From: Nemertoderma westbladi | Lineage: Eukaryota > Animalia > Xenacoelomorpha | NCBI GenBank assembly: GCA_032718475.1 | Contig: JAUCBJ010008561.1 | Span: 1 to 43,745 of the forward strand | DNA: 43,745 nt | Reading direction: 5' to 3' | In this document: piece after piece, positions 1 through 43,745 of the stretch | Numbering within the stretch: position 1 is the stretch's first letter | Layout: each line of letters begins with the position of its first letter | Translations under genes and position numbers: made by a program | Notes under the pieces: generated by a model | Database searches by the model: none | What the model was told of the DNA's origin: nothing | What the model saw: the letters and a program-made list of their open reading frames with translations, nothing else

Positions 1-247
1 GATGCAACGACGCGAACCAATACTGACGGGAGGTAACAGCTGTAGGAGTAAGGAGGGCATCGCGAGGTTAGGCTACGCGTAGGTGATACGCAGCGATTGG
101 CTGAAGGCAAGAATACTGTTGGTGACAGATGGTCATTAAACACCACGATTTAGCACCGGAATTTGGCATTTTTTAATTGCCTCCGAGATGTGGCCCGTAG
201 CCCAGGCTAGGGAGGAGTTAGCCGAGGGCTATGCTTCTCCTACTACT
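1..247. mobile_element. Probable terminus (TIR) of a Polinton/Maverick-like element abutting the satellite; partial
   Basis: Ends ...CTCCTACTACT at 247 (AGTAGTAGGAG on the minus strand). The first 9 nt are the same as the TIRs at 21466/28213, and satellite sequence (cctgttatgg) starts immediately after. Only the end motif supports the call. Confidence 0.45.
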
Positions 248-3200
248 CCTGTTATGGTTCTAAAGTCTACACTCAAACATACTACATCCTACAATTATAC
301 ACCCTGTTATGGTTCTAAAGTCTACACTCAAACATACATCCTACAATCATACACCTTGTTATGGTTCTAAAGTCTACACTCAAACATACATCATACAATC
401 ATACATCCTGTTATGGTTCTAAAGTCTACACTCAAACATACATCCTACAGTCATACACCCTGTTATGGTTCTAAAGTCTACACTCAAACATACATCCTAC
501 AATCATACACCCTGTTATGGTTCTAAAGTCTACACTCAAACATACATCCTACAATCATACACCCTGTTATGGTTCTAAAGTCTACACTCAAACATACTAC
601 ATCCTACAATCATACACCCTGTTATGGTTCTAAAGTCTACACTCAAACATACATCCTACAATCATACACCCTGTTATGGTTCTAAAGTCTGCACTCAAAC
701 ATACATCCTACAATCATACACCCTGTTATGGTTCTAAAGTCTACACTCAAACATACTACATCCTACAATCATACACCCTGTTATGGTTCTAAAGTCTACA
801 CTCAAACATACATCCTACAATCATACATCCTGTTATGGTTCTAAAGTCTACACTCAAACATACATCCTACAATCATACACCCTGTTATGGTTCTAAAGTC
901 TACACTCAAACATACTACATCCTACAATCATACATCCTGTTATGGTTCTAAAGTCTACACTCAAACATACTTCCTACAATCTACAATCATACACCCTGTT
1001 ATGGTTCTAAAGTCTACACTCAAACATACATCCTACAATCATACACCCTGTTATGGTTCTAAAGTCTACACTCAAACATACATCCTACAATCATACACCC
1101 TGTTATGGTTCTAAAGTCTACACTCAAACCTACATCCTACAATCATACACCCTGTTATGGTTCTAAAGTCTACACTCAAACATACATCCTACAATCATAC
1201 ACCCTGTTATGGTTCTAAAGTCTACACTCAAACCTACATCCTACAATCATACACCCTGTTATGGTTCTAAAGTCTACACTCAAACATACATCCTACAATC
1301 ATACACCCTGTTATGGTTCTAAAGTCTACACTCAAACCTACATCCTACAATCATACACCCTGTTATGGTTCTAAAGTCTACACTCAAACATACATCCTAC
1401 AATCATACACCCTGTTATGGTTCTAAAGTCTACACTCAAACATACTACATCCTACAATCATACACCCTGTTATGGTTCTAAAGACTACACTCAAACATAC
1501 ATCCTACAATCATACACCCTGTTATGGTTCTAAAGTCTACACTCAAACATACTACATCCTACAATCATACACCCTGTTATGGTTCTAAAGTCTACACTCA
1601 AACATACTTCCTACAATCTACAATCATACACCCTGTTATGGTTCTAAAGTCTACACTCAAACATACATCCTACAATCATACACCCTGTTATGGTTCTAAA
1701 GTCTACACTCAAACATACATCCTACAATCATACACCCTGTTATGGTTCTAAAGTCTACACTCAAACCTACATCCTACAATCATACACCCTGTTATGGTTC
1801 TAAAGTCTACACTCAAACATACATCCTACAATCATACACCCTGTTATGGTTCTAAAGTCTACACTCAAACCTACATCCTACAATCATACACCCTGTTATG
1901 GTTCTAAAGTCTACACTCAAACATACATCCTACAATCATACACCCTGTTATGGTTCTAAAGTCTACACTCAAACCTACATCCTACAATCATACACCCTGT
2001 TATGGTTCTAAAGTCTACACTCAAACATACATCCTACAATCATACACCCTGTTATGGTTCTAAAGTCTACACTCAAACCTACATCCTACAATCATACACC
2101 CTGTTATGGTTCTAAAGTCTACACTCAAACATACATCCTACAATCATACACCCTGTTATGGTTCTAAAGTCTACACTCAAACCTACATCCTACAATCATA
2201 CACCCTGTTATGGTTCTAAAGACTACACTCAAACATACATCCTACAATCATACACCCTGTTATGGTTCTAAAGTCTACACTCAAACATACTACATCCTAC
2301 AATCATACACCCTGTTATGGTTCTAAAGTCTACACTCAAACATACTTCCTACAATCTACAATCATACACCCTGTTATGGTTCTAAAGTCTACACTCAAAC
2401 ATACATCCTACAATCATACACCCTGTTATGGTTCTAAAGTCTACACTCAAACATACATCCTACAATCATACACCCTGTTATGGTTCTAAAGTCTACACTC
2501 AAACCTACATCCTACAATCATACACCCTGTTATGGTTCTAAAGTCTACACTCAAACATACATCCTACAATCATACACCCTGTTATGGTTCTAAAGTCTAC
2601 ACTCAAACCTACATCCTACAATCATACACCCTGTTATGGTTCTAAAGTCTACACTCAAACATACATCCTACAATCATACACCCTGTTATGGTTCTAAAGT
2701 CTACACTCAAACCTACATCCTACAATCATACACCCTGTTATGGTTCTAAAGTCTACACTCAAACATACATCCTACAATCTACAATCATACACCCTGTTAT
2801 GGTTCTAAAGTCTACACTCAAACATACATCCTACAATCATACACCCTGTTATGGTTCTAAAGTCTACACTCAAACATACATCCTACAATCATACACCCTG
2901 TTATGGTTCTAAAGTTTACACTCAAACATACATCCTACAATCATACATCCTGTTATGGTTCTAAAGTCTACACTCAAACATACTTCCTACAATCATACAC
3001 CCTGTTATGGTTCTAAAGTCTACACTCAAACATACATCCTACAATCATACACCCTGTTATGGTTCTAAAGTCTACACTCAAACATACATCCTATAATCTA
3101 CAATCATACACCCTGTTATGGTTCTAAAGTCTACACTCAAACATACATCCTACAATCATACACCCTGTTATGGTTCTAAAGTCTACGCTCAAACATACTA

Positions 3201-6200
3201 CATCCTACAATCATACACCCTGTTATGGTTCTAAAGTCTACACTCAAACATACATCCTACAATCATACACCCTGTTATGGTTCTAAAGTCTACACTCAAA
3301 CATACATCCTACAATCATACACCCTGTTATGGTTCTAAAGTCTACACTCAAACATACTACATCCTACAATCATACACCCTGTTATGGTTCTAAAGTCTAC
3401 ACTCAAACATACATCCTACAATCATACACCCTGTTATGGTTCTAAAGTCTACACTCAAACATACATCCTACAATCATACACCCTGTTATGGTTCTAAAGT
3501 CTACACTCAAACATACTACATCCTACAATCATACACCCTGTTATGGTTCTAAAGTCTACACTCAAACATACTACATCCTACAATCATACACCCTGTTATG
3601 GTTCTAAAGTCTACACTCAAACATACTACATCCTACAATCATACACCCTGTTATGGTTCTAAAGTCTACACTCAAACATACTTCCTACAATCATACACCC
3701 TGTTATGGTTCTAAAGCCTACACTCAAACATACATCCTACAATCATACACCCTGTTATGGTTCTAAAGTCTACACTCAAACATACTACATCCTACAATCA
3801 TACACCCTGTTATGGTTCTAAAGTCTACACTCAAACATACATCCTACAATCATACACCCTGTTATGGTTCTAAAGTCTACACTCAAACATAAATCCTACA
3901 ATCATACACCCTGTTATGGTTCTAAAGTCTACACTCAAACATACATCCTACAATCTACAATCATACACCCTGTTATGGTTGTAAAGTCTACACTCAAACA
4001 TACATCCTACAATCATACACCCTGTTATGGTTCTAAAGTCTACACTCAAACATACTACATCCTACAATCATACACCCTGTTATGGTTCTAAAGTCTACAC
4101 TCAAACATACATCCTACAATCATACACCCTGTTATGGTTCTAAAGTCTACACTCAAACATACATCCTACAATCATACACCCTGTTATGGTTCTAAAGTCT
4201 ACACTCAAACATACATCCTACAATCATACACCCTGTTATGGTTCTAAAGTCTACACTCAAACATACATCCTACAATCATACATCCTGTTATGGTTCTAAA
4301 GTCTACACTCAAACATACATCCTACAATCATACACCCTGTTATGGTTCTAAAGTCTACACTCAAACATACTACATCCTACAATCATACACCCTGTTATGG
4401 TTCTAAAGTCTACACTCAAACATACATCCTACAATCATACACCCTGTTATGGTTCTAAAGTCTACACTCAAACATACATCCTATAATCTACAATCATACA
4501 CCCTGTTATGGTTGTAAAGTCTACACTCAAACATACATCCTACAATCATACACCCTGTTATGGTTCTAAAGTCTACACTCAAACATACTACATCCTACAA
4601 TCATACACCCTGTTATGGTTCTAAAGTCTACACTCAAACATACATCCTACAATCATACACCCTGTTATGGTTCTAAAGTCTACACTCAAACATACTACAT
4701 CCTACAATCATACACCCTGTTATGGTTCTAAAGTCTACACTCAAACATACATCCTACAATCATACACCCTGTTATGGTTCTAAAGTCTACACTCAAACAT
4801 ACATCCTACAATCATACACCCTGTTATGGTTCTAAAGTCTACACTCAAACATACATCCTATAATCTACAATCATACACCCTGTTATGGTTCTAAAGTCTA
4901 CACTCAAACATACTTCCTACAATCATACACCCTGTTATGGTTCTAAAGTCTACACTCAAACATACATCCTACAATCATACACCCTGTTATGGTTCTAAAG
5001 TCTACACTCAAACATACTACATCCTACAATCATACACCCTGTTATGGTTCTAAAGTCTACACTCAAACATACTACATCCTACAATCATACACCCTGTTAT
5101 GGTTCTAAAGTCTACACTCAAACATACTACATCCTACAATCATACACCCTGTTATGGTTCTAAAGTCTACACTCAAACATACTTCCTACAATCATACACC
5201 CTGTTATGGTTCTAAAGTCTACACTCAAACATACATCCTACAATCATACACCCTGTTATGGTTCTAAAGTCTACACTCAAACATACATCCTACAATCATA
5301 CACCCTGTTATGGTTCTAAAGTCTACACTCAAACATAAATCCTACAATCATACACCCTGTTATGGTTCTAAAGTCTACACTCAAACATACATCCTACAAT
5401 CATACACCCTGTTATGGTTCTAAAGTCTACACTCAAACATACTACATCCTACAATCATACATCCTGTTATGGTTCTAAAGTCTACACTCAAACATAAATC
5501 CTACAATCATACACCCTGTTATGGTTCTAAAGTCTACACTCAAACATAAATCTTACAATCATACACCCTGTTATGGTTCTAAAGTCTACACTCAAACATA
5601 CTACATCCTACAATCATACACCCTGTTATGGTTCTAAAGTCTACACTCAAACATACATCCTACAATCATACATCCTGTTATGGTTCTAAAGTCTACACTC
5701 AAACATACATCCTACAATCATACATCCTGTTATGGTTCTAAAGTCTACACTCAAACATACATCCTACAATCATACACCCTGTTATGGTTCTAAAGTCTAC
5801 ACTCAAACATACATCCTATAATCTACAAACATACACCCTGTTACGGTTCTAAAGTCTACACTCAAACATACTTCTTACAATCATACACCCTGTTATGGTT
5901 CTAAAGTCTACACTCAAACATACATCCTACAATCATGCACCCTGTTATGGTTCTAAAGTCTACACTCAAACATACATCCTACAATCATACACCCTGTTAT
6001 GGTTCTAAAGTCTACACTCAAACATACATCCTACAATCATACACCCTGTTATGGTTCTAAAGTCTACACTCAAACATACATCCTACAATCATACACCCTG
6101 TTATGGTTCTAAAGTCTACACTCAAACATACATCCTACAATCATACACCCTGTTATGGTTCTAAAGTCTACACTCAAACATACATCCTACAATCATACAC

Positions 6201-9200
6201 CCTGTTATGGTTCTAAAGTCTACACTCAAACATACATCCTACAATCATACACCCTGTTATGGTTCTAAAGTCTACACTCAAACATACATCCTACAATCAT
6301 ACACCCTGTTATGGTTCTAAAGTCTACACTCAAACATACATCCTACAATCATACACCCTGTTATGGTTCTAAAGTCTACACTCAAACATACATCCTACAA
6401 TCATACACCCTGTTATGGTTCTAAAGTCTACACTCAAACATACATCCTACAATCATACACCCTGTTATGGTTCTAAAGTCTACACTCAAACATACATCCT
6501 ACAATCATACACCCTGTTATGGTTCTAAAGTCTACACTCAAACATACATCCTACAATCATACACCCTGTTATGGTTCTAAAGTCTACACTCAAACATACA
6601 TCCTACAATCATACACCCTGTTATGGTTCTAAAGTCTACACTCAAACATACATCCTACAATCATACACCCTGTTATGGTTCTAAAGTCTACACTCAAACA
6701 TACATCCTACAATCATACACCCTGTTATGGTTCTAAAGTCTACACTCAAACATACATCCTACAATCATACACCCTGTTATGGTTCTAAAGTCTACACTCA
6801 AACATACATCCTACAATCATACACCCTGTTATGGTTCTAAAGTCTACACTCAAACATACATCCTACAATCATACACCCTGTTATGGTTCTAAAGTCTACA
6901 CTCAAACATACATCCTACAATCATACACCCTGTTATGGTTCTAAAGTCTACACTCAAACATACATCCTACAATCATACACCCTGTTATGGTTCTAAAGTC
7001 TGCACTCAAACATACATCCTACAATCATACATCCTGTTATGGTTCTAAAGTCTACACACAAACATACATCCTACAATCATACATCCTGTTATGGTTCTAA
7101 AGTCTACACTCAAACATACATCCTACAATCATACACCCTGTTATGGTTCTAAAGTCTACACTCAAACATACATCCTACAATCATACACCCTGTTATGGTT
7201 CTAAAGTCTACACTCAAACATACATCCTACAATCATACATCCTGTTATGGTTCTAAAGTCTACACTCAAACATACATCCTACAATCATACACCCTGTTAT
7301 GGTTCTAAAGACTACACTCAAACATACATCCTACAATCATACACCCTGTTATGGTTCTAAAGTCTACACTCAAACATACATCCTACAATCATACATCCTG
7401 TTATGGTTCTAAAGTCTACACTCAAACATACATCCTACAATCATACACCCTGTTATGGTTCTAAAGACTACACTCAAACATACATCCTACAGTCATACAC
7501 CCTGTTATGGTTCTAAAGTCTACACTCAAACATACTACATCCTACAATCATACACCCTGTTATGGTTCTAAAGTCTACACTCAAACATACATCCTACAAT
7601 CATACATCCTGTTATGGTTCTAAAGTCTACACTCAAACATACTACATCCTACAATCATACACCCTGTTATGGTTCTAAAGACTACACTCAAACATACATC
7701 CTACAATCATACACCCTGTTATGGTTCTAAAGTCTACACTCAAACATACTACATCCTACAATCATACACCCTGTTATGGTTCTAAAGACTACACTCAAAC
7801 ATACATCCTACAATCATACACCCTGTTATGGTTCTAAAGTCTACACTCAAACATACATCCTACAATCATACACCCTGTTATGGTTCTAAAGTCTACACTC
7901 AAACATACATCCTACAATCTACAATCATACACCCTGTTATGGTTCTAAAGTCTACACTCAAACATACATCCTACAATCATACACCCTGTTATGGTTCTAA
8001 AGTCTACACTCAAACATACATCCTACAATCATACACCCTGTTATGGTTCTAAAGTCTACACTCAAACATACATCCTACAATCATACATCCTGTTATGGTT
8101 CTAAAGTCTACACTCAAACATACTACATCCTACAATCATACACCCTGTTATGGTTCTAAAGTCTACACTCAAACATACTACATCCTACAATCATACACCC
8201 TGTTATGGTTCTAAAGTCTACACTCAAACATACTTCCTACAATCATACACCCTGTTATGGTTCTAAAGTCTACACTCAAACATACATCCTACAATCATAC
8301 ACCCTGTTATGGTTCTAAAGTCTACACTCAAACATACTTCCTACAATCATACACCCTGTTATGGTTCTAAAGTCTACACTCAAACATACATCCTACAATC
8401 ATACACCCTGTTATGGTTCTAAAGTCTACACTCAAACATACTACATCCTACAATCATACACCCTGTTATGGTTCTAAAGTCTACACTCAAACATACTACA
8501 TCCTACAATCATACACCCTGTTATGGTTCTAAAGTCTACACTCAAACATACATCCTACAATCATACACCCTGTTATGGTTCTAAAGTCTACACTCAAACA
8601 TACATCCTACAATCATACACCCTGTTATGGTTCTAAAGACTACACTCAAACATACATCCTACAATCATACACCCTGTTATGGTTCTAAAGTCTACACTCA
8701 AACATACATCCTACAATCATACACCCTGTTATGGTTCTAAAGTCTACACTCAAACATACATCCTACAATCATACACCCTGTTATGGTTCTAAAGTCTACA
8801 CTCAAACATACATCCTACAATCATACACCCTGTTATGGTTCTAAAGTCTACACTCAAACATACATCCTACAATCATACATCCTGTTATGGTTCTAAAGTC
8901 TACACTCAAACATACATCCTACAATCATACACCCTGTTATGGTTCTAAAGTCTACACTCAAACATACATCCTACAATCATACATCCTGTTATGGTTCTAA
9001 AGTCTACACTCAAACATACATCCTACAATCATACATCCTGTTATGGTTCTAAAGTCTACACTCAAACATACATCCTACAATCATACACCCTGTTATGGTT
9101 CTAAAGTCTACACTCAAACATACATCCTACAATCATACATCCTGTTATGGTTCTAAAGTCTACACTCAAACATACATCCTACAATCATACACCCTGTTAT

Positions 9201-12066
9201 GGTTCTAAAGTCTACACTCAAACATACATCCTACAATCATACATCCTGTTATGGTTCTAAAGTCTACACTCAAACATACATCCTACAATCATACACCCTG
9301 TTATGGTTCTAAAGTCTACACTCAAACATACATCCTACAATCATACACCCTGTTATGGTTCTAAAGTCTACACTCAAACATACATCCTACAATCATACAT
9401 CATGTTATGGTTCTAAAGTCTACACTCAAACATACATCCTACAATCATACACCCTGTTATGGTTCTAAAGTCTACACTCAAACATACATCCTACAATCAT
9501 ACACCCTGTTATGGTTCTAAAGTCTACACTCAAACATACATCCTACAATCATACATCCTGTTATGGTTCTAAAGTCTACACTCAAACCTACATCCTACAA
9601 TCATACACCCTGTTATGGTTCTAAAGTCTACACTCAAACATACATCCTACAATCATACACCCTGTTATGGTTCTAAAGTCTACACTCAAACATACATCCT
9701 ACAATCATACACACTGTTATGGTTCTAAAGTCTACACTCAAACATACATCCTACAATCATTCATCCTGTTATGGTTCTAAAGTCTACACTCAAGCATACA
9801 TCCTACAATCATACACCCTGTTATGGTTCTAAAGTCTACACTCAAACATACTACATCCTACAATCATACACCCTGTTATGGTTCTAAAGACTACACTCAA
9901 ACATACATCCTACAATCTACAATCATACACCCTGTTATGGTTCTAAAGTCTACACTCAAACATACATCTCATACACCCTGTTATGGTTCTAAAGTCTACA
10001 CTCAAACATACATCCTACAATCATACATCCTGTTATGGTTCTAAAGTCTACACTCAAACCTACATCCTACAATCATACATCCTGTTATGGTTCTAAAGTC
10101 TACACTCAAACATACTACATCCTACAATCATACACCCTGTTATGGTTCTAAAGTCTACACTCAAACATACATCCTACAATCATACACACTGTTATGGTTC
10201 TAAAGTCTACACTCAAACATACATCCTACAATCATTCATCCTGTTATGGTTCTAAAGTCTACACTCAAGCATACATCCTACAATCATACACCCTGTTATG
10301 GTTCTAAAGTCTACACTCAAACATACTACATCCTACAATCATACACCCTGTTATGGTTCTAAAGACTACACTCAAACATACATCCTACAATCTACAATCA
10401 TACACCCTGTTATGGTTCTAAAGTCTACACTCAAACATACATCTCATACACCCTGTTATGGTTCTAAAGTCTACACTCAAACATACATCCTACAATCATT
10501 CACCCTGTTATGGTTCTAAAGTCTACACTCAAACATACTACATCCTACAATCATACACCCTGCTATGGTTCTAAAGACTACACTCAAACATACATCCTAC
10601 AATCATACACCCTGTTATGGTTCTAAAGTCTACACTCAAACATACATCCTACAGTCATACACCCTGTTATGGTTCTAAAGTCTACACTCAAACATACTAC
10701 ATCCTACAATCATACACCCTGTTATGGTTCTAAAGTCTACACTCAAACATACATCCTATAATCTACAATCATACACCCTGTTATGGTTCTAAATTCTACA
10801 ATCAAACATACATCCTACAATCATTCACCCTGTTATGGTTCTAAAGTCTACACTCAAACATACATCCTACAATCATACATCCTGTTATGGTTCTAAAGTC
10901 TACACTCAAACATACATCCTACAATCATACACCCTGTTATGGTTCTAAAGTCTACACTCAAACATACATCCTACAATCATACACCCTGTTATGGTTCTAA
11001 AGTCTACACTCAAACATACATCCTACAATCATACATCCTGTTATGGTTCTAAAGTCTACACTCAAACATACATCCTACAATCATACATCCTGTTATGGTT
11101 CTAAAGTCTACACTCAAACATACATCCTACAATCATACACCCTGTTATGGTTCTAAAGTCTACACTCAAACATACATCCTATAATCTACAATCATACACC
11201 CTGTTATGGTTCTAAATTCTACACTCAAACATACATCCTACAATCATTCACCCTGTTATGGTTCTAAAGTCTACACTCAAACATACATCCTACAATCATA
11301 CATCCTGTTATGGTTCTAAAGTCTACACTCAAACATACTTCCTACAATCTACAATCATACACCCTGTTATGGTTCTAAAGTCTACACTCAAACATACATC
11401 CTACAATCTACAATCATACACCCTGTTATGGTTCTAAAGTCTACACTCAAACATACATCCTACAATCATACATCCTGTTATGGTTCTAAAGTCTACACTC
11501 AAACATACATCCTACAATCTACAATCATACATCCTGTTATGGTTCTAAAGTCTACACTCAAACATACATCCTACAATCATACATCCTGTTATGGTTCTAA
11601 AGTCTACACTCAAACATACATCCTACAATCATACACCCTGTTATGGTTCTAAAGTCTACACTCAAACATACATCCTACAATCATACACCCTGTTATGGTT
11701 CTAAAGTCTACACTCAAACATACATCCTATAATCTACAATCATACATCCTGTTATGGTTCTAAAGTCTACACTCAAACATACATCCTACAATCATACACC
11801 CTGTTATGGTTCTAAAGTCTACACTCAAACATACATCCTACAATCATACACCCTGTTATGGTTCTAAAGTCTACACTCAAACATACATCCTATAATCTAC
11901 AATCATACACCCTGTTATGGTTCTAAATTCTACAATCAAACATACATCCTACAATCATACACCCTGTTATGGTTCTAAAGTCTACACTCAAACATACATC
12001 CTACAATCATTCACCCTGTTATGGTTCTAAAGTCTACACTCAAACATACATCCTACAATCATACAT
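248..12066. repeat. 52-bp tandem satellite, main block (roughly 220 units)
   Basis: Unit GGTTCTAAAGTCTACACTCAAACATACATCCTACAATCATACACCCTGTTAT; 6001 to 6781 is exactly 15 x 52 bp. Variants include +3 (TAC), +7 (TCTACAA), -6 and point changes. Confidence 0.99.
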
Positions 12067-12232
12067 GTCAATCATACATATAATCATACGATAAGTATAC
12101 AATCATACAATCATACGATAAGTATTGGTAACTGCAACTGCAATACTGCTGTACTGGTTGAATACTGCAATACTGACTCTGAGACGTACTGCCTGACTTC
12201 TGCAAATAACACTGTTGTACCGGTACTGGGTT

Positions 12233-13714
12233 ATGACGACAGTGGCTACCGTAACTGCGGCCTTGGCTGCAGACGCTGCTTCATGTAGTCATGTCGAATG
12301 TGATGTTCTATCTTACCTGTGGACCTCGCATGTAAAAGGTTATACACGGGACTCTATTGTATCCATAGTTCAATCATGGCATCGTTTCACAGATGCAATG
12401 TTTAAAGAAGCGAAAAATATATTGCTGTCATTGATTCCTGGTAGCGACAGGGAGAAGAGTAAGCAATCCTTTGCAAAGTCGCGCCAATTAGGTGAGTCGT
12501 TTCGCAAGAATACCGTATGCGACATTCTGGACATCTTTGATTATGATGGGTTCATAAATCGAACTGGTAGCCTTCCTCGATTTGTACCCAGTGATTTGGC
12601 TATAATTCCGCCTTTCGCTCTCAGTCACGCCGATACTGCTGTGATGCTTCGTCAATTGAGTGTCATGCAGGACCGTCTAGCAGTAATAGAGGCGGTTTGT
12701 CTGTCTCCGGGTGGATATTCCCCTTCTACAACTTCTTCGCAACAAGGTGCGATAGCTGTGGTTCCGGTACGGGTACCGGTACCGGTAACTTCTTGTACCG
12801 GCAGCTGTAGTCAACAGTCACCCTACATCTGCAAACCTGATGACAGGCCAGTTATTTCAGTTCCTCGTAATAACACCCTTGCTAGCGGAGCTAATCGTAC
12901 CGGTGAACCTAATTCGAACCTAAACTTCAGTGCTGCCCTAGGTCATAACCCTCTGGCACCCGTATTCGTAGCTGCATCACGATCTCCTTCTCCGTTATCT
13001 CAAGCGTCGTCGGGGCCTGCTACTACCGGTAGTGGCACTGGCAGGTCTAGCTTGGTAGCCAACAGCATGTATCCGAATGTTCCACAACAGTGTGATGAAG
13101 AATTCTCAGTTCCATATTCTCAGCGTAAGCGTGCTAAGCGGCAGTTGTGCAACCAGCAGCCGTCGACGGATAACTGGGCATCCAGCAGCGGCAGGCCATC
13201 ATTTGTAAAAGGGTCCTCAACATCTACTAGTTTTCGCACAGTTCAACCTTCACGGAAGCTATTCTTAACAGGATGTCATCCTGACGTTGAAGCTGCTACA
13301 ATTACTGGATTTGTTAAAGATAAGCTCGGGTTTGATGTAATTTGCAAGAAAATTTCGTCAGACGCGGCTTCTGTTCGTTCGTTCCTGATTATTTGTTCTG
13401 ACTCCGAGCGGACATTGCTTTTGAACCCTACTATCTGGCCTCTATATGCAAGAATTAGGGACTTTGAACAGCGCAATCGTATCAATCCGAAATCGGCAAC
13501 GAATTCCGGGTTTTCTGCTAGACCTAACAGCAGCAGCAGAGAAGTTTTGGATCCACAGGTTCCTCAGGGTACCTCTGCCCCTGCCCCTGTACCCAACACT
13601 AACCCTCAAACAGATATACATGACGTCGATGTGAGCTCGGACGTGATGGAGGTTAGCCATAGAGATAGTGACAATTCTGAGCTGTTCCTTAATCTAATTG
13701 ACCCCGCAACGTGA
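12233..13714 (+). CDS. LINE ORF1 protein (N-terminal helical/coiled-coil region, low-complexity linker, C-terminal RRM-like domain)
   Basis: Open frame from 12215 with first ATG at 12233. The motifs LPRFVPSDLAIIPP and KLFLTG...SFLI...NPTIWPLYARIRDF resemble CR1/L2-group ORF1. Lies directly upstream of ORF2. Confidence 0.85.
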   Translation: MTTVATVTAALAADAASCSHVECDVLSYLWTSHVKGYTRDSIVSIVQSWHRFTDAMFKEAKNILLSLIPGSDREKSKQSFAKSRQLGESFRKNTVCDILDIFDYDGFINRTGSLPRFVPSDLAIIPPFALSHADTAVMLRQLSVMQDRLAVIEAVCLSPGGYSPSTTSSQQGAIAVVPVRVPVPVTSCTGSCSQQSPYICKPDDRPVISVPRNNTLASGANRTGEPNSNLNFSAALGHNPLAPVFVAASRSPSPLSQASSGPATTGSGTGRSSLVANSMYPNVPQQCDEEFSVPYSQRKRAKRQLCNQQPSTDNWASSSGRPSFVKGSSTSTSFRTVQPSRKLFLTGCHPDVEAATITGFVKDKLGFDVICKKISSDAASVRSFLIICSDSERTLLLNPTIWPLYARIRDFEQRNRINPKSATNSGFSARPNSSSREVLDPQVPQGTSAPAPVPNTNPQTDIHDVDVSSDVMEVSHRDSDNSELFLNLIDPAT

Positions 13715-13839
13715 TCTTGGTTCTGTTAATGTAATTCTGTGAATAACTTTTATATGTATATACACACATATTTATTTATATTTGATATTTTGCATTGATT
13801 TTATTGCGGAGATATTTATATTTATTTTTGGAAACAACT

Positions 13840-16713
13840 ATGGCATCTCTAAATAATATAAAAATTGTATCATGGAATTGCAATTCCATAAAACATCCAA
13901 CATCGCAGAGAGTCATACAAGACTATTGCAATGCTGGTTGTGATATTATATTGCTGCAAGAACTTTGTATTCCTAAGCAGGAATTATCTTTGCTGTCCCA
14001 ATTACACCCACAATACTTAGGTAGTGGGGTGTCACCAGTATGCAATTCTGCCGGTATACTGTCTGGGCGTCCTTATGGTGGTGTAGCCATCCTGTATAAC
14101 AATAAAATTTCTCATGCTGTAGAAATTTTATCATTTCATAATGAGCGCTTCATTGGTGCGGTTGTTACACTTAGTAATATGGAAAAACTATTAGTAATTA
14201 ATGTGTACATGCCATATCAGTGTGAAGATAACGAAACATCGTATATAAGTTGTCTCGGTGATATTAAATCTATTTTTGAGGATGTAGCATTTACTTACTT
14301 GTGTGTAATAGGTGACTTCAATGCTCACCCTGACCCTAGCCGGTCATTTCACTTGTTTTTAACAGAATGGTGCAATAATGAAGGTCTACAAATATTTGAT
14401 ATCGGTAATTTACCATCCGACACATTTACGTATATAAGTGATGCTCACTTGACCACCTCATGGCTTGACCATGTTGTTTGCACTCCCTCTACAGGTAGTT
14501 TAATTGAATCCCTTTCAGTGGACTATGTATCTTCCATAAGGGATCACATGCCTATAATTGTTAATTTTTCTGTAACTGTGTGCGTCAGCCCCATTACACA
14601 GCCTGGCCCTGGTCGGCCCAACCCACACCAGCCCACTAAATTGAACTGGGCAGCCACCTCTCCAGAGTCCATTGATACTTTCAAGTATCGTGTGAAAACT
14701 AATCTTGATATGTATATAATTAACAACAATTTATTAAACTGTATGGACACTAAATGTTCGGTTCATAATGACGATATTGATATCTTGTACAATAGTGTTG
14801 TATCAATTTTAACTACTTGTGCTGTAGAATGTATTAAATCGAATCCCACTGTAAATTGTAACTCCACCCAGCGCCACATTCCAGGCTGGAATGACCTTGT
14901 GGAGGAGAAACACAGTGAGGCTCGATTAAAATTCCTGTGTTGGAGATCTTCTGGGTCTCCAAGGCAGGGGCAAATATTTTCTGATTACCTAAGTGCTAAG
15001 GCTAATTTTAAGCGTTCCCTTAGGGCGTGTAAACGTGAAGAGGATAATATCCGTAACGGTAAAATAGCGAATTCACTATTGTCTAGTGGTGCATCATCAA
15101 CCACGTTTTGGTCCAATGTGCACAAATGTTGTTCTAGTACAACTGTATTGCCTAATAAAGTGGGCGATGCTGTTGGTCCCAATCAAATTAGCGATCTGTG
15201 GAAGTCTCATTTTCACACTCTACTGAACTGCGTTAAGGACGATTCCGATAAGGAATTCGTTTCTGAAAAACTTATTGGAACTTCATTTCGTGCAGATTGC
15301 ATTGTTAGTAATAATGAAATTTTTGAAGCTATTAATAGCCTATCTATTGGAAAGGCTGTTGGCCCAGACGGGTTACAAGCTGAGCACTTGATTAATGGCT
15401 GCTGTGTATCGTTACTTGATATTTTGGCTGTGCTTATTAATAGTATTTTTGTTCATGGTTATATGCCATCACTCATGATGGAATCCATTATTGTTCCACT
15501 TATCAAAGATAAAACAGGTGACCATACTTGTAAGGACAATTACAGGGGCATTTCAATTGCAACAGGTTTGAGCAAACTTGTAGAAAGCGTTATTTTAGCG
15601 CGTAGTTTAGCGCTAATGTATACAACTGATAACCAGTTTGGTTTCAAATCCAAACTTGGAACGGAATATTGTATTTACACCCTTAAGGAGATCATAAACT
15701 TTTACCTTTCTAGCAACACTCCAGTATATGTGTGTATGCTTGACGCCAGTAAAGCGTTTGACCGTGTCAACCACTTTACCCTACTCCGTAAACTTATATT
15801 ACGAGGTTTTCCATTATATATAGTACGGCTAATTTTGTTTTGGTATCGATCCCAACTCATGTATGTTATGTGGGGTGGTATTTTTTCTGCCAAATTTATG
15901 GTGACTAATGGAACGAAACAGGGAGGTATACTCTCGCCGTTGCTGTATAATGTATATATTGACGATCTGAGTAAGGAGCTCACAGAGGCTGGTGTTGGTT
16001 GTTATGTCGACTGCATCAGATTGAACCATATATGTTATGCTGATGATATGTGCCTGATTTCGAATTCTATTTTCGGTTTACAACGGTTAATTGACATTGC
16101 CGTTAAATATGCTGATATTAATTCAATTATATTTAACACGAAAAAGTCTAAGTGTTTATACTTCCTCCCGAAAGGATCGTCAGTTATTCGGCGCCCTAAT
16201 GTGTTTCTGTATGGTGTTGCTATTGAAATTGTAAATAAATTCAATTATTTAGGCCATATTTTACATTGTACAATGGATGATGACTATGATATTCTTAACC
16301 AAACTTGTAAGTTATATTCTAGAGCTAATTTTATTATTAGGAAATTTAGCGGCTGTGCAAATAATGTAAAAGTGCAATTGTTCCGTGCATTCTGTACGCC
16401 GATTTATTGTAATGCCTTATGGGCTAGGCGTAATTACTCAGATCGTATCCACAGTAAACTTAAAGTAGCCTATAATAATTGTGCAAGGCGATTATTTGGG
16501 TTACCAAGAGTTACTGATGGACAGACATCGAGTATTTCACTAGCGCTCGGTATGTTGAATATACCATTATTTATACATATCAGATATAGATCAGTAATCA
16601 GTCTATTTGATCGTATAAACAAGATAGATAATACACTATTGCAAGCATTAAATACGGCAGTAGTTAAGATATCACGAATACGTGAAATGAAAGACCCTGT
16701 ATTTCTAACCTAA
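13840..16713 (+). CDS. LINE ORF2: APE endonuclease + reverse transcriptase
   Basis: APE motifs SWNCN, LLQE, GGVAIL, GDFN, WLDH, DHMP; RT motifs QFGF, LDASKAFDRV, GTKQGGILSPLLY, YADD, YLG. ATG at 13840. Confidence 0.97.
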   Translation: MASLNNIKIVSWNCNSIKHPTSQRVIQDYCNAGCDIILLQELCIPKQELSLLSQLHPQYLGSGVSPVCNSAGILSGRPYGGVAILYNNKISHAVEILSFHNERFIGAVVTLSNMEKLLVINVYMPYQCEDNETSYISCLGDIKSIFEDVAFTYLCVIGDFNAHPDPSRSFHLFLTEWCNNEGLQIFDIGNLPSDTFTYISDAHLTTSWLDHVVCTPSTGSLIESLSVDYVSSIRDHMPIIVNFSVTVCVSPITQPGPGRPNPHQPTKLNWAATSPESIDTFKYRVKTNLDMYIINNNLLNCMDTKCSVHNDDIDILYNSVVSILTTCAVECIKSNPTVNCNSTQRHIPGWNDLVEEKHSEARLKFLCWRSSGSPRQGQIFSDYLSAKANFKRSLRACKREEDNIRNGKIANSLLSSGASSTTFWSNVHKCCSSTTVLPNKVGDAVGPNQISDLWKSHFHTLLNCVKDDSDKEFVSEKLIGTSFRADCIVSNNEIFEAINSLSIGKAVGPDGLQAEHLINGCCVSLLDILAVLINSIFVHGYMPSLMMESIIVPLIKDKTGDHTCKDNYRGISIATGLSKLVESVILARSLALMYTTDNQFGFKSKLGTEYCIYTLKEIINFYLSSNTPVYVCMLDASKAFDRVNHFTLLRKLILRGFPLYIVRLILFWYRSQLMYVMWGGIFSAKFMVTNGTKQGGILSPLLYNVYIDDLSKELTEAGVGCYVDCIRLNHICYADDMCLISNSIFGLQRLIDIAVKYADINSIIFNTKKSKCLYFLPKGSSVIRRPNVFLYGVAIEIVNKFNYLGHILHCTMDDDYDILNQTCKLYSRANFIIRKFSGCANNVKVQLFRAFCTPIYCNALWARRNYSDRIHSKLKVAYNNCARRLFGLPRVTDGQTSSISLALGMLNIPLFIHIRYRSVISLFDRINKIDNTLLQALNTAVVKISRIREMKDPVFLT

Positions 16714-16875
16714 ATGTGTATAATCGCGAACAATATGAGTAAATAGTTATTGTTTTTCTTCTTTTTTCTTTTTTCTTTTTAATAATATATTCATAGAAGT
16801 TAGTTACCATGTTGTATGATATATATATTTTGTGATCATATATATTAAATAATTTTACTATGTGCAATTGCATGA

Positions 16876-16904
16876 AATAAAGAATATAATAATAATAATA
16901 ATAA
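16876..16904 (+). terminator. LINE polyadenylation-like signal and (TAA)6 tail
   Basis: AATAAA at 16876-16881; TAA x6 at 16887-16904. Confidence 0.8.
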
Positions 16905-17784
16905 CATCCTGTTATGGTTCTAAAGTCTACACTCAAACATACATCCTACAATCATACACCCTGTTATGGTTCTAAAGTCTACACTCAAACATACATCCTA
17001 TAATCTACAATCATACACCCTGTTATGGTTCTAAATTCTACACTCAAACATACATCCTACAATCATTCACCCTGTTATGGTTCTAAAGTCTACACTCAAA
17101 CATACATCCTACAATCATACATCCTGTTATGGTTCTAAAGTCTACACTCAAACATACTTCCTACAATCTACAATCATACACCCTGTTATGGTTCTAAAGT
17201 CTACACTCAAACATACATCCTACAATCTACAATCATACATCCTGTTATGGTTCTAAAGTCTACACTCAAACATACATCCTACAATCTACAATCATACATC
17301 CTGTTATGGTTCTAAAGTCTACACTCAAACATACATCCTACAATCATACATCCTGTTATGGTTCTAAAGTCTACACTCAAACATACATCCTACAATCATA
17401 CACCCTGTTATGGTTCTAAAGTCTACACTCAAACATACATCCTACAATCATACACCCTGTTATGGTTCTAAAGTCTACACTCAAACATACATCCTATAAT
17501 CTACAATCATACACCCTGTTATGGTTCTAAATTCTACACTCAAACATACATCCTACAATCATTCACCCTGTTATGGTTCTAAAGTCTACACTCAAACATA
17601 CATCCTACAATCATACATCCTGTTATGGTTCTAAAGTCTACACTCAAACATACTTCCTACAATCTACAATCATACATCCTGTTATGGTTCTAAAGTCTAC
17701 ACTCAAACATACATCCTACAATCATACACCCTGTTATGGTTCTAAAGTCTACACTCAAACATACATCCTACAATCATACATCCT
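16905..17784. repeat. 52-bp satellite, distal block
   Basis: Same unit, with the same diagnostic variants (aaattct, attcacc, cctataatc) as 10750-12060. Confidence 0.99.
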
Positions 17785-18474
17785 TGTAAGAGCGATTGCT
17801 ATGCTCTTGTGTACAACACAATAAGATGATCTATGTGATTGTAATATGTTCAACTATAGATGGATTTCACCCAGTTTACACGGTTACGTCCCATAAAGAA
17901 GAATAATTTGTTTATTTGATTGGCAATTAGGAGCATATTTATTATAGAAAATATATAAGATAATAATATACGATTATAAGCGGTAAGGGGGTAATAAGAT
18001 AACGGAAACATAAGAACATTAATACATAATAAGAGATCTAATAATATAAACGTAAAATATCGTAAGAGTCAAGAATACAATGTAATAAAGAGTGTTAATA
18101 GGGGGAGTTTCCATTTGGGAAACTGCGGAATGAGACCAACTATAGTGAATGAGTAATGTTGAGCTCAGTAAGCTGTAGAAATACAGTGAAGTAATAATAG
18201 GGGTGACAGTGTGGTGGGCCTTGATTGGTTAATGGGTAATAAAGGATTGTAGCGCAGTGGAGATACCTACCTAATATAGCTGAACAGGAGTGCAGGGAAG
18301 AATACAGCTGTTTATCTGTATAGGATAAACGGCTGTGAATGGGGGCAGCCAATAATGGTCGAATGAGTATATTGGAGATGAGATGGATATTGGTTTGCAA
18401 CAATAAGCTGGGAGAATGGGCGGTAATGTAATGATAATATATTTTTTATTGTTTGAGAGAGACCCGCCACTACA
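17785..18474 (-). repeat. Putative 3' LTR (~690 bp)
   Basis: On the minus strand it starts TGTAG right after the purine tract AAGGGGGAC (18483-18475) and ends TTACA exactly at the satellite junction. The partner LTR is not in the window. Confidence 0.65.
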
Positions 18475-18644
18475 GTCCCCCTTAAAAATTTTCAAATTTT
18501 TACACGATATCTGGGTTTCCTCAAAACATCTTAAAAATTTCAAATAATCGAAGGAACATCTTGTCCCACTCAAATAATATTAATCTATGGCCTTTATATT
18601 TTACCTCGGTGGACGAACAGGACATACAAAACAACGATTACACA

Positions 18645-18820
18645 CAGGACATACATTTAAAAGTATGGGTAAACCATACGAATGACAGATAAACATAAAG
18701 GATACATATATGACGTACATTTAAAAGTATGGAGTTGCCATACGAGTGAAACAGACGTACAGAAGACAACACATATAACACGGAGGACAAACATTTAAAA
18801 GTATGGATATACCATACAAA
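18645..18820. repeat. Three degenerate ~65-75 bp repeats in the BEL 3' UTR
   Basis: ACATTTAAAAGTATGG...CCATAC occurs three times. Confidence 0.7.
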
Positions 18821-19452
18821 GGAGATAAGAAGCTCCTTGGTATCTAAAGGGTCATTGAAGGTCAAAGATTAACATTATTAATACAATACTTAAGGAAGGT
18901 AATTTGTTCAGTAATGTATTTGACGAAGTTAAGATACGTGTAATATCCCAATAATGTATCGTCAATTTTGTAAAATTAAGTTAAAATTGTTTATAATATA
19001 TCTCATCTTAAGGACACTATGTAAATAGGAAACGATAAACAATTATGACACAATGATTTAGGATTATAGATTAGGTTGTTAGGAGTGTGGTGATAGATTA
19101 GTTAGAATAACTACTATAGGGTGAATAAATTCAAAATACTTATGAATTACACCACTACATTACATAATTTACAATGTACCATGTAAGCTCGACCATCACC
19201 AACGGTTAATACTTAATCTCTTTAACAATGGATCTCTAGTTATCATTTTATAGTTCGTTGCTTATAGTTCCATTTAACCGAGTTCAATATTCATCCTTCA
19301 GTGGAAGTCAACAAAGATGTGGACGACCATCACATCACACCCAGGAATTTTGGTAGCCAAAACCTAAAAGGAAATTAGAGAAATTATTTTGCTATTTGAT
19401 AAGTATACAAAGTATGGTTTATTAGTTAATTAATTTTAGTAGTAGTTTATTG

Positions 19453-19573
19453 TTACTTAATTATTTCCTCTAAGAGGCATAGTTTATCAAGTGGTCTTTT
19501 GTAAACTCCCAAGGAGGTTTTTACTTCAACTGATCTAATTAACCCCACATGATCAGGGTATACTTGCGTTATA
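19453..19573 (-). pseudogene. C-terminal remnant of BEL/Pao Pol (DUF5641-like)
   Basis: Manual translation ITQVYPDHVGLIRSVEVKTSLGVYKRPLDKLCLLEEIIK* matches the VRSV.VKT..G...RP..KL motif that ends BEL Pol. Confidence 0.8.
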
Positions 19574-21465
19574 TACTATTTATTTCATTGTCACTTACAG
19601 ATAGGATGTACAATACTGTACCGTAGGCCACTTTAGTGGCGTCTGGAAAAATATGTAACTGGTAGTTGATTGGACCCGAATGGACGGGGATGTACATCCT
19701 AGGTATTTCCAGTTCGCTGAACAAAGGGAGTTGATCTCGCCACTTCATCCATTGACGTGTTGTATCTGGTGGGAGTGGGGTATCACAGTCTAATTCCATT
19801 GACCACATTTTTGCTATAACTAATCGACCTGCTATGATTAAAGGTAAGATAAAGTTAATGGGATCGTACGATCGTTTGCGAACATAACCCTTCACGACAT
19901 AATCGTCTATTTTTTGTTGATAAAGGGCACGGATTTGTGGCTGACCATGTAGCTGACGGATTAAATATGCGAAACGAGATTTTGCCATATTATAATTGAC
20001 ACCACTTGATACTACAGTGGGGTCACCTGCAATGGAGATAGAAGATCTATCATTAGGGTTCATGGATGTAATACCCGATAGTGCAGAATTAGGAGCATTT
20101 CTATCGAAATATACTGGACCATTGTGTCCCCCCATGGCATATTGTACATGATTTGAATTAGGAGCATTTACTGCAGACTGACCAACAGAGATTGAACTAG
20201 CAGTTACAGATGCTACAGGATTACATAAAAATCCAGGAGTCTCACTGTATTGATACTGTAGGCCAGTGGTACTATATGGGAAATATTGTCCCTCATCATA
20301 TAAGTTTTGTCCTCCCATGGCAAATGATGGGACGTGAGATATATTATGGGTATTGTATATCGCAGAAGAGGCAAACTTGGGGCGCCTCTCTTGTGCAGAT
20401 TGACCCGGAACATTGATGGGACATGATGGGACACTTTGACCTATGGGGTGGGAAGGGTGGGGGAATTGTCCCCCTATGGGGTATGTTGAAACATATATAG
20501 ATGGACATGTAAGGCTATTTACATCAAGAGATGTAAATGCCACAGGCTCCTCTTGACTATATTGTTCCCGGCTGGTAGTAAGATAGGATGGCACATATTG
20601 TCCTCCAGAAGTATAGGATGAATAAATGCATTGTCCGGCCGAGGAACTTCTAGGATATCTCTGAGAATACTGACTTAAGGAAGATGCAGTATTAAAAGGC
20701 GATGTTGGGTGTATAAAGAGACCAGTTGTACAAAAATTACCTAGTGGGATAATTTCAGAAACTCTACTATTAATTAGCGCACTAGTGGGTCTTATAGGAG
20801 ACGTAAGAGAAAAAATTGGAAGTTGAGATGACACTACTGACGTTGTTTCTACAGTGACAGGGTAGGAATCAGATTGACTAGACTGCAGATTATTTTGTGC
20901 TGATTCATAGGAATCTGAGGCACTCACATTAACAGGTAGGCCCGTGGTTGCTATGGCAACAGGGTCGACTGGAGACTCTGATTGGTTCCTTGTATTAACA
21001 GTCACATTATTGTTAAGATTACTTTCAGTTTGTACACCAATTGGTACGTCATACGTGGGAGATCTTTTTGGTGATTGTAATAGCGCAGGAGCTACATAAT
21101 CTGCTTCTGCTTCTCCAAATTCAGGTGATTTCAACTCTAAAGCTTCTTCAAGTGCTGCAAGTGCAAGAGCATCGCGTAGGCCACGTTCCTTTGCCAAGCG
21201 AGTAATTTCTTTCTGTTGCCGCTCTGATTTTTGTAATATCAATGTGTCAGCCTGATCTGCCTGAGCAGCTGCTCCTGACTGCTCGAGCTGTAGCAGGAGT
21301 AATTTTCGCTTGACTTTGGCACGATGAACTCTAACTGATGCACTCGTCGAGGCTCGAGAATGTGCTGTAGAACCAGAGTGAGTTGAAATTATTCGATTAC
21401 GTTTGAGCTCGCCAACTTGCAATTGTTCATGAGATGATACATACTGTGGAACATCTGAAGACACA
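19569..21465 (-). pseudogene. Mosaic BEL/Pao gag-pol ORF lacking Gag core, protease, RT and integrase
   Basis: Ser-rich/coiled-coil start, then the pre-RT motif NYNMAKSRF...Y...IDDYVVKGY joined directly to the Pao RNase H/A17 motifs YDPI...W...IPR...LHIFPDATKVAYG. The first ~34 aa of the listed ORF are TIR read-through. Confidence 0.8.
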
Positions 21466-21896
21466 AGTAGTAGGGTCTTCCTCCTCTCTGTGACAGTTGG
21501 ACCTAACTGACACCCATTGGGTGTCATATGACACCCAATTATCACCCTATGGGTGTCATTGGGTGTCATTGGCGCCAGACTGTCTGGGTGACACCTCCCA
21601 ATTAGGCTAATTAGACCCTAATTGACAGGTGTCATCAATTAATTAGTATAATTAAACCCTAACAGGTGTCATATGACTCCTAATTAGGGTTTAATTGATT
21701 ATCCTAATTAATCAGACTGATTAGCGCCCTGACACACAATGGGTCATCAGTGATGTCCAACTGTCGCAGAGAAGGGGGAAGAGGGTGTCATAAGTGACAC
21801 CGCAGCTCTTTTATTCATTAATACCTATTTATTTATATTTAATTTTAATTAATTATTTGTACTTTATTTTACTTTATTTATTCATTTGTACTTTAT
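21466..21896 (+). repeat. Left terminal inverted repeat
   Basis: Reverse complement of 27783-28213; no mismatch noticed by eye. Confidence 0.95.
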
Positions 21897-22499
21897 TTTA
21901 AATTAATTAATTGTTTATATTACTTTTACTTTATACATTGATTTCTATTTTTAGATTAATTAGTTTTTATATTACCAACGAGATCACTATGACATAATAT
22001 CTATTTTTAACTTTATAATGGCTATGGTATACGGCTCCCTACTGGCAACTATCAACTACGTTCATCGGCGGGGGGCCCCTCCTCTGCCATCATTATTCAT
22101 TAACTAGATACAACAGGCAGTGAATCTACACGTATACCCCAAGGCAAATATAAATGAGCGATCCCGTCTGTTAGCAGTCCCTTCGATGACTCACTAATAA
22201 TCCCATCGCGGCCTTGACTACAGCAAATCCCTATGTCGCCCAAGGCTAATGCTCTAGCGGCCCTCCATTGTTCCCACTATAGCCGACGTCGCTTTGTCCC
22301 TTTCCTATATCCAGGCAGCCCCTATCATAACAATGAAGCGCCTCTAATCACGCATTCCTCTCTACTAATCCCTTTCCTTTGCACCAGACCTGCTTCTGTT
22401 ATACAGCCAACTCAATATAATTAGTCAAGATGCTTACAAGAGTTTTCTAATAGATTCATCAACACGAGAAGTTGCCCTGGTAACCGCTTATGCATGAAC

Positions 22500-22620
22500 A
22501 GCCAATCAGCGGGCTTCATTTCTGCTGCTGCGCTCTGATTGGCTCATTTAAGAGACAAGGGCCTCCCCTACTAACCGAATTACTATTTAATAAGTCCCCA
22601 CCAATTTATTAGATCATTAT
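22500..22620 (+). promoter_or_regulatory. Putative Pol II promoter: two opposed CCAAT boxes, TATA-like box, Inr
   Basis: AGCCAATCAG at 22500, CTGATTGGCT at 22535, TATTTAATAA at 22584, and TCATT at 22614 about 30 bp after the TATA. Confidence 0.5.
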
Positions 22621-22741
22621 TTCAATTGCAAGTTACGATTAACATCATTTACCATTATTTTGTTTTCGAATTTAATATTATTTATTTAAGAATATTTATT
22701 TGTTATCATCAGTCAACAACCCACTTGTAGAGTTGTATTAT

Positions 22742-23552
22742 TGTCATTTCGCCGCGTTTTCGCTCATCGTCGACAACAAACTTTCCGCGTATCCACCGCG
22801 TAATATTTCAATATTTCTAATTTCCGATACCATTCCGTTCTATCGGTTGATAAACTCTCTCGTCGTCCACGTCAACCAACTTCCTCATCGCCACCGAACT
22901 TCCAAACTTCTTCTTTCCGTGAATATTTACTAACACCGTAAGTAAAATCTGCCTTCCATCTAGCTATACTTTCGACGCCGCTAGCAAACAATTTACATTT
23001 AATGTCTACCGGTACAACAGTATTGCAGTAGGCTCATTATTAATTACTGTCAGACTGCGGTGGTACCGATAGCCTAAACCGTGATCGAAGCATTCGATCA
23101 ATAGGCTTACATCCGCCTATCTGCTTACAGTATTTTTTATCTTTTTACAAATAATCATCTTATTTTTCTAGTATCATTTCGCCGTGCTATTGCTCATCGT
23201 CGACAACAAACTTTCCGCATATCCGCCGCGTAATATTCCATTATTTCTAATTTCCGATATCATTCCGTTCTATCGATTAATAAACTCTCTCGTCGTCCAC
23301 GTCAACCAACTTCTTCGCGAACATCCAAACTTCTTCTTTCCGTGAATATTTACTAATACCGTAAGTAAAATCTGCCTTCCACCATCTGACGGTACTATCG
23401 ATGCCGCTAGCAAACAATTTACATTTATTATCTACCAGTACAACAGTATTGCAGTAGGCTCACTATTAATTACTGTCAGACTGCGGTGGTACCGATAGCC
23501 TAAACCATGATCGAAGCATTCGCTCATTAGGCCTAAATGTGTCTATCTGCTT
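22742..23552 (+). repeat. ~430-bp diverged tandem duplication of an apparent non-coding exon-intron unit
   Basis: 22742-23171 aligns with 23172 onward; GTAAGT donors at 22938 and 23361; homologous ...TATTTTTCTAG acceptors ending at 23171 and 24065. Confidence 0.8.
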
Positions 23553-24072
23553 GTCTACCCAACTACCGGTACCGCATCATTCGAGTTAGCCTAGTGCCAC
23601 TGTAGTAACGATATAGACCCTACTGAACAACAATGAATACTGCAGTTTTCACTATATATCCTACTGACTAACTGAGATCTCACACAGCGATTAGCTAAGC
23701 CTATCGTTGATTTCTATTGGTTAACGCTACCGGTACGTCTGACTTGTAGCAGACTATATCACTAGCACTACTGCACTGACTGACTGCTGTTTATAGACCC
23801 TCTTTCCACGAATAATAACTGCCATCGCTATTGTGTCTTGGTTATCGCCACTATCTGACCGCTGGTACACTAACACTACCACACTAGACACTGCCGACTG
23901 TCTGCTTTATGTTTCACTGACTGATTGCTACAATACAGCAATAGGCCTAACTATACAAACACAGTATTGTTGCCTAGTAACCGATTAATATCCACTGTTT
24001 TACTTTATTTTTAGCACGTATACAGTATTTTTTATTTTTTATAAATAATCAACGTATTTTTCTAGATTCAAG

Positions 24073-24909
24073 ATGCCAAGATCAACAAATAAAGTTAGCT
24101 GTCCCATCTGCGACAAAGAGATGCGGAGTGATAATCTAAAATCCCATATTAAAACTCATTTCGTGCAATATCGATGCGACTGCTGTCCGACTTGGTCTTC
24201 GGAAAAGAAGACGCTGGTTGGCCATCTTGCTTCGTGTCCTCAGGGGGGAACAGGATTTAGTTACGTAAACGAGCCAGCCGATTGCCGCTGCGGGGATTCG
24301 CTCACCCTGTCATCCTTTTCTGAGCATGAATGCTACACTCGACTTTTTTCGCGGAAACGCAAAACTCCGACTACCTCCCACTCATCCCCCATCAACTCTA
24401 CTCCAGAACAAGTCGGCGGCGGCGGCTCCAATAATGAACCTTCAACTTCGCGAGATTCTATTTCCCCAAACAATCCATTTCAACCCCCCTCCAACGGAAG
24501 CGCACACGGACGACTGTTTACCTATAACAACGACCTCACAGAAACAAGACTCGATGCTGAATTAACATTAAACGAAAATTTTCCACACATTCAAGAACAC
24601 GTTAGTAGCCATTTACGTAGTGCCATGGGAACTTTTTTAAGAGTCTGGCTTACAATCAACATCGTAATGGAGCGTGAAACGAGCGAGGGATTTCAAATTG
24701 AATCTTTCTGTTTTAAATCTAGCGGTAACAATAATCAAATTCTAAATAATAGCGACTTTAATAACTGGTTTTCTAGCGCCGTCAATCGTATCGATCAACT
24801 GTTAAGCGTGTTTCTCTGCCTCGGCTCGGGTTGGCGCATAATAGCCATCGAGCGAATAACTATTGAGATTGCATGTTCCCAACGCAACCCCTATTTAACG
24901 GGTCAATAG
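24073..24909 (+). CDS. Zinc-finger protein fused to a domain resembling the N-terminal (GSGW) region of Polinton protein-primed PolB
   Basis: CPICDKEMRSDNLKSHIKTH (C2H2), further C/H clusters, basic RKRK, then LRVWLTINIVMER...FKS...IDQLLSVFLCLGSGWRIIAIERITIEI. Confidence 0.75.
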   Translation: MPRSTNKVSCPICDKEMRSDNLKSHIKTHFVQYRCDCCPTWSSEKKTLVGHLASCPQGGTGFSYVNEPADCRCGDSLTLSSFSEHECYTRLFSRKRKTPTTSHSSPINSTPEQVGGGGSNNEPSTSRDSISPNNPFQPPSNGSAHGRLFTYNNDLTETRLDAELTLNENFPHIQEHVSSHLRSAMGTFLRVWLTINIVMERETSEGFQIESFCFKSSGNNNQILNNSDFNNWFSSAVNRIDQLLSVFLCLGSGWRIIAIERITIEIACSQRNPYLTGQ

Positions 24910-24929
24910 GATTTAATTTTAATTTCTAG

Positions 24930-25445
24930 AATAAGAAATTGAGCATCAAAATAGAATTAACCAATAAACAGTTTACCGGAAAAAACATTGCCAAATTTGA
25001 ACTAGAGAAAATTTCACAGCAAATTACAGGTCAAAGATGCTTAAAACCAAACATGTTTATCTACAAAGGTGACGATTCAACTATAATGCTATTTCCCAGC
25101 GGCGCAGTAACAATTGTAGGCCTGTGCAATAATTTAGCTAGTGAATTGCTTTATTTAAAACAAACTATCGGTTTGCAATTACAAAATTTGAAACTTAATA
25201 CCGAAACACGAACTATTATTTTTCCAAGTGTTAATTTTAAATTATTAATGAAAAAATGTGGACATCATACAATTAATAATAAAGCAATATTTATTAGCTA
25301 TACCCCTGAATTATTTTGCGCGATTAGAATATATATAGGACGTGCATATTTCAGTGTATTTCATAGTAATAAAATTGTTTCCATGTGTCCTGCCGGTGAA
25401 TTCCCCGGATCATTATCTATTTTACAAACTTTATTATTAAATTAG
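24930..25445 (+). CDS. Divergent TATA-binding-protein-like ORF, probably a spliced 3' exon
   Basis: TIMLFPSGAVTIVG, SYTPELFCAI and FSVFHSNKIV mirror the TBP repeat motifs LIFxSGKxVxTG and SYEPELFPGL. The frame opens right after TTTCTAG (24929) with no ATG until codon ~42. Confidence 0.7.
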   Translation, partial: NKKLSIKIELTNKQFTGKNIAKFELEKISQQITGQRCLKPNMFIYKGDDSTIMLFPSGAVTIVGLCNNLASELLYLKQTIGLQLQNLKLNTETRTIIFPSVNFKLLMKKCGHHTINNKAIFISYTPELFCAIRIYIGRAYFSVFHSNKIVSMCPAGEFPGSLSILQTLLLN

Positions 25446-25487
25446 TTTATTTACTATGGTATACATGAAAGTTTACTATATTATTTA

Positions 25488-26010
25488 TTTTGTGTTGGTT
25501 TTTATTTTTCCGTGAGTAGGGTTTGAATCCATGACCATCCGTGTTACCTACTTTTTATAATTGCATTAGTAGGACTCGAACCCTGGTTTAACTTATTTTG
25601 TGTTGGTTTTATAATGGTCGCGAGTAGGGATTGAACCCATGACCTTCTGTTTATTTTCCATAAAACGGGATATGAATAGGGATCGAACCTGTGAGCATAT
25701 GTTTTTCCTAATTTATGTTTAGTTTAGGTACTCTAGTTATTTTATGTTTAACTTATTTTGTGTTGGTTGTATATTGGTCGCGAGTAGGGATTGAACCTAT
25801 GGCCTCCTGTTTATTTTCCATAAAACGGGATATGACTAGGGATCGAACATGTGACCACCTGTTTATCCTATTTTATGTTTAGTTTAGGTACTCTAGTTAT
25901 TCTATGTTTAACTTATTTTGTGTTGGTTTTATATTGGTCGCGGAGTAGGGATTGAACCCGTGACCATCTGTTTATCCTATTTTGTGTTTAGTTTAGTTAC
26001 TCTATGTTAA
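25488..26010 (-). repeat. Degenerate tandem repeats (~160 bp period) carrying about seven Pol III B-box/T-arm motifs
   Basis: Plus-strand GGGATTGAACC, GGGATCGAACC and GGACTCGAACC read GGTTCRAnnCC on the minus strand, near 25520, 25572, 25628, 25680, 25788, 25840 and 25949. Confidence 0.75.
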
Positions 26011-26370
26011 AGTGAATTTTCACATTATATTTATGTTAAATGATAAATTTATGCTACAATTATTATTTATATTATAAAAACAGAAATATTCGAGTTATAT
26101 TGCATTATATATTTTTCATTGAAGTGGAATACTTTAGATGTTGTTTGCGAGGGATATTTGAATGGTGAGTATAACTATCCTTGAGAGCTAGTGCGACGTT
26201 ATCTCACTATGGATGGGCTTTACCACTGTACTCGCACCTGAAAGGTTAGCTGTGGTGTATTAGTTACGCTTAGCATTAGAGAATCCGTCCGTATCACCGA
26301 CTAGACAGCGAATCTGGCAACCCAGTTTTTGTTCTAGAGGCTTCAGTTTGTTGTAAATCAGGGCGTTAGG

Positions 26371-27053
26371 CACTGAGGCATAGACTATGACTCACTGAGG
26401 CATAGACTATGCCTCACTGAGGCATAGACTATGCCTCACTGGGGCACTGAGGCATAGACTATGACTCACTGAGGCATAGACTATGCCTCACTGAGGCACT
26501 GAGGCATAGACTATGACTCACTGAGGCACTGAGGCATAGAATGTGACTCACTGAGGCATAGACTATGACTCACTGAGGCATAGACTATGCCTCAGTGAGG
26601 CATAGACTATGACTCACTGAGGCATAGGCTATGCCTCAGTGAGGCATAGACTATGACTCACTGAGGCATAGACTATGTCTCACTGAGGCATAGACTATGC
26701 CTCACTGCCTCAGTGAGGCATAGACTATGCCTCACTGAGGCACTGAGGCATAGTCTATGCCTCACTGAGGCATAGTCTATGCCTCACTGAGGCATAGACT
26801 ATGACTCACTGAGGCATAGTCTATGCCTCACTGAGGCATAGATCTATGCCTCAGTGAGGCATAGACTATGCCTCACTGAGGCACTGAGGCATAGACTATG
26901 CCTCACTGAGGCACTGAGGCATAGACTATGCCTCACTGAGGCATAGTCTATGCCTCAGTGAGGCAGTGAGTCATAGTCTATGCCTCACTGAGGCATAGTC
27001 TATGCCTCAGTGAGGCATAGTCTATGCCTCAGTGCCTCAGTGAGGCATAGTCT
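26371..27053. repeat. 22-bp self-complementary minisatellite
   Basis: Unit CACTGAGGCATAGACTATGCCT, built from overlapping palindromes TATGCCTCA-c-TGAGGCATA and TGAGGCATAG-a-CTATGCCTCA. Confidence 0.95.
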
Positions 27054-27116
27054 GTGTCAGGTCTTAAATGTGAGTCTTACAAATTCGAACGTCAACGAAC
27101 AAATTCGAAGGTTACT

Positions 27117-27200
27117 GTTCCACCTTGGTGTAGTGGTTGCGTTGAATTCACATCTCCCGTATGTCATGGGTTCGATCCCCGCATGAACCAGGGCAGTTTT
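27117..27200 (+). ncRNA. tRNA-like Pol III unit (pseudo-tRNA or SINE head)
   Basis: A box TGGTGTAGTGG, B box GGTTCGATCCC, GTTC/GAAC end pairing, CCA at 27188-27190 and TTTT at 27197. The anticodon arm pairs poorly. Confidence 0.55.
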
Positions 27201-27274
27201 CGTTTGGTTAGCAATAGGCCTAACGTTGCAAAATGCTGTATTATTGCCTAGTAACCAATTCATGGCTACCGTAT

Positions 27275-27570
27275 GGTTTTCACTTTAAGACATTTCGCCC
27301 TCTAGCGGCAGACTGGGGAACTTCAGACTACTCTGTGACCCTGCAAAAGATATAGCCTATGCCGTAATAGATGCCGATTGGGGGGTCAAATTAAGTAATA
27401 ATATATCTAAATAAGCCTCAAACATCTTGCCTCATGGCTCGCCCCTTAGAACTCTTAAGCAATATAACTTCATGGTTTTGCGGATTGTAAATAACAAAGC
27501 TAGAGAAGATGTTAATTTTTAAACAATACGCCCTCTAGCGGCAGACTATGGAACTGCAGACGGCTGGACA
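27275..27570. repeat. Two copies of the Helitron-internal ~146-bp repeat family inside the TIR element
   Basis: GACATTTCGCCCTCTAGCGGCAGACTGGGGAACT...AAGATATAGCCTATGC and GATTGTAAATAACAAAG...GAAGATGTTAA match 33700-34800. Confidence 0.85.
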
Positions 27571-27782
27571 TAGATAAGAGTAATTAGTAATCAGAGCTGT
27601 CACGAGAGGGGGGCGGGGCGCTTGGATACAACTATTATTAATAAGCTGTTGCTTGGTTAAAGCTAATTGGGGGTCAAAGGTCAAAGGTCAACGATAAAGC
27701 TGTCTGGATATAGATAAGAGTAATTAGTTACCAGTAAGGGAGCTGTATACCCATAAAGTACAAATGAATAATTAATATAAAT

Positions 27783-28213
27783 ATAAAGTACAAATGAATA
27801 AATAAAGTAAAATAAAGTACAAATAATTAATTAAAATTAAATATAAATAAATAGGTATTAATGAATAAAAGAGCTGCGGTGTCACTTATGACACCCTCTT
27901 CCCCCTTCTCTGCGACAGTTGGACATCACTGATGACCCATTGTGTGTCAGGGCGCTAATCAGTCTGATTAATTAGGATAATCAATTAAACCCTAATTAGG
28001 AGTCATATGACACCTGTTAGGGTTTAATTATACTAATTAATTGATGACACCTGTCAATTAGGGTCTAATTAGCCTAATTGGGAGGTGTCACCCAGACAGT
28101 CTGGCGCCAATGACACCCAATGACACCCATAGGGTGATAATTGGGTGTCATATGACACCCAATGGGTGTCAGTTAGGTCCAACTGTCACAGAGAGGAGGA
28201 AGACCCTACTACT
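27783..28213 (-). repeat. Right terminal inverted repeat
   Basis: Reverse complement of 21466-21896; ends CCCTACTACT. Confidence 0.95.
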
Positions 28214-28215
28214 CA

Positions 28216-29976
28216 TACCCTTTCGTTGATACTCAGCTGATTGCTCCCTGGGCAGAAGGTCGAGGTTTCTTCCGCACTATGTATGCTAATACGCCTAGCA
28301 ACATTACCAAGGTGCAACGAACTTCCATTGGACATCTTGCCTTTCAGGAATACGGATGGAATTTCAAAGTCGGAAATCCCATTAACTATCAACAAGTATA
28401 CGGAGATCATTATTCTCGATTGTACTTTGATGGACCATTAACCGCACCTGGCGCCGTGTATAGCTTCATGAGTGTTCCACTCCGTCCCTCCTTAGCTATA
28501 TACACGATCTTTGAAAACACCGCACTTGCCGGTTGGCTAGCCGATGTGTGCAGTCGTACTATACACGCCCATCCATTAATACTTGGGACCAAACTCGCTA
28601 AGCTAGATGAACATAATAAATTCATCCGTTTCGAATGTTTCCGGCGATTTTTAACCCCGTTCCGCAACGTGGATAGCCAATTTAAAGACCGCGCTTTGAC
28701 CAAGCTCAGCCTAAGAGACTCAGCTGCAGAGAAGTTGGATAGCGCTGGATTCGCCGTTTTCCAAGAGATTTGTATATCGAACTTACACTCCTCTGTTATA
28801 CAAAGACCTCGAATCCCCACAGGTTATTCTGTCGTGGAAATTCAGACAATAGGTCCACCTGAAGAGACAGACGCGCCCACTTCAGCTATGCACTTGGAAG
28901 ACGAACCAATATGTCTAGAATCTGAAGAGATTCAGCCTATCGCGCCCCGGACCAGCGACAACGATTACATCATAGAATGGTATCAAGGTCCACAGTGTCT
29001 CATTGCGTACGATTATCGACATGCCAACTATGTTTCTAGGCAACGTTGTCGGTTATGCGCATCGAGAGACCACGATACGCCCATGGACACCAACGTCCGC
29101 TGTTCCTATTTCCAAGAACAACCGACTATGGAAATTTATTGCGCATATTGCAGACTCAATAACTTGCATATCTTTGCGGTTTGCCCTCAATTTATGACTC
29201 AATGTCACCATTGTCAACTAAAGGGACATGCCAGTTTCGATTGCCCTTTTAATCACGATTTGGAAAGCGTAGATGAAATGATCACACTACGTTACATCAG
29301 AGCTTGGGAAGCGAACGCTGATTTACATTGTGATTCGCGCCATCGCTATTATCCCGGACGCGCTTACGAAGGAGTTTATGCGTTCCATCCTTATCTATTC
29401 GCTTCGGTTGAACAGAAATCACGCATATCAAGTTACGAGCTACTGAAGCGCGTCGGAGAATGTATTTCAACCAAATTCGTACGCAAATTTCTCAGGAGTG
29501 TTAATCCTAGCGACCTTCATTCCTATAACTTAATCAATTATATCCGTCAGGATCCGGACTATGGAGACTTGTTTATTAACTCACACCCCGAGTTACAGGA
29601 AGTATATCGACGGCCTTACGAATACCGAGCCCGCGAACGCGAGTTGGAAAGAACCATTAAACCCCGGAGGTTTCTAACTGCCTATGGTCCACCCATGGCC
29701 CTCGTTCAGACCACTCGTAAAGGACCCGTAAGAGCGGCTGTCTTAAAACGAGCTCTCAAAGCCGTTAGACCCCTCTCCCCGGACGTTGATGTCAATCAAC
29801 CCGGTACTTCGACTGGCGGATACACCGACCATAATCCTACACCCTCTGATGCAATCATATTGCACCCTTCACCCAGGAGTTATAGCCCTCCTTGTAAAGT
29901 GGCTCGCCCCAAAGAGAAAAAGACTCTGGCTAGCTTTAAAAAACTGCGTAAACGCCGTCCGCGCAAGAAAGACTAA
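28216..29976 (+). CDS. Accessory Cys/His-rich zinc-knuckle protein with basic C-terminus; 5'-truncated
   Basis: Frame is open back to the TIR junction (first ATG 28279). CHHCQLKGHASFDC is CX2CX4HX4C; also CAYCRLNNLHIFAVC and CRLCASRDH; ends KKLRKRRPRKKD. The protein is conserved with the second copy despite many third-position changes. Confidence 0.85.
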   Translation, partial: YPFVDTQLIAPWAEGRGFFRTMYANTPSNITKVQRTSIGHLAFQEYGWNFKVGNPINYQQVYGDHYSRLYFDGPLTAPGAVYSFMSVPLRPSLAIYTIFENTALAGWLADVCSRTIHAHPLILGTKLAKLDEHNKFIRFECFRRFLTPFRNVDSQFKDRALTKLSLRDSAAEKLDSAGFAVFQEICISNLHSSVIQRPRIPTGYSVVEIQTIGPPEETDAPTSAMHLEDEPICLESEEIQPIAPRTSDNDYIIEWYQGPQCLIAYDYRHANYVSRQRCRLCASRDHDTPMDTNVRCSYFQEQPTMEIYCAYCRLNNLHIFAVCPQFMTQCHHCQLKGHASFDCPFNHDLESVDEMITLRYIRAWEANADLHCDSRHRYYPGRAYEGVYAFHPYLFASVEQKSRISSYELLKRVGECISTKFVRKFLRSVNPSDLHSYNLINYIRQDPDYGDLFINSHPELQEVYRRPYEYRARERELERTIKPRRFLTAYGPPMALVQTTRKGPVRAAVLKRALKAVRPLSPDVDVNQPGTSTGGYTDHNPTPSDAIILHPSPRSYSPPCKVARPKEKKTLASFKKLRKRRPRKKD

Positions 29977-30054
29977 CTGTTTAGAGTATTTACGTATATT
30001 AGAAACTGTGATTTTGTATATTTTATAGACTCAAATCCCATTTTCTGGGAGCGG

Positions 30055-31311
30055 TGTAAAAGCTTCTGTGGGATATAACTGGCCCTTTTGCTTCGCAATC
30101 CAGTTTCCCCCCTTGGCGCTGGAATACTCTAAAAGGCTCTATAACTATATATATATTCCCCTCGCCCGCAAGGTACCGTTATAGGTGTTTTAACGGACAT
30201 AAAAGTCATTCTGCTATATACGTGTTTTGGCGGACATGGTAAGGCAAAAAACCTGCAATGCACCAAATACCTTTCACAGCTTAGCCGTGATGATTCAGAT
30301 TGCGACATCTAGCAGCTGGTTGCTGGCATGGAAACAGCCATTGGACGCATGGTTCTTTGTTTGGCTTGAGCCAATCAGAGCGATTTTTTCTGTCGACGTG
30401 TAGATATTCGGTCGATCATACTAGGAGTGTTCAGTCTTACTGTTTTTTTGTGATACTGTTGTGTTGTTGCTATCTAGGCCAGGAACACCGGCTCTAGAGT
30501 CAACTCGTTTTCATACTTTAGAAGAAACATTAGTAGGCTTAAATTATAGAGCGTATAACTGTTATCTTATCTAATCATATCAACTGATCGCAATTCAGTC
30601 TTACATTATCGGTTCAATATACATTATTATACTGCTATTTGGTATTAGTTGGTCGAATATTATATGGAGAACATATATAAAGAACCCAAATTTCCCAATT
30701 TTCTTGATACACTACAGGTTAGAGAGACGGGTTATATATAGCGATTGCGACTTATATTGTTGTGGTTTGTAGTGAATTTAATGCTATTTGGTAAGCACTA
30801 CATGATTCGTTGCTGTTCTCTTTATATATGATAAAATTCATTGACGGTCGGCAAATTAGTGAGCAGTATCGTGTGTTACCGGTAGTGTGCATGATTGTGA
30901 CTGATAACTAAGCATTTCCTAAAGAATGCGCCTCATACGTGAATCATAAGCCTTACCGACTTGCCGTTGTGATTAGTATAAGTCATATCTCTGTTTACCT
31001 AGATTGAGCGCCACGTCCTAAAGGAACTGTTAATATTTCCCGAAAGTGAATAATATTAGTCAGAAATTATTTATTAACGATCAATCGAATAATACAATAC
31101 AGTAAGCTTACACTGCAATAATAATCTAAGCCCTCAGAATCCAGTCTCCCGGGTATATCCAGCGGGTGAATGGACGCGCACTAGGCTGGCTTCTGCTAAT
31201 GTTGTGTTTATTGGTATTAAATATTTGTCATCTTCTAAAGTCTATTTATAAACCAAAAGACATATAAATTTTGGCAGGTTAAACTGCTAAAGGTCTTCAA
31301 AAGCGCGTACA
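30055..31311 (+). repeat. 3' LTR (~1.26 kb)
   Basis: TGTA follows the PPT-like GGGAGCGG and the segment ends TACA, where homology to the second copy stops. CCAAT box near 30370 and TATATAAA near 30675. Confidence 0.75.
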
Positions 31312-32640
31312 CCCAAGTATAAGCAAAAAAGCATTAGAAACAACGAAATGGGAGAAGGATTTCACTTGAGACATTTCACCCTCTAGCGGCAGACTGAGAA
31401 ATTGCAGATTGGTCAGAGTTTTCCACAAACACGCAGTCTATGGTGTAGTAGACCTCTGACAAGTATAAGCCTAAAAGCATTAGAAACAACGAAACGGGAT
31501 AAGGTTTTCACTTTCAGACATTTCGCCCCCTAGCGGCCGAATGGAGAACTGCAGTTTGTTCGGCGTCTTACCTAGACACACACCCTATGTTGTACAACAC
31601 ATCTGGCAAGTGTCAGCCTGAAATCATATTATTAACGAAATGGGATAAGGTTTTCACTTTCAGACATTTGGCCCCCAAGCGGTTGGATAAATGCAGACTG
31701 GTTCTAGCTCCTCCCCAAACACACAGTCTATGGTATAGTAGACCTCTGCCAAGTATCAGCAAAAAAGCATTATAAACAATGAAATGCATAAAGGTTTTCA
31801 CTTTCAGACATTGCGCCCCCTAGCGGCAGACAGAGCTATTGCAGATTGGTCTTAGTTCTCCACAAACACGCAGTCTTTGATGTAGTAAACCTCCGACAAG
31901 TATCAGCCTAAAAACATTATAAACATCAAAATGGGATAAGGTTTTCACGTTCAGACATTTCGCCCCCCAGCGGCCGAATAGAGAACTGCAGGTTGTTCGG
32001 CGTCCTCTCCAGACACACACCCTATGGTGTAATACACATCTGCCATGTGTCAGCCTAAAAGCATTATTAATAACGAAATGGGATAAGGTTTTCACTTTCA
32101 GACATTTGGCCCCCTAGCGGTAGACTGGAGAGATGCAGACTGGTTTTAGCTCCTCCCCAAACAGGCAGTCTTGGTGTAGTAGACCTCTGCCAAGTATCAG
32201 CAAAAAAGCAGTATAAACAACGAAATGGGTGAAGGTTTTCACTTTCAGACATTGCGCCTCCTACCGGCAGACAGAGGAATTTCAGATTATTCAGAGTTCT
32301 CTACAAACACGCAGTCTATGGTGTAGTCGACTTCTGCCAAGAATCAGCAAAAAAGCATTATAAACAACGAAATGGGATAAGGTTTTCACTTTCAGATATT
32401 TCTCCCCCTAGCGGCAGACTGGGGAATTGCAGATTGCTCAGCATCCTCCGAAAACACACAGCCTATGGTATAGTAGACCTCTGCCACAGATCAGCTAAAA
32501 GGCATTAATAATAACGAAATGGGAGAAGGTTTTCCGTTTCTGACATTTCGCCCCCTAGCGGCAGACTGGAGAACTGCAGATTGATCAGTGTCTTCCAAAA
32601 CACACAGTCTATGGTCAGGAACGTATCTGCAAAGTATCAT
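31312..32640. repeat. ~146-bp tandem repeat array (about 9 units, trimeric ~437-bp substructure)
   Basis: TTTTCACTTTCAGACATTTCGCCCCCTAGCGGCAGA recurs at about 31372, 31519, 31664, 31808, 31955, 32102, 32249, 32396 and 32543. Confidence 0.9.
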
Positions 32641-33068
32641 TTAGAACAGATTGAGTCTGTTGGTGCAACCGCTGTTATAGAGTTTCCTGCTGGTTTGACA
32701 AATTTGGCTGAAAATGGTTATGGAATAATAGCCCAATTTGACCACAAATAACCATTCACATATAAATGATGCATAAAATTCGCCTCGATATAACGACGTT
32801 TCGCGTCCATGTGCTCAGGGCAGTCTGCATCACGTAGATGCGCATCATCAAAAGGTAGCATAATAGTCGAGACCCAACATGTAGAGTGACAGAATGAACT
32901 GCTAGGCCTACTGCGCTACCGGTACCAAATTCACGAAATCTGCATTCACGCAAACAAACGAGTAAAATAAGACTCGAGATAGCGACAGTGCACGTGCTCG
33001 TGACGAGAGCTTTCGTTCGATGTATCGCGAGCTCAGATTGGTGCTTGTGTGTAGAAACGTATAGCTTG

Positions 33069-33100
<32 letters not shown>

Positions 33101-33121
33101 CATGATATTTATATATATAGA
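31312..33121 (-). mobile_element. Non-autonomous Helitron copy B, 3'-truncated by the LTR
   Basis: Minus-strand 5' end TCTATATATATAAAT followed by a (TGTC)n microsatellite, as in Lep1-type Helitrons; internal ~146-bp repeats. Confidence 0.7.
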
Positions 33122-35616
33122 CTAGAAAGCCCGTGGCCCTTCGGGCCACGTCTTTCTAGTTCACAAGCCTATTCACCATTCCAAACATTAGATTAATTAA
33201 TTAACTTGACTTAACAAAACGTCACATGGTTGAGTGTTCTCTCAAACAAAGCCTAAAAGCATTTTTAATAACTAAATGTGAGAATGTTTTCACTTTTCAG
33301 ACATTTCGCACCCTCTACCAGTATACTGGAGAACTGCAGACTGGTTAGCATCCGCCCCAAACACACAGCCTATGGTGTAGTATACGTTTCCCAAGTATAA
33401 AAAAAAGGGCCACAGCTTTCTAGTGCACGTGCAGATGATATATGAATATGTGTGGGAGATTCGAGAACTGCATACGGAATAGACACCATCATTAAATAAA
33501 ACACCACCCCCATAAGATATAACTGTCAAGTTTCAACTTTAGGCAGATTGTAAATAACAAAATTTCCAGAAAATGATCACTTTCAGATCCACCCTCTACC
33601 TGCGGACTGGTGAAATGCAGACGGCGCTGCAGTTTGGTAAAGATGGGGTTTATGGTGAAGTAAAATAATGCCTGCCTTTCAAGTTTCAGCTTAAACAGAT
33701 TGTAAATAACAAAATTGGTGTAGATGTTCACATTCAGACATTTCACCCTCTAGCGGTAGACTGAAGAACTGTGGACGACTCTGGGACTCCGTAAAGATAC
33801 AGAATATGCTGTAGTAGATTCCTGCCAAGTTCCAGCTCAATAGGATTAAAAAGAACCAAATGGGATGAGGTGTTCACTATCAGATATGTCGCCCTCTAGC
33901 GGCAGATGGGGGGACTGTATACAACTCTGTGACTCCGTAAAGGTACAGCCTATGCTGTAGTAGATGCCTACCAAGTTTCAGTCTAAACCGTTAGTAAATA
34001 ACAAAGTTGGAGAAGATGTTAACTTTCAGACATTTCACCCTCTAGCGGTAGACTGGGGAAGTGAATAGGATTCTGCAACCCCGTAAAGATACAGCCTATG
34101 ATGTAGTAGATACCAACCAAGTTTCAGCTCAAAATGATTAAAAAGAACCAAATGGGATGAGGTTTTCACTATCAGACAATTCGCCCTCTAGCGGCTGACT
34201 GTGGAACTGTAGACGACTCTACTACTCCGCAAAGATATAGCCTATGCTATAGTAGATGCCTACCAAGTTTCAGTCTAAAAGGATTGTAAATAACAAAGTT
34301 GGAGGAGATGTTAACTTTCATACATTTCACCCTCTAGCGGCAGACGCGGGTAATGTAGACAACTCTGCGCGACTCAGTAAAGATATAGCCTATGCTGTAG
34401 TAGATGCCTACCAAGTTCAGTCTAAATGGATTATAAATAACAAAGTTGGAGAAGATGTTAACTTTCAGACATTTCGCCCTCTAGCGGTAGACTGGGGAAT
34501 TGTAGACGACTCTGCGACTCAGTAAAGATACAGCCTATGCTGTAGTAGATGCCTACCAAGTTTCAGTCTAAACGGATTGTAAATAACAAAGTTGGAGAAG
34601 ATGTTAACTCTCAGACATTTAGCCCTCTAACGGTAGACTGGGGAACTGTGGACAACTCAGTGACTCAGGAAATATACAGCCTATGCTGCAGTATATAGCT
34701 ACCAAGTTTCAGCTCAAAAGCATTAAAAACAACCCAATGAGATCAGGTTTTCACTATCGGACAATTCGCCCTCTAGCGGCAGATGGGGAAACTTCAGACG
34801 GCTCTGAGTATTACGTTGCAACGAGTTAGGGCAAGACCTATCTAACGAGCTATAGTAAGCGAGATTTCATCGAGATTAGATGTATAATATTAGATAAAAT
34901 AATAATACAGTAAGTATAGGCCTACAGAAATAATTATTTTACTTTTAATATTCATAACAGTAAAACAAAAATGTTATAAACCTCTCCTTCCATGCAGCCA
35001 ATGATTGAGAAAGCAGAATTACACTTGAGCAGTTCGCAACAGACAACCCAAACCCACCCCAATCAACACTACAGCCTGGCTTGCTCCTTATCTGTGCCCA
35101 GCTAGCTGCGATTTCAATAATTACCTTACGTTGCTATGATACAGAAAAAAATCCTTCCCTATTCACTACAGCACTAAGAATAGGCCAATTCGATCGTGCT
35201 TGGCGAATATGACATATTTATACACTATTTGGTTTTTAATCAATAAATAATCATACATATTTATATTAAACACTCGAATAAAATAAAAACTTTGTGAGAA
35301 TGGGACACGGCGAATCTACCCATGTTAATTTTATACCAGGTGGGATAAATGTTAGCCCTCTAAATAATTAATTACCGATAGAAGAACCGAAATAATTCGA
35401 TAAATTTCGCCCGAAAATCACGAAAATCGCCCTCTAGCGGCAGACGGGCGAACTTCAGACGACTCTGAGTATTACGTTGCAACGAGTTAGAGCGAGACCT
35501 TTCTAACGAGCTATAGCAAGCGAGATTTCATCGAGATGGGTTCGATTGTATAGCCGATGACAAACACACAGACAGACAGACTGACTGACAGACAATCGAT
35601 ATTTATATATATTAGA
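33122..35616 (-). mobile_element. Non-autonomous Helitron copy A (composite)
   Basis: 5' TCTAATATATATAAAT plus TGTC repeats at 35616; 3' hairpin CGTGGCCC-GAA-GGGCCACG followed by CTAG ending at 33122. Confidence 0.75.
33520..34810. repeat. ~146-bp tandem repeat array, second subfamily
   Basis: AACTTTCAGACATTTCGCCCTCTAGCGG recurs at about 33738, 33885, 34030, 34177, 34322, 34469, 34616 and 34761. Confidence 0.9.
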
Positions 35617-35738
35617 CTAGAAAGCCTGTGGCCCTTCGGGCCACAGCTTTCTAGTGCACGTGCAGATGATATATGAATATGTGTGGGAGATTCGAGAACT
35701 GCATACGGAATAGACACCATCATTAAATAAAACACCAC
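35617..35738 (-). mobile_element. 3' end of a third Helitron copy, interrupted by an LTR insertion
   Basis: Hairpin plus CTAG at 35617; 35638-35738 is repeated at 33406-33506. Confidence 0.7.
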
Positions 35739-36960
35739 TGTTCGCGCTTTTGAAGACCTTTAGCAGTTTAACCCGCCAAAATTTATATGTCTTCTAGTTA
35801 ATTAAAACCACTTTAGCATACGACAATATTTTATGCTAATACGCAAAACATTAGCCGAAGTCAGCCCATGCGCGATCATTCACCCGATGGATCTACACCC
35901 GGGGGACTGAATTCGGATGCTTGAATTGTATTATTACAGTGTAAGGTTGCAGTGTATACCTAATGTATTATTCGATAGATCGTTAATAATTAATCTCTGA
36001 CAGATATTATTGGCTTTCGGGAAATATTAACAGTTCCTTTAGGACGTGGCGCTTTATCTATTTAAACAGAACTAAGACTTATACTAAACGCAACGATACT
36101 GCTTATGATTAAAGTATAAAGCGTATTCTTTAGGAAATACTTTGTTACCAATCTCAATCATACACACTATTCTGCCGACAGTCAGTATATTTGATCACAC
36201 ATAAAGAGAGCAGTAATTGACTCACGTAGGGTCTGCTAAATAACATTGGATTCAATACACACCACATTAATATAAATCGCAATTGTTATGTATAGCCGGT
36301 CTCTCTAACCTGTAGTGTTATCAAGAAAATTGGGAATTGGGTGATTTATCCGTATTATCCAAATAGCAATATTTCCATCAACAAATAAGTACAATTAATA
36401 ACTGACGGTAAAATAACAGTACAAACAATATGATTAGTTAAATTGATCGGTAGTTAGTTAAGGTAACAGTTTATACTTTCGATAATTCAAGCAGTTTACG
36501 GTACAGCAGTATCTATCCAAAATGCCGGTGTTTCTGGCTTAGACAGCAATAACAACAAAGTATCAAGAAAAACCTGTAAGACTGAACACTCTCCTTATGA
36601 TCGACTAAAAAGCTACACATCGACAGGAAAAATCGCTCTGATTGGCTCAAGCCAAACAAAGAACCACACATCTAATGGCTGTCTCCATGTCAGCAACCAG
36701 CTGTTAGATGTCGTAATATGAATCATCACGGCTAAGCTGTGAAAGGTGGTTGGTGCATTGCGGGTTTTTTGCCTTACCATGTCCACTAAAACACGTATAT
36801 AGCAGAATTACTTTTATGTCCGTTAAAACACCTGTAAAGGTACCTTGCGGGCGAGGGGAATATATATACAGTCAGAGAACCCTTTTAGAGTATTCCAGCG
36901 CCTGGGGGGGAACTGGCCAGCCAAGGCAAACGTATCAGTTATCCCACAAAAGCTTTTACA
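35739..36960 (-). repeat. 3' LTR (~1.22 kb)
   Basis: Minus strand GGGAGCGG|TGTAAAAGC ... GCGCGAACA; homologous to 30055-31311. Confidence 0.75.
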
Positions 36961-37038
36961 CCGCTCCCAGAAAATGGGATTTAAGTCTATAAAATATACA
37001 AAATCACAGTTTCTAAAATACAAAAATACTCTAAACAG

Positions 37039-38487
37039 TTAGTCTTTCTTGCGCGGACGGCGTTTACGCAGTTTTTTGAAGCTAGCAAGAGTCCTTTTCT
37101 CTTTGGGGCGAGCCACTTTACTAGGAGGGCTATAACTCCTGGGTGAAGGGTGCAATATGATTGCATCAGAAGGTATGGGATTGCGATCGGTATATCCGCC
37201 GGTCGAAGTACCGGGTTGATTGACATCAACGTCCGGGGAGAGGGGTCTAACGGCTTTGAGAGCTCGTTTCAAGACAGCCGCTCTTACGGGTCCTTTACGA
37301 GTGGTCTGAACGAGGGCCGTGGGTGGACCATAGGCAGTTAGAAACTTCCTTGGTTTAATGGTTCTTTCTAACTCGCGTTCGCGGGCTCGATACTCGTAAG
37401 GCCGTCGATATACTTCTTGTAACTCAGGGTGTGAGTTGACGAATAAGTCTCCATAGGCAGGGTCTTGACGGATAAAGTTTATTAAGTTGTAAGACTGGAT
37501 GTCACTCGGATTAATGCTCCTGAGAAATTTACGCACATATTTGGTTGAAATACATTCTCCAACGCGCTTCAATAGTTCATAACTTGATAGGCGCGATTTC
37601 TGCTCGACGGAGGCAAACAAATATGGATGGAACGCATAAACTCCTTCGTAGGCGCGTCCGGGATAATAGCGATGGCGTGAGTCACAATGTAAATCAGCGT
37701 TCGCTTCCCAAGCTCTGATATAACGTAGTACAATCATTTCATCTACGCTCTCTAAATCATGGTTAAAGGGACAATCAAAGCTGGCGTGTCCTTTTAATTG
37801 ACAATGATGGCATTGAGTCATAAATTGGGGGCAGACGGCAAAAATGTGCAAATTATTAAGCCGACAATATGCACAATAGATTTCCATCGACGGTTGCTCG
37901 TGGAAATAGGAACAAAGATCGTTGGTGTCCATAGACGTAATATGGTCTCTCGATGCGCACAGCCGACAACGTTGTCGAGAAACATAATTGGCATGGCGAT
38001 AATCATACGCAGTAAGACACTGTGGACCTTGATACCATTCTAGGAGGCAATCGTTGTCGTTGTTCCGGGCGCGATAGGCTGAATCTCCTCAGCTTCTAGG
38101 CATATTGGTTCGTCTTCCCAGTCTGTTACGAATATAATTTTCGTGATCTATTCTCGGTTTATCGTTACGACTCCGCTGGGTATGATATTTAAATAGAACC
38201 ATTTCCCTTTCGGTGTATACATCGTCCGTATCATGTAAATCGATAGGATGGCCGGTAGTTAAGAAGTCCATATACGTACCATTACGATGCGTATAGCGAG
38301 CGGTGAATTTTCTATAGTCCGCTTCACGCGTAAGTTGTTCCTGGGACATCGGCGGTTCGATATAACGACCATCGTCCTCCGTAATAGTCGGATCAGCTTC
38401 ACCGCGTATCAAGCTATCCACAAACGCTTGTAAAGGTAGAGTATATCGCTCTCTAATACCAAGGTCATCTTCTATCAATTCCGTCAT
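37039..38487 (-). pseudogene. Second copy of the accessory zinc-knuckle gene, disrupted near 38065-38125
   Basis: The 297-aa ORF is nearly identical in protein to the C-terminal half of 28279-29976. Homology continues to about 38120 across a 1-bp deletion near 38068. The upstream 132-aa ORF is in the same frame but has no counterpart in the first copy. Confidence 0.75.
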
Positions 38488-39294
38488 ATCTGCTATCTGA
38501 GTTTGTTAATATCAATATAAGTTAATATTTTAGGCAAGCGGGCGTTGCTGCCTACTAGGCTTTTTGCCCCCGGACAGTGGGTTTCTCAGCGCCGATGTAC
38601 CGCTGTCGCAGTGTTTACGCCAACATGTAGCACAGCACGACAACGATAACCGGCACAAGTCCCACCACTGTCCGTCCCAAAGGCTTGAATCCACTTGAGG
38701 TTATTTCGGTAGAGTTAGGGCTATTTTACAATTGCGATTAGCTACTGTAAACACACTTTAGTAGTAACATTCACCTATAAACGCACAAATTCCATACAAT
38801 CATTACTTACTGCACACATGCATACCATTTGTCCGTTAGTCAGTGTCTTCCAGAATGTCACGTATTTACTATGTATCCTTGGATACTAATAGCGCGCTAT
38901 GTATACTCTTATGCTACGCAATGGGGCAAGCCTTTTATTGTTCTTTTAACTTGCTTCTAATTCTAGCGTGGGTGTTGCCATGGTGACATTATGGAAAACT
39001 AGCGGTAGAATTAGGGCAATCCTCATGCATACAGATCTGGGATGTTATTTAAGAGTAATTCTTTAATTGTCAATATCCTCTTTATGCATGATTTTATAAA
39101 TTTTATCGGCTATTGACTATATGTTGGAGATTCTCGCACTCTAATACACTCAATTTGAATCTCCGCTCCCATGATCTATTAATTACTGGAATTTTGGGAA
39201 TGTTGTAAATTGCACAAAATGACAATTTATGAAATTCATTTAAATATGAATTTAATTTATTCCCGTGAATTTTATTATTTGATGTTAAATTGAC

Positions 39295-39560
39295 ATAAAT
39301 TTTATTCCAGAGCAAGTCTGGGGACATAAGATCCTTAATTCTATGAAATTTGTCTTTTAAGAGTATCGGTAAGTGCTACGATATCTTAATCGACTAGAAT
39401 TGTGAACGGATCTGAATTTTAAAGATTTTAATAAATATTAAATTAATATTTAGGATGGGCACCGATTTATTCCAGAACTTGTCTGGGGACGTTAACCACT
39501 GATTCTAGAATTTGTCTTTCAAGTATATCGGTGGGTGCCACGATATCTTAATCGACTAGA
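39295..39560. repeat. Two diverged direct repeats (~165 bp period) in the BEL non-coding region
   Basis: TTTATTCCAGA...GTCTGGGGAC...CGATATCTTAATCGACTAGA at about 39301 and 39467. Confidence 0.8.
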
Positions 39561-40109
39561 GTTACAGATGGTCAAAGTTTAACAGATTTATTTGCGATTT
39601 ACGCTACTGTTAGAGGGACATCACGCTACTATATGTATTATTTGTTATAAGGTAGAAGAGCAATATCGCACGAAGCAATGTCAGTGTGAAGAGGCAAGTC
39701 GTTTCCAAGGTCTACCCAGAGCTTGGTTTAGCCGAGACACGAGGATCTGAACTTTGCATTCCTAATACTCTGCCTACCAATAATACTTAAATATAGTAGT
39801 GGCTTTATTGTACTTTAAGAAGTACTGACATGTCATCTTACTATAGTCTCGCATTTATAATATAATACGGACAGTAAGGAAAGAGAAAATAATTACTTCT
39901 TGCCGTCGCACTAAATATATATTATAAGTAATTATGTACGTAATAAACACTAATATATTGCACTAATCTACTAAATAATCGCTAAAATAACATTCTACTA
40001 AATAAAATTAAAGAAAACGATTATAATAAAATTACGTAATAATACATACATAAATATAAAATAAAAACAAATATAAAATGATATAGTCACACACCCACTC
40101 CATATGTTA

Positions 40110-43100
40110 TTATGTTATGGAGTCCCTAGATATTTGTCGGATTAGGGAAGTGGTCGTAGGAAGAGTATCTTGCCTTCCATAGTTTCCGGACAGTTTTTGG
40201 TCTCTTTCCAGTAAACATAAACGACCAGCTGGGCGATTGAGTTGTTGTGTTAGTTTCTCCGCTCCCTTGGCCTGTCTACTCTCTGCTGTGGTAAGATGAG
40301 GAGGCCATTCTTCTTCTTCTTTACTTAAGGAGTCGGATCCACCTAACCAGCCTGGAGTATCTATCAGTTCTTGAGGAGTTGCTCCTCTGGAAGCGATGTC
40401 GGCTGGCTTAATCGTCCCAAGGCAATGTCTCCATTGATCTACATTGGAGTTAATATCGTCATTATCTGAGGAGTATGGTGTTCCCTCAGTTGGATCGTCC
40501 ACATCACTGCTCTCCACTTCCCCCTTTACTTGGTATACCTGTGGTTGAGGTAATCTCTCTTTGAGAGTTCTACGGGAAGGGCCAGTGAAGTACCAACCTA
40601 CTCTAGTTCTTACCGCATAAGTTTGTAATGGCTGTGGTTGAGCAGGCCGTTTCTCTAATGGCTCGAGCGCCTCATGCGCGTTTTGGCCGATGAGTATTTG
40701 CACTCCAGGATAATCGGTTGGGAATCGAGGTATCTCAAGATGTTGGATGCACTCGTCCTCGTCCCAGTTATAAGGTTCTGCTTGAGTAGTAGCAAAGTTC
40801 TTTATAGCCACCATTTTTACTGACCTTATACCTTGTGTTCCTAACTTATCCTGGGGGGTGGACAACACACCTACATAGTAATCTGCCGTTAGGGTAGATT
40901 TCCAAACCTGCATAATTCCTGACATATTCAATTTAGTCCGGAACTTGGGTTGTCCAGCAAAGATATCTTCGGCTAGTTCTTGATCGATGAATGTTCCTGT
41001 GCTGCCGGAGTCAAGTAGGGCGTTCACTATGTAACTCTTGTTGGGACCATGAACTCGAACTTGCACTACAGGAAATTCTCTTATTCCTATGTTGGAAGTT
41101 GGAACTTTCCAAGATGGTGGTTTGTCAAAAGTAGTTGGGGGAAACTCATTGGTGGTGTCTTTTTCGTAAGTAAGTGCTCGATACACTGCGGTATTTATTA
41201 GGTAACAGGATTCGTTGGCGTCGGAGAATTCGTCCGTATAGAATCCTTCCCACTCAGAACTTTGGTCAGTGTCGTTCACATCACTGAATTGGACATGTGA
41301 TTTGGGCTCACTTACCTGACTCGGGCTGTTTCGTTCGAATTCCGTGTGTAACAAGCTATGATGTTTCGCGCCGCACTTAGCACACCTTGCGTCAGAGTAA
41401 CAGGTTCGCCGCTGGTGTCCGCGTCTGAGACAGTTATAACATAACCGCTTATCCCACAGGACTCCACGTCTATCTGCCATGGATTTCTTTAGGAATTCTG
41501 CACACGCACTCAAACGGTGGGGCCCGTCGCACAGCGCACATTTTGGTTTGATGTTACTCACCTTAACTTGGTGAACGTTCTGCACTCTCGTTCTTTCTTC
41601 GGGCTTTCTTCCGTGAATTCTCTTAGGAGACGTAGGAGGAGTTGTTGTTACCTGTTCTCTCCTGTCACTGGTTCGAGACTTGTATTTACTTACGTCTTTA
41701 TAGGTCTTGTTGTCATAGTAAGATTTTGCTGTGTCTTTCCCGCTGTCCTCTTCTTGAGAAGCTTGGCTTTCGCCGTCGTCAGTATAACACACTGGTATTA
41801 TCCTTCTCCTAGAAACGGGTTTCTCACTTACCTTATTTTCCGATGTTTTCTCTCTGGACTGCCTTATGAGTTGTAATTTTACTTCACTATCTAAGAAAGA
41901 CATGAGATCAGCCATGGTAGGACTTCGTCGTTGTTGTTCATTCATGTACAACACTTTCTTGTCCCAGCGTGTACATACTCCACCCTTTGGTAAAGTAGAG
42001 ACTACGGCTCCAATAACCATGGAACTCTGGTATTCGTGCGACTTACCTAACCAGTCCAGTTGTCTACAGATCTCTTGTATTTCATCGGAAAACTCTATAA
42101 TCCCACTACTAAGGAAGTGTCGGGGGGCTACCAATTTTGTATACAAATACTTAGCTATGTTATCTTTGTTACCATACCTGATGTTTAATGTATCCCAAAC
42201 TTGTCTTAATCCATCTGGATGTCCAATAAACTTTAACGCCATTAACTTGGGAGGTCCTTCCAAACACTTGATGAGGAATCTAAGTTTCTCTCCGTTAGAT
42301 AGTACAGAGTTCTGTATGCTATCTTTGTAATATTCGTTGAAAGGTAACCATTTCATCTCATCCCCATTGAATTTGACGATCTCTCCCACTTTGACCGCTT
42401 GGCGGGCTTCTGTTCTAGCCATCTGACGCGTAAAGCTTTCTTGGGCCATCGTGTTATTTAATATCGAATTATCGGTATACAAATTTCTCGGATCATTATC
42501 AGGTCTATAGGGAATATCATTAATAACAGGTCTATAATCACCCTTAATAGGGTTTGCTATAGGAGTTTCAACTTCACTAGCAGTATAGATGCGTGTAGGC
42601 TCCACACCTTGCGCATGTAATACTTCATCCCCATTGAATTTGACGATCTCTCCCCACTTTGACCGCTTGTCGGGCTTCTGTTCTAGCCATCTGACGCGTA
42701 AAGCTTTCTTGGGCCATCGTGTTATTTAATATCGAATTATCGGTATACAAATTTCTCGGATCATTATCAGGTCTATAGGGAATATCATTAATAACAGGTC
42801 TATAATCACCCTTAATAGGGTTTGCTATAGGAGTTTCAACTTCACTAGCAGTATAGATGCGTGTAGGCTCCACACCTTGCGCATGTAATACTTCAGACCT
42901 AACGGGTTGACACAATGTTACAGGGGGCATTGGTATGCCTTTTTGTATATTGACTAATTTGTCGCGTTCTAGCGCGATACTTTGCTGCACTTCTTGCAAC
43001 TCTGCTCTACTTTCCCTCACTGTTCCCTTAAGTTGGTGGACAGTCTCCTGCATCTGTCCTAGCAGGAGATTCATCCCCCGCCGTCCCTCTTCCACCCACT

Positions 43101-43745
43101 CAACCGCCGAAGCGGGAGTCGCCAACATAGTAGCGGGCTGACGCGGGACGACGGGAGACAAATTATTGATTTCTCTCTCTGCTATCTGGACAGGGGTGTT
43201 TGCATGGGCTGTTCCACCGGGTACAGGCAGTGTAGTGCTATGTAAAGGGAATTTAGAGTTAAGCTCTGGAAGTGTAGGGGTCTCTAGCACAGAAGTGACT
43301 TTGGGAATTACAGGCCTAATTATTTCAGGTTCATCGACTATAGTAGGGAGTCTTTTGACCTGGATAAATTGTTCTATAGGTTCTGCACTACCTAAATCTG
43401 TGCTAGTTAGCTGTCTTTTAACAGCTGGGGGCAAATCAGGCAATTTACGACGGTAATATGTTTTTCTACGCCTACTTAGATGAGATCTATCTCCTCCGCC
43501 TTCAGGGTCGGTAGTATCGCCTTCCTCCGATGATGTGTACCCCTGGCGCTTGGGAGTAGATTTTCTCATCATCTGCATTTGATTAGCAGTAAACTGTTTA
43601 TTTATACTGTCTTGTGTCTCTTGCAGATTCTCCAACTCCAGTTGGGTAGTCTGCTCAGATGCTCTCCTTTCTGCTTCTGCCACTGCCTTTGCCACCTTTC
43701 TTTCTGCTTCTGCTTCTGCCGCCGCTGCTTTCTTTCTGCTTCTGC
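40110..43745 (-). CDS. gag: BEL/Pao Gag-protease polyprotein, split by a 1-bp frameshift near 42652; RT and integrase absent
   Basis: KFNGD..KWLPF...LSNGEKLRFL; CALCDGPHRLSAC, CYNCLRRGHQRRTC, CAKCGAKHHSLLH; ALLDSGS; ILIG; AVRTRVGW..TGP; then QWRH....KPADIASRG...W..G. The frame is open to the window end. Confidence 0.9.
42361..42895. repeat. 267/268-bp tandem duplication inside gag
   Basis: 42361-42627 and 42628-42895 are near identical, with TCA microhomology at the junction; the second copy has one extra C. Confidence 0.95.

Follow-up and report, generated by a model that had tools for sequence, protein, structure and literature searches.

How could a 6.7-kb element with Polinton-type ends and only a short interior be copied and kept? 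The element occupies 21466..28213 of contig JAUCBJ010008561.1 of Nemertoderma westbladi, whose 43,745 nt are the window analysed here. We lean towards a non-autonomous Polinton satellite that would supply its own primer and borrow polymerase and integrase from a helper. A fuller version, to which we give not quite even credence, would make it an enzyme-less satellite of animal Polinton viruses, with its own pre-cut TP (terminal protein) priming and capping the ends on the helper polymerase, and its own TBP-like factor capturing transcription.

Element ends and gene content

The element is bounded by two TIRs:

21466..21896, + strand: left TIR, with an AGTAGT tip, an outer 317-bp fold-back with many TGACAC/GTGTCA words, and an AT-rich inner part
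27783..28213, - strand: right TIR, with an ACTACT end, identical with the left TIR over 431 bp

The two TIRs match without a single mismatch, and the match can be extended to about 445 bp at 99.6%, one gap included. The outer 317 bp of either TIR form a fold-back (z = -16). Polinton membership is recognised by long TIRs with (AGT)2//(ACT)2 or (AG)3//(CT)3 tips, and the present element has the former, which is the commonest end motif of vertebrate Mavericks according to the available text of PMC8097293. Between the TIRs lie 5,886 bp with 29 stop-to-stop frames of at least 45 aa, two of which exceed 100 aa (ORF1 and ORF2). The sequence-only reading had described identical 431-bp TIRs with AGTAGT...ACTACT ends, Polinton-type tips, and an interior of about 5.9 kb with two convincing ORFs, all of which our measurements reproduce.

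Besides ORF1 and ORF2, no frame over 100 aa is available for an rve integrase, packaging ATPase, protease, or capsid protein, the remaining 27 frames being judged by length alone. A full pPolB (TP, vOTU, exonuclease, and palm) is likewise absent from the element, as only the TP domain is present and ORF1 stops at aa 278, and there is no frame for a pPolB-S1H replication protein. Assignment to another TIR superfamily was dropped because of the lack of a transposase frame, the Polinton tips, and the TP fold.

Predicted products and regulatory sequences

The two long frames are organised as follows:

24073..24909, + strand: ORF1, 278 aa, with C2H2-type zinc fingers (about aa 10-90), a low-complexity linker, and a PRD1-like TP domain (aa 144-270)
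24930..25445, + strand: ORF2, a 171-aa TBP-like frame with an acceptor-like AG just before it (24928-24929)

The TP domain was modelled from a single sequence (mean pLDDT 63), and the model has the topology E-H-E-E-H-E, i.e., the four-stranded sheet and two helices of a PRD1-like TP (D1) fold. In PRD1-like TPs, as described in the accessible part of 10.1101/2024.03.18.585575, the loop that connects helix 2 with strand 4 contains the linking residue, a Ser or Tyr with Gly or Pro as its neighbour; in the ORF1 model this loop holds GSGW (aa 251-254), with Ser252 (codon 24826-24828) as the predicted linking residue. The stop codon follows nine codons after the last strand of the domain, so that ORF1 ends just past the TP, where cleavage of Polinton pPolB is proposed (the TP/vOTU boundary).

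Structural searches point in the same direction. Of at least 500 Foldseek matches on BFVD, one alone, the best, had E <= 0.001, namely that to a C2H2 protein from Drosophila-associated adintovirus 2 (TMq 0.66, E 4e-6); next came a MELD PolB (1.9e-3), with a densovirus DNA polymerase at rank 4 (1.5e-2). With VIA-align (48,161 chains), the top 10 were all Y-family polymerases aligned via the C-terminal region (101-113 residues; Z 7.6-9.7, rmsd 2.9-4.9), including one entry titled little finger domain; the Y-family little finger is, in the available text of the published work, the proposed ancestor of PRD1-like TPs. By sequence, no relative of ORF1 was found among 151 near-length and 153 longer candidates, and none of the TP domain among 1.84 billion representative sequences. 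Metagenomes gave two short zinc-finger matches and nothing more, viral contigs no relatives, PDB sequences none of relevance, and NCBIfam no match for any of four proteins, while in the ESM Atlas the TP domain matched unnamed, mostly eukaryote clusters (best 0.91).

These results suggest that the C-terminal domain of ORF1 adopts a TP fold in which Ser252 occupies the linking site, in agreement with the earlier proposal that the element carries its own putative primer protein, for which the model and its adintovirus, MELD PolB, and Y-family matches speak. Where the TP is a separate protein, as in PRD1 and adenoviruses, it carries helical extensions, which the available text of 10.1101/2024.03.18.585575 presents as proposed polymerase-docking parts. 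No helical N- or C-terminal extension is seen in the ORF1 TP, which has nine residues after strand 4 and the low-complexity linker before strand 1 (aa 1-140 lie outside the model); its use in trans is therefore putative, and it may be an interfering protein instead of a primer.

ORF2 is weakly TBP-like. It matches Pfam TBP (PF00352) with E 0.0026 and 18 bits, under the cut-off of 22.9, and in the ESM Atlas (0.95) TBP accounts for 29 of 30 matches, with a recognition of 1833, under the 2300 mark. Its fold model has a pLDDT of 31, and neither 46 candidate relatives nor PDB sequences provided a match. The frame lacks an obvious start codon, the earliest in-frame ATG being at 25053. Of the TBP-like gene read from the letters, the TBP-like frame is retained, with a Pfam score below cut-off and no obvious start.

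Upstream of ORF1 are two features that may provide its transcript:

22500..22600, + strand: Pol II promoter-like stretch, called by sequence, with CCAAT at 22502, ATTGG at 22538, and a TATA-like word at 22547
22744..23552, + strand: 426-bp tandem duplication in which a predicted non-coding exon and the first part of an intron are repeated

The words at 22502-22547 are putative Pol II promoter motifs. GTAAGT donors are found at 22938 and 23361, an acceptor AG at 23170-23171, and the following acceptor at 24064-24065. The leader is thus predicted, from these motifs alone, to be a cis-spliced 5' UTR; inspection by eye gave no sign of a trans-spliced leader. The promoter with spliced leader described earlier is borne out in its two CCAAT boxes, TATA-like word, two donors, and matching acceptors in the duplication, while the splicing itself stays a prediction.

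The 3' half of the interior contains arrays and Pol III-like parts:

25519..25958, - strand: B-box array in a 160-bp repeat, with five exact boxes (of six in the element) and two one-mismatch boxes
26371..27050, no strand assigned: palindromic array built on a 22-bp unit (23 cores, running in both orientations), with eight TGACTC words
27110..27199, + strand: degenerate tRNA-derived Pol III head, with an A-box-like word, an exact B box at 27169, and a T4 run
27272..27565, + strand: 147-bp host repeat in two pieces (27272-27375 and 27482-27565), carrying a CTCF-like word

Scored with GGTTCRANYCC, which we take as the B-box consensus, the element contains six exact boxes and the rest of the window, 37 kb, none (shuffle mean 0.02); no A box was seen upstream of the boxes at 25519..25958. 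The TGACTC words are presumably AP-1-like, as the word in the host repeat is presumably CTCF-like. The palindromic unit had no match in metagenomes, and 39 Rfam matches, all inside this array and all under gathering scores, were discarded as chance hairpins. Both arrays had been recognised in the sequence-only reading and are present as described. The tRNA-like gene that it also listed is called by ARAGORN, as tRNA-Phe-like, only at the relaxed threshold of 80 and is missed at default, and its fold is no more stable than those of shuffled sequences (z -0.6 to -0.9); the stretch is likely a SINE-like Pol III head. The 147-bp host repeat is also arrayed at 31313-32615 and 33673-34806.

Copies, selection and insertion site

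Contigs from four runs (X1-X4) in three studies of one organism contain many diverged copies, as anticipated for a multi-copy family. Depth is even through TP, stop, and TBP in all four runs, and contigs with identity as low as about 80% cover the TP. One contig class, present in 4/4 runs, shares the spacer and TBP exon and is unalignable 5' of 24907, and a minor class (X1 and X3) matches the end of the TP and then continues into other sequence. In X2-X4, the TIRs and subterminal parts are covered several times as deeply as the ORFs, which is only a hint of a helper with the same ends, and in X1 the TIR depth does not exceed that of the interior. A helper itself was not seen. The letters of the window at 21649 and 21862 are minority variants (0-3% and 0-11% of depth) and are present in both TIRs, as expected if one template was copied to both ends. 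With its TIRs identical over 431 bp, the copy appears young, which agrees with the recent replication suggested for it.

A check of the dN/dS type, which had been suggested for both ORFs, gave a synonymous excess in ORF1 and no significant result in ORF2 (3/6 variants synonymous). In ORF1, 22 of 34 listed variant places are synonymous vs. 22-29% expected (p 1e-7 to 2e-5), namely 10/15 in the TP domain and 12/19 in the fingers, and none introduces a stop. All 40 places together give 25 synonymous changes in frame, as against 6 and 5 when the frame is shifted, a sample of 40 out of 156 listed places in which subfamilies are pooled and contigs of full-length parents are possibly included. A 6-bp insertion found in 4/4 runs is in-frame in the ORF1 linker, and the frameshifts listed for ORF1 come from single low-depth contigs.

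The 6-bp TSD that had been expected is missing at the present locus, to which this check was confined (GACACA on the left vs. CATACC on the right). The left and right flanks derive from two different repeats, and among the matches listed no contig bridges either junction in the window, where an assembly join is possible. A later deletion alongside the element, or its capture at a break, is the likely reason for the missing TSD.

Candidate explanations and known systems

If the element is a satellite with its own primer, a Pol II transcript, spliced in its 5' UTR, would encode the zinc-finger TP, ending at the proposed vOTU cut between TP and pPolB, and the zinc fingers or the TP would bind the element ends. 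The helper pPolB would then join the first nucleotide to Ser252 and begin copying by jumping back on the AGT repeats, with strand displacement and panhandle pairing keeping both TIRs identical. The helper integrase would insert the copy, and helper capsids may move it from cell to cell; this proposed carriage would make sense of selection on a gene that acts in trans. In the weakest step, the TBP-like product, B boxes, and palindromic array may tune transcription of the satellite or the helper.

The same structural and selection results would fit a defective-interfering or repressor element, analogous to KP, a derivative of the Drosophila P element; here the truncated zinc-finger TP would bind Polinton ends or polymerase without priming and dampen the helper. 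A TP that lacks the helices with which true stand-alone TPs are proposed to dock suits this role, and host- or cell-level selection would account for a trans-acting gene kept in a multi-copy family. However, a decoy need not keep either an intact Ser-Gly linking loop or a stop at the proposed TP/vOTU boundary, and we consider such an element unlikely; its further parts, in which the TBP-like protein and both arrays assist and the helper moves the element using its own TP, seem equally improbable.

A plain internal deletion of a parent Polinton that already had a TBP gene, and possibly an adenovirus-like split TP, is similarly doubtful, as is its corollary that the synonymous excess records selection on the parent while the short copies are passive, like a large MITE. 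Polintons that lack polB and are still mobile are reported from insects (10.1101/2025.02.07.637071), and a TBP-like gene is on the MELD-virus map (10.1101/697771), as far as the available text of both goes. Ends several times deeper than the ORFs in X2-X4 may be common to other elements, some contigs continue beyond the TP end, and frameshifted contigs occur. Against this, most of the coverage continues at an even level from the TP across the stop into TBP, the interior has no further frame over 100 aa, and the insertion common to all runs respects the frame, whereas the frameshifts listed for ORF1 are those of single low-depth contigs. The deeper ends in 3/4 runs would also suit a protein-primed virus or plasmid pair divided into segments, with TP and transcription factor here and polymerase and capsid elsewhere under the same TIRs, but no second segment was seen, TIR cover in X1 does not exceed interior cover, and AGT tips and a place in the chromosome are in keeping with an ordinary Polinton derivative, making this very improbable.

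The role of the pPolB N-terminal domain as a primer, cut at the TP/vOTU boundary, is based on structure prediction (10.1101/2024.03.18.585575, as far as its available text goes). A natural element that keeps exactly the TP domain as a free conserved ORF, with all enzymes gone, would be independent genetic support for this boundary and a small substrate for testing it. If the satellite reading is true, animal Polintons have parasites of their own, a protein-primed counterpart to satellite viruses, which bears on the restraint of Polinton copy number and on the origin of split TP genes, and which would be a living parallel to the TP/polymerase split behind adenoviruses.

In the literature covered, with Repbase and most subscription papers outside its scope, we found no TP-only Polinton derivative, and the available text of PMC3014272, 10.1101/2024.01.15.575659, PMC11296320, and 10.64898/2026.10.13.758929 contains no such case. 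As described in the accessible parts of PMC8097293, PMC8502044, and 10.1101/2024.03.18.585575, Polintons/Mavericks (adintoviruses, Polintoviricetes) have in common with the element long TIRs, (AGT)2//(ACT)2 tips, and a D1-type PRD1-like TP domain. Polintons are about 17 kb, whereas the element is 6.7 kb, lacks a vOTU, polymerase, integrase, ATPase, protease, or capsid frame, has its TP as a stand-alone ORF, and differs in its predicted leader introns and missing TSD at the locus. The mobile polB-lacking Polintons of Pieris and other insects are, in the available text of 10.1101/2025.02.07.637071, also non-autonomous, TIR-bounded, and apparently mobile, but come from variants of at least 12 kb with other Polinton proteins and TE cargo, instead of a primer domain and TBP-like frame alone. 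The stand-alone TPs of adenoviruses and PRD1 are encoded by a separate gene and have the same predicted fold and linking-residue position as ORF1, although they belong to autonomous genomes and have helical extensions, whereas the ORF1 TP has zinc fingers and no cognate polymerase in cis. Transpovirons resemble the proposed satellite in being, in the available text of 10.1101/2024.03.18.585575, small, capsid-less, helper-dependent linear Polinton relatives; they encode pPolB-S1H and parasitise giant viruses of protists, whereas the present element encodes no enzyme and resides in an animal genome.

Anatomy of the candidate mini-Polinton

The candidate non-autonomous element (21466-28213) is bounded by terminal inverted repeats (TIRs, 21466-21896 and 27783-28213), which had been described from the sequence alone as long and matching and show no mismatch over 431 bp (99.6% identity across about 445 bp if a gap is allowed), with AGTAGT at the start and ACTACT at the end. 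Tips of this type are described as the commonest end motif among vertebrate Mavericks, where they are tied to jumping-back priming (PMC8097293). In its outer 317 bp, the TIR forms a fold-back much stronger than that of shuffled sequences (z -16). The 5,886-bp interior contains 29 stop-to-stop frames of at least 45 aa, only two of which exceed 100 aa, in agreement with the claim of just two convincing ORFs, and the B-box array, the palindromic array and a promoter-like stretch were all recovered. The proposed spliced leader is better described as a UTR predicted to be cis-spliced and present twice through duplication of a 426-bp unit, and the proposed tRNA-like gene is a degenerate Pol III head that default settings do not call.

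A 54-bp direct repeat (81%) lies in the predicted intron upstream of ORF1 (23937-23989) and in the right subterminal region (27210-27263), and is possibly an element-specific site. Among the sequencing runs containing element DNA (including X1 to X4), X1, X3, and X4 have contigs in which 27484 follows directly on the inner TIR (21825); these represent a sibling variant whose right end is shorter.

Predicted terminal protein and TBP-like frame

ORF1 (24073-24909, plus strand, 278 aa) has weak C2H2 matches and nothing else in Pfam, and sequence searches found no relatives. Single-sequence AlphaFold2 modeling of aa 141-278 (pLDDT 63; three of five models near 60) predicts a strand-helix-strand-strand-helix-strand topology, in which the loop joining helix 2 to strand 4 holds the motif GSGW. 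The same fold, derived from the Y-family little finger, is reported for PRD1-like terminal proteins (TPs) and the Polinton pPolB D1 domain, and the TP linking residue, in the helix 2-strand 4 loop, is a Ser or Tyr adjacent to Gly or Pro (Krupovic et al., 10.1101/2024.03.18.585575). In a Foldseek search with the model, Drosophila-associated adintovirus 2 provides the top viral match, a C2H2 protein of 560 aa (E 4e-6, TMq 0.66), and ranks 2-4 go to a MELD-virus PolB, a herpesvirus protein, and a densovirus polymerase; among 48,161 PDB representatives, all ten best matches are Y-family polymerases (Z 7.6-9.7). ORF1 stops nine codons past the last strand, coinciding with the TP/vOTU boundary at which pPolB cleavage has been proposed (10.1101/2024.03.18.585575).

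ORF2 (24930-25445, plus strand, 171 aa) matches Pfam TBP under the cut-off (E 0.0026), and 29 of its 30 ESM Atlas neighbors are TBP clusters (maximum 0.95, recognition value below the tool's mark). An acceptor-like AG stands just before the frame, and translation from the first ATG in frame (25053) would truncate the first repeat, which together imply an upstream coding exon. Since the figure legend for MELD virus includes a TBP-like gene (10.1101/697771), ORF2 was likely inherited from a parent Polinton.

Copies, selection, and flanks

Element DNA was found in five runs from three studies of one organism, four of them with over half of its words, and was absent from two other organisms belonging to one of the studies. 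Single contigs over ORF2 reach depths of 1,843 and 2,034 in X4 (left flank, 200; thinnest contigs, 22-27) and 72-118 in X1; as depth is no copy number, the inference goes no further than several to tens of copies, differing by sample. Contigs covering the TP fall to about 80% identity. In a tally of 40 of the 156 listed variant places, which pools all aligning contigs and is no true dN/dS, 22 of 34 ORF1 variants are synonymous vs. 22-29% expected (p 1e-7 to 2e-5, rough omega 0.2) and none of the 34 is a stop; for ORF2, three of six are synonymous. TIR and subterminal depth is several-fold above ORF depth in X2-X4, hinting at other elements with the same ends; X1 has no such excess.

The expected 6-bp target-site duplication (TSD) did not materialize at this locus, where the flanking hexamers are unlike each other. 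The surrounding repeats in the window are as follows.

248-12065 and 16904-17784: array of a 52-bp satellite (223 copies), split by a LINE
12233-13714 and 13840-16713: ORF1 of that LINE and its intact-looking endonuclease-RT ORF2
19569-21465, minus strand: BEL/Pao frame (Peptidase_A17, E 2e-18), internally deleted and cut by the left TIR
28216-29976 (plus) and 37039-38122 (minus): repeat with an orphan ORF, copies ~83-89% alike
31313-32615 and 33673-34806: arrays whose 147-bp unit contains a CTCF-like word, (GACA)n tracts nearby
40110-43578, minus strand: another BEL/Pao gag-protease region (DUF1759), containing a tandem duplication of 268 bp (42358-42895)

The right flank, unrelated to the left, is the orphan-ORF repeat, very abundant given a summed depth reaching 150,000-600,000 in X2-X4; its 586-aa open frame, cut at the 5' end by the TIR, has two CCHC-like knuckles by eye and no match in Pfam or NCBIfam. 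Each copy of this repeat extends to a 147-bp array region. The arrays and (GACA)n tracts resemble non-autonomous Helentron-type elements, and two pieces of the 147-bp unit also occur inside the mini-Polinton.

BEL/Pao contigs (X2, X3, X4) reach 21466 and continue into 768-780 bases absent from the window, and the right-flank repeat has other sequence before it in 25 of the listed X2 contigs. Being different repeats that each continue otherwise, the flanks represent two loci. At 21649 and 21862, both TIRs carry a letter seldom seen in other copies (0-3% and 0-11% of depth, respectively), so a single insertion with a later adjacent deletion, or else capture at a break, would fit better than recombination between two copies. 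The unlike flanks may also be the product of an assembly join.

A probable satellite with its own predicted primer, and known Polintons

The observed anatomy, diversity, and synonymous excess, together with the predicted TP fold, make a satellite that supplies its own TP and uses helper Polinton functions the most likely reading, at somewhat better than even chances. The element would make a zinc-finger TP that is already cut, helper pPolB would prime on Ser252 of GSGW at the AGT tips, panhandle replication would even out the two TIRs, and helper integrase, perhaps with capsids, would spread the element; every helper step is one that we infer. The full form, an enzyme-less element with both a pre-cut TP and its own TBP-like factor, falls a little short of even. 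The TP domain is predicted to lack the helical extensions typical of stand-alone TPs, which counts against its acting in trans; that the truncated TP instead serves as an interfering or repressor factor seems unlikely.

Equally improbable is a plain deletion of a parent Polinton carrying the same cassette. Depth runs level through TP, stop, and TBP. A contig class in all four runs has the spacer and TBP exon in common with the element and unalignable upstream sequence, and a second class, from X1 and X3, aligns at the TP end before diverging, and could be a parent or sibling. That the element is a segment of a multipartite element is very doubtful.

Autonomous Polintons differ in having pPolB, integrase, capsid, and a TSD, none of which is present here, as the sequence-only reading had claimed for the core genes, and the element likely works as their non-autonomous derivative. 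Mobile Polintons without polB are on record (10.1101/2025.02.07.637071). No derivative retaining a lone terminal protein appeared in the literature searched, which took in neither Repbase nor most subscription papers.

Follow-up and report, generated by a model that had tools for sequence, protein, structure and literature searches.

At positions 24073..24909 on the plus strand of the window, the 43,745-nucleotide stretch of Nemertoderma westbladi DNA analysed here, lies an ORF of 278 aa that ends in NPYLTGQ directly before its stop codon (ORF listing of the window). Its motifs start at aa 10 (CPIC), 25 (HIKTH), 35 (CDCC), 51 (HLASC), 94 (RKRK), 214 (FKS) and 251 (GSGW), the Ser252 of GSGW being encoded by codon 24826-24828. 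The zinc fingers, RKRK, FKS, GSGW and the terminal NPYLTGQ had all been named in a preliminary description of this DNA, and all are present in the ORF. In Pfam, zf-C2H2_4 matched the first 100 aa in two stretches (E 3.6e-5; 24.6 bits, below the curated cut-off of 27), and RKRK is, judged from sequence, a putative NLS.

The ORF is housed in a 6,748-bp unit (21466-28213) carrying 445-bp inverted repeats, which are 99.55% identical in a self-match. Polintons are virus-like transposons, and the primer end of their DNA polymerase is the "terminal protein" (TP). The repeats of the unit run AGTAGT...ACTACT and thus have the Polinton/Maverick ends, (AGT)2//(ACT)2 or (AG)3//(CT)3, the former being the commonest end motif of vertebrate Mavericks in the accessible part of a survey (PMC8097293). 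To compare copies we used contigs of four public runs of N. westbladi (X1-X4), which represent three samples and three studies, X2 and X4 coming from one sample. Across these runs the unit is covered by 292 to 16,059 variant contigs, hence it belongs to a multi-copy family. At the left border, flank contigs of X2, X3 and X4 part from the window at 21466 into other sequence, and at the right border X1 and X2 have loose ends before 28214. No 6-bp target-site duplication is present at the element (GACACA on one flank versus CATACC on the other); the left flank (21460-21466) is a Bel/Pao remnant, the right one (28213-28219) a different high-copy repeat. Since both ends act as true insertion borders and the flanks differ, the two flanks probably derive from different sites, and the missing duplication points to either a rearrangement involving two copies or a deletion alongside.

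Table 1. Features of the element and of the ORF at 24073..24909, in window coordinates.
Feature	Position	Strand	Basis
Left terminal inverted repeat, begins AGTAGTAG	21466..21909	+	445-bp self-match; flank contigs
426-bp tandem duplication with putative non-coding leader exons	22744..23552	+	tandem-repeat and motif positions
GTAAGT donors; TTTCTAG acceptor-like sites	donors 22938, 23361; acceptor-like 23165, 24059, 24923	+	motifs
Two C2H2/C2HC-type zinc fingers, aa 1-55	24073..24237	+	Pfam zf-C2H2_4 and motifs
Basic motif RKRK (aa 94-97), then a low-complexity linker rich in Ser, Pro and Asn	24352..24363	+	sequence
PRD1-like terminal-protein (D1) domain and linker, aa 145-278; putative priming Ser252 at 24826-24828	24505..24906	+	profile, alignments, model and fold searches
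Junction; copies diverge on both sides; stop 24907-24909 on the right-hand side	24906..24907	.	contig loose ends
TBP-like ORF, 171 aa stop-to-stop; first ATG 25053	24930..25445	+	Pfam TBP, ESM Atlas
Tandem arrays inside the element: 160-bp unit at 25586-25975 and palindromic 22-bp unit at 26371-27050	25586..27050	.	repeat analysis
Right terminal inverted repeat, ends ACTACT	27769..28213	-	self-match; loose ends

Only two ATG-started ORFs of more than 80 aa lie wholly within 21466-28213, and the gene set of an autonomous Polinton (pPolB, integrase, ATPase, protease and capsid) was not found in this interval. Among the 753 stop-to-stop ORFs of the window, a vOTU profile built from 28 ORFs had no match at E<=5, and the best match to a downstream-polymerase profile (11 ORFs) reached E 0.99. 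Upstream of the first ORF, the donor and acceptor-like motifs suggest that the putative leader exons may be spliced. Downstream of the second, the palindromic 22-bp array (26371-27050) forms many hairpins, and its contig depth is very high in three of the four runs; Rfam matches within it were all under gathering scores, and ARAGORN called no tRNA. The minus strand of 25485-26010, which includes the 160-bp repeat, carries repeated motifs resembling a tRNA B box, and 27120-27190 on the plus strand has a tRNA/SINE-like head; ARAGORN and Rfam left both uncalled.

The second ORF matched the Pfam TBP family at E 0.0026 (18 bits, under the cut-off of 22.9), and neither half alone gave a TBP match. 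ESM Atlas returned a score of 0.95 with 29 of 30 matches in the TBP set, but recognition was low (1835); the structure model was unusable (pLDDT 31), and a PDB sequence search gave nothing useful. Because the TBP match begins upstream of ATG 25053, directly after an acceptor-like TTTCTAG, these motifs suggest that the ORF may be expressed by splicing from an upstream exon. TBP-like genes are named for MELD viruses in the Fig. 5 legend of Starrett et al. (PMC8502044), within the part of that paper accessible to us; the likeness lies in a TBP-like gene within a PolB-type linear dsDNA element, whereas the figure belongs to a section on non-animal datasets. In the accessible literature that was searched, no animal Polinton was described as carrying a TBP-like gene.

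The C-terminal part of the 278-aa ORF had been proposed to be the N-terminal domain of pPolB, and profile evidence bears this out. Loci were collected by a degenerate scan for the vOTU motif as worded in the preliminary description; all motif scans together gave 178 loci, of whose ORFs 22 (21 distinct) passed a filter asking for the motif and at least 110 aa before it, and the rest were left out. An early motif scan had yielded two stretches, neither with a polymerase ORF, which were taken as chance. Among six full-length pPolB-type ORFs, Pfam recognized PF03175 in two and Endonuclease_7 in four, with no match in one. The profile of the 21 pre-vOTU regions matched the window ORF at E 8e-8, while the next best of the 753 window ORFs reached E 2.1. 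The ORF scored 30.2 bits, whereas 1000 shuffled sequences and a reversed one reached 9.1 bits at best, and with GSGW masked it was still found at E 0.0015; hence, the match goes beyond chance. The alignment spans the whole TP domain, with the G, S and W of the loop each at 90% or more, the priming-loop Ser in at least 90% of 19 aligned rows and the Pro invariant among 13 rows, at an identity to the aligned pPolB TP domains of only 12-20%. Single-sequence searches were empty throughout, whether with the whole ORF, with aa 145-278 against longer proteins, against 1.84 billion representatives, against viral and metagenome contigs or in NCBIfam. The window TP family is thus so divergent that it is recognized by profile and fold searches only.

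That the most N-terminal domain of pPolB is the TP, as the preliminary description also held, agrees with Krupovic et al. (10.1101/2024.03.18.585575), who assign this role to the pre-vOTU domain and place the linking residue in the alpha2-beta4 loop. Ser252 occupies this very loop and is, from alignment and model, the putative priming residue. In a large TP-vOTU family (L114:309-704 and most of P0001-P0060), E-G-Y-W replaces G-S-G-W in the priming loop, so that Tyr may be the linking residue there.

The single-sequence model of the TP domain (pLDDT 64, pTM 0.54; first 25 residues below 50, which leaves beta1 poorly resolved) shows a four-stranded sheet with two helices and an LF/PAD-like fold. 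In this model Ser252 follows helix 82-105 and precedes strand 110-125, in keeping with a Ser or Tyr near Gly or Pro. The top 10 VIA matches of the model are all LF/PAD domains (little-finger domains of Y-polymerases), and Foldseek against PDB again placed this family first, yet with no match at E<=0.001. In ESM Atlas, the only matches of the TP domain were ApeA_NTD1 clusters (0.84-0.88), which we dropped as below 0.9 and bacterial. Structural matches were also found among adintovirus and MELD proteins, the best being a 560-aa C2H2 protein of Drosophila-associated adintovirus 2 (UniProt A0A7D4VFN9, GenBank MT496848). At 560 aa this protein is too short for a full pPolB (~1,300 aa); it may be a natural non-polymerase TP protein or, alternatively, a broken polymerase, and the accessible part of the paper describing adintovirus 2 (PMC8363768) holds no detail on it. 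Profile and fold together support homology of the window domain with the domain that lies N-terminal to vOTU in Polinton-type pPolBs.

The zinc fingers fit the same architecture. A C2H2 pattern lies upstream of the TP in 20 of the 25 homologs with room for it, therefore fingers followed by a TP are the usual front of the polymerase and an ordinary pPolB arrangement. Among 60 homologs (72-487 aa), 32 run into vOTU, 12 stop no more than 15 aa past the TP match, 13 end inside the TP and 3 have other tails, counts that are not independent, since most of these homologs belong to one family and lie on short contigs. With a complete TP, 32 of 47 continue into vOTU. Zinc finger-TP stubs are common among the homologs, and in the collected loci TP matches lacking vOTU are partial or short.

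Copy differences over 24500-24960 point to constraint in the family. The 40 listed differences (13 further ones stand outside the count) comprise 22 silent and 18 residue-changing ones and no stops, giving a pN/pS of ~0.22 (binomial p 2e-6, or 2e-5 to 5e-4 with transition weighting), a value that is indicative, as sites were taken singly from related copies. It pools all copies, mostly of non-window type. The coding region thus appears constrained in the family, which the pN/pS does not show for the window copy itself. Some minor contigs have frame-breaking indels in this region, so decayed copies exist as well.

The stop codon itself lies on a junction. In the same region, contigs of X1, X2 and X4 depart from the window right after 24906, the last sense base, in X1 into 255 letters unlike the window, and in each of X1-X4 one contig enters at 24907 from unrelated sequence; given exits on one side and entries on the other, the stop is placed at a junction formed by deletion or recombination. 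Among the contigs listed, those identical to the window across the junction occur in two of the four runs, X1 (depth 46.7) and X2 (244.6), which rules out an assembly error as the source of the stop. At 24922, the bridging contig and a single variant contig together make up the entire depth in X1 and X2; in X3 and X4 the variant contig alone does so. By summed contig depth, a rough measure that gives no copy number, the window form makes up ~0.7 in X1 and 0.08-0.22 in X2 and is unseen in X3 and X4; as contigs drop rare variants, its absence from the latter two proves nothing, and X4 comes from the junction-positive sample of X2. The window-type junction occurs in two samples, which belong to two studies, and is the dominant form in X1. 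In three of the four runs, copies departing from the window at 24906 account for most of the coverage, and the non-window form occurs in all three samples. For a possible recurrence of the deleted structure at independent loci, the contig data offer a bridged junction in X1 and X2 only. Hence, the clean stop at NPYLTGQ reported earlier holds for the window copy, whereas it rests on a junction absent from most copies, and conservation of the stop, which had been proposed as a check, fails, since most coverage in three of the four runs exits at 24906. The junction coincides with the TP/vOTU boundary: the stop takes position Pro+6, which in 16 of 21 pPolBs is held by the Tyr at the start of the vOTU motif. 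This boundary is the predicted cleavage site, so the product would resemble the predicted mature TP.

Given that most related copies lack the stop codon, the ORF probably represents what remains of the 5' end of a longer gene after internal deletion, and not a stand-alone primer built for the purpose. We consider it probable that the window copy is a defective Polinton and the ORF the surviving 5' part of a pPolB-type gene, a by-product more likely than a selected device. Domain homology and fold, the Polinton-type ends, the lack of a polymerase in the window and a junction unshared by the other copies are the observations behind this reading; that other copies would read through into a polymerase is suggested by the architecture of the homologs. 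An internal deletion or recombination would have joined the TP front to a stop codon ahead of the TBP-like gene. In the parent, synthesis would start with attachment of the AGTAGT end's first nucleotide to Ser252; elongation by the polymerase would follow, and the TP would be cut free by the vOTU protease. Without polymerase, integrase and capsid genes, the window copy could move only if an intact relative supplied these to its inverted repeats, and the protein of its ORF, if made, would be mature-TP-like and most likely a by-product. Against this reading it can be argued that a random deletion would rarely hit the Pro+6 boundary in frame, and that the ORF is intact, the inverted repeats are 99.6% identical and the junction occurs in two studies.

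An alternative is a selected TP-only satellite, in which a ready-made mature TP primes the element's own ends with the polymerase of a helper Polinton, or sequesters it. The stop at the predicted cleavage site of the TP/vOTU boundary, the intact ORF with Ser252, the fresh inverted repeats, the upstream leader with splice-like signals, the recurrence of the junction in two studies and the apparently amplified polB-less polintons reported in the accessible part of 10.1101/2025.02.07.637071 all favour it. We nevertheless find it unlikely: the form is outnumbered in X2 and was seen in neither X3 nor X4, the element has no target-site duplication, the pN/pS of 0.22 stems from all copies, mostly of non-window type, and the helical extensions of stand-alone TPs, thought to bind the polymerase, are missing from D1 domains (10.1101/2024.03.18.585575). 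Equally doubtful is the fuller picture of a 6.7-kb satellite that encodes a mature-length TP and a TBP-like factor only and whose protein-capped linear DNA would be copied by a helper Polinton polymerase, making it comparable to a defective interfering genome, in this case of an endogenous DNA virus. The earlier suggestion that the element keeps only the primer module and the fingers overlooked the TBP-like gene, and the view that it is built to recruit or compete for a helper polymerase finds no support, with a stop that is not conserved and most coverage exiting at 24906 in three of the four runs.

Somewhat more credible, though still improbable, is a parent family whose TP already had a gene of its own with a C-terminal extension, the window copy being a deletion derivative that lost this extension and the core genes. 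Separate TP genes arose independently in several polinton groups (e.g., the Stylophora polinton), the best structural match has only 560 aa against ~1,300 aa for a full pPolB, and the TP domain is very divergent, with zero single-sequence matches. However, the window linker resembles that of fused pPolBs in its conserved Pro and in the distance from Ser to the boundary, 32 of 47 homologs with a complete TP enter vOTU, and the adintovirus 2 protein may be a broken polymerase. In a Polinton with a naturally separate TP gene, copies would be expected to share the stop and the element to carry a vOTU-pPolB gene as well; the window element shows neither. Loose ends on either side of one point would suit an insertion at 24906/24907 as much as a deletion, in which case the window form, a short TP gene followed by the TBP-like gene, would be ancestral to the commoner copies. 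We regard this as very improbable, as the non-window form occurs in all three samples and an element without any core Polinton gene needs a longer parent.

The element can be compared with several known systems. With the pPolB D1 of Polintons, Mavericks and adintoviruses (10.1101/2024.03.18.585575), the window domain shares two helices on a beta-sheet in an LF/PAD-like fold, a Ser beside Gly in the alpha2-beta4 loop, the linker Pro and, in many homologs, upstream C2H2 fingers; it differs in that no vOTU, exonuclease or palm follows the TP, and in its 12-20% identity. Polintons with a TP gene separate from pPolB have already been published (Stylophora), and the Stylophora pistillata polinton and adenovirus (pTP) likewise have the TP domain in its own ORF, but those elements carry a vOTU-pPolB gene, whereas the window has none and its stop sits on an unshared junction. 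The helical extensions of the adenovirus and PRD1 TPs are missing from the window TP. Judging by the accessible parts of these studies, 96% of the Mavericks in vertebrates are defective (PMC8097293), Pieris (butterfly) polintons can lack polB, some being seemingly amplified (10.1101/2025.02.07.637071), and non-autonomous Polintons were not found in one lizard study (PMC3014272). With the defective or polB-less Polintons of the first two, as far as those parts describe them, the window copy shares long AGTAGT-ended inverted repeats and an incomplete gene set; unlike them, it has a zinc finger-TP ORF and a TBP-like ORF only, and no target-site duplication. The accessible literature that was searched held no report of a TP-only non-autonomous Polinton. 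On the reading preferred here, the element is an ordinary defective Polinton, yet it neatly illustrates a prediction made in 2024, namely that in Polintons the domain preceding vOTU is the TP. Should the TP-only form turn out to be both amplified and expressed, nature would provide a minimal primer protein, which would allow a direct test of a Polinton TP working in trans, a presumed step in the origin of adenoviruses from polintons.

The surroundings of the element are rich in repeats. Bel/Pao LTR-retrotransposon remnants (Peptidase_A17, DUF1759) occupy 19569-21465 and 40110-43745, and such neighbours suggest an animal host. A 52-bp satellite with ~211 overlapping matches extends over 179-12065 and 16904-17784, split by an apparently intact LINE (ORF1 12233-13714; ORF with endonuclease and reverse transcriptase 13840-16713). 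A unit that comprises a Cys/His-rich ORF (565 aa; best Pfam E 0.42) around 146-147-bp tandem arrays is present twice in inverted orientation, at 28892-31311 and 35739-38122, with 83% identity between the two copies, and pieces of the array unit are found inside the element at 27272-27375 and 27481-27565.

Follow-up and report, generated by a model that had tools for sequence, protein, structure and literature searches.

How genes are switched on in Polintons/Mavericks, the widespread virus-like elements of animal genomes, is poorly known, and the locus described here raises the question of whether such an element can carry a TBP of its own. The stretch of DNA analysed (hereafter the window) comprises 43,745 nucleotides of contig JAUCBJ010008561.1 from Nemertoderma westbladi. 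An original prediction, made from the sequence, placed within it a highly divergent TBP-like gene on a mobile element, acting as an element-specific transcription factor or a TBP decoy. A TBP encoded by the element and altered on its DNA face would offer a testable mechanism, in which a factor private to the element reads a viral promoter code; if this is true, control of the vTBP type would not be confined to herpesviruses and giant viruses but would reach elements of about 15–25 kb.

The frame was found where it had been predicted, together with both of the half-repeat motifs that had been quoted for it:

24930–25445, forward strand: TBP-like open frame, 171 codons from stop to stop, both half-repeat motifs inside

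The description of this frame as intact holds in that it is free of stops, but there is no ATG until codon 42 (at 25053). The ATG-started ORF inside it is only 130 aa long; since strand 1 and N12 lie outside this ORF, it was not accepted as the complete protein. On its 5′ side, the frame abuts an acceptor-like TTTCTAG, the preceding letters being TTTAATTTCTAG.

The strong divergence claimed for the encoded protein was borne out, with 13–25% identity to 68 TBPs. PF00352 was the sole Pfam family matched at E ≤ 5 (E = 0.0026, residues 16–65); the proposed HMM match was thereby obtained at a relaxed threshold, but its score of 18 bits lies under the gathering cut-off of 22.9 bits. By alignment-free features, 30 of 30 Atlas neighbours are PF00352 clusters (top score 0.95), at a recognition of 1835, and the tool calls high scores weak under 2300. 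A TBP profile was then available from 81 distinct sequences, query excluded, whose loci came from viral and metagenome contigs and were retained by motif and length (82 of 93, L020–L112); this reference set is nearly all archaeal-type and includes neither TRF2 nor a Polinton TBP. The frame scored 9.2 bits against the profile, with 1 of 5000 shuffles higher, and ranked first of the 1139 six-frame segments of the window (E = 0.046). In an alignment of eight sequences, it keeps 11 of the 19 columns invariant in seven TBPs, a number reached by 1 of 400 shuffles, and hhalign paired it with TBP at E = 1.9e-4 (probability 48%). The order and spacing of its two half-repeat motifs are those of TBP. Scoring by a global PSSM yielded z = 2.7, a value that 6 of 400 shuffles equalled or exceeded, and no internal sequence repeat was found between the two halves of the protein. 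NCBIfam, PHROGs and a PDB sequence search returned no TBP match, and sequence relatives were found neither in a 5.8-billion word search or a 1.84-billion representative search, nor among viral and metagenome contigs, nor by exact look-up; 14 Polinton-type viral loci, covered to at most 10 kb either side of the match, likewise showed no TBP-like ORF. At the level of sequence, the TBP likeness is backed by several partly independent methods, none of which points elsewhere.

Structure prediction gave the expected saddle under one of two regimes. A single-sequence AlphaFold model failed (pLDDT 31) and was unusable, whereas a model guided by an alignment of 68 TBPs formed a two-lobed saddle (pLDDT 85, pTM 0.64), which leans towards TBP because it was built on a TBP alignment. 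Compared with PDB, the guided model matched solely TBP-containing entries down to rank 43 (TM 0.64–0.76), and among its top matches in BFVD, named viral TBPs stand at ranks 3, 10, and 11. The likeness might still be due to chance, or to a distant TBP-like alpha/beta domain with another job, as the sub-threshold Pfam score, low Atlas recognition, z of 2.7, missing internal repeat, and failed single-sequence fold would allow; we consider this very improbable, given that partly independent methods all give TBP and nothing else, and that both motifs occur in the right order and spacing. A TBP fold of the encoded protein is, in our judgement, very probable.

Residues were compared by transferring yeast numbering to the frame via a eukaryote-type TBP (L020) and Table 1 of PMC12529657. 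All four intercalating Phe (F43, F55, F129, and F144), for which a check had been proposed, align with TBP, as do both base-reading Asn (N12 and N86), and two alignments agree on this; overall identity to TBPs is about 20%, yet the DNA-kinking core is retained. In yeast numbering, N69, F99, F116, G125, N159, E188, L189, F190, F207, and V213 are kept, and the changes are V71Q, L114M, V122T, T124V, V161K, E186T, P191C, L205S, T215M, and G216C. Thirteen positions of helix H2 are missing in yeast 126–157. The traits of a canonical host TBP (hydrophobic DNA face, P191, acidic TFIIB stirrup, and full H2) were thus not found in the frame. We take E186 to be a TFIIB contact, and the H2 surface is presumably the contact for Brf1. 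The TFIIB contacts named in the accessible text of PMC12529657 are E184 and E188.

Set beside cellular TBP (PF00352; PDB 1ytb, 1cdw, and 1mp9), the encoded protein is predicted to share the two-lobed saddle, keeps the core contacts, and has a SYTPELF that resembles the eukaryote-type YEPELF; it differs in its identity of about 20%, the absence of an N-terminal tail, an H2 shorter by about 13 residues, a polar DNA face, the lack of P191 and E186, and its carriage on a mobile element. Because the four Phe and two Asn are kept, the predicted protein should still bind the minor groove. It should also prefer a non-canonical box, since the neighbouring residues are polar or changed, as at three positions of KSHV ORF24: where ORF24 has N485, N520, and S560, the frame has T, K, and S at the V122, V161, and L205 equivalents (PMC12529657, in the part accessible). 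In both proteins the four Phe are kept and acidic TFIIB contacts are at least partly lost, although the frame keeps E188 and is without the P191 proline that ORF24 needs. ORF24 is moreover described as a 752-aa protein that works with five partners and has domains for Pol II binding and for additional DNA binding (PMC12529657); the frame is a lone core of 171 codons, in which the additional Pol II-binding and C-terminal DNA-binding domains of the herpesvirus-type vTBP are absent. Contacts with host TFIID-type partners are probably reduced, given that about 13 residues of H2 and one glutamate of the stirrup are missing. The parallel between these polar changes of the DNA face and the herpesvirus vTBP suggests an element-specific promoter factor. 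TRF2/TBPL1 is likewise a divergent animal relative of TBP; as far as the consulted sections of PMC10005294 go, TRF2 has lost the intercalating Phe and does not bind TATA. The frame differs in keeping all four, so a TRF2 origin is disfavoured.

The same residues bear on the decoy reading, in which the protein would occupy TATA-like DNA or titrate TFIIB, NC2, or Mot1 and so damp host transcription. Binding without productive assembly could follow from DNA-kinking residues and E188/L189 that are kept in a basic protein (pI 9.6) with a short H2 and no E186. A decoy for host promoters should, however, retain the canonical hydrophobic DNA face, and this face has changed; characterised viral TBPs, in what is available of PMC12529657, act positively on viral promoters. 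We regard a decoy or inhibitor as quite improbable, and an element-specific transcription factor, as read from residue patterns, as the best reading.

For the surrounding element, read contigs were drawn from four DNA runs (X1–X4) of one organism, covering three samples and three studies; one run may be the source of the window. The element is 6,748 bp long, with terminal inverted repeats (TIRs) of 445 bp that are 99.55% identical and AGTAGT ends, and both of its ends are supported by read contigs:

21466–21912, forward strand: left TIR, beginning AGTAGTAG; a BEL/Pao ORF is broken by it; at 21466, X1, X2, and X4 contigs pass from the flank into other sequence
27767–28213, reverse strand: right TIR, ending CTACTACT; 25 X1 contigs have loose letters before 28214
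24073–24909, forward strand: 278-aa ORF with a weak C2H2 finger followed by a match to the N-terminus of Polinton-type polymerase; GSGW loop; ends at the junction described below

Polintons end in AG...CT with AGT repeats, and the element has such ends on long TIRs. Polinton insertions also carry a 6-bp target-site duplication; none was found at the element, where GACACA stands on the left versus CATACC on the right. The flanks are two different repeats; this and the missing 6-bp duplication point to copies having recombined, to a deletion next to the element, or to a join made in assembly. The CpG observed/expected ratio is 0.27 in the TIR (21466–21912) versus 0.97–1.27 in the interior (21913–26100), and within each TIR its terminal sequence recurs as a 53-nt inverted copy (85%). 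In X1, the bins holding the TIRs (21335–22068 and 27574–28307) are about 10 times deeper than the interior; two ends per copy would not account for this, and the TIR may be common to many shorter derivatives.

The Polinton assignment also draws on the 278-aa ORF, residues 156–267 of which match positions 135–244 of a 1262-position polymerase profile (23.2 bits, E = 6.8e-10; best of 500 shuffles, 7.5), with hhalign giving E = 1.4e-5 against the polymerase N-terminus. The profile comprises 11 full-length polymerase-like proteins from 14 Polinton-type viral loci; these have no Pfam or PDB PolB match, so that they count as polymerases by the fetching motif and their neighbours only, and DJR capsid, A32 ATPase, and rve integrase genes occur in the reference contigs (three loci sampled). 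When 120 ORFs of the 14 loci were compared with 147 frames, only the 278-aa ORF fell under E = 0.01. Its matched domain is likely a terminal-protein domain. Such a domain is described in the available portion of PMC11161782 with a Ser adjoining Gly, and the G-S-G loop that closes the matched domain would fit that description. A coral polinton with a separate terminal-protein gene is reported in the same portion of that paper (PMC11161782), and on this precedent the 278-aa ORF may be a natural stand-alone gene and not a stump. Database searches found no sequence relatives of this ORF, and its Atlas neighbours are arthropod-rich clusters with no common Pfam family. The mobile-element setting claimed for the frame is supported, in the form of a Polinton context, by the TIRs and by the polymerase N-terminal homology of this upstream ORF.

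Long TIRs and a terminal-protein-like N-terminal polymerase domain are thus shared with Polintons/Mavericks, as these appear in the consulted parts of PMC6431247 and PMC11161782, where they measure 15–25 kb, compared with 6.7 kb here. A further difference is that no polymerase core, integrase, ATPase, protease, capsid, or target-site duplication was detected in the element. A complete protein-primed PolB was not found in the window, profile positions 135–244 being the only part present. Element frames of at least 50 aa gave no Pfam match to integrase, packaging ATPase, protease, or capsid genes; no RNA polymerase gene was detected in the element, and no virion or late genes in this copy, so that it offers no late promoters in which the matching box of a herpesvirus-type vTBP could be sought. 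A STEEP1 match of 22676–22930 (E = 0.0036, under the cut-off) was taken as chance.

Read contigs indicate where the missing part of this copy may have been lost:

24906/24907, no strand: junction at which other copies differ on both sides; likely internal deletion point

Loose contig ends lie behind 24906 in X2 and X3 and before 24907 in X1–X4. In X3, a 614-letter contig aligns left of the junction over just 47 letters, and before the junction a 229-letter contig shows 181 foreign letters. The joined form seen in the window is bridged without differences in X1 (depth 245, near the flank depth) and in X3 (depth 47). A form with a one-base indel just before the TBP-like frame is deeper in X1 (848 of 1093), and in X3 the same indel marks the loose-end contig. 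Because other copies carry different sequence at 24906/24907, the window copy is likely internally deleted, and the lost segment is likely the rest of the polymerase region, as far as the read contigs indicate; alternatively, the two loose ends could come from different subfamilies. X3 contigs about 89% alike to the terminal-protein-like ORF, over 24459–24853, show that diverged subfamilies exist in the same organism.

Single contigs on the TBP-like frame reach depths of 1597–2032 in X1 and 1843–2122 in X4, against 143–232 (X1) and about 200 (X4) for left-flank contigs; the frame is about 8–10 times deeper, which we read as multi-copy only, since depth is no copy number according to the tool's own warning. 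No indels are listed inside the frame versus three in its flanks, and the seven substitutions listed within it comprise four silent changes, three residue-changing ones, and no stops. Four silent changes of seven are too few to show selection, and the copies may simply be young. This point matters for a reading in which the gene is truly TBP-derived but a decaying passenger across the lineage, its frame open only because the copies are young. Such a passenger would suit the absence of a 5′ ATG, the incompleteness of this element copy, the recent insertion implied by TIRs at 99.55%, and the three residue-changing substitutions; we find it improbable nonetheless, because keeping six key DNA contacts at about 20% identity needs long selection after divergence. 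The contig counts, in addition, imply about two further unlisted differences within 24924–24956 of the other form, so the missing start may be peculiar to the window copy.

Returning to the element-specific factor, we hold it somewhat better than an even bet that the frame encodes a minimal TBP-fold protein of a Polinton/Maverick (adintovirus-type) element, serving in intact copies as that element's own promoter-selective TBP alongside host Pol II. In such copies, the predicted TBP would bind and bend the AT-rich core promoters of the element, and the bound promoters would then lead to transcription of element genes by host RNA polymerase II. The window copy would have lost the internal segment between the terminal-protein-like ORF and the TBP-like frame, would need an intact relative for mobility, and may yield no TBP-like protein unless a leader exon provides the start; its incompleteness makes it ill suited to tests of the mechanism.

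Virus-encoded TBPs are already known, in beta- and gamma-herpesviruses (PMC12529657) among others, and what the frame adds is a very divergent, sequence-orphan gene with a predicted TBP fold in a Polinton-derived element. The closest setting is that of MELD viruses with adintovirus-like PolB, for which a figure legend carries the label "TBP" (Starrett et al., 2021, PMC8502044; preprint 10.1101/697771). Here too a TBP-like gene sits in a Polinton-like genome; in the parts of that paper at hand, the label stands in the legend only, within the section on non-animal datasets and with no residue or function analysis, and one supplement gave no match for TBP (PMC8502044). Mirusviruses encode TBP according to the accessible text of PMC10132985, and the Nucleocytoviricota and Mirusviricota proteins resemble the predicted protein as divergent virus-encoded TBP folds, with structural matches at TM up to about 0.69. 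These viruses differ in having, as described in that same text, far larger genomes with RNA polymerase subunits of their own (PMC10132985), none of which was detected in the element. Within the viral collection, contig IMGVR_UViG_3300042568_001250 (L012/L020) carries a eukaryote-type TBP of 186 aa, and loci L004/L008 a divergent TBP of about 242 aa that is extended at its C-terminus. In the literature library searched, no paper analysing a TBP of animal Polintons was found.

The sequence around the frame contains several repeats and candidate signals:

24021–24065, forward strand: T-rich 46-nt motif containing TATAAAT; its TTTCTAG end lies 7 nt upstream of the start codon of the 278-aa ORF; resembles a promoter or a splice acceptor
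23126–23171, forward strand: the 46-nt motif again, at 91% identity to the other copy (E = 4e-11), followed by a 57-codon frame that has no ATG
22744–23552, no strand: tandem duplication of 426 bp (1.9 copies, 89%), which matched no protein convincingly
25485–26009, reverse strand: 160-bp tandem repeat with additional incomplete units, directly 3′ of the TBP-like frame; five B-box matches
26106–27573, no strand: stretch of high read depth that likely consists of nested host repeats; contains a 22-bp palindromic array, pieces of a 146-bp satellite, and, around 27120–27185, an A/B-box-like head

The TATAAAT of the first motif lies 33 nt upstream of the ATG at 24073, and the two 46-nt motifs may be read as small promoters or as splice acceptors; the TBP-like frame has only the TTTCTAG end in common with them. 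TAATTA occurs 20 times in the element (14 in the TIRs) versus 17 times in the other 37 kb, and it is not a TATA box. ATAGGCCTAA was weak as an element motif, its 8 matches being reached by 2 of 100 shuffles. A 22-bp palindrome-rich array at 26371–27050, present in both orientations, can form long hairpins, and the Rfam miRNA- and snoRNA-type matches in the element were rejected because they lie on this array and all fall under the gathering score.

Six B-box matches occur in the window, all within the element, compared with 0.13 expected. The five in or beside the 160-bp tandem repeat (minus strand) are not independent, and the sixth is likely in a nested host repeat, since its stretch has an X1 depth of 128,000–198,000 versus about 5,000 in the interior (about 30-fold). 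The Pol III-type and TAATTA signals noted in the original prediction are present, the B-boxes being real and TAATTA frequent in the TIRs, but no result of the analysis links either of them to the protein. In a Pol III role, the B-box repeats would recruit TFIIIC, and the element TBP would replace host TBP in TFIIIB to yield VA-like RNAs. The confinement of all six boxes to the element, with five at most about 520 bp from the stop codon, is the attraction of this idea. We rate it as highly improbable: five boxes are copies in or beside a single tandem repeat; by eye, they resemble tRNA 3′ halves with no A box; no tRNA or known Pol III RNA was called; and the H2 surface, presumably the one that Brf1 contacts, is shortened.

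A wider, joint reading builds on the element-specific Pol II factor, and as a whole we consider it rather unlikely. Transcription in animal Polintons would be controlled by a switch of their own, whose TBP, smaller than any viral one so far, would consist of the saddle alone; with its rewired, herpesvirus-like polar DNA face, this TBP would read an element-specific box and recruit host Pol II. The start codon of its message would be gained by splicing or trans-splicing onto the acceptor abutting the frame. Shortened, non-autonomous copies would retain the TIRs, the terminal-protein gene, and the TBP, and could supply products or compete in trans, like defective interfering virus genomes.

The rest of the window is rich in repeats, including a 52-bp satellite, a LINE, BEL/Pao pieces, and further satellites. 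The 52-bp satellite (133 to about 12000 and 17005–17784) has more than 200 copies with a strong C-over-G skew, and between its blocks lies the LINE (12233–16713, forward strand), with ORFs of 493 aa (no Pfam match) and 957 aa (endonuclease and reverse transcriptase domains). Arrays of a 146/147-bp satellite occupy 31313–32615 and 33673–34806, and pieces of it also occur inside the element at 27272–27565. An unassigned element is present in two inverted copies (28177–29976, forward, and 37039–38487, reverse) that are about 83–89% alike; its Cys/His-rich ORF of about 600 aa has no firm Pfam match and was not found by identity in the protein collection, and a depth of 190,000–560,000 on 28308–29775 in X1 and X2 marks it as a very abundant family. 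BEL/Pao pieces with Peptidase_A17 and DUF1759 lie on the reverse strand at 19569–21465, where the left TIR breaks the first of them, and at 40110–43578, a region that also contains a 268-bp duplication (42358–42895).
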